Origin: Fibrobacter succinogenes subsp. succinogenes S85
GTDB taxonomy: Bacteria > Fibrobacterota > Fibrobacteria > Fibrobacterales > Fibrobacteraceae
Reading direction: 5' to 3'
Assembly (NCBI RefSeq): GCF_000146505.1
Contig: NC_017448.1
Location: forward strand, 2,550,001 to 2,582,000
Length of the DNA stretch: 32,000 nucleotides
Made by a program: the position numbers and the translations under genes. Shown here in pieces: positions 1 through 32,000 of the stretch; the first letter of the stretch is position 1, and every line of letters starts with the position of its first letter. A model generated the notes under the pieces. The model ran no database searches. It was not told the origin of the DNA and was given only the letters and a program-made list of their open reading frames with translations.

Positions 1-845
1 GGAAGCTTTACAAAGCGGTCATAGTAGTGCACATACATCTGCATTTGGCCCAAATCCTGATGCGTGAGTTCGCCAATCTTCAGATCCACCAACACAAAGC
101 ACTGCAGCAGCCTGTTATAAAGAACCAGGTCCACAAAAAAATGCTTTTCGTCCAGCGTAATCCGCGACTGCCGCCCCACGAAAGTATACCCCTTACCCAG
201 TTCAAGCAAAAAAGACTCCAACTTGTCGATGAGCTTGCTTTCCAGTTCGGTTTCCGAATATTCGGACTGTTCCGGCAGTCCCAAGAATTCCAAAATGTAG
301 GGATCCTTGACAATGTCCGCCGGGGACTCCACGATACACCCTTTTTTAGACAGTTCTCTCACCGATTCCTTATCCTTGCTTACAGCGAGCCGTTCATAAA
401 GCGCGGAATCGAACTGCCTTTTGAGTTCCCGCAGGCTCCAATTCGAGTTTTTCGCCTCAATTTCATAGAATTTCCGTTCGTCGGGATTATCAATACGCAT
501 CAGGAACAAGTAATGGGACCAGCTCAAGACGAATTGGTCAGACACTGTCTGACCAATTTGATAAGTCAGATAGAAATCCCGCATCTGCTTCAAGTTCGTC
601 GTAGAAAATCCCTTACCATAATTTGCAGTAAGTCTGGCAGAAAGATTTTTGAGGACTTCCTTTCCATATTCTGCGCGGATGTTACCCTTCTGCTCGTTTT
701 CGACAATCGAACGGCCAATTTCGTAATACGTGCGCACCATCGCCGTATTAACGGCAACAGCAACAGACTTACGGTTCTGTTCGAGAATCGACGCAATTTG
801 AGAATAAAGAGCGTCTTCCCTATGATTAGCCACTTTTTTAGTCAT
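1..845 (-). CDS. PD-(D/E)xK nuclease-domain protein, DUF1016/YhcG family; the C-terminus runs off the left edge of the window
   Basis: Absent from the ORF track because the frame is open to position 1. My own reverse translation starts at the ATG (complement of 843-845), with GGAGG 4 nt upstream. It gives MTKKVANHREDALYSQIASILEQNRKSVAVAVNTAMVRTYYEIGRSIVENEQKG...GKGYTFVGRQSRITLDEKHFFVDLVLYNRLLQCFVLVDLKIGELTHQDLGQMQMYV. This matches the DUF1016 helical N-terminal region plus the D...(V)DLK restriction-endonuclease-like core. The plus-strand ORF 27..1097 is its antisense shadow. Confidence 0.85.
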   Translation of the reverse strand, partial: MTKKVANHREDALYSQIASILEQNRKSVAVAVNTAMVRTYYEIGRSIVENEQKGNIRAEYGKEVLKNLSARLTANYGKGFSTTNLKQMRDFYLTYQIGQTVSDQFVLSWSHYLFLMRIDNPDERKFYEIEAKNSNWSLRELKRQFDSALYERLAVSKDKESVRELSKKGCIVESPADIVKDPYILEFLGLPEQSEYSETELESKLIDKLESFLLELGKGYTFVGRQSRITLDEKHFFVDLVLYNRLLQCFVLVDLKIGELTHQDLGQMQMYVHYYDRFVKL

Positions 846-1096
846 ATAGCCTCCGTTTGGTTGCAATTTGCGACGCCGCTTTCGCGGCTGGTTAGTGTTA
901 GAGGCGTCTCTTGTTTTCCGAAAATCCAGAATAAAAAAAGACGCATTTTCCCATTAGACGGAAAAACACGTCGGGCATTAATGTACCTAAATCCATCAAA
1001 ACTGGCAAGGGAAGCAAGAAAATTTTACATAACCACTGGGGTTATTCGTATTTCAATACTATTAACATCAAAGACCTTGTGGAAACTCTTGATTTG

Positions 1097-1121
1097 AACC
1101 TGTCGGAATTTCCGACAGGTT
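1097..1121. repeat. Perfect 11-bp inverted repeat (hairpin) between the hsdR stop and the DUF1016 gene; possible terminator or insulator
   Basis: aacctgtcgga (1097-1107) / att / tccgacaggtt (1111-1121). There is no clear U-run on either strand, so the terminator role is uncertain. Confidence 0.4.
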
Positions 1122-1253
1122 TGCCCGAATTTGTAATTTGCAAAAAATGCAAAATGGTATACTGAAGAGAAATAAAATCAAACAAGTTTGATTCTGCGCC
1201 GTTCGCCTTGCTTTTCCGCCTACATGCATAAAAAAGCGGGGCATTGACAAAAA

Positions 1254-3599
1254 TTACGCTACGTACAACGTCTTCTGGAAATCGGTGAAGAGTTTCTTCA
1301 AATCCTTGCCGGTCACGCCCATTTTATCGCAGGCATCTTTGATGGTGCCATATTTGAGTTTGACAAGCTCGGGCAACTGATTCAGCGATAGTTCATCGAC
1401 TCCGTTTTCCACATACTGCTGCAAGACAAATTCCATGAAGGGAACTTGTTTCTCGGAGATTTCGTTCAGGATTTCTTCGTGCATCAGGCGGACTCTTTCG
1501 GCGCGTTCCATGGGGCTTTTGTTGTAGGCGATGAGTTCCAATACATCGAGCAGGTCGCATTTTTCGTTTTGCGTCAGCGCTTGCACTTGGCGAAGCCTTT
1601 CTTTGCTGAATCCGTTGTCGCTCAAGTTCTGGAGCAGGGCTTCGCGGGTCGTGGGGTCAGACCAACGGGCACGCAAATCCTGGCTGTCCTTAAAGAACTC
1701 AGGAATCTTGCCGAAGAGAATTTTGATAAACTGTTCGAGCGTTATGAGTTCGCCATCGAACATGAACTTTTCTTGCCACTGAGCCTGCAAACGGAGCACG
1801 TGGTTTGCGGAAAGTTTAATTTCGATGCATCTTTTTTCTTTCGTTTTGGCGTCGCATGTGCACGGGAGATTGCCACAGATTTTACAGGGTCTCGGTTTGC
1901 GTGGTCCGCCGCTAGAGCCTTTGTCATCATCGGGATCCCCACCGTTGGGCGGTTCCGGCGTATCTATAATTGGCTCGCCATCCCACTCAGGGTCACTAAA
2001 GTTCTTGCTTGCGCCCACGAAGTCGTAAATGGTGAAGAAATACTTTCCGTCGAAAAGTCTCGTGCCGCGACCGATAATCTGCTTGAATTCGATGATGTTG
2101 TTCACAGGACGCATCAGTACGATGTTGCGGACATTCTTGGCATCAACACCTGTTGAGAGTTTTTGCGATGTCGTGAGAATCGTGGGTAACAGTTTTTCAT
2201 TGTCTTGGAAAGTCTTCAAATCGGCTTCGCCCTTGTCGCCATCGTCACTGGTGACTCGCTTACAATAATTCACGTTGGGCTTGCGAGAATGCTGATTGAT
2301 GAGGTCTCGCAGAATGGCCGCGTGGGCCTGCGTCGCACCGAACACAATCGTTTTTTCGTCGGGGTCAATCTGTTTCAGGAATTCTTCTACCCTAAACTCA
2401 TCGCGTTCGCGAATCTTGATATTGCCGTGATAAAAATCCGTTTCCGTATAAATTTTATTCGGGTCAATTTCGCCGCTTTCTACATCGTCTTCGGGATCGT
2501 AGATGTAGTTGTCAATATTGCTAGAAGAAATCCGGACGCGGTAGGGTGTCAAGAAGCCGTCTTCGATTCCCTGTTTCAGCGAATACACATAGACAGGCTT
2601 TCCGAAATACTCGTAGGTGTTGGCATTTTCATTTTTCTTGGGTGTCGCGGTCAGGCCCAAGTGATACGCCCGTTGGAAATAATCAAGAATATCACGCCAG
2701 CGGCTTTCGTCGTTAGCGGCACCGCGATGGCATTCGTCAATGATGACAAGGTCAAAGAAATCTTCGGGATAATTTTCATAAACGAATTTTCCATTCAACG
2801 AGGTCATCATCGTCTGGAAAATGCTGAAATAGATGCTCGGGCCCTTGGGCACGCCTTTTGATTTGGCGATGGATTCCGGCGTAATGCGGCACATGGCATT
2901 TTCGTCAAATTGTCCGAAATCATTGAGAGCCTGATTCGAGAGGATATTGCGGTCGGCAAGGAACAAGATGCGCGGCAAGCGTTCCGTTCCATCGACATTC
3001 CAATGCGCCTTGAAAATTTTCCAGCAGATTTGGAAAGCGATGTAGGTTTTGCCCGTTCCCGTTGCAAGCGTGAGCAAGACGCGGTCCTGCTTTCGGGAGA
3101 TAGCATCCATGACGTTATTGACAGCGATTTCCTGATAGTAGCGGGGAGACTTGCCGCCATCCCTGTTGAACGGAACTGCATTCAGCTTGTCGCGGAGCGG
3201 ATTGTTTTCAGGATAAAGTCGTTCCCAGAGTTCCTGCGGTGTCGGGAAGGCATCAACAAAGCCTTCTTCACCCGTCTGCATGTCGATTGCCCAGATTTTA
3301 TCGCCGTTGCAGGAATACGTGAAGCGGATGTTCATGCGTTCCGCATATTCCTTGGCTTGCGGCACACCCTCGCTTACATCAAGTTCGTCCTTTTTCGCCT
3401 CGACGATGGCAATCTTGATGCCCTTGTAAACCAGAAGGTAGTCAATTTTCTTGGGGTTGCGTTCGGCATGACCGATACGACCCGGAGCAATCTCGTAAGC
3501 GGACTGCTCCGTATAAATGGCGCTGTCTGGTGTCACTTCCCACAAGGCTTCTTTCAGCTTGGGGTCAATCTTCTTTCTTCTGGTATCGGACTCGTTCAT
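1254..3599 (-). CDS. hsdR: Type I restriction enzyme R subunit (HsdR, EcoEI-like short form, 781 aa)
   Basis: The N-terminal nuclease region starts MNESDTRRKKIDP...IVEAKK. Helicase motif I is LATGTGKT, motif II is IIDECHRGA, followed by LGLTATP. The C-terminal EcoEI_R_C-like tail reads LIAYNKSPMERAERV...FVLQQYVENG. ATG start; the hsdS stop lies 3 nt upstream. Confidence 0.95.
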   Translation of the reverse strand: MNESDTRRKKIDPKLKEALWEVTPDSAIYTEQSAYEIAPGRIGHAERNPKKIDYLLVYKGIKIAIVEAKKDELDVSEGVPQAKEYAERMNIRFTYSCNGDKIWAIDMQTGEEGFVDAFPTPQELWERLYPENNPLRDKLNAVPFNRDGGKSPRYYQEIAVNNVMDAISRKQDRVLLTLATGTGKTYIAFQICWKIFKAHWNVDGTERLPRILFLADRNILSNQALNDFGQFDENAMCRITPESIAKSKGVPKGPSIYFSIFQTMMTSLNGKFVYENYPEDFFDLVIIDECHRGAANDESRWRDILDYFQRAYHLGLTATPKKNENANTYEYFGKPVYVYSLKQGIEDGFLTPYRVRISSSNIDNYIYDPEDDVESGEIDPNKIYTETDFYHGNIKIRERDEFRVEEFLKQIDPDEKTIVFGATQAHAAILRDLINQHSRKPNVNYCKRVTSDDGDKGEADLKTFQDNEKLLPTILTTSQKLSTGVDAKNVRNIVLMRPVNNIIEFKQIIGRGTRLFDGKYFFTIYDFVGASKNFSDPEWDGEPIIDTPEPPNGGDPDDDKGSSGGPRKPRPCKICGNLPCTCDAKTKEKRCIEIKLSANHVLRLQAQWQEKFMFDGELITLEQFIKILFGKIPEFFKDSQDLRARWSDPTTREALLQNLSDNGFSKERLRQVQALTQNEKCDLLDVLELIAYNKSPMERAERVRLMHEEILNEISEKQVPFMEFVLQQYVENGVDELSLNQLPELVKLKYGTIKDACDKMGVTGKDLKKLFTDFQKTLYVA

Positions 3600-3602
3600 A
3601 AC

Positions 3603-4754
3603 TTAGGATTCCCCCTCGAAAGTTTTCTTCAGAATCGATTTTTTGAGTTCGTCGCAGTTGGCGATGATTTGCTTGTAGTTTACTTCGAGACGCTTGACGT
3701 TCTCGGAGAGTTTGTCTAGACGAGCGACAATTTCTTTCTGGACGGAAAGGGGCGGGAGGGGGATTTGGAAAGATTCAACATATTCTTTTGACAATCTTTT
3801 TAATCCACAGGCTCCAAGCATCTGTTTTTTTCCTCCTGAAATAAACCTTGATGACATTAGAACATAAAACAAGTATGAATTAATCATTGATTTTGTCGTT
3901 CGGAATACAATATATTCACTTGATCCAAAACCTACACCATTCAGTAAATTAGACGCAATACCCATTTTCCCATTTTCAAAGCATGGAGTCACTTTTGCCA
4001 ACAAGACATCTCCCTCAGCAAAAAAAGTATATGACCCATGAACTTCTGATAATGCCCTGCTTTTATGAGGAATGGTGTTTCGTTCTCTTATATTTAAGTC
4101 TTCCATTGGAAGGAAAGAAACTTCATCTGTCCCTTTTAGATGGCTCAGAGCTTCATTTTTTGAAGGACGAAGAATACACAATTCTCTTAGAGTTTTCCAT
4201 TCCCAGCCGGAGGGCAATGTGCCATTTTTACCGGGATTCAGTTCTTTTTCAAGAGTTGATTCGAATAGTTCCTTGGCGTTTTTGAGATTGGTTTCGGCGT
4301 TTGTTTTGAGCGTTTCTATTTTTGAGAATTCTTCGTCAAGGAATTTGACTATGCTCTTTTGCTCCGAAAGAGGAGGAACAAGTATTTCAGTTTCTCCATA
4401 ATCTTTAAAATAGATATGAGGAATAGCCGCACCCTGAATACTCTTAGAAAAATCAATATTTTGGAGAGCGTAATTTATAAACTTGATGTCATTCCCTTCT
4501 TTGGGGAGAATATACTGAAGCGTTCCAATAACAGATGAAAATGCTGGTAGAAGCATTGTTCGACCGACACCTGAACCATCTTTAATAATTCCTATGTAAT
4601 CCCGATTTCTTTGATAGAAGTCAACATTTTGTATATACCCACTTGCACCGAAAATAGGATAATCACCAGTCAAATCTTTCAAATCAGACTGCTTAATATT
4701 TGATGAACCCTTTTCACAAATATCCTTCAGTTTCTTCCATTCCCATTTGCTCAT
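3603..4754 (-). CDS. hsdS: Type I restriction-modification specificity subunit (HsdS, two target-recognition domains)
   Basis: Each half opens with W-E-W-K-x-L (MSKWEWKKLKDI / PSGWEWKTLREL). Each half ends in a conserved coiled region (LPPLSEQKSIVKFLDEEFSKIETL / LPPLSVQKEIVARLDKLSENVKRL). It sits between hsdM and hsdR. Confidence 0.95.
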   Translation of the reverse strand: MSKWEWKKLKDICEKGSSNIKQSDLKDLTGDYPIFGASGYIQNVDFYQRNRDYIGIIKDGSGVGRTMLLPAFSSVIGTLQYILPKEGNDIKFINYALQNIDFSKSIQGAAIPHIYFKDYGETEILVPPLSEQKSIVKFLDEEFSKIETLKTNAETNLKNAKELFESTLEKELNPGKNGTLPSGWEWKTLRELCILRPSKNEALSHLKGTDEVSFLPMEDLNIRERNTIPHKSRALSEVHGSYTFFAEGDVLLAKVTPCFENGKMGIASNLLNGVGFGSSEYIVFRTTKSMINSYLFYVLMSSRFISGGKKQMLGACGLKRLSKEYVESFQIPLPPLSVQKEIVARLDKLSENVKRLEVNYKQIIANCDELKKSILKKTFEGES

Positions 4755-4793
4755 AACATTCTCCGGTTGCCTAGACCCATTCGACTTTGTTTA

Positions 4794-4823
4794 TCCCGGA
4801 CTTGTTCCGGGACTCAGGGTGAC
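4794..4823 (-). repeat. REP-like palindromic element (GTCACCC...CCCGGAACAAGTCCGGGA type)
   Basis: The minus strand reads GTCACCCTGAGTCCCGGAACAAGTCCGGGA. Perfect 7-bp stem tcccgga (4794-4800) / tccggga (4806-4812). A near-identical core recurs at 18464-18491. Confidence 0.7.
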
Positions 4824-4840
4824 ACTTTGTTTAACGCTTT

Positions 4841-4868
4841 GGATTCTATCGCTACGCTCCAGAATGAC
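4841..4868 (-). repeat. REP-like palindromic element (GTCATTCTGGAGCGTAGCGATAGAATCC type)
   Basis: The minus strand reads GTCATTCTGGAGCGTAGCGATAGAATCC. The arms attct/agaat flank a GAGCG.AGCGAT core shared with the copies at 6684-6717 and 6809-6836. Confidence 0.7.
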
Positions 4869-4875
4869 AAAGTTC

Positions 4876-6321
4876 TCATATCGACAATTTGGCGAGGATT
4901 TTCCTATTCTCTTCGTCTAAGCTCTGCATTTCCTTGATGATGGTTTTGGCGTCGCGGAGTTCGACTTCGGTTTTCTTGTTGGGATTTTTCACCGAGAGGT
5001 CGTATGTTTCGGGGTTCAAATCCTTGACGTTTATGGTCCACGATTTTTCGCTATCGGTCTTTTTCTTCTGCAACTTCACGAATTCCGCAAGGTCATCTTC
5101 GGTGAGCGGGTTCGTCTTGCCCAGATTGCGGCCAAAGTCCGGCTGGTAGTACCAGATTTTTTCGGTGGGGCGACCTTTCTCGAAGAAGAGCACGACGGTC
5201 TTTACGCCTGCACCCGTAAACACGCCGCTCGGCAAATCGAGAATCGTGTGCAGGTCGCAGTTTTCCAGGAGTTCCTTGCGCAACATGACCGAAGCGTTGT
5301 CGGTGTTCGAAAGGAATGTGTTCTTGATGACGATGCCCGCGCGGCCGCCCGCCTTGAGCAACTTGACAAAATACTGCATAAAGAGGTAGGCAGTTTCGCT
5401 TGTCTTGATGGGGAAATTCTGCTGGACCTCGGCGCGTTCCTTGCCACCGAAGGGCGGGTTCGCGATAATGACGTCCTTACGCATTTTCTGTTCCACGTTC
5501 GCCATGTTTTCGGACAAGGTATTCGTGTGCAAAATGTTCGGGGCGTTCACGCCGTGCAAAATCATGTTCATGATGCCGATGATGTAGGCAAGGCCTTTTT
5601 TCTCTTGTCCGTAGAAGGTTTTCTTCTGCAAAGTTTCCCTGTCGGCAACGCTCTTGACTTTCTGCTTCATGTAGGCGTAGGCTTCGCAAAGGAACCCAGC
5701 ACTTCCGCAAGCCGGGTCTAGCACGGTCTCGCCGATTTTCGGGTCGATGATGCGGACGATGGTGCGGATAAGCGGACGCGGCGTGTAGTATTCGCCGCCG
5801 TTACGGCCTGCGTTGCCCATCCTGCGGATTTTGTCTTCGTACAGGTGGCTCATCTCGTGCTTATCTTCGCTGCTCTGGAAACTCAGCGCGTCGGCATACC
5901 ACAGGATTTCGCGGAGGTTGTAGCCGCTAGTAATCTTGTTGCGGAGTTCACCGAAGATTTCGCCAATCTTGTACTCCAGCGATTGCGGCGTGGTGGCGGT
6001 TTCCTTAAACTTTTTGAGGTAAGGGAACAGCTTGTTGTTCACGAAGTCCGTGAGGTCGTCGCCGGTGAGCGCCTTGGCGTGGTCAGGTTCGCCGTTCTTG
6101 GTCTTCGGGGCGGCCCAGGTGTTCCAGCGGAACTTCTTATCGATAATCCGTTCGTAGGTCTCGCCCTTGAGTTCGGCTTCTTCTTCGCGCTCGGCTTCGA
6201 GGTTGTCCAGATACTTGAGGAACAGGACCCATGAGGTCTGCTCCACGTAATCCAGTTCGTTGCTGCAACCACCCTCTTTCCAGAGAATGTCATCGATATT
6301 GTTAAAAGTCTGCTCAAACAT
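4876..6321 (-). CDS. hsdM: Type I restriction-modification N6-adenine DNA methyltransferase subunit (HsdM)
   Basis: HsdM_N-like N-terminus (IDDILWKEGGCSNELDYVEQTSWVLFLKYLD). AdoMet motif VLDPACGSAGFL. Catalytic motif IV IANPPFGG. 481 aa with an ATG start. Confidence 0.95.
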   Translation of the reverse strand: MFEQTFNNIDDILWKEGGCSNELDYVEQTSWVLFLKYLDNLEAEREEEAELKGETYERIIDKKFRWNTWAAPKTKNGEPDHAKALTGDDLTDFVNNKLFPYLKKFKETATTPQSLEYKIGEIFGELRNKITSGYNLREILWYADALSFQSSEDKHEMSHLYEDKIRRMGNAGRNGGEYYTPRPLIRTIVRIIDPKIGETVLDPACGSAGFLCEAYAYMKQKVKSVADRETLQKKTFYGQEKKGLAYIIGIMNMILHGVNAPNILHTNTLSENMANVEQKMRKDVIIANPPFGGKERAEVQQNFPIKTSETAYLFMQYFVKLLKAGGRAGIVIKNTFLSNTDNASVMLRKELLENCDLHTILDLPSGVFTGAGVKTVVLFFEKGRPTEKIWYYQPDFGRNLGKTNPLTEDDLAEFVKLQKKKTDSEKSWTINVKDLNPETYDLSVKNPNKKTEVELRDAKTIIKEMQSLDEENRKILAKLSI

Positions 6322-6369
6322 AAGGGCCTCATTTGCTAGCCCTTATACTGGTGCATTGAATCCACAAAA

Positions 6370-6506
6370 AAGGCGTGGTATCGAATGCACCCACCGCCTT
6401 GAGGTAACGACCAAGAAACCTATCCAACGTAAGCACAAACGACCCACGCACAGGGTGCGTGAGTGTCTGCCCATTCTCGTTGGATTTGAAAATTTTGGTC
6501 GTTTTT
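6370..6506. other. Nested inverted-repeat structure; candidate structured RNA or hsdM 5' leader element
   Basis: Hairpin aaggcgtgg (6370-6378) / ccaccgcctt (6391-6400). Outer stem aacgaccaa (6406-6414) / ttggtcgtt (6495-6503). Inner stem atccaacg (6422-6429) / cgttggat (6478-6485). Apical hairpin cacgcac (6445-6451) / gtgcgtg (6455-6461). A T-run follows at 6502-6506 on the plus strand. Confidence 0.3.
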
Positions 6507-6605
6507 CAAGGCGAGAATAAGAGCAATAACTCAAATTTCCATGCGCCCCAAACCGCAAGGAATGGGGCTATGTCAGTGGGAAATATATGTAAATATGCGA
6601 GAGAT

Positions 6606-6640
6606 GGATTGCCACGGGTTCTACGAACCCTCGCAATGAC
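6606..6640 (-). repeat. REP-like palindromic element (GTCATTGCGAGG... type)
   Basis: The minus strand reads GTCATTGCGAGGGTTCGTAGAACCCGTGGCAATCC. Outer arms attgc/gcaat, inner arms gggttc/gaaccc. A truncated GTCATTCCGGG copy abuts it at 6651-6661. Confidence 0.65.
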
Positions 6641-6683
6641 GTGTATCAAGCCCGGAATGACGCAAGGAAAGTCGATGCAGAGT

Positions 6684-6717
6684 GGATCCTATCGCCGCAT
6701 TGCGGCTCCAGGATGAC
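6684..6717 (-). repeat. REP-like palindromic element (GTCATCCTGGAGC...GCGATAGGATCC type)
   Basis: The minus strand reads GTCATCCTGGAGCCGCAATGCGGCGATAGGATCC. Arms atcct/aggat, inner arms gccgca/tgcggc. Confidence 0.7.
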
Positions 6718-6732
6718 TGGAACATGACATTA

Positions 6733-6747
6733 GGGCGGGTGGGCGGG
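6733..6747 (+). other. Canonical G-quadruplex motif GGGCGGGTGGGCGGG (four G3 tracts, 1-nt loops)
   Basis: Read directly at 6733-6747. Further G4/G5 runs lie at 6754-6757, 6765-6768 and 6786-6790. A GC-rich hairpin spans 6762-6783. Confidence 0.6.
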
Positions 6748-6808
6748 ACAAGCCGGGGCGTTGCGGGGCGGCGAGCGCCCGCAGAGGGGGTGCTGGAAGA
6801 CTTGCCCT

Positions 6809-6836
6809 AGACCCTATCGCTGCGCTCTAGGGTGAC
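6809..6836 (-). repeat. REP-like palindromic element (GTCACCCTAGAGCGCAGCGATAGGGTCT type)
   Basis: The minus strand reads GTCACCCTAGAGCGCAGCGATAGGGTCT. Arms accctat/ctagggt-like. Same core as 4841-4868 and 6684-6717. Confidence 0.7.
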
Positions 6837-6958
6837 AACAGGGCAAGGCTGCAAGCAGGGGGAGACTTCCCCCACCATCAAATCAATCAGTTATTCCTTC
6901 CGGGCAGTATTTTTGCAATTTCATACCTGCGGGGCTTGAATTTTATTAGTTTTCGGGT

Positions 6959-7840
6959 ATGGAACTTCGAGTTTTGCGGTATTTTCTGGAGGCGGCGCGG
7001 TTGGGGAATGTCTCGCGCGCGGCGGATAATCTTTGCGTGACGCAGCCGACGGTGAGTCGCCAGCTCAAGGAGCTGGAGGAGGAGCTGGGCGAGAAGCTTT
7101 TCGAGCGCACGAACTACGCGATTCGGCTGACGCCTGCGGGGGAACTCTTGCGGGAGCGTGCGGAGGATATCCTTTCGATGGCGGACAGGACGGTGCAGGA
7201 TTTCAAGTCGCTGAAGGAAGACGAGGTGGTGGGTGAAATCGCCATTGCCTGCGCGGAATCGCGGAACGTGAATTTTCTTTCGAAGTGCATCGGGATTCTC
7301 CGGGACGACTATCCGAAGATTAAGTACAACTTATATTCGGGCGACAGCGAGCGCGCCCTGGAAAAGCTGGACAAGGGCATTTTCGATTTCGCGGTGGTTG
7401 TAGATAACGTTGATTTGGAAAAGTACAACTGTCTTGCGGTGCGTTCGGTGGACCGCTGGGGAGTGGTGATGCGTCGCGACGACCCTCTGGCCAAGCGGGA
7501 TTTTATTGAGCCGAAGGACTTGCTCGACAAACCGCTGTTGGCGTCGCGACAGGCGATGGTGGCGGATTTACCGAAATGGTTTGGCGACGATATCGCGAAG
7601 CTGAACGTAATCGTGGGGCTCGATCTTTCGTACAACGGTTCGGTGCTTGCGAAGGAGGGCACGGGCTACCTGCTCACTTTCGACGGCCTGGTGGATACGA
7701 GCCGCACTTCGCGCTTGTGTTTCAGGCCGCTCATGCCCGAGCTCACCACCAACATGTACATCATTTGGCGGCGGGGCCAGCAGTTCACGCGGGCGGGGGA
7801 ACTTTTCCTCGATACGCTCCGGCACGTGCTGGGGGAATAA
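6959..7840 (+). CDS. LysR-family transcriptional regulator
   Basis: N-terminal wHTH MELRVLRYFLEAARLGNVSRAADNLCVTQPTVSRQLKELEEELGEKLFER, followed by a LysR substrate-binding-type domain. 293 aa. Confidence 0.9.
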   Translation: MELRVLRYFLEAARLGNVSRAADNLCVTQPTVSRQLKELEEELGEKLFERTNYAIRLTPAGELLRERAEDILSMADRTVQDFKSLKEDEVVGEIAIACAESRNVNFLSKCIGILRDDYPKIKYNLYSGDSERALEKLDKGIFDFAVVVDNVDLEKYNCLAVRSVDRWGVVMRRDDPLAKRDFIEPKDLLDKPLLASRQAMVADLPKWFGDDIAKLNVIVGLDLSYNGSVLAKEGTGYLLTFDGLVDTSRTSRLCFRPLMPELTTNMYIIWRRGQQFTRAGELFLDTLRHVLGE

Positions 7841-7856
7841 AAAAAGGATCATTCTC

Positions 7857-8345
7857 ATGCTTAAAATTGAACAATATAATACAAAGTATATCAACGACGC
7901 GATTGAAATCTGGAACGACATTGTCGAAGACGGCATCGCGTTTCCGCAAATGGATTTGCTTGACCCGCAGACGGGAGACGAGTTTTTCAAGTCGCAATCG
8001 TTCACGGGCATCGCTATCGATGTGGACTCCGGCGAAGTGGTCGGGCTCTACATTCTCCACCCGAACAATGTCGGGCGCTGCGGGCATATTTCGAATGCAA
8101 GCTATGCGGTCAAGAAAAATAAGCGCGGTCAGCATATCGGCGAATTTCTCGTAAAGGATTGCCTCGCGAAGGCCAAGGAAATCGGCTTCAGGATTTTGCA
8201 GTTTAACGCGGTCGTCGCGACAAATACGTCTGCGCTCAAGCTCTACAAGAAGCTCGGCTTTACCCAGCTCGGCGTGATTCCCAAGGGATTCCTGCTCAAG
8301 GACGGGAGTTACGAGGATATCATCCCGCACTATATCGAACTGTAA
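7857..8345 (+). CDS. GNAT-family N-acetyltransferase (162 aa)
   Basis: The ORF-track frame 7647..8345 overlaps the LysR gene. The in-frame ATG at 7857 lies 17 nt after the LysR stop. It gives MLKIEQYNTKY...RGQHIGEFLVKDCLAKAKEIGFRILQFNAVVATNTSALKLYKKLGF, which carries the acetyl-CoA-binding R/QxxGxG/A motif region. Confidence 0.85.
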   Translation: MLKIEQYNTKYINDAIEIWNDIVEDGIAFPQMDLLDPQTGDEFFKSQSFTGIAIDVDSGEVVGLYILHPNNVGRCGHISNASYAVKKNKRGQHIGEFLVKDCLAKAKEIGFRILQFNAVVATNTSALKLYKKLGFTQLGVIPKGFLLKDGSYEDIIPHYIEL

Positions 8346-9121
8346 ACGTAAACTCCTGAACGGGTCGAAACAAATTTTCCGTTGAATGGTTTGTTTAACG
8401 TTCCGTAAACTTTGATTGGGCAGAACAGAGGTGTCTCAGGTGTTTTTTCTTTATCGAGAAGGTCCAGTTGCAGAGTGTCACCTTTGATGAACGCTCCGAT
8501 TGATTTGACATATTTTCTAGGATAGTCTAATTGCGACGGGAAAACAATGACGTTTTTCCCGTTTTTTTCTTCGACAAATGCTGAGTCGGAAGAGTAGTGC
8601 TTATCTATTTCCTGTTCGTCAAGGATGCAATCCGATATGGAATCCAGAGTGACGAAATCCTCGTCATAGCGGATGATTGAATAAGCGCCCATAGCTGCTA
8701 GATACTTCTCTTCTAGTTCTCCTTTTAGCGAGGTATAGACTAGAACGGGGCAGGCGAGGTCGGGTACGGCTGTGCTTTCTTTTTTTCGTTTCATGGAAAC
8801 GATCAACGTGTCGTTTGCGCTGCGAGTTGCGATGGTGTAATTGTCTCTTAAATCATTGATATTTGCAGGGAATGTGAGTCTCCATGTTCCGTCAAAATAT
8901 TTAAGGTAGATTTTATTTAATGCGATGAGTCCTTCAATTGAATCGGGATTGATGATGCATGACGAAATTGAATCCAGAATCAGTGGGCTTTTCCCGTTGT
9001 TTGCGAAAACGCCTTCATTTCCGTTTGCCCCGCTAGAATTGTCGCTTGAACAGCCTGAAATGGCAAATGATGTAAATAGTATAGCCAATGCATGGGTGAG
9101 TGCGATAGACTTTTTGTTCAT
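8330..9121 (-). CDS. Hypothetical lipoprotein with two tandem ~110-aa repeats
   Basis: Signal peptide plus lipobox MNKKSIALTHALAILFTSFAISGC|SS. LDSISxCI and CP(V/I)xVY motifs each occur twice. ATG start. I recognise no family. Confidence 0.7.
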   Translation of the reverse strand: MNKKSIALTHALAILFTSFAISGCSSDNSSGANGNEGVFANNGKSPLILDSISSCIINPDSIEGLIALNKIYLKYFDGTWRLTFPANINDLRDNYTIATRSANDTLIVSMKRKKESTAVPDLACPVLVYTSLKGELEEKYLAAMGAYSIIRYDEDFVTLDSISDCILDEQEIDKHYSSDSAFVEEKNGKNVIVFPSQLDYPRKYVKSIGAFIKGDTLQLDLLDKEKTPETPLFCPIKVYGTLNKPFNGKFVSTRSGVYVYSSI

Positions 9122-9215
9122 GTTAATCCTCCTTACTGTATTGATAATTACTTAATATAAAATAATAAAATTGGTTGGCTAAAATTGATAAAAATTGCAA
9201 AAGTCATGAAAAAAC

Positions 9216-9244
9216 TTGACAATGTATTATCTTTTTTTTATGAT
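9216..9244 (+). promoter_or_regulatory. Sigma70-like promoter candidate for the ATPase gene
   Basis: TTGACA (9216-9221), 17-nt spacer, TATGAT (9239-9244), about 110 nt upstream of the ATG at 9355. The AT-rich context raises the false-positive risk, and the promoter consensus of this organism is unknown to me. Confidence 0.4.
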
Positions 9245-9313
9245 ACCCTTGAAAAAGAGTGTTTTTGTTAGAATCTGTTGATTCTCTAATGAAAAATATT
9301 TATATTAACTCTT

Positions 9314-9354
9314 GAGTAAATAACTTTAGAGTTAATAACTTTGGAGTAAATAAG
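9314..9354 (+). repeat. 15-bp tandem direct repeat, 2.7 copies, ending at the ATPase start codon
   Basis: gagtaaataacttta (9314-9328), gagttaataactttg (9329-9343), gagtaaataag (9344-9354), then ATG at 9355. Confidence 0.8.
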
Positions 9355-10758
9355 ATGTTTGTCGGACGTAAAAGAGAATTAAAGCTTCTTGAAGATCTTT
9401 ATCGGTCTAAAAAATTTGAAATGCTAATCATGCATGGTCGTAGGCGTGTGGGCAAGAGTTTTCTTTTGGCTCACTTTGCCTCGCTTCATGAAAAGGATAC
9501 TGTGTTCTTTACTGCTGACAAAGGGAGCGAAGCCAATAATGTTCGTAATTTTTGTACGGAATTGAAACGGGTATTAAATGCTGGCGATTTTTTGAATTCA
9601 CTTGAGACTTGGCAGGATGTCTACTCGTTCATCGATGGTGCCGCTTTTTCTAAACGTGTGAATATCATTATTGACGAGTTTACTTATTTGTACAATTCAA
9701 ATCCTGTATACGATTCGGGGCTGCAGAATGCTATTGACCGAATTCTGAAAAAAAAGAACATTTTTTTAATTTTGTGCGGTTCTGAAGTTTCTGTTATTGA
9801 GGACTTGTTTGATGATTCGACCAAACCTTTATATGGTCGCAAGACTGCCGATTTGAAATTGCAACCATTTTCATATAAAGAATCTAAAGAATTTTTCCCC
9901 AAATATAGTGACGAAGAAGTCCTAACGGTTTATTCAATTCTTGGCGGTATTCCTCTATACCTTTCTCTTTTTGACGATTCCGTTTCTATTCGCGAGAACG
10001 TCATCAAAAATTGCCTTTCTACAACGGGCTACTTATACAATGAAATTGATACGTTGCTTCGCATGGAACTCAAAGAAACGCTTTTTTATAAGAATATTCT
10101 GCTTGCTATCAATTCTGGTGCTTCGACGCTTAATGATATAAAGATGAAGGTTGGAGAAGATGGGGCGAAGATTGCAAAATACCTGAACGTCCTTCAAAAT
10201 TTGGGATTTATCAAAACAGAAATCCCTGTTGGCGAAAAAGGCAAGGCTCGCAATACGCTTTATTCCATTGACGATAACTACTTTGCTTTTTATTTCAGGT
10301 TTATTTATAAACATTTGAATATGTTGAATGGGCTTATTTCACCTGAAATTTATTACGATAGAGAGTTTACAACTGAAAGCTTAAATGGATATATTGGGCA
10401 TCGATTTGAAAGAGTGTGCTCGCAGTTTATTATGGAAAAATCCTATAATGGCGAGCTTCCGTTCTTTGCTGAACAAGTTGGACGCTGGTGGGGTAATAAC
10501 CCTCTTGCGAAACGTCAAGAGGAAATAGACATTGTTGCCCAAGATGAGAATAATGCCATTCTTTGCGAATGTAAATACACTGAAAAGGCGTTTGATGAGA
10601 CTGAACTTTCTGACTTGCAGGCGTGCGCACCGTGTATTAAACGCGACAATTTGTATTTTTGGATTTTTTCCAGAAAGGGAGTCACGGCTGGAGTCAAGAA
10701 GAAAATAAAAAATCTGGGCAATTACAAGGTTATTTCGATAAAAGAATTGTTTGCTTGA
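9355..10758 (+). CDS. ATP-binding protein: archaeal-type AAA ATPase (COG1672-like) with a C-terminal DUF234 nuclease-like domain
   Basis: N-terminus FVGRKRELKLLEDL. Walker A GRRRVGKS, Walker B IIIDEF, then ILGGIPLYLSLF. The C-terminal tail EEIDIVAQDENNAILCECKYT is the E-x-D...E-C-K motif typical of DUF234. Confidence 0.9.
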   Translation: MFVGRKRELKLLEDLYRSKKFEMLIMHGRRRVGKSFLLAHFASLHEKDTVFFTADKGSEANNVRNFCTELKRVLNAGDFLNSLETWQDVYSFIDGAAFSKRVNIIIDEFTYLYNSNPVYDSGLQNAIDRILKKKNIFLILCGSEVSVIEDLFDDSTKPLYGRKTADLKLQPFSYKESKEFFPKYSDEEVLTVYSILGGIPLYLSLFDDSVSIRENVIKNCLSTTGYLYNEIDTLLRMELKETLFYKNILLAINSGASTLNDIKMKVGEDGAKIAKYLNVLQNLGFIKTEIPVGEKGKARNTLYSIDDNYFAFYFRFIYKHLNMLNGLISPEIYYDREFTTESLNGYIGHRFERVCSQFIMEKSYNGELPFFAEQVGRWWGNNPLAKRQEEIDIVAQDENNAILCECKYTEKAFDETELSDLQACAPCIKRDNLYFWIFSRKGVTAGVKKKIKNLGNYKVISIKELFA

Positions 10759-10760
10759 TT

Positions 10761-11549
10761 TTAAAGCGCGCTGTCGAGTGCCATCATGAGCGTGAAGCCG
10801 ACGGCGAAGAGGATGGTGCCTGCGTCAAAGTGGTCGCCTTCGCTCACTTCGGGGAGCATTTCTTCAACGACAACGTAAATCATTGCGCCTGCCGCAAACG
10901 AAAGCAGGTAGGGCATGAACGGCGAAAGAATTTCGGCGGCGATTAAGGTAATCAATGCGCCGATGGGTTCGACTGCTCCGGAGAGCGCCCCAAGTGCGAA
11001 TGCCTTTTTGCGCGTTGCGCCTTCGGCTTTTAGCGGGAGAGAAACGACTGCTCCTTCAGGGAAGTTTTGGATGGCGATACCGATGGAAAGCGCGAATGCT
11101 GCCGAGAGTGTGATGGCTACATTTCCAGAAAGCCAGCCTGCGAAAACGATGCCGACCGCCATGCCTTCGGGCAAGTTGTGGATTGTTACGGCGAGCGTGA
11201 GCATTGTGGTGCGTTTAAGTTTTGCTCTCGGTCCTTCAGGAGTTTTACTGCCTAAATGCAAATGCGGTGTGATTTTGTCTAAAATGTACAAGAACAAAAT
11301 ACCTGCCCAGAATCCTACTGCGGCGGGTGCAAAAGCTAATTTACCCAAATGTTCGCTTGCGTCGATAGCCGGGAGGAGTAGGCTCCAGACGGATGCCGCT
11401 ACCATGACGCCAGCCGCAAATGCTAAAAGTCCGCGCTTGAGGTTCTGCTTCATTTGCCCGCGGATAAAGAATACGCAGGCTGCGCCGAGAACCGTCCCTA
11501 AAAATGGGATGGTGAGGCCTTGAATAATGGGTAAAATGGGTTGAGTCAT
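10761..11549 (-). CDS. ZIP-family divalent metal transporter (ZupT-like)
   Basis: Motifs HNLPEGMAVG and AIQNFPEGAVVS, with about 8 hydrophobic segments. The ORF-track start at 11585 is a TTG codon. I prefer the ATG at 11549 (MTQPILPIIQG...). Confidence 0.9.
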   Translation of the reverse strand: MTQPILPIIQGLTIPFLGTVLGAACVFFIRGQMKQNLKRGLLAFAAGVMVAASVWSLLLPAIDASEHLGKLAFAPAAVGFWAGILFLYILDKITPHLHLGSKTPEGPRAKLKRTTMLTLAVTIHNLPEGMAVGIVFAGWLSGNVAITLSAAFALSIGIAIQNFPEGAVVSLPLKAEGATRKKAFALGALSGAVEPIGALITLIAAEILSPFMPYLLSFAAGAMIYVVVEEMLPEVSEGDHFDAGTILFAVGFTLMMALDSAL

Positions 11550-11654
11550 GCGAAAAAAGATAGTATTAAAACTTGACAATTTCAAAAAACGCGCTGGAGT
11601 TTTGAAGGTCTAATTGGAGTAGCGTAAACGATTACATTTTTGTATCGTAGACAC

Positions 11655-12836
11655 ATGAATAAGTTAAAGTCTTTTGTTGTCGCGGCCTCTGCCGTATTGC
11701 TTTTTACAACTTCTGCAAATGCGTGCCTTGCCGCCTGCAAGGAAAAGAAGCGGGATGAAGCTTACAGTAAGCAACTCTCGGCAGCTACGTTGCAGACGAT
11801 TATTGATAACGCTTTGCCGTTGAAAACGGTGGACCCAGAACTTGGCGAACCTTATCAGGTCTACCCGATTGACGTAAAACCGTATGATAAGGATTTTCAT
11901 GCAACGTTAATTGAATATCCTTACGGAAGTTCTCCGCGTGCGGTGACGCATGAACCGAATCCGCGCGGAATTATCTTGTATGTGCATGGTTATAATGATT
12001 ACTTCTTCCAGGAAGAACTTGCGGAAAAATCGGATTCTGCAGGCTTTGCGTTCTTTGCGATAGACTTGCATTACAATGGTCGTTCGTATAGTGAAGGCGA
12101 GCCGCGCTCGGATATGCGTAGCGTCAAGGAATACTATGCGGAGTTGGATGCTGCTGTGGCGCTCAGCAAGAAGATTGCTGCGAAGGGCTCGAATGTTAAA
12201 TTGCCATTTGTCATTCTCGGTCATTCGCAGGGTGGGTTGATCACGCCGAATTACCTGAATGAACGTAATAGCGAAGATTTTGCAGCTCTCGTTTTGAACA
12301 GTCCGTTCCTGGATTATAAAAATAGTTGGTTTGTTCGCAATGTGGCTTTCCCTGTGTTCTCGGATATTGCGCTGTTGTTGCCTGATGCACCCGCTCCGAA
12401 ACAGGAAGCCCCTAAGTACAACATATCTCTTTTGAAAAGTGAAAAGGGCGAGTGGGAATTCAATCGTGAATTGAAAAGCGATGAATGGCCACAACAGTAT
12501 TTTGGATACCTCCGTGCGACAACTCGCGGCATCAAGTGGATCCATGCGGGAATGCAGATCAAGGCTCCGGTTCTCATGATGCGTAGCGGCTGCACGGTAA
12601 ATACGGTCAAGTGGGATGACGACTACATGCGTTGCGACTGCATGCTTGATGTGAATCTCCTCGAAAAGTGGGCTCCGAAATTGGGTAGTGATGTCACGAC
12701 CGTAACGATTGAGGATGGCATGCACGACTTGTTCCTTTCGCGCAAGGATGTCCGCGATAACGCTTATCGCACGATGTTTGAGTTCTTGGATGGCGCCATT
12801 TTGCGGAAGCAAATTGTCGTTGCGCAGAACTTTTAA
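11655..12836 (+). CDS. Secreted lipoprotein alpha/beta hydrolase (lysophospholipase/monoacylglycerol-lipase-like)
   Basis: The ORF-track start at 11640 is TTG. The ATG at 11655 gives MNKLKSFVVAASAVLLFTTSANACLAAC with lipobox LAAC. Oxyanion-type HGYNDY, nucleophile elbow GHSQGG, and a C-terminal EDGMHD histidine. Confidence 0.8.
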   Translation: MNKLKSFVVAASAVLLFTTSANACLAACKEKKRDEAYSKQLSAATLQTIIDNALPLKTVDPELGEPYQVYPIDVKPYDKDFHATLIEYPYGSSPRAVTHEPNPRGIILYVHGYNDYFFQEELAEKSDSAGFAFFAIDLHYNGRSYSEGEPRSDMRSVKEYYAELDAAVALSKKIAAKGSNVKLPFVILGHSQGGLITPNYLNERNSEDFAALVLNSPFLDYKNSWFVRNVAFPVFSDIALLLPDAPAPKQEAPKYNISLLKSEKGEWEFNRELKSDEWPQQYFGYLRATTRGIKWIHAGMQIKAPVLMMRSGCTVNTVKWDDDYMRCDCMLDVNLLEKWAPKLGSDVTTVTIEDGMHDLFLSRKDVRDNAYRTMFEFLDGAILRKQIVVAQNF

Positions 12837-12863
12837 TTATTAGATTTTGTTTTAATCGGTTAG

Positions 12864-12898
12864 CGCACTTTCCTTGTCATGAGGGGAGTGCGTTTTTT
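12864..12898 (+). terminator. Rho-independent terminator after the hydrolase gene
   Basis: Stem cgcactttcc (12864-12873) / ggggagtgcg (12883-12892), including two G-U pairs. 9-nt loop, then TTTTTT (12893-12898). Confidence 0.7.
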
Positions 12899-12906
12899 AG
12901 GAGAAA

Positions 12907-13506
12907 ATGATGAGTAAGAACATTTGGGATATCTTTGCGCCGGTTTATGAATTCGCGATGCGTTCGCAGAAGGATATTTATGATTTTATGTATGGGCGAA
13001 TTGGCGAGGTCGCGCGGGGCAAGGATGTGCTTGAGCTTGCAACGGGTCCGGGAATGATTGCGCGACATATTGCACCGCTTGCGAATCACGTGGTGGCAAC
13101 GGATTTTGCTCCGAAGATGATCGAGACGGCTCGCAAGGCGAAGAATCCGGAAAACGTGCGTTTTGAAGTTGCTGATGCGACTTCGTTACGGTTCATGGAC
13201 AACGCTTTTGATGTGGTCGTGATTGCGAATGCTCTCCACATTATCCCGGAGCCATCAAAGGCGCTTGCGGAAATCCGCCGCGTCTTGAAAGATGACGGCG
13301 TGCTGATAGCTCCGAACTTTATATTCCCTGCTGATGGCAAAAGAAACTTGTGGCAAAAGCTTTTGAGTCTTGTCGGTGTCCGCTTTGCGCACGAATGGAC
13401 GGAAAACGAATACAAGTCTTTTTTGAAAGGAAACGGCTGGACGATAACGGAAAATTGCGTTATTAAGGGGCGGATTGATTTAGCGTATGTGGAATGCAGG
13501 AAATAG
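12907..13506 (+). CDS. Class I SAM-dependent methyltransferase
   Basis: AGGAG RBS upstream. Motif I VLELATGPGMIARHIA. Motif DVVVIANALHIIPEP, then RVLKDDGVLI. 199 aa. Confidence 0.85.
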   Translation: MMSKNIWDIFAPVYEFAMRSQKDIYDFMYGRIGEVARGKDVLELATGPGMIARHIAPLANHVVATDFAPKMIETARKAKNPENVRFEVADATSLRFMDNAFDVVVIANALHIIPEPSKALAEIRRVLKDDGVLIAPNFIFPADGKRNLWQKLLSLVGVRFAHEWTENEYKSFLKGNGWTITENCVIKGRIDLAYVECRK

Positions 13507-13527
13507 AAAATCGCGTACTAAAAACGA

Positions 13528-13557
13528 AAATTGCCCCGGATTTCTCCGGGGCAATTT
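13528..13557. terminator. Bidirectional intrinsic terminator between convergent genes
   Basis: Perfect 13-bp stem aaattgccccgga (13528-13540) / tccggggcaattt (13545-13557) with loop tttc. On the minus strand it is followed by ttttcgttttt, so it is strongest for the ABC operon. Confidence 0.75.
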
Positions 13558-13580
13558 AGTAGGTGGTTATTGAATGAGTT

Positions 13581-15308
13581 CTAGTTCACTTCTTGGAGCT
13601 TGAGCATTTTGCCGAAGAGGCCGCCTTTCGCTTTGAGTTCTGCGGGGGAGCCGGTTTCGACAACTTGACCGTTTTGCAGGACCACAACCTTGTCTGCATT
13701 GGCGATGGTGCGCATGCGGTGGGCGATGATGATGACGGTCTTGTTCTGCACGAGTTTCGAAATGCTCTGCTGAATCTTGGATTCGTTTTCGACGTCGAGG
13801 CTTGCGGTGGCTTCGTCGAGGAGCACGATGGGGGCGTCCTTGAGGATGGCGCGGGCGATGGAGATTCGCTGGCGTTCGCCGCCGGAGAGTGTATCGCCGT
13901 TTTCACCGATGACTGTGTCGTAACCTTGCGGGAGCTTTTGGACAAAGTCATCGCAGTTTGCAAGTTTTGCGGCTCGCAGGATTTCTTCGTCGGTGGCGTC
14001 GCGCTTACCGATGCGAATGTTGTCGCGGATGGAAGTGTTGAACAGCACGACGTCTTGGAAGACGATGGAGAAGTTTTTGAGGAGCGTTTCGGGGTCAATT
14101 CTCGAAATGTCCTGGCCGCCGAGCGTGATGGTGCCGCCTTGAATGTCCCAGAAGCGAGCGGCGAGCTTTGCGGCTGTTGTCTTTCCGCTGCCAGACGGGC
14201 CAACGAGTGCGGTGATTTCGCCTTGCTTGGCGGTGAACGAAGCCTTCTTCAAAACTTGTTTTTCTTCGTTGTAGTAGAAATCGACGTTTTTGAATTCAAT
14301 GTCGTAATCAGCGGGCTCAAACTTTGTGGAACCGCGCTGGACTTCCATATCGTCCATTTCCTTGAATCGCTTGAGACGAACATCCAAGAAGAATAGTTCC
14401 GTCATGTTGTTTAGAACGAGATAAATGGGGCTGTAAATCGTCGATGCGCAGACGATGTACACGAGGTAATCAAATACGCTTAATTTGTCTTGTGCAAGGA
14501 GGATAGAACCGAAAATGAGAACGGAAGCAAGGCCAAATTTCAGGAAAATTTGTGCACCGTTCAGGATGACTCCTGACATGAATTCGCCTTTAATCTGGGA
14601 ATGTTCATAGAATTTGGAGTGATCATCCAATGCTTTGCAGACGCTTTCTTCTTCGCAGTAGGACTTGATTTCTTGAATGTTTTCAAGGCTTTCCTGAATG
14701 TCTTCGGTAATGACGCGGGCCGCATTGTAGGTATGCTTGAAGTTTTTGAACTGTAATTTGCGGGACAAGTAAATGAGCAAGCCTGCAAATGGTGCTACCC
14801 ACAAAAGTGCAGCAGCCATCACCGGATTGTAAATGATGAGTGCGACTGCGCAGATAACGAGCATCGCGGCGACTGCGAAAATTTCAGGAACGGCGTGCGA
14901 GAAAATCATTTCAAGAGCGTTTACGTCGTTCATGATAGTCGATGTCAAGTCGGAAAGGTCTTTTTTGCCAAAGAAGGCGAGCGGGAGCTTGCGCAACTTT
15001 TCGGCAAGCGTGATGCGACGTTTTTTACATTCCGAATAGACGGATTCGTATGTGCTGTCGTAAGAGAGCGCATAGATGAAGTACATGACAAGGTAAATGA
15101 CGACCGCAATTGCTATGTAAACCCAGAAATTATGCGGTTCTGCCGACGGATTTTGCATTTTCGCCATGAATTCCTTGAGGAACAGGAATACGAACGAAAG
15201 CGGGAGCATTAACGAAAGGTAATGCCACGTTGTCCAAAATACGCCTTTGATAAATGTTTTTGTACCTTCATCAGAGAGGACAAAACGATTTTTAATCCAG
15301 TTATACAT
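13581..15308 (-). CDS. ABC transporter, fused permease/ATP-binding subunit (exporter fold), second of a heterodimeric pair
   Basis: The ORF-track start at 15476 runs into the upstream gene. The ATG at 15308 (MYNWIKNRFVLSDEG...) overlaps the upstream stop by 8 nt (ATGTATAA). Six-TM N-terminal half, Walker A GPSGSGKTT, signature LSGGERQR, Walker B IVLLDEAT. Confidence 0.9.
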   Translation of the reverse strand: MYNWIKNRFVLSDEGTKTFIKGVFWTTWHYLSLMLPLSFVFLFLKEFMAKMQNPSAEPHNFWVYIAIAVVIYLVMYFIYALSYDSTYESVYSECKKRRITLAEKLRKLPLAFFGKKDLSDLTSTIMNDVNALEMIFSHAVPEIFAVAAMLVICAVALIIYNPVMAAALLWVAPFAGLLIYLSRKLQFKNFKHTYNAARVITEDIQESLENIQEIKSYCEEESVCKALDDHSKFYEHSQIKGEFMSGVILNGAQIFLKFGLASVLIFGSILLAQDKLSVFDYLVYIVCASTIYSPIYLVLNNMTELFFLDVRLKRFKEMDDMEVQRGSTKFEPADYDIEFKNVDFYYNEEKQVLKKASFTAKQGEITALVGPSGSGKTTAAKLAARFWDIQGGTITLGGQDISRIDPETLLKNFSIVFQDVVLFNTSIRDNIRIGKRDATDEEILRAAKLANCDDFVQKLPQGYDTVIGENGDTLSGGERQRISIARAILKDAPIVLLDEATASLDVENESKIQQSISKLVQNKTVIIIAHRMRTIANADKVVVLQNGQVVETGSPAELKAKGGLFGKMLKLQEVN

Positions 15309-17064
15309 TCTTGCCTCCGATAGTCCAGCTGACGGACTGCTGATAATCTTGCCACATCTTGGCGAATACGCCGCCCTTTTCAACGAGTTCCTTGTGCGTG
15401 CCGCGTTCCATGATGCGGCCGCCTTGTACGACGAGAATCTGGTCGGCGTTAACGATGCTTGTGAGTCTGTGTGCAATCATCAAGACTGTTTTGCCCTTCG
15501 AAAGCGTTTGCAGTGCTTGCTGGATAAGGCTTTCGTTTTCGGGGTCTGCAAATGCGGTCGCTTCGTCAAGAACGACGATCGGCGCGTTCTTGAGAATGGC
15601 GCGGGCAAGGACGATTCGCTGCTGTTCGCCACCGGAGAGGTATGTACCCTTGCTACCGATGACGGTGTTGATGCCTTCGGGCAGGCGGTCAATGATTTCG
15701 CGGCATTGGGCGAGATCAAGCGCCTTGTTGACGCTTTCAATGGATGCCTCAGGAGTTCCGTAACGGACGTTTTCCAAAATACTCTTCTTGAAGAGTCGAG
15801 TATTCTGGAAAACGAATGATGTGTTTTTCATGAGGACTTCTTGGGGTATTTCCTTGATGGGCGCGCCGCCGACTAAAATTTCACCATCGTTGGCGTCGAA
15901 GAATCTCGGGACGAGCTTTGCGATGGTGCTCTTGCCGCCGCCAGATGTACCAACGAGTGCGACTGTTTCGCCTTCCTTTATTTTGAATGAAATGTCATGA
16001 AGGACTTCATTTTCTGTGCCGGGGTAGGTGAACTTGACATTCTTGAATTCAATATCGAAATGCTTGACTTCTTGCGGGTTTGTCGGTGTAGCAAGTTCCG
16101 GGTAATCTGTCAACGATTCGATGCTGCCGATGGCAAGTTTTGCCTGGTTTACGGCCTGGCTCAAGTACATGCTGCGCATGACGCACTGCGAAAATACTGG
16201 GGTTACGAGAACATAGAGCATCAAATCGACGATTGTTGCGGCGATGTTGCCGGAACTCGTTGCGATGAGGAATGTTGTGGGGACGAGGATGAGGGCGACT
16301 CCGTTGATGAGCGTCGTGTAAGAACACATGATGAACTTCCAGCTGCTGGAATATGCAGTGACCATCTGATGGTAATCATCAATTGTCTTATAAAAATTCT
16401 TGAACGAGAAAATAGTTTGTTGGAAAACTTTAACAACGGGAATGCCGCGCACATATTCGACGGCTTCGGTGTTCATATCTTCGAGCGACTTCATGTATTT
16501 TTGCATAAAGTCCTTGCTCTTGTTCATCTTGGAGCCGAGCGTGATGATGGCGTAGGCAATTGGGACGAGGGAGGCGATGCCAAGACGCCAATCGAAAATG
16601 AACAACAATACGAGCGAGGCGATGGGAACGACGATGGTCCCTGCTAAATCCGGGAGTTCGTGCGCCATGAATGTATGTGTGACGGCTGCGTTGTCGTCAA
16701 TGATTTTGCGGATGCGTCCGGTGGGATTCTTGTCGAAAAAGCCAAGCGGGAGCTTGAGCAATTTTTTCATGGTGATTCTGCGGATGTTGCCTTCGATGCG
16801 GAAGGCGACTAAGTGCGAACAGATGAGCGCTGAAAAATAGAGCACGATGCTTATGACGGAGAAAATGACGGCCATCAATGCGTAATGCTTGACCATGTCG
16901 TATGAAATATTACCTGTGTCAGCGAATAATTCACGGACGATGAGCCATACATATATAAAGGGAGCGATCCCTGCGATGGAACTCAATGATGAAAATAAAA
17001 GTGCAAACGGATATAAAATTTTTCGCGATTGCATATAAGGTGTTAGTCTTTTGAAAACACTCAT
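15301..17064 (-). CDS. ABC transporter, fused permease/ATP-binding subunit (exporter fold), first of a heterodimeric pair
   Basis: ATG start. TM-rich N-terminal half, Walker A GTSGGGKST, signature LSGGEQQR, Walker B IVVLDEAT, H-loop MIAHRL. Confidence 0.9.
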   Translation of the reverse strand: MSVFKRLTPYMQSRKILYPFALLFSSLSSIAGIAPFIYVWLIVRELFADTGNISYDMVKHYALMAVIFSVISIVLYFSALICSHLVAFRIEGNIRRITMKKLLKLPLGFFDKNPTGRIRKIIDDNAAVTHTFMAHELPDLAGTIVVPIASLVLLFIFDWRLGIASLVPIAYAIITLGSKMNKSKDFMQKYMKSLEDMNTEAVEYVRGIPVVKVFQQTIFSFKNFYKTIDDYHQMVTAYSSSWKFIMCSYTTLINGVALILVPTTFLIATSSGNIAATIVDLMLYVLVTPVFSQCVMRSMYLSQAVNQAKLAIGSIESLTDYPELATPTNPQEVKHFDIEFKNVKFTYPGTENEVLHDISFKIKEGETVALVGTSGGGKSTIAKLVPRFFDANDGEILVGGAPIKEIPQEVLMKNTSFVFQNTRLFKKSILENVRYGTPEASIESVNKALDLAQCREIIDRLPEGINTVIGSKGTYLSGGEQQRIVLARAILKNAPIVVLDEATAFADPENESLIQQALQTLSKGKTVLMIAHRLTSIVNADQILVVQGGRIMERGTHKELVEKGGVFAKMWQDYQQSVSWTIGGKNV

Positions 17065-17145
17065 AGTTACCTTCTGTTTGTTTTTCGCACCAATTTTAAT
17101 TTATTGAGGTCTTGTTTTAAAGGTTATATTAGTCATATCTAACTT

Positions 17146-17201
17146 TTTGGATTGATTTGAGTCCATTTGGAGTTGAGGCGGTCTTTTGGGATTTCTAAAA
17201 T
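17146..17201 (+). promoter_or_regulatory. Phased TTTGGA direct repeats overlapping a sigma70-like promoter candidate for the plus-strand iron operon
   Basis: TTTGGAttga (from 17146), TTTGGAgttga (from 17166) and TTTGGGA (17185-17191), with starts spaced 20 and 19 bp. Candidate -35 TTGAGG (17173-17178), 17-nt spacer, -10 TAAAAT (17196-17201). ATG at 17244 with AGGAG 6 nt upstream. Confidence 0.35.
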
Positions 17202-17243
17202 GCGGGCGAAACTTGAAAGGTGTATAAACACTAGGAGTCATGT

Positions 17244-18446
17244 ATGAACAAAAAACTTATTGCACTTACTTTTGCTGCAAGCCTTTTTGCCGCCTGCGGT
17301 AGCGATTCTTCGAGCAACGCAAGCTCTGATTCGGATGATTACAAACGCGAATTTGCAACTTCCATTTCGACCGGCGAAACAATGTTTATCGGCACGATGT
17401 CCCTCGATCACACGGATGATTTGGGCAAAGACTTTGTTGAAGTTGGTACGCGTGCAGGCGTTGTGTATTATGATAATGCCTTGTTCATCGCTGATTTGGA
17501 TGTTGGTTCTATTTCCCGTTATAGCCTGACTGAAAACAACAAGCTTGGCAAGGTGACTGCAAAGCTCTCTCTCCCGGGAACTTGGGTGAACCACATTTAT
17601 TTTGTCAACGATGAAAAGGCTTATTTGGGTGGTATGCTCGATTCCTTGATCATCATCAACCCGAAAACCATGAAGCAGACGGGTGCCATTGATCTTTCTA
17701 AGTACAAGGATAAGGACGCTCTCGTGGTGAGCCCGGGAACTGGCGTGATTGTTGACGGTCGCCTCTATGTAGGCCTCTTGCAGAACGTGAGCGATTATGC
17801 TACGGGTAACGAAGCTCAGGTCGCCATTATCGATGTCAAGAAGGACGAAGTCGTCGCTGTTGCTAAGGATGACCGCGTTGCTGCCGTGGGTTCCTTGGAT
17901 GACTCCCAGAACCAGGCATTTACCGTTATTGATGGCTATATCTACTGCTACAGTAATGCTTCTTGGGGCTACGCTCCGGGCCAGGTTGATGGTTTCCTCC
18001 GTATCAAGGTGGGTGAAACCAAGTTTGACAAGGATTATGCCTGGTATATCACGAAGGATGTCGCTATTGATGGCATTACAAAGAAGGACAATTTCAAGTA
18101 CCTCTCTCCGGCAACGTATCCGTCGGAAGATGGCTATGTCTATTCTTTTTTGAACGTGATGGTCGATTTGCAGCAGACTTGGACGGACATGGATAGCTAT
18201 CACAATAACACTTGCAAGCCGGTGCAGGTTGACCTTGCCAACAAGAAAATCAAGGCTTTGCCGATTGGTTATTCTTCGAGCTGGGCTAGCTACGGTAAGT
18301 ACGTTGAAGACGATGGCAACGTAATTTTTGCGGTCTCTACTGAAGAAGATGGCAATGCATACTTCCGCTATGATCCGAAGACGGATAAGGCTGAAAAGAT
18401 TGCCAAGTCTGAACAGATCCCGATGTGGATCGTTCCGCTGAAGTAA
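17244..18446 (+). CDS. Surface/periplasmic lipoprotein, probably beta-propeller-like; accessory to the adjacent TonB-dependent receptor
   Basis: MNKKLIALTFAASLFAAC|GSDSSS has lipobox FAAC followed by a Ser/Asp-rich linker. The body shows repeated beta-strand-rich segments (VVYYDNALFIAD, VIVDGRLYVG, TVIDGYIYCY, GNVIFAVS). It lies immediately upstream of the receptor. Family assignment (DUF4374/XusB-like or BtuG/YncE-like) is a guess. Confidence 0.75.
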   Translation: MNKKLIALTFAASLFAACGSDSSSNASSDSDDYKREFATSISTGETMFIGTMSLDHTDDLGKDFVEVGTRAGVVYYDNALFIADLDVGSISRYSLTENNKLGKVTAKLSLPGTWVNHIYFVNDEKAYLGGMLDSLIIINPKTMKQTGAIDLSKYKDKDALVVSPGTGVIVDGRLYVGLLQNVSDYATGNEAQVAIIDVKKDEVVAVAKDDRVAAVGSLDDSQNQAFTVIDGYIYCYSNASWGYAPGQVDGFLRIKVGETKFDKDYAWYITKDVAIDGITKKDNFKYLSPATYPSEDGYVYSFLNVMVDLQQTWTDMDSYHNNTCKPVQVDLANKKIKALPIGYSSSWASYGKYVEDDGNVIFAVSTEEDGNAYFRYDPKTDKAEKIAKSEQIPMWIVPLK

Positions 18447-18463
18447 TAGATGCTTTGATAAAA

Positions 18464-18491
18464 GGTGACCCCGGAACAAGTCCGGGGTGAC
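18464..18491. repeat. REP-like palindromic element (GTCACCCCGGA...TCCGGGGTGAC)
   Basis: ggtgaccccggaacaagtccggggtgac, with 8-bp stem accccgga (18468-18475) / tccggggt (18481-18488). Same CCGGAACAAGTCCGG core as 4794-4823. It lies between the lipoprotein and receptor genes. Confidence 0.7.
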
Positions 18492-18524
18492 ATTGTAAAA
18501 AAGTAGTTCTGGGTTTTATTGAAG

Positions 18525-20774
18525 ATGAATATTCGTAAGTTTGCTACTGTTTTTGCCGCTTTTGCGGCATTTGCCGTTATTTCTGCTTATGCGCAGGATG
18601 ACGAAGTTACTTCGTTCGAAGATTTTGATGAACCCGTCGCGGAAAGCAATGCGACTGATGCTTCCAATGGTGGCACTTCTGAAGTAAATGCTGCGGGCGG
18701 TTCCGCAAGTTCCGAAGATGTCACAAAGCTGGACTTGCTTTCGGTTGAAACGGAATCTGAAGCGGAGCAGGCTGCTATTGCAAAACAGGTTGAAACGGTT
18801 TCAACGATTGATGCCGCTGAATTGCAAAATACGAGCAAGAGCGTTTCTAAGGCGATTAATTCTGCGTCTGGCGTGAAAGTGCGCAAGTCTGGCGGAATGG
18901 GTAGCGAAGGCAAAATCAATATCCGCGGCATGGAAGGCAAGAACATCAAGGTGCTTGTCAACGGCGTTCCTGTCGAAACGCAGGGAAATTTGGGACTTGA
19001 CGATATTCCTATCGACCAGATTGCAGATATCGAAGTTTATAAGGGCTATATCCCGGCGCGTTTTGCTACAGACGGTGCGGGCGGTGCTATTAACATTGTG
19101 ACTAAAAAACGCCCGACAAATTCCGTGGATGCTTCTTATAGTTTTTCGAGTTTCAACACGCATAAAGCTTCCGTTGCCGCAAGCCATTTGATTGATAGTA
19201 TTGCAGGGGCGGCAAGCCTTGAAATTGGCGTGTCGGGTTACTTTAACCATTCCGACAACGATTATGAGTTTACTTCGCCGTACATGAAAAGCTCTACAGG
19301 TGCGGATACGAGCGTTGTTCGCGATCACGACCATTATACCTCTTACAATGTGCAGGCTTTTGCAAATTTGATGAACGCCTGGTTTGACCAAATTTCGTTG
19401 GGTGCAGGCTTTGGCGCATTTGACAAGCAGATTCAGGGCATTGAAAATCGCATTAAGGAAGCTGCTTCTGAAGGCTATAATTTTGGCGTTTCGTTCGGAC
19501 TGGACAAGAAGAATTTCTTTGCGAAAAACTTGAATTTCGGTGATAATTTTTCGTTTGGTTATGCCGAAAATAAAATCATCGATACGAGCCGAGTCCATTG
19601 TCGTAACTGGTTTAGCTGCGATACGGCGCAAAAGAATGTGGGCGAACTCGTGTCTATGGGGCTTCCGAGATTGCGCACGGTACAAGTGTATGATTTCAAT
19701 AACTTGCTGAATTTTGATTACCAGTTTATTAAGGATCAAAAGATTTATTGGAATACACTCATCAAGTACCACAAGGAAAATCCTGAAGACGATTACGGTG
19801 CTAAAATGGCCCAGTTTAACACGGCGGGGCTTCCGGGAGAAGTTTTCTCGATAACGACGGGACTTTCTCTTGAAAAAAATTTCTTTGATTCGCGTCTCCA
19901 GAATCTTCTCGGTTTCAAGTTCCATTACATGAAGGCTGAAATTTCGAATATGCCGACGAGCCTTCTGATTGAACCTGCGGTGGAATCGAACGACTACCAT
20001 GATTTTAGTTATGATGAAAGCTTGATGTTCAAGGTCGTAAAGCCGCTTTCTGTGAAGGCTTCGTATCAGCATGCTGTGCGCTTGCCGACTCCTGAAGAAC
20101 TCTTTGGCGATGGCATTCGCGTGAGCGCGGCGACAAGCCTCAAGCCCGAACAGGCTGATAATTTCAATTTTGGAATTTCTGTAGACTTGCAGGAATTGCC
20201 GCTTGTGACAAGGCTCCGCTTTGATGGCGATGTGTTTTATTCGTACTACAAAGATAGAATCCATTACATGAGTTCGGCACAGATGTCTACGCCTTACTTT
20301 AACATGAATCCGATTCGTGCCTGGGGCTACGAAGGCGACGTAAAGTTGGATGTCAATGAATGGGTTTTGCTCGGGACGAACTGGACTTTCCAGGACTTGC
20401 GTAACATGAAATATACGGCAAAACAGGGCGTTCCCAAGAAGGCTATTGTGCCTAACATTCCGCGATTCTTTATGAACTATCTTGCGGAATTCCATATTGG
20501 CGATTTGTTTAGCAAAGAAGACTTCTTGAAAGTCTGGTGGTCTGCAAATTATACGGATGAATATTTCTACGGCTGGAAGATTAGCTCCCGCCAGAGCCGT
20601 AAAATTAAAGCTTCGTTCACGCAGGATGTGGGCGTAGAATATTCCATTTGGGATAATAAACTGGGCTGGAGCTTTGAAGTTGATAACATCACGGATAGCG
20701 AATCGTTCGATAAGTTTGGTGAAAGTAAACCGGGTAGAAGTTTTGCAACAAAGATTCGCTACAGTTTTAAATAG
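18525..20774 (+). CDS. TonB-dependent outer-membrane receptor
   Basis: The ORF-track start at 18519 is TTG. The ATG at 18525 gives MNIRKFATVFAAFAAFAVISAYA|QDD. Plug region GVKVRKSGGMGSEGKINIRGMEGKNIKVLVNGVP. Long beta-barrel ending ...FATKIRYSFK. Confidence 0.9.
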   Translation: MNIRKFATVFAAFAAFAVISAYAQDDEVTSFEDFDEPVAESNATDASNGGTSEVNAAGGSASSEDVTKLDLLSVETESEAEQAAIAKQVETVSTIDAAELQNTSKSVSKAINSASGVKVRKSGGMGSEGKINIRGMEGKNIKVLVNGVPVETQGNLGLDDIPIDQIADIEVYKGYIPARFATDGAGGAINIVTKKRPTNSVDASYSFSSFNTHKASVAASHLIDSIAGAASLEIGVSGYFNHSDNDYEFTSPYMKSSTGADTSVVRDHDHYTSYNVQAFANLMNAWFDQISLGAGFGAFDKQIQGIENRIKEAASEGYNFGVSFGLDKKNFFAKNLNFGDNFSFGYAENKIIDTSRVHCRNWFSCDTAQKNVGELVSMGLPRLRTVQVYDFNNLLNFDYQFIKDQKIYWNTLIKYHKENPEDDYGAKMAQFNTAGLPGEVFSITTGLSLEKNFFDSRLQNLLGFKFHYMKAEISNMPTSLLIEPAVESNDYHDFSYDESLMFKVVKPLSVKASYQHAVRLPTPEELFGDGIRVSAATSLKPEQADNFNFGISVDLQELPLVTRLRFDGDVFYSYYKDRIHYMSSAQMSTPYFNMNPIRAWGYEGDVKLDVNEWVLLGTNWTFQDLRNMKYTAKQGVPKKAIVPNIPRFFMNYLAEFHIGDLFSKEDFLKVWWSANYTDEYFYGWKISSRQSRKIKASFTQDVGVEYSIWDNKLGWSFEVDNITDSESFDKFGESKPGRSFATKIRYSFK

Positions 20775-20789
20775 AAGGAGTTTGTAAGA

Positions 20790-21011
20790 ATGTGTTTGTC
20801 TGAATTGCAGGAAAATCAAAAGGGTTTGATTCAAAAGATTAACGGGGATTCCCGCTTTATTTCTCGCGTGGTTTCGATGGGACTTCCGCCGAGCAGTCCG
20901 TTCTTGGTACTGCAAAATGATGGTCGCTCTCCGGTTCTTGTGTATTCGCACGATACGATGATTGCGATTAACCGCAAAGAATGCATGCAGATTGACGTGG
21001 AGATGGCATGA
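20790..21011 (+). CDS. feoA: Ferrous iron transport protein A (FeoA)
   Basis: 73-aa SH3-like FeoA pattern (LSELQENQKGLIQKINGDSRFISRVVSMGLPPSSPFLVLQND). AAGGAG RBS. ATGA overlap with feoB. Confidence 0.9.
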   Translation: MCLSELQENQKGLIQKINGDSRFISRVVSMGLPPSSPFLVLQNDGRSPVLVYSHDTMIAINRKECMQIDVEMA

Positions 21012-23038
21012 GAACGATTGCTTTGCTGGGACAGCCGAATTCCGGCAAGTCCACTCTTTTTAATGCATTGACGGGTTCGCATCAGCATGTCGGTAACTGG
21101 CCCGGAAAAACGGTGGAAAGGGCGGAAGGCTTTTTCACGCAAGGCGAAGAGCTTTATCGCGTTGTTGATTTGCCGGGTAGCTATGGGCTTACGGCAAACT
21201 CTGCCGAAGAAGTTGTGACGCGTACATACATTGAACACGGTTATGCCGACATTGTCTGCATTATCGTTGACGCTTCGCAGCTGGAACGCAGCCTTTACAT
21301 GCTTGCGGATTTTGCGGGCATTGAACGGCCTGTAATGCTTGTGCTCAACATGATGGATGTTGCAGAACAGAAGGGCAAAAAGATTGACGTCCAGAAAATC
21401 GAAAAGCTTTTGAACATTCCGGTGCTTGGCTTTACGGCGGCAAATTTGGACGACTATCCGAAATTCTTTGAAACGCTGAATCGTGCGCTTGAAAAGAAGG
21501 CGACGATTTCGTCGGATAAAATTCGTGATATTGTTGAACGCGAAGGCGAAAAGTCGCGTTTTGAAAATCTGAAAAAGCTTGAAGATTTGATTGCATCTCT
21601 GAAATTTGACAATCGCGAAAGATTCTGGGTTGCATCAAAGCTTTTGGAAAATGATTCGCTTGTGCGTTCGGAAGTCGAAACGGCGGTGACTCCGGAACAT
21701 TGGAAGCAAATCAAGGAAATTCTGGATGCTGAAGGTGCTGAAGGCGGACTTTTGACGGGTGAAGCGAAGTACCGCTTTGTCTCTGAAGTTCTCCGTGATG
21801 CGTCTGAAGGCGAAGAAAAGTCGATGAAGCTTTCTCGCTTTGATAAGATTGCGACGCACCGCATCTGGGGTAAAATTGTCGCATTCTTTATTCTCGTGCT
21901 TACGCTTGCCGTGAGCATGATGATTGCAGTCCCGATTATTGCAAGCTGCTTTGGACTCCAGCATGTTGCAGAACCGCTTGTTGTTCAAATGTGCGAAAAG
22001 TTTGGCTGGTGGCCTTCTGTAGCGTCGTTCGTCAATGGCGTTATCATTGGCGGGCTTTCTGTGACTGTCGCCATGATGAGCTTTGTCTTTGCGATTCTCG
22101 TGACATTTGGCTTGATGGAAGATACGGGCTACTTGGCGAGATCTTCGTATGTGTTTGACTCGTGGCTTTCAAGGCTTGGTTTGCATGGCAAGGCGTTTAT
22201 GCCGCTGTTTTCTGGGCTTGCTTGCACGGGCGGCGCCGTTTGCGGTACGCGCGTGCTAGATACACGTGGACAGCGCTTGTTTGCGATGGTGCTTTTGTGG
22301 TCCATTCCGTGCGGCTCAAAAGTTGCCGTAGTGCTTTTCCTTGCTTCCGTTTTCTTTGGCTCGGCGGCTCCGCTGTTTGGCTTGGTTTATGTAGCGATGA
22401 TTTTTGCATCGTTCTTGCTTTCGTCTAAACTTTTCGGAAATAAGCTGATGCCGGTGAATGAACGCGTGGGCATGATTATGGAACTTCCGCCGTACCACAA
22501 GCCACATTGGAAAATTTTGCTCAAGACGGTTGCTCGCAATGTCTGGGCGGTTTTCAAGAAGGCGATTGCGGTCATTTGGTTTGTGTCCCTTTTGTTCTGG
22601 CTTATTTCGTATTCGAAAGATGGAAATGTGGAACATAGCGTGCTTTACACCATTGGCAATGCGATTGAACCGTTTACGCAGATTTTCGGTATGCGCTGGC
22701 AACTGTTTATTTCGTATATCGGCGGAATCTTTAGCAAGGAAGCGTCGCTTGGCGTGATGAGCGTTGTCTTCTCGAGTACAACTGATGCGTTCTCGCTTGT
22801 TGCCCGTAATGAGGCGGGTGCAAATCTTGGCGAAATGATGCGTGCCGTGGTGACCATCCCGGAAGCTCTTGCATTTATTTTTGCATCCATGTTCAATATC
22901 CCTTGTGTACTTGCGATGGGTACAACGTATCGTGAAACGCATTCCCTTAAGTGGATGCTTGCGATTGCGGGTTATTACTTTGCGATTTCGCTTGGTTTGG
23001 CGTTTATCGTTTACCACATTGCGCTGTGGGTGCTTTAG
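21008..23038 (+). CDS. feoB: Ferrous iron transport protein B (FeoB)
   Basis: N-terminal G-domain MRTIALLGQPNSGKSTLFNALTG...DLPGSY...LNMMD, followed by a polytopic membrane domain. 676 aa. Confidence 0.95.
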   Translation: MRTIALLGQPNSGKSTLFNALTGSHQHVGNWPGKTVERAEGFFTQGEELYRVVDLPGSYGLTANSAEEVVTRTYIEHGYADIVCIIVDASQLERSLYMLADFAGIERPVMLVLNMMDVAEQKGKKIDVQKIEKLLNIPVLGFTAANLDDYPKFFETLNRALEKKATISSDKIRDIVEREGEKSRFENLKKLEDLIASLKFDNRERFWVASKLLENDSLVRSEVETAVTPEHWKQIKEILDAEGAEGGLLTGEAKYRFVSEVLRDASEGEEKSMKLSRFDKIATHRIWGKIVAFFILVLTLAVSMMIAVPIIASCFGLQHVAEPLVVQMCEKFGWWPSVASFVNGVIIGGLSVTVAMMSFVFAILVTFGLMEDTGYLARSSYVFDSWLSRLGLHGKAFMPLFSGLACTGGAVCGTRVLDTRGQRLFAMVLLWSIPCGSKVAVVLFLASVFFGSAAPLFGLVYVAMIFASFLLSSKLFGNKLMPVNERVGMIMELPPYHKPHWKILLKTVARNVWAVFKKAIAVIWFVSLLFWLISYSKDGNVEHSVLYTIGNAIEPFTQIFGMRWQLFISYIGGIFSKEASLGVMSVVFSSTTDAFSLVARNEAGANLGEMMRAVVTIPEALAFIFASMFNIPCVLAMGTTYRETHSLKWMLAIAGYYFAISLGLAFIVYHIALWVL

Positions 23039-23244
23039 GACTTCTTCGAAAAACCCAGACTACAATAGAAGCGGGTATGGCGTGCCAATTGTTGATTCAT
23101 GCGGTGCGTCATATTTTTTTTATCTCGCTTTGTTCAAAATTTTAAAAATGTTATCCATGTCTAATTGGAGCTTTTTAAAACCGTTTAGAGTAGAATATAA
23201 GGGGTGTTCTGACTTATTTTTGACCGTCCGATTGTGTGGTTCAA

Positions 23245-23955
23245 ATGACTCAGAAACGAATTTATTCAGCTTTGTCTTTCAACAAGGCCTTTTACATAGG
23301 GCTTGCCGTTGCAATCCTTATCCATATCGCCACACTTTTAAACCCGTATTTCAAGAAACAAGAAATCTCGACGCAACGCCCTGATAGCCCCGTAATGCAT
23401 GCGGAAAAGGTCTATATCGCGCCCCCTCCGCCTCCAGAAGCGCCTCCGGTCGTGAAAAAGGTCGTTCGTGCTAAAATTATCCCGAAGGTCGTAGAAAAAC
23501 CGGTCGAAGAACAGCCTCCTGAACCGGAACCAATCCCGAAACCGGTAACAGAAACGGCACCAGTCGCAGTTGCTGAACCTGTTGTCGAAGCGCCGCCTCC
23601 CGCGCCCCCCGTGGTCAAGGAACCGCCCAAACCTTCGGCAGATTCTGTGAAAATGGTGACCCGCACGTACTTGCGCTCGCTCAAAAAGCAACTGGAACAG
23701 ATCAAGGATTACCCTGCGACGGCTAAGCGCCTAAAGCAGGAAGGCACGGTACGTGTGCGGTTTACCATCCTCGCCGATGGCAAGATTGAACAAATTGAAG
23801 TTTCGGAATCAAGCCGTTATTCGTCGCTGGACAATAGCGCCTTGGAAGCCGTTGCCAACATGGGCAAATTTCAACCTATTCCAAAACTTTTAGAAAAAGA
23901 ACGCTGGAGAATCGAAATTCCAATCCAGTACAAACTTAATGCAGGGAGATCGTAA
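23245..23955 (+). CDS. tonB: TonB-family energy-transducer protein
   Basis: The ORF-track start at 23236 is GTG. The ATG at 23245 gives MTQKRIYS... with one TM (FYIGLAVAILIHIATLL). Pro-rich spacer APPPPPEAPPVVKK...EQPPEPEPIPKPV. C-terminal TonB domain YPATAKRLKQEGTVRVRFTILADGKIEQIEV. Confidence 0.85.
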   Translation: MTQKRIYSALSFNKAFYIGLAVAILIHIATLLNPYFKKQEISTQRPDSPVMHAEKVYIAPPPPPEAPPVVKKVVRAKIIPKVVEKPVEEQPPEPEPIPKPVTETAPVAVAEPVVEAPPPAPPVVKEPPKPSADSVKMVTRTYLRSLKKQLEQIKDYPATAKRLKQEGTVRVRFTILADGKIEQIEVSESSRYSSLDNSALEAVANMGKFQPIPKLLEKERWRIEIPIQYKLNAGRS

Positions 23956-24521
23956 TGAACTTCATTCTCGACTTTGTCAAACAGGGCGGTTACATCGGCT
24001 ACATCCTGGTTGCACTGAACTTTATCGGTTACGCCATCATTATCTGGAAGGTGATTTCGCTAATTGTCTTTAATAAAACCGTGCAGCCGCGTTTGACAGA
24101 TAAAGTTATCCATCGCGTGGTGACCTGCAATACCGACCATCACATCATTACAGAAAGTATTCGCACTGAAATCGGCCTTGCGTTCTCTCCGCTCACAAAG
24201 GGCCTTACGACAGTCGAAAACATCGCATCTATTTCTCCTATGCTTGGCCTCCTCGGTACGGTGGTGGGCATTTTCAACGCATTTACGGTGATAGCGGCCT
24301 CGGGCCTTGATGATCCATCCGCTTTTGCGACGGGCATTAAGTTTGCTCTCGTGACAACGGTCCTTGGGCTTGTGGTCGCTATCCCGCACGTGATTGCGTT
24401 CAACTACCTGAACGCCCGCATGGAGCAGGAACAGGACGAAGTCGAAAACCAGGTGCTTTTGCACTTGGGCAAGACTTTGCAGGAACGTGACGCAAAGAGA
24501 ACGGAGTCTCGCAATGGCTAA
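23955..24521 (+). CDS. exbB: MotA/TolQ/ExbB proton-channel family protein
   Basis: 188 aa with three TM segments. Conserved SPMLGLLGTVVGIFNAF region. The start overlaps the tonB stop (TAATG). Confidence 0.9.
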   Translation: MNFILDFVKQGGYIGYILVALNFIGYAIIIWKVISLIVFNKTVQPRLTDKVIHRVVTCNTDHHIITESIRTEIGLAFSPLTKGLTTVENIASISPMLGLLGTVVGIFNAFTVIAASGLDDPSAFATGIKFALVTTVLGLVVAIPHVIAFNYLNARMEQEQDEVENQVLLHLGKTLQERDAKRTESRNG

Positions 24522-24906
24522 AAGACGTCGTCGCATATCGCTGGACATGACGCCACTAATTGACTGCGTGTTTTTGCTGCTTGTCTTTTTCTTGGTGACG
24601 TCTGTCTTTAAGCAGGACAAATCCGTCCTCAAGCTTTTGTTGCCTGAGACTTCTAGCGAAGTCAAGCAGGAAGTTTCCGAAGGATTCTTTATAGAACTTT
24701 CAGAAACCGAAATCGCCATCAACGGTGAATTAGCGACAGTTGAAATTTTGAAGAACAAGAGCGCTGCCGTGCAAAACAAGAAAGCGCCGGTGGCCTTGAA
24801 AATCGACAAAAAGACTCCTTACGAAAAAGTCGCAGAAGTCTTGGATGTTCTCCAGATGGAAAAGATTTACAACATACAATTCGTCAATGAATTAAAAAAG
24901 GAGTGA
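24514..24906 (+). CDS. exbD: ExbD/TolR biopolymer transport protein
   Basis: The ORF-track start at 24487 is GTG. The ATG at 24514 gives MAKRRRRISLDMTPLIDCVFLLLVFFLVTS, the canonical ExbD N-terminus. 8-nt overlap with exbB (ATGGCTAA). Confidence 0.9.
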   Translation: MAKRRRRISLDMTPLIDCVFLLLVFFLVTSVFKQDKSVLKLLLPETSSEVKQEVSEGFFIELSETEIAINGELATVEILKNKSAAVQNKKAPVALKIDKKTPYEKVAEVLDVLQMEKIYNIQFVNELKKE

Positions 24907-24910
24907 GAAG

Positions 24911-27286
24911 ATGTCACGTATTCGAATAAATATCGAAAAGGTGAACGAAAAATTTGAAAACTTCGCAAGGTTCCTGATTTCGCACAGGGCCTTGCTTCTT
25001 GTTTCGTTTATAGCCTTGCTTGCGATTTCTATCGTGGGCATGAAAAAGATTTACGTCGAAGCCTCATGGGATAGCTACTTTATCGAAGGCGACCCGATGC
25101 TTGTCGAAACGGACAAGTTCAAGGAAACGTTCGGCAATGACTATTTCGTGGGCGTGATGGTCGAAACGGAACAGTCTGTTTTAACGCCGGAAAACTTGAA
25201 GCTTTTGCGCGAGCTTTCGAACGAATTGCGCGATAGCCTCTCGTATTCTGACGGTAAGGCAACATCGATTGTCGATTTGGAATACATGCTCGGTACGGAC
25301 GAAGGCATGGAAATCGTGCAGATCGTGCCGGAAGAAATCCCGACAGATGCAGCGGGCCTTGCCGAAATCGAAAAGCGCCTCGCCGCAAAGCCGGAACTTG
25401 CGAAAAAGCTCATCTCTAAAGACCGCAAGCAGGCCTTTATTAACGTGAAGCTCCGCCCGTTCCCGGAAGATTCCGTGTGGAAGGCTGAAGGCGAAGCTCA
25501 GGGCAAAAAGGCCGAAGCTCCGGACATGAAGACGGGCCGCGAAACCTCTGAAATCATCGCCAAGGAAAAGTACGCTCCGCTGCACCCTCTTGCAACGGGT
25601 ATGCCTTACTTGAGCCATCAGAAGCTCAAGTACATCGGCGAAGAAATGAGCCGTATTTTCCTCATTACGATTCTTTGCTCCATCATCGTGATGTTCCTTG
25701 TGACGCGTTCGCTCCGCGGAATCGTTTCTCCGCTGATTACCACGTTCGCGGGCGTCATCATGACTTTTGGCTTGGTCGGCTATCTCGGTCTTTATATGGA
25801 TGCGACCAACATCATGGTGCCTGTCATCTTGGCGTTTGCCGTCTCCATTGCGTATAACATTCATATCCATTCTTTCTTCCGCAAGAATATGATGCTCACG
25901 GGCAAGCGCAAGGAATCTGTGCTTTACGCCATGAAAGAAACCGGCTGGTCAGTGCTGTTCTCGGGCCTCACGACGATTGTGGCACTTCTGTCGTTCCTGT
26001 CGGTGATGCTTAAGCCTATTCGCTCCGTGGGCATCCTCTCTTCTATTGCTGTTGGCTTCATTCTCCTTGTGGCTCTTACAGTTTCGCCGATTCTCTTGAG
26101 CTTTGGCAAGGACAAAAAGCCGAACGCCAAGGTGCTTGAAAAGGGTGATACGCGTATGGGCATCATCCTCAATAATCTCGGTCAGTTTGTTCTGACTCAC
26201 GGAAAGCCGATTGCAATCATCTTTGCTGTGATTACCGCAATTTCGATTTATGGCGTCACCAAGATGGAACCCGCTTTTGACGTGGAACGCACTATGGGCC
26301 GCAAGGTCGAATACGTGAACAAGATGCTCTACGTTGCCGAATCTGAAATCGGTAGCTTCTACTCTTACGACTTGGTGATTGACTTTGGCGAAAATGACAA
26401 GGCTAAGGAAGTTGATAATCTCAAAAAGCTGGAACAGCTGCAGGATCACGCCCAAAAGTATCCGCTGACAAAACGTTCCACTTCCATTCTCGACATCTTG
26501 AAGGATTTGGACCGCACCTTGAACGAAAATCGTCAGGAAATGTACGCTATCCCGGAAACGGAAGAACAGGTGGCTCAGCTCTTGCTCTTGTACGAAAATG
26601 CCGGCGGTTCCGAAGCAAGCTACTGGATGGATTACGATTACAAGAAGCTCCGCTTGATGGTCGAAATCTCGAGCTACAACTCCAACGAACTCCAGAAGGA
26701 AATTGAGGACTTGCAGAATTTCGCACGCGAACTTTATCCGAATGCGAAGGTGACAGCTGTGGGTAACTTGCCGCAGTTTACCGCTATGCAGCAGTATTTG
26801 GAAGTAGGCCAGATGACATCCTTCCTCATCTCTGTCGTGATTGTGGCGGTGCTCTTGATGATTGTCTTCGGCAGCGTCCGCACGGGTCTCATCGGCATGA
26901 TTCCGAACATCGCTCCGGGTATTTTCGTGGGCGGCTATCTCGGCTTTAGCAACATCCCGCTCGACATGATGACGGCTACGCTTATCCCGATGATCATCGG
27001 CCTTTCCGTGGACGATACGATCCATTTCATCAACCATGGCCATGTGGAATTTGACCGTTGCAAGGACTACAAGGATTCCATTCTCAAGGTGTTCCGTGCT
27101 GCAGGACCTGCTCTTGTAATGACAACGATTATCATGGTGGCGACATTTGCGGGCTTTACGACTTCGCAGGCCACGCAGATGTTCAACTTTGGCTTTGTGG
27201 TGTTTGTGGGCCTTGTCTCGGCTTTGCTTGCCGACCTGTTCGTGACACCGCTTTTAATCAAGAAGTTTAAAATTTTCGGAAAATAG
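24911..27286 (+). CDS. RND-superfamily transporter of the MMPL/HpnN-like type (791 aa)
   Basis: Topology 1 TM + large periplasmic loop + 5 TM, repeated twice. Hydrophobic blocks include IFLITILCSIIVMFLV, VSPLITTFAGVIMTFGLVGYLGL and LIPMIIGLSVDDTIHFINH. It starts 4 nt after the exbD stop. Confidence 0.88.
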   Translation: MSRIRINIEKVNEKFENFARFLISHRALLLVSFIALLAISIVGMKKIYVEASWDSYFIEGDPMLVETDKFKETFGNDYFVGVMVETEQSVLTPENLKLLRELSNELRDSLSYSDGKATSIVDLEYMLGTDEGMEIVQIVPEEIPTDAAGLAEIEKRLAAKPELAKKLISKDRKQAFINVKLRPFPEDSVWKAEGEAQGKKAEAPDMKTGRETSEIIAKEKYAPLHPLATGMPYLSHQKLKYIGEEMSRIFLITILCSIIVMFLVTRSLRGIVSPLITTFAGVIMTFGLVGYLGLYMDATNIMVPVILAFAVSIAYNIHIHSFFRKNMMLTGKRKESVLYAMKETGWSVLFSGLTTIVALLSFLSVMLKPIRSVGILSSIAVGFILLVALTVSPILLSFGKDKKPNAKVLEKGDTRMGIILNNLGQFVLTHGKPIAIIFAVITAISIYGVTKMEPAFDVERTMGRKVEYVNKMLYVAESEIGSFYSYDLVIDFGENDKAKEVDNLKKLEQLQDHAQKYPLTKRSTSILDILKDLDRTLNENRQEMYAIPETEEQVAQLLLLYENAGGSEASYWMDYDYKKLRLMVEISSYNSNELQKEIEDLQNFARELYPNAKVTAVGNLPQFTAMQQYLEVGQMTSFLISVVIVAVLLMIVFGSVRTGLIGMIPNIAPGIFVGGYLGFSNIPLDMMTATLIPMIIGLSVDDTIHFINHGHVEFDRCKDYKDSILKVFRAAGPALVMTTIIMVATFAGFTTSQATQMFNFGFVVFVGLVSALLADLFVTPLLIKKFKIFGK

Positions 27287-27295
27287 GAGGATTCT

Positions 27296-28069
27296 ATGAA
27301 AATTTCAAAAATTGCTGCGACGCTCGTTGTCGCTCTCAGTGCAATGTCTATGGCTCAGACGAATGCCCGTGACATCATGGTCAAGGTCAAAAACCGCCCG
27401 GATGGTGACACGCGCTCTTCCTCGATGGAAATGAAGCTCGTGAACAAGAGCGGTAACACCCGTGTCCGCAAGATTACTTCGTATGCAATGGACGTGGGCG
27501 AAGATACCAAGACCATCATGTTCTTCCTTTACCCGAATGATGTGAAAGGCACGGGTTTCTTGACCGTGAACTACGATGACGTCAACAAGGAAGACGACAA
27601 GTGGCTCTATCTCCCGGCTTTGAAGAAGACACGCCGCATCAGCGGAAAGAGCTCCAAGACTGATTACTTCATGGGCTCCGACTTCACATACGATGATATC
27701 GGCAAGCGCAATGTCGATGAAGATACGCACAAGCTCTTGCGCGAAGAATCGGCAGACGGTTTCGATTACTACGTCGTCGAATCGACTCCCAAGAAGGAAG
27801 GCGAAATCTTCTCCAAGAAACTCGTCTGGATCCGCAAGGATTGCGATGTCGTCGCCAAGGTCGAATTCTACGACAAGCTCGGCAAACTCCATCGCCAGAT
27901 GGTTTCTTCGGACATCAAGAAGGTTGACGGTTTTTGGACGGTCGGCAAGATGGAAATGAAGAACGTGCAGACGGGACATTCTACAGAACTCCTTTTCCTC
28001 GATCCGAAATACAACATCCAGCTCGATTCCAAGATTTTCTCTGTGAACAAGTTGGAACGTGGGTTGTAG
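27296..28069 (+). CDS. LolA-like periplasmic protein (outer-membrane lipoprotein-sorting protein family)
   Basis: Signal peptide [20 protein letters not shown]|QTN with no lipobox Cys. Family-typical blocks [33 protein letters not shown] and [18 protein letters not shown], 9 nt after the RND stop. Confidence 0.8.
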
Positions 28070-28097
28070 TTAGTAGACAGTAAAAACTCTGCTTATT

Positions 28098-28123
28098 GTC
28101 ATGCCCGCCATTGCGCGGGCATC
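28098..28123 (+). repeat. REP-like palindromic element (GTCATGCCCGC...GCGGGCATC)
   Basis: GTC + atgcccgc (28101-28108) / loop cattgc / gcgggcat (28115-28122). It has the same GTCAY-plus-palindrome layout as the elements at 4794-6836. No U-run follows. Confidence 0.65.
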
Positions 28124-28141
28124 TCCCATTAAGGAGGAAAA

Positions 28142-29365
28142 ATGTTTAAAAAAACGGTTTTCGCGTTATTGTCCGCAGCGATCGCCTTGTCCGTACACGC
28201 CCAGGAAGACGAGCTTTCTCTGCAGCTGAACGGCTTTGTGGATTCGTATCACGCGCTGCAGGTGGAACATCCGCATAAGATTATGTCTTCGCGGACGCGC
28301 CTCCGTCTAGAAATGCGTGCGAATTACGGCGAGGCTTCGCTTTTCTCGAGCGTCAATCTCGCGTACAACAGCCTCATCAAAGACCAGTCGGGAGCGTTCC
28401 TTCGCGAAGCGTATTTCGATTACGCCGGCAAATATCTTGAAGTCAAGGCGGGTCGTCAAATTATCACGTGGGGCGTTGCCGATGGGCTTCGCCTTACGGA
28501 CTTGATTTCGCCTATGGACTACACGGAATTCATGGCGAACGATTACGACGACATTCGCGTGCCGGTGAACGCCATCAACCTCAAGTATCCTGGCGAAAGC
28601 TTCTCCGCCGAACTCGTCTTTGTGCCTGTTCCGGAGTACTTCGTGATGCCCTCGGGCGAGGACAATCCGTGGACGATGCCGTTGCCTGCGAATACGAGCA
28701 TGGACTTGAGCGGTACTCCTGAAAAGCGTCTCAAGAACAGCGAAGTGGGTGGACGTCTGCGTTTCTTCCTGGAGAATCTCGATTTCTCGCTTACGGCGCT
28801 GCGCACTTTCAATAAGTCTCCCGTAACGATTGCAAGCTTCAATCCGGAAACGAAATCTGCCGTGATTAAGGGCATCTACGAGCCGATGAACGTTGTCGGT
28901 GGCGATGTCTCTATCCCGGCGGGTGAGCTTGTGATTCGTGGCGAGGTGGCTGCGTATTTTGGCGAGCCCATTGCCTTGAAAAATTCTCGCGATTACTGGC
29001 TGCGAAAGACGTTCAACGCATTGCTCGGTATTGACTGGTACGCGGGTGATAACTGGACGTTCATGTTCCAATACATGCACAAGGTCGTCATGGATTACCG
29101 CGAAGTGTTGGGAACGGAACAGAATACGTCCATGCTTACGGCTCGCATCTCCAAGGAACTCCTGAACAATACACTCAAACTTTCTGTTTATGGGATGTAC
29201 GACGTCGATAATGTCGGTTTCTATATCCGTCCGGCGGCAGATTACCTGCTGAGTGACCAGATTACGGTCTCGTTGGGCTCTGATATTCTTGGCGGGAGGC
29301 GCGGTACGTTTAAAACTTACAAGAAAAATACGCAAATATGGGTAAAAGGTAAGTATTTCTTTTAG
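28142..29365 (+). CDS. Outer-membrane beta-barrel protein (DUF1302-like or alginate-export-like)
   Basis: Signal peptide MFKKTVFALLSAAIALSVHA|QED. GRQIITWGVADG motif. Alternating-hydrophobicity strands throughout. C-terminal beta-signal KGKYFF. AAGGAGG RBS. Confidence 0.7.
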   Translation: MFKKTVFALLSAAIALSVHAQEDELSLQLNGFVDSYHALQVEHPHKIMSSRTRLRLEMRANYGEASLFSSVNLAYNSLIKDQSGAFLREAYFDYAGKYLEVKAGRQIITWGVADGLRLTDLISPMDYTEFMANDYDDIRVPVNAINLKYPGESFSAELVFVPVPEYFVMPSGEDNPWTMPLPANTSMDLSGTPEKRLKNSEVGGRLRFFLENLDFSLTALRTFNKSPVTIASFNPETKSAVIKGIYEPMNVVGGDVSIPAGELVIRGEVAAYFGEPIALKNSRDYWLRKTFNALLGIDWYAGDNWTFMFQYMHKVVMDYREVLGTEQNTSMLTARISKELLNNTLKLSVYGMYDVDNVGFYIRPAADYLLSDQITVSLGSDILGGRRGTFKTYKKNTQIWVKGKYFF

Positions 29366-29401
29366 TGGAGTCACTTGCCGTATGGGATGAAAATGCCTAA
29401 A

Positions 29402-29469
29402 TTTAGACAGAACTAAGTTAGATTAACCTAATAAAATTGGTTTAGACTAAAATACTTGGTTCGGTCTAA
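29402..29469 (+). promoter_or_regulatory. TTAGAC-type repeats upstream of the AraC gene (candidate operator)
   Basis: tttagac (29402-29408), ttagat (29418-29423) and tttagac (29441-29447), plus inverted gtctaa (29464-29469). TTAGAC-N16-GTCTAA forms an inverted repeat ending 19 nt before the ATG. Confidence 0.3.
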
Positions 29470-29488
29470 TTTTTGAGAGAGTGAGATT

Positions 29489-30430
29489 ATGTTAAAGCCC
29501 GTACCCGATAAGAATCTGATTCAAATCCAGAATACAGATTTCTTTTCTCATTATATGTTGCAAAATAAAACTGGGACGGGACATCTACTAACGTATAACG
29601 TATTGCCTGGGCTGCAAGTCTTCTACAGCAATTTCCACCTCAAGGAATTTACTTTCAACTTTGAAAATCAAGGCAAGAACTTGATTGTGCTTCATTGCCA
29701 TAACGGCAGCGCAGAATGGCTGAATTCGGATTCCATGCCGAAATCCATGGAAGAGAATGGCCTCGTTTTGCTCGACAATATGCCGGCCAGCAAGACGTTC
29801 AAATTCCCGGTGCATTGCTACCATGGCATTGCGGTCGTGTTCTCGATGGACCGCTGCCAATGTGAACTCATGAATATGTTTAAGGCGGTCGGTGTTGACT
29901 TTGCAGCCCTTATCGAAAAAATCCAGCCGCTTACACTTCCGCTGAAACTCCCGTCTAGCGAGCACGTGAGCCATATTTTCTCGGAACTCTACAGGCTTCC
30001 GAAAAACATCCGCTTGCCGTATTTCAAAATCAAAGTGCTCGAGCTTATCCTCTTCTTGAGCCGTCTCGATTCCGAAGCCAAGTACGAAACGGCGGCGCTG
30101 ATCCCAAGCGCTTACAAAGGCAAAATGGAACTCCTGCGCGAAATTCTCCGCGAAAATGTCGAAGAGCATTTGACGCTTGAACAGCTTTCCAAGCAAATCG
30201 AAATGAGCCCGACGCAAATGAAAAAGTATTTCAAGCTGGCGTACGGCGATTCCATTTATTCGTACCTCAAGACGTACCGCATGAAAAAAGCCACCCAGCT
30301 TTTGCTAGATGGCAAATTCAATGTCGCCGAAGTCGCAAGCCGCGTGGGCTATACAAACTCCAGCAAGTTCGCGCAAGCATTCAAGGAATACACCGGCTGC
30401 TCGCCCAAGGAATATAAGAACAAGACCTAA
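29489..30430 (+). CDS. AraC-family transcriptional regulator
   Basis: C-terminal double HTH LTLEQLSKQIEMSPTQMKKYFKLAYGDSIYSYLKTYRMKKATQLLLDGKFNVAEVASRVGYTNSSKFAQAFKEYTGCSPKEYK. I do not recognise the N-terminal sensor domain. Confidence 0.9.
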   Translation: MLKPVPDKNLIQIQNTDFFSHYMLQNKTGTGHLLTYNVLPGLQVFYSNFHLKEFTFNFENQGKNLIVLHCHNGSAEWLNSDSMPKSMEENGLVLLDNMPASKTFKFPVHCYHGIAVVFSMDRCQCELMNMFKAVGVDFAALIEKIQPLTLPLKLPSSEHVSHIFSELYRLPKNIRLPYFKIKVLELILFLSRLDSEAKYETAALIPSAYKGKMELLREILRENVEEHLTLEQLSKQIEMSPTQMKKYFKLAYGDSIYSYLKTYRMKKATQLLLDGKFNVAEVASRVGYTNSSKFAQAFKEYTGCSPKEYKNKT

Positions 30431-30457
30431 TCCGTGGCGCATCTCGCCGCATCTCGT

Positions 30458-32000
30458 TTAAGCGTCGTCTTTTTCCGTGTCGCTTTCGGCGTGCTTCTCT
30501 TCGTGCGTTTCTTCATCACGGCTAAGCGGTCTATGTTCGGCAATCTTGATTTCACGCTTGTTGATGTACATATTCTTATCGGCCTTGTTGAACGTCTCTT
30601 CAATCGTCGTTCCCTTGGCGTAAGATGCAATTCCAAGTCCGCAAGCAATTGAAATCTGTTTCCACGGGAACGAAGCGTTTTTAGTCAAGTCCATGCTTTC
30701 CTTGAGTTGTGTCATAAGCTCGGAGTGATTTTCTAAATCCCTGCCCGTAAGGACTACCAGGAATTCGTCGCCGCCAATTCTAAAGACGGGGCTGTGCGTG
30801 AAAATCTGGCAAATCAGCTTGCAGGAATTCACAAGATAGGCGTTTCCGTTTTCATGGCTGTAAGTGTCGTTGATTTCCTTGAGGTTGTTCGTGTCGAGAA
30901 CTGCGATGCCGTACGATTTCACCTCGCCTCTTTCAATGCGGTCCTTGAGCTCGGAAAGGTAGCTGTCATAAGCCATCTTGTTGCGCACGCCTGTGAGCGA
31001 GTCTTGGAAGGCGAGTCCCTGCATTTGCTTCATGTGCTGGATGATGTGGAATTTTGCGGCCGCAAAGCTCTTAGCAAGTTCTCCAATTTCATCATTCTGC
31101 TTGATGTTGAATTCGGCGTTCATGTCACCGGTAATCATCTTCTTTGCTTCTTTCGTGAGCTCCTTGAGCGGCTTTGTAATGCTTCTCGAGAAGAAAATCG
31201 TGATGGCGGTTGTGAATGCAAGGAGGAGTAAAATAAAGATGATGCTTTGTCTGATGTGCCTATTTCGCTGGGCGTTGATTTCAAGAATCGGTGCTACAGT
31301 AACTAGGTTCATCCCGTTAATAAGAGGTGTTGATAACATAATCTGGTCTTCTTCTGGCTTGAATGTTAGACCGTTGGGGAGGGTGGGGTGGTAAAGCACA
31401 AAGCCCTCACTATCTTCCAAGAAGGCAAAACCGCTTTGCATAAAGTGCACCTGTGAAAGCTGCTTGGTCATTCCGTCAAAGTCAATGTCGATGCCTGCGA
31501 CGCCAATTTCCTTGTTGTCCAGGAACATCGGAATAACGTAAGAGATGATATAAGCGTTGATGTTCTTGTTGTAGTAAGGCGGAAGCCAAATCGGATTTCC
31601 TGTCATGATCGGCTTGTAGTACCATCCTACATGTTCTACATCCGATGGGCTGTATTGCTTGATGTTTGTAGTAGCGTGGTTTTCGAACATCCCGTTGGAT
31701 GGATTTCGGACGAGGTAAACTCCTTCGCTGGAGTGTGTGATGTCCGGGTTGAATCTGACAAATACGCTTTTTGTGTTAGAGAGGCTGCTTATGGTTGACT
31801 TAAGACGTTCTCTAATGCCATTGATGTTTCTAGACAAATTGTTAGGGTTCGTCAAAAAGGTTGAATCGTCCTTGATCTGGGAAAAAACGCCCGCAGCCGC
31901 AGCCATCGTGTATTTTTCGTGGGATTCAAACAGATTGTTCAGCTTGGCAGCTTCGCTGTTGGCCTGGTCCCGCATGTATTGCATGGAGTTGCGCTGAGTC
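30458..32000 (-). CDS. Diguanylate cyclase with periplasmic Cache-like sensor, HAMP and GGDEF domains; the N-terminus probably lies beyond the right edge
   Basis: TM segment IIFILLLLAFTTAITIFF, HAMP (SITKPLKELTKEAKKMITGD) and the GGDEF active site RIGGDEF. The frame stays open from the track start (31984) to position 32000. The expected N-terminal TM helix preceding a Cache domain is missing, so the gene is likely 5'-truncated by the window. Confidence 0.88.
   Translation of the reverse strand, partial: TQRNSMQYMRDQANSEAAKLNNLFESHEKYTMAAAAGVFSQIKDDSTFLTNPNNLSRNINGIRERLKSTISSLSNTKSVFVRFNPDITHSSEGVYLVRNPSNGMFENHATTNIKQYSPSDVEHVGWYYKPIMTGNPIWLPPYYNKNINAYIISYVIPMFLDNKEIGVAGIDIDFDGMTKQLSQVHFMQSGFAFLEDSEGFVLYHPTLPNGLTFKPEEDQIMLSTPLINGMNLVTVAPILEINAQRNRHIRQSIIFILLLLAFTTAITIFFSRSITKPLKELTKEAKKMITGDMNAEFNIKQNDEIGELAKSFAAAKFHIIQHMKQMQGLAFQDSLTGVRNKMAYDSYLSELKDRIERGEVKSYGIAVLDTNNLKEINDTYSHENGNAYLVNSCKLICQIFTHSPVFRIGGDEFLVVLTGRDLENHSELMTQLKESMDLTKNASFPWKQISIACGLGIASYAKGTTIEETFNKADKNMYINKREIKIAEHRPLSRDEETHEEKHAESDTEKDDA

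Follow-up and report, generated by a model that had tools for sequence, protein, structure and literature searches.

The window analysed here, a stretch of 32,000 nucleotides from the rumen bacterium Fibrobacter succinogenes subsp. succinogenes S85, carries six genes on the same strand that overlap or are separated by gaps of 4-72 nt: tonB, exbB, exbD, and genes for an MMPL/HAE3 RND pump, a LolA-like protein and a DUF1302 barrel, the last three referred to below as the triad (Table 1). All six products passed the Pfam thresholds, and the tonB product also exceeded the model cutoff of TIGR01352 (73.9 bits). The tonB and exbB genes share TAATG with a 1-nt overlap (TAA 23953-23955, ATG 23955-23957), and exbB and exbD overlap by 8 nt in ATGGCTAA (24514-24521), which contains the ATG of exbD and the TAA of exbB. 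The TGA of exbD (24904-24906) is followed by 'gaag' and then by the RND ATG from 24911; the RND TAG (27284-27286) lies 9 nt from the ATG of the LolA-like gene (27296), with AGGAGG at 27285-27290 ahead of it, and 72 nt separate the stop of the latter (28069) from the barrel ATG (28142). The start of tonB is the ATG at 23245, which is kept in relatives, not the GTG at 23236. All coordinates and junctions of the original prediction were confirmed, and since the tight packing is kept in about 30 species-level Fibrobacter genomes, it is more than chance.

Table 1. Features of the six-gene cassette and its surroundings (positions in the window).
Feature	Position	Strand	Evidence
ZIP/ZupT-like metal permease	10761-11585	-	Pfam, NCBIfam
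Secreted or lipoprotein alpha/beta-hydrolase	11640-12836	+	Pfam, NCBIfam
SAM methyltransferase	12907-13506	+	Pfam, NCBIfam
Two ABC half-transporters, exporter-type fold	13581-17064	-	Pfam ABC_membrane, ABC_tran
XusB/DUF4374-family lipoprotein, lipobox LFAAC, partner of the adjoining receptor	17244-18446	+	PF14298 in homologues
Siderophore-type TonB-dependent receptor	18519-20774	+	Pfam Plug, TonB_dep_Rec barrel
feoA-feoB ferrous iron transporter	20790-23038	+	Pfam FeoA, FeoB_N, Gate, FeoB_C
Hairpin and T8 directly 3' of the feoB stop, likely intrinsic terminator	23073-23121	+	RNA fold
tonB operon promoter region	23123-23244	+	Conserved blocks GTTAYCC-N-GTCTAATTGGAG, TTTAGAGTAGAA, TTATTTTT
tonB: N-terminal TM segment, Pro-rich spacer, TonB_C domain	23245-23955	+	Pfam TonB_C, 74.6 bits
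exbB: MotA/TolQ/ExbB proton channel, 3 TM segments	23955-24521	+	PF01618, 101.6 bits; hydropathy
exbD	24514-24906	+	PF02472, 84.3 bits
MMPL/HAE3-type RND inner-membrane transporter, 791 aa	24911-27286	+	Pfam MMPL, 146 bits
Periplasmic LolA-like carrier, LolA3 type	27296-28069	+	PF17131, 218.9 bits
Intercistronic G+C-rich hairpin, 8-bp stem, 6-nt loop	28101-28122	+	RNA fold
Short DUF1302-family outer-membrane beta-barrel, 407 aa	28142-29365	+	PF06980, 56.2 bits
AraC-family regulator, directly downstream of the barrel gene	29489-30430	+	Pfam HTH_18, 75 bits

Profile searches bore out the three families guessed for the triad, and the layout of one part per envelope compartment holds. The hydropathy of the RND pump fits the proposed 12 TM segments and two large periplasmic loops (about 190 aa each), and Asp297 in TM4 and Asp701/Asp702 in TM10 are invariant among 13 homologues. 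Against TIGR00921 (HAE3) the pump scored 192.5 bits across its full length, which is under the model cutoff; it is 50% identical to the MMPL protein of P. nigrescens, and its nearest solved chains are HpnN (the closest) and MmpL4, with E about 1e-8 to 1e-7. The barrel protein has a signal peptide (...LSVHA/QE), and both motifs noted earlier are present, GRQIITWG and the C-terminal KGKYFF with Phe as the last residue. Its PF06980 match spans profile positions 142-431 of 541, and its most conserved motif (residues 104-137, GRQIITWGVADG...DYDD) lies on the long loop following strand 5. It had no sequence match in the PDB. The AF2 model (pLDDT 75, pTM 0.70) is porin-like with about 18-20 strands and has no plug domain; in Foldseek it matched general porins, with the highest TMq among the matches shown for AlgE (0.58). 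The gap ahead of the barrel gene folds to -26.2 kcal/mol (z = -4.3), and of the 11 related loci checked, 5 (L009, L025, L026, L029 and L030) keep its hairpin stem (ATGCCCGC / GCGGGCAT in the window) in the same place while the loop varies. The hairpin placed in this gap by the original prediction is real; as a dispersed REP-like repeat it was rejected, being present in single copy in the 32-kb window. Lacking a T-run, it was also rejected as an intrinsic terminator.

The LolA-like protein has a visible Sec signal peptide (...AMSMA/QT) and neither Cys nor lipobox, as described before. In the PDB it matched P. gingivalis LolA3 (9TP6; 315 bits, about 60% identity) and further 3BK5, 4Z48 and 3BUU. 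Like canonical LolA/LolB it is periplasmic and has the LolA fold, an open beta-barrel, although it belongs to a different Pfam family and is encoded with an RND pump, not with LolCDE. In its crystal structure, the orthologue LolA3-PG forms a sheet of 13 strands with a hydrophobic groove; the protein lacks the diagnostic Arg of LolA and Leu of LolB and does not pair with LolB (very weak binding at most; PMC13103446). In F. johnsoniae the LolA3 groove was reported to be more polar than that of LolA1/2, and gliding, T9SS and surface lipoprotein display were intact after deletion of lolA3 alone as well as in the absence of all five lolA/lolB genes (PMC11885536). [quoted passage not shown] Most of the triad loci surveyed had no adjoining lipoprotein gene, and the 17244 protein is of the XusB family, the usual partner of the adjoining receptor. 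To our knowledge, the extraction of lipoproteins is the task of LolCDE and is not done by RND pumps.

The hairpin at the end of feoB (14-bp stem followed by U8, MFE -20.2 kcal/mol, z a modest -1.4; not flagged by a simple terminator scan) likely separates feoAB from the tonB unit, and tonB therefore probably heads its own transcription unit. The conserved blocks of the tonB promoter (TTTAGAGTAGAA at 23184-23195) are kept in 13 Fibrobacter loci, both in those with feoB upstream and in those where a divergent ABC pair takes its place. At 23159-23170 the promoter holds a copy of the motif GTC[CT]A[AT]TTGGA (GTCYAWTTGGA), of which 29 copies were found (about 1.3 expected), all 29 of them upstream of tonB, feoA, MMPL, LolA-like, receptor, lipoprotein or P-type ATPase units; in the window, further copies are at 17161-17172, upstream of the 17244 lipoprotein gene, and at 11608-11619, among the ZIP, hydrolase and methyltransferase genes. 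Judged from sequence, it is a Fibrobacter-specific candidate regulatory motif that marks the promoters of tonB, feoAB, receptor units and the triad. The six genes form a single predicted operon with its own promoter, to which the AraC regulator gene after them probably also belongs. The latter has the same position in all window-type loci reaching that far, and TTTAGAC repeats lie upstream of it.

Among the flanking genes, the best NCBIfam model for the receptor is the myxochelin receptor MxcH (339 bits, under the cutoff). The 17244 lipoprotein itself had no match in the local Pfam search, and its assignment comes from precomputed PF14298 (XusB) matches on homologues 91-99% identical to it. 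The solved half-transporters nearest to the ABC pair are YbtPQ (6P6I, 377 bits), IrtA (305) and MsbA (256), and the pair is orthologous to that fused to the triad in Bacteroidota. Neither a XusC/PepSY gene nor biosynthetic genes were found in the flanks. The receptor and lipoprotein resemble XusAB of B. thetaiotaomicron (xenosiderophore uptake by a siderophore-type receptor and a PF14298 lipoprotein), and receptor, ABC pair and AraC-family regulator can be likened to FyuA-YbtPQ-YbtA (yersiniabactin uptake), although the likeness is at family level and neither system has the triad.

We surveyed 80 species-level triad loci from two phyla, including 27 evaluable Fibrobacter and 49 Bacteroidales loci, and scored linkage up to a distance of 10 kb. 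Wherever the three genes are contiguous their order is invariant. The proposed neighbourhood of triad and tonB-exbBD was found in 27/27 evaluable Fibrobacter species genomes, in at least five gene orders, but in none of the 49 Bacteroidales loci was tonB, exbB or exbD within 10 kb. The companions of the triad are shared by the two phyla, namely the ABC pair, the ZIP transporter, and the siderophore-type receptor with its lipoprotein: orthologues of the ABC pair (500-775 bits) adjoin it in 21 of the 49 Bacteroidales loci, and orthologues of the ZIP permease, methyltransferase, receptor and XusB-like lipoprotein also recur there. Prevotella sp. khp7 has the contiguous operon TBDR-lipoprotein-MMPL-LolA-DUF1302, B. 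helcogenes has triad-ABC-MT-ABC-receptor, and one Bacteroidales triad locus with metal genes carries a Fur gene. Many of the Bacteroidales copies lie on mobile elements downstream of a TetR gene, and metal genes are lacking nearby; such copies look like a drug or toxin pump. The linkage of triad and tonB-exbBD in Fibrobacter, the travelling partners in two phyla and the Fibrobacter-specific motif are new here.

In Fibrobacter, translational coupling of tonB-exbBD and triad occurs in two opposite gene orders, one locus has the order XusB-like - LolA-like - DUF1302 - tonB, and several loci have an MMPL-LolA-DUF1302-tonB-exbBD operon with no receptor within 10 kb. This might point to an inward or TonB-coupled route, in which haem or a lipophilic siderophore would pass via DUF1302 and the LolA-like protein to MMPL and/or the ABC pair, with TonB-ExbBD energising the outer-membrane step. 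YbtPQ and IrtAB, the nearest solved homologues of the ABC pair, are importers, and MmpL3/MmpL11 have been proposed as mycobacterial haem importers. Authors working on P. gingivalis speculate on alternative routes of haem delivery (PMC13096392). We regard such a route as quite improbable: the DUF1302 model is plug-less, no TonB-box-like segment was seen at the mature N-terminus of the protein, characterised RND pumps export, and the Bacteroidales orthologues have no tonB-exbBD within 10 kb, which likewise leaves direct energising of the triad by TonB unsupported.

The triad is not new: judged from sequence, it is orthologous to PG1178-80 of the Bacteroidota, a cassette with an identical gene order and proteins 50-60% identical to those of the window. 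The operons of P. gingivalis (PG1178-PG1181) and P. intermedia/P. nigrescens (TetR-ABC-ABC-MMPL-LolA-like-DUF1302) also include an ABC pair (PG1175-76 in P. gingivalis) orthologous to that of the window (685-705 bits). They have a TetR regulator, often lie on mobile elements and lack tonB-exbBD within 10 kb, whereas the Fibrobacter window has an AraC regulator, the Fibrobacter-specific motif and tonB-exbBD in the same predicted operon. The system is thus less uncharacterised than the original prediction supposed, PG1178-81 being an annotated, repeatedly reported transcription unit with a crystal structure for its LolA-like member (9TP6, PMC13103446) and with four-gene relatives that have mutant phenotypes (AmeABCD, PMC6394551; DUF1302/DUF1329/BNR/RND, 10.1101/072470). 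It was right that the triad has no assigned substrate, and the same applies to its orthologues and relatives.

The suggested link to an iron locus holds, given the linkage to tonB-exbBD in all evaluable Fibrobacter loci, the motif that the tonB promoter shares with those of feoAB and receptor units, and published expression data. Low iron induced the orthologous cassettes 13-223-fold (PG1175-81 13-136-fold, the P. intermedia operons 40-223-fold; PMC10434189), their genes were the four most over-expressed under limited haemin (PMC10470040), and these cassettes are co-regulated with hmu and flavodoxin (PMC12119571, PMC13096392). With these data from Porphyromonas/Prevotella orthologues, we place the cassette in an iron (metal) acquisition regulon together with feoAB, the ZIP permease and the YbtPQ-like ABC pair. 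NO stress raises the orthologous operon 84-fold (PMC11018363), so the response to low iron may be part of a general reaction to envelope or redox stress.

The triad is also a three-gene relative of AmeABCD (Castellaniella defragrans) and of the DUF1302/DUF1329/RND cofitness clusters of Pseudomonas, Shewanella and Kangiella, which likewise combine an HAE3 RND pump, a LolA-superfamily periplasmic protein and DUF1302. A contact between DUF1302 and DUF1329 is supported by published AF-Multimer models (PMC13499233; cluster papers PMC6394551, 10.1101/072470). These clusters differ from the window in having four components, including a BNR/COG4447 propeller, and much larger proteins (DUF1302 about 600 aa, DUF1329 about 450 aa), and in being tied not to metal uptake but to LuxR regulators and the metabolism of terpenes, fatty esters and aromatics. 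That AmeABCD and the Pseudomonas relatives relate to terpenes and fatty esters, not metals, counts against a metal cargo.

A possible but rather unlikely reading is general efflux of hydrophobic toxins in the manner of AmeABCD (membrane-active xenobiotics, bile or plant compounds), with the iron link secondary, e.g., by stress cross-talk. Cells without AmeABCD tolerate monoterpenes less well and expel less Nile Red (PMC6394551). Of the Bacteroidales copies, many are no more than TetR and the triad on an integrative or mobilisable element, one adjoins a classical MFP-AcrB pump, and the NO response fits as well. However, the orthologous ABC pair, ZIP, receptor and lipoprotein, feoAB and Fur recur near the triad in two phyla, the promoter motif is common to the Fibrobacter triad, feoAB and receptor units, and few genes in the genome are induced as strongly by iron or haemin limitation (PMC10470040).

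It is unlikely that the triad, like HpnN with hopanoids, brings a membrane lipid or a lipidated molecule to the outer membrane, for envelope remodelling or vesicle formation under iron or NO stress. HpnN is the closest solved pump, and the LolA fold shields acyl chains. Furthermore, the DUF1302/DUF1329/BNR/RND clusters give pleiotropic mutants and were assigned by Price et al. to a proposed 'export of a cell wall component'; their DUF1302 and DUF1329 proteins occur in outer-membrane nanopods (10.1101/072470). Against this, the cassette is accessory, often mobile and, in P. intermedia, multi-copy (PMC10434189), which genes of core envelope biogenesis seldom are, LolA3 of F. johnsoniae has a comparatively polar groove, and the tight linkage to receptors and metal importers would be left unexplained. 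HpnN (hopanoid) and MmpL4/MmpL5 belong to the same MMPL/HAE branch as the window pump and have small periplasmic domains, but their sequences have very little in common with it (E 1e-8 to 1e-6 over one TM bundle) and they lack a LolA-like or barrel partner.

We prefer, at roughly even odds (about 0.5), a proton-driven export route within an iron-acquisition regulon, with a chelator-type cargo and with TonB serving the receptor, co-regulated with the triad but not mechanically coupled to it. The TonB-ExbB-ExbD motor would most likely power the siderophore-type receptor and XusB-family lipoprotein encoded 3 kb upstream; since some Fibrobacter operons have no receptor within 10 kb, that it serves the neighbouring receptor alone is only what we infer. 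The RND pump would take a small molecule, amphiphilic or hydrophobic, from the inner membrane or the periplasm and pass it to the soluble LolA3-type carrier with its hydrophobic groove. The carrier would bring it to the plug-less barrel, where it would leave the cell through the outer membrane or be inserted into it. Motor and export route might be joined because they are needed simultaneously. The preferred cargo would be a metal chelator or its iron-free remnant (apo-siderophore, hydrolysis product or porphyrin), expelled after periplasmic release of iron, which FeoAB would take up as Fe2+. A siderophore cargo cannot be universal, as siderophores are said not to be used by P. gingivalis (PMC13227078). 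The ABC-type tripartite pump PvdRT-OpmQ (MFP and TolC-like duct) recycles periplasmic pyoverdine; it has no homology to the triad and is an analogue in function only, in that the triad would likewise expel a chelator freed of its iron in the periplasm. In mycobacteria, MmpL4/5 and IrtAB serve mycobactin export, recycling and import, and this pairing of MmpL with an IrtAB-type ABC transporter parallels the linkage of MMPL and ABC pair in the window.

The six open reading frames of the original prediction, together with each of their junctions, were recovered in the window: the genes of a TonB-ExbB-ExbD motor are followed by those of an MMPL/HAE3 RND pump, a LolA-like protein and a DUF1302 barrel (the last three hereafter the triad). 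The source is a rumen Fibrobacter, 97-99% identical to several MAGs of F. succinogenes and of Fibrobacter sp., and a genomic island was rejected on composition, the GC content being flat (0.45-0.49) along the locus.

Features of the window, with positions in window coordinates
Feature	Position	Strand	Remarks
Type I restriction-modification system, complete	hsdR 1254-3599, hsdS 3603-4754, hsdM 4876-6321	-	
ATPase_2 + DUF234 ('archaeal ATPase') protein	9355-10758	+	flanked by the LysR region and by the ZIP gene
SAM methyltransferase, secreted/lipoprotein alpha/beta-hydrolase, ZupT-like ZIP permease			beyond the ABC pair, further upstream
Two ABC half-transporters	13581-17064	-	divergent from the lipoprotein gene
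Lipoprotein	17244-18446	+	lipobox LFAAC; upstream of the six-gene unit
TonB-dependent receptor	18519-20774	+	best NCBIfam model, the myxochelin receptor MxcH
feoA, feoB	20790-23038	+	upstream of tonB
tonB	23245-23955	+	stop and exbB start both lie in TAATG (1-nt overlap at 23955)
exbB	23955-24521	+	overlaps exbD by ATGGCTAA
exbD	24514-24906	+	stop 4 bases before the pump ATG
MMPL pump gene	24911-27286	+	791 aa
LolA-like gene	27296-28069	+	257 aa; 9 bases after the pump gene, AGGAGG overlapping the pump stop codon
DUF1302 gene	28142-29365	+	407 aa; 72-nt gap before the start
AraC-family regulator	29489-30430		downstream of the barrel gene
dCache-HAMP-GGDEF diguanylate cyclase	30458-31984	-	convergent with the AraC gene; same position in six window-type loci

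All window proteins were mapped onto 80 species-representative loci encoding pump relatives (31 from Fibrobacter and 49 from Bacteroidales). The order MMPL - LolA-like - DUF1302 is kept, as far as the contig reaches, in all 49 Bacteroidales loci at 52-57% identity (the numbered comparison loci L001 and L040-L088 show it wherever the contig reaches), and in 26 of the 31 Fibrobacter loci; in the remaining Fibrobacter loci an ABC/AraC/lipoprotein block parts the MMPL gene from the adjoining LolA-like and DUF1302 genes, or the contig is cut. The genes tonB, exbB and exbD are present in 27 of the 31 Fibrobacter loci (the other four are cut at the contig or locus end), and a motor gene abuts a triad gene in 25. 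At least five gene orders were distinguished in the genus: tonB-exbBD-triad-araC (the window type); a divergent feoBA followed by triad-tonB-exbBD; MMPL ... ABC pair, AraC, then XusB-like - LolA-like - DUF1302 - tonB; triad-feoAB-receptor-XusB-like ... exbDB; and XusB-like - receptor - triad ... feoBA, then tonB-exbBD. Since the linkage survives such rearrangement, it argues for selection acting on co-expression.

The claim that the triad lies beside tonB-exbBD in relatives, and not by accident, holds for Fibrobacter, whereas none of the 49 Bacteroidales triads has tonB, exbB or exbD within 10 kb (seven Pfam- or RefSeq-annotated contexts agree). A rival reading is a TonB-coupled or inward route, in which the Fibrobacter TonB-ExbB-ExbD complex would be a working part of the triad and energise, by the proton motive force, a route via the plug-less DUF1302 barrel and the LolA-like shuttle; we consider it very improbable. 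There is likewise little chance that such a coupled triad drives export across the outer membrane, or that it imports a hydrophobic iron chelate or haem via the RND protein. If true, it would be a TonB-dependent transport architecture without the TonB-dependent-receptor fold.

Pfam matched the three motor proteins (TonB_C, 74.6 bits; MotA_ExbB, 101.6 bits; ExbD, 84.3 bits), and the TonB protein, which exceeds the cutoff of TIGR01352 in NCBIfam, has an N-terminal TM segment (residues 15-33) and visible Pro-rich spacers (PPPPPEAPP and EPEPIPKP). The exbB product scored 76.6 bits with the TolQ model vs 55.4 bits with that of ExbB, both far under the cutoffs; because the genes are ordered as they are, one partner is a TonB_C protein and a receptor gene lies next door, we favour ExbBD over TolQ/TolR.

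Directly after the feoB stop, a 14-bp hairpin with T8 (23073-23121), unflagged by the simple terminator scan, is likely a terminator, and in the 120 nt before tonB blocks of sequence are kept in 13 loci regardless of the upstream gene, so that tonB probably heads its own transcription unit. One of these blocks, GTCTAATTGGAG (23159-23170), has an exact second copy at 11608, between the ZIP gene and the hydrolase-methyltransferase pair, and, at 17161, a further copy that differs at two positions and lies upstream of the unit lipoprotein-receptor-feoAB (three copies in the window vs 0.03 expected; GTCYAWTTGGAG sites at 11608-11619, 17161-17172 and 23159-23170). The 11-mer GTC[CT]A[AT]TTGGA was found 29 times (~1.3 expected) in Fibrobacter sequence totalling about 683 kb, in each case just upstream of a gene and in its orientation (tonB 8, feoA 7, MMPL 4, lipoprotein 4, LolA-like 3, P-type ATPase unit 2, receptor 1); in 1.1 Mb of Bacteroidales loci it occurred once. 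This shared upstream motif provides direct evidence, at the sequence level, for a single Fibrobacter regulon made up of triad, TonB motor, Feo and receptor. In the window and in the Fibrobacter loci L003-L037, GTCYAWTTGGA(G) (11-12 nt) thus labels promoters of units related to metals, the hydrolase-methyltransferase unit among them, and is often accompanied by TTTGGA(G)-like repeats 10-20 nt away.

Scans for sigma-70 promoters and terminators gave counts not above those of shuffled sequences and flagged none inside the six-gene unit (Fibrobacter promoters may not fit the consensus), and Rfam gave zero matches in the whole window at gathering thresholds. The gap before the barrel gene holds a hairpin (28101-28122) with an 8-bp G+C-rich stem (-26.2 kcal/mol, z = -4.3), which had been labelled REP-like. 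A direct scan found one copy in the whole window, and the stem is kept at the equivalent position, with variable loops, in 5 of 11 related loci. Because of this single copy, the positional conservation of the stem and the absence of a T-run, the hairpin is a local intercistronic structure, neither a dispersed REP nor a terminator, and the dispersed-repeat reading was dropped.

The family assignments proposed for the triad were borne out by profile searches. The pump matched Pfam MMPL (PF03176) in two stretches (146 bits, cutoff 20.5), and its best NCBIfam model was the HAE3 subfamily TIGR00921, to which residues 25-783 align with a score below the cutoff (192.5 vs 351.9). The hydropathy profile is consistent with the predicted 12 TM segments and two large periplasmic loops (about 46-241 and 453-637, ~190 aa each, after TM1 and TM7), and Asp297 in TM4 and Asp701/Asp702 in TM10 are invariant across 13 homologues. 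The TM layout, the loop size and the invariant Asp residues thus fit an RND pump driven by protons, whose periplasmic domains are small and HpnN/MmpL-like, not an AcrB-type docking domain. With the HpnN, MmpL3 and BstA equivalog models the pump scores far short of the cutoffs. In one rival reading the triad would export envelope lipids.

The LolA-like protein matched Pfam PF17131 (218.9 bits, cutoff 30) and, with 315 bits and ~60% identity, LolA3 of P. gingivalis (LolA3-PG, 9TP6; 3BK5, 4Z48 and 3BUU were also matched), while its DUF1329 match was partial (60 bits). Its N-terminus is a Sec signal peptide without Cys, as expected for the secreted, lipobox-free protein first described. The crystal structure of LolA3-PG at 2.3 Å shows a 13-strand sheet with a hydrophobic groove; the Arg of LolA and the Leu of LolB are both absent from this protein, whose binding of LolB is very weak (PMC13103446). 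These properties speak against lipoprotein sorting, which we judge the weakest of the rivals and for which the LolA-type family of the carrier would speak. Features of the canonical Lol pathway are an Arg of LolA in the beta2-beta3 loop, a LolB partner and an encoded LolCDE; Pfam scans found no LolCDE genes in the window. In F. johnsoniae, deletion of lolA3 left gliding, T9SS and surface lipoproteins unaffected (PMC11885536).

The guess of an outer-membrane barrel was corroborated by a match to Pfam DUF1302 (PF06980; 56.2 bits, cutoff 23.2), which homologues also bear, and both the signal peptide (ending ...VHA/QE) and the C-terminal KGKYFF are present. Of the 541 profile positions only 142-431 are aligned, which makes the protein a short DUF1302 form. 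A search by sequence against the PDB found no relative of the barrel. The AF2 model has ~18-20 strands (pLDDT 75, pTM 0.70), and with it Foldseek retrieved porins and AlgE (probability 1.0, TM 0.45-0.58); among the matches shown, AlgE had the top query-normalised TM-score (0.58), and general porins were also resembled. DUF1302 has no solved structure, and an AlgE/Occ-like barrel docking DUF1329 has been predicted (PMC13499233). The most conserved residues, 104-137 (GRQIITWGVADG...DYDD), sit in the AF2 model on a long loop that follows strand 5 and is poorly modelled; this loop is a candidate for a lumen or gate function.

The original prediction of an uncharacterised trans-envelope system needs to be amended, as the cassette is already known as the transcription unit PG1178-81 of P. 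gingivalis, although it has indeed been called an uncharacterised transport system (PMC11018363, PMC13096392, PMC12119571). That defined unit encodes a porin-like hypothetical protein, a 'lipoprotein-sorting protein', an MMPL protein and TetR. Its three genes besides TetR match the window triad in kind and order, and it is headed by TetR, whereas Pfam scans found no TetR gene in the window, which has an AraC gene downstream instead. The window triad is a member of this known, functionally unsolved kind of cassette.

In the periodontal pathogens P. gingivalis and P. intermedia, few genes respond to starvation for iron or haem with as strong an induction as those of the cassette. In iron depletion PG1178-81 and the ABC genes PG1175-76 are 13-136-fold up, and three TetR-ABC-ABC-MMPL-LolA-like-hypothetical operons of P. 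intermedia are 40-223-fold up (PMC10434189); in haemin-limited chemostats the top four over-expressed genes were those for TetR, the LolA-like protein, a hypothetical protein and MMPL (log2 7.4-8.1; PMC10470040). Two further triggers of the PG1178-81 unit are NO stress (84-fold) and loss of hemH (PMC11018363, PMC13096392, PMC12119571).

A larger relative, the four-gene AmeABCD cassette, confers monoterpene tolerance and dye efflux (PMC6394551), and clusters of the DUF1302/DUF1329/BNR/RND kind show cofitness in several Proteobacteria (10.1101/072470, 10.1101/2020.07.04.188060). The AmeABCD data would lend themselves to the rival that the triad is a toxin efflux system. AmeABCD-type cassettes encode a BNR/COG4447 propeller and a full DUF1329 protein (~450 aa), whereas Pfam scans found neither ORF in the window, and because both are missing the triad is not of the AmeABCD type.

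The cassette occurs widely among Bacteroidales of gut and rumen and in Fibrobacter, and Bacteroidales triads recur with orthologues of the window neighbours: the ABC pair (500-775 bits) in 21 of the 49 loci (abutting the triad in 13 of them), the ZIP permease in 11, and the receptor with the XusB-like lipoprotein in 8; the methyltransferase recurs too. Contiguous operons are found in Prevotella sp. khp7 (L058; TBDR-lipoprotein-MMPL-LolA-DUF1302) and in B. helcogenes (triad-ABC-MT-ABC-receptor), and one human-gut triad locus also holds a Fur gene. Other Bacteroidales copies consist merely of TetR and the triad on mobile elements. Because of this location inside integrative, mobilisable or conjugative elements (with integrases, MobC and TraG, in Parabacteroides distasonis and a human-gut Bacteroidales contig; L006-L008 and L091-L092), the TetR-triad cassette is horizontally mobile.

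The Fibrobacter loci constitute independent genomic evidence placing the cassette in metal acquisition, because of the operon with tonB-exbBD, the motif common to feoAB and the receptor, and the cross-phylum neighbours (the ABC pair, with YbtPQ as its nearest solved relative, the ZIP permease and the receptor/lipoprotein pair). Anatomy, protein families, linkage and the shared motif were observed directly; the direction of transport, the order of hand-over, the cargo and the separateness of TonB from the triad are inferred. We favour an export model, in which the TonB motor would serve the siderophore-type receptor of the locus and would be joined at the operon level with a proton-driven export route (MMPL to LolA3-type carrier to DUF1302 barrel), both belonging to an iron-acquisition regulon. 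Induction of orthologues enters this model from the literature, the Fibrobacter unit itself contributing only the motif in common with the feoAB and receptor units. The cargo would most plausibly be a chelator, or its iron-free remnant, leaving the periplasm after Fe2+ has entered via FeoAB; such chelator efflux would have parallels in the recycling of pyoverdine and in the pairing of MmpL4/5 with IrtAB.

New contributions of the window are an operon fusion with tonB-exbBD that holds across the genus, the motif of the regulon, and a set of genes common to both phyla that ties the cassette to metal uptake. They narrow the hypotheses to a few that can be tested: chelator/porphyrin efflux with recycling, efflux of toxins, export of lipids, or uptake. 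Tractable organisms and the crystal structure 9TP6 open the way to ligand identification, and an apo-chelator cargo would make the export route a new class of siderophore/porphyrin recycling pump in anaerobes.

Some Fibrobacter clusters are mosaic with respect to the window (L009-L039): in L015-L022 the pump is 88-91% identical and the LolA-like, DUF1302 and TonB proteins ~55%, and L036 has a pump of 64-67% identity, yet its barrel and ExbB are close to the window type. This module-wise uneven similarity points to recombination among variants of the cluster. In many Fibrobacter loci there is a second MMPL gene, a diverged paralogue (~460 bits to the window pump) that usually lies beside the ZIP permease and is without a LolA-like or DUF1302 partner of its own (L003, L015, L016, L020, L021, L027, L037 and L039; e.g., L015, 4418-6775). 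In most window-type loci, a paralogous ABC pair (~290-350 bits to the window pair) lies divergently upstream of tonB; in this position it replaces the lipoprotein-receptor-feoAB block (L009, L013, L025-L030, L036 and L038, about 4600-8200).

Homologues 91-99% identical to the lipoprotein encoded at 17244 bear a precomputed match to PF14298.14 (the XusB/DUF4374 family), while the protein itself has no Pfam match even at E = 10 and found marginal propeller matches only (E 0.01) among PDB sequences; its AF2 model (pLDDT 47), built on an alignment holding only homologues of at least 91% identity, is unusable. Three ORFs, 27-1097 (+), 7785-8330 (-) and 8330-9121 (-), of 356, 181 and 263 aa, also remained without a Pfam match at E = 10. 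Upstream of araC (29380-29488), TTTAGAC occurs twice, together with TTAGAT and an inverted GGTCTAA, and these repeats may be autoregulatory sites; TTTAGAC is not enriched window-wide (6 found vs 3.2 expected).

A firm assignment of the ABC pair as an importer was set aside, as NCBIfam puts MsbA-like exporters first and the PDB puts YbtPQ (377 bits) and IrtA (305 bits) before MsbA (256 bits) among the nearest solved half-transporters. When taken at their longest, the ORFs of the two ABC genes share 176 nt (15301-15476); the first 85 residues of the downstream ORF (13581-15476, TTG start) are without an ABC_membrane match, and its true start probably lies later.
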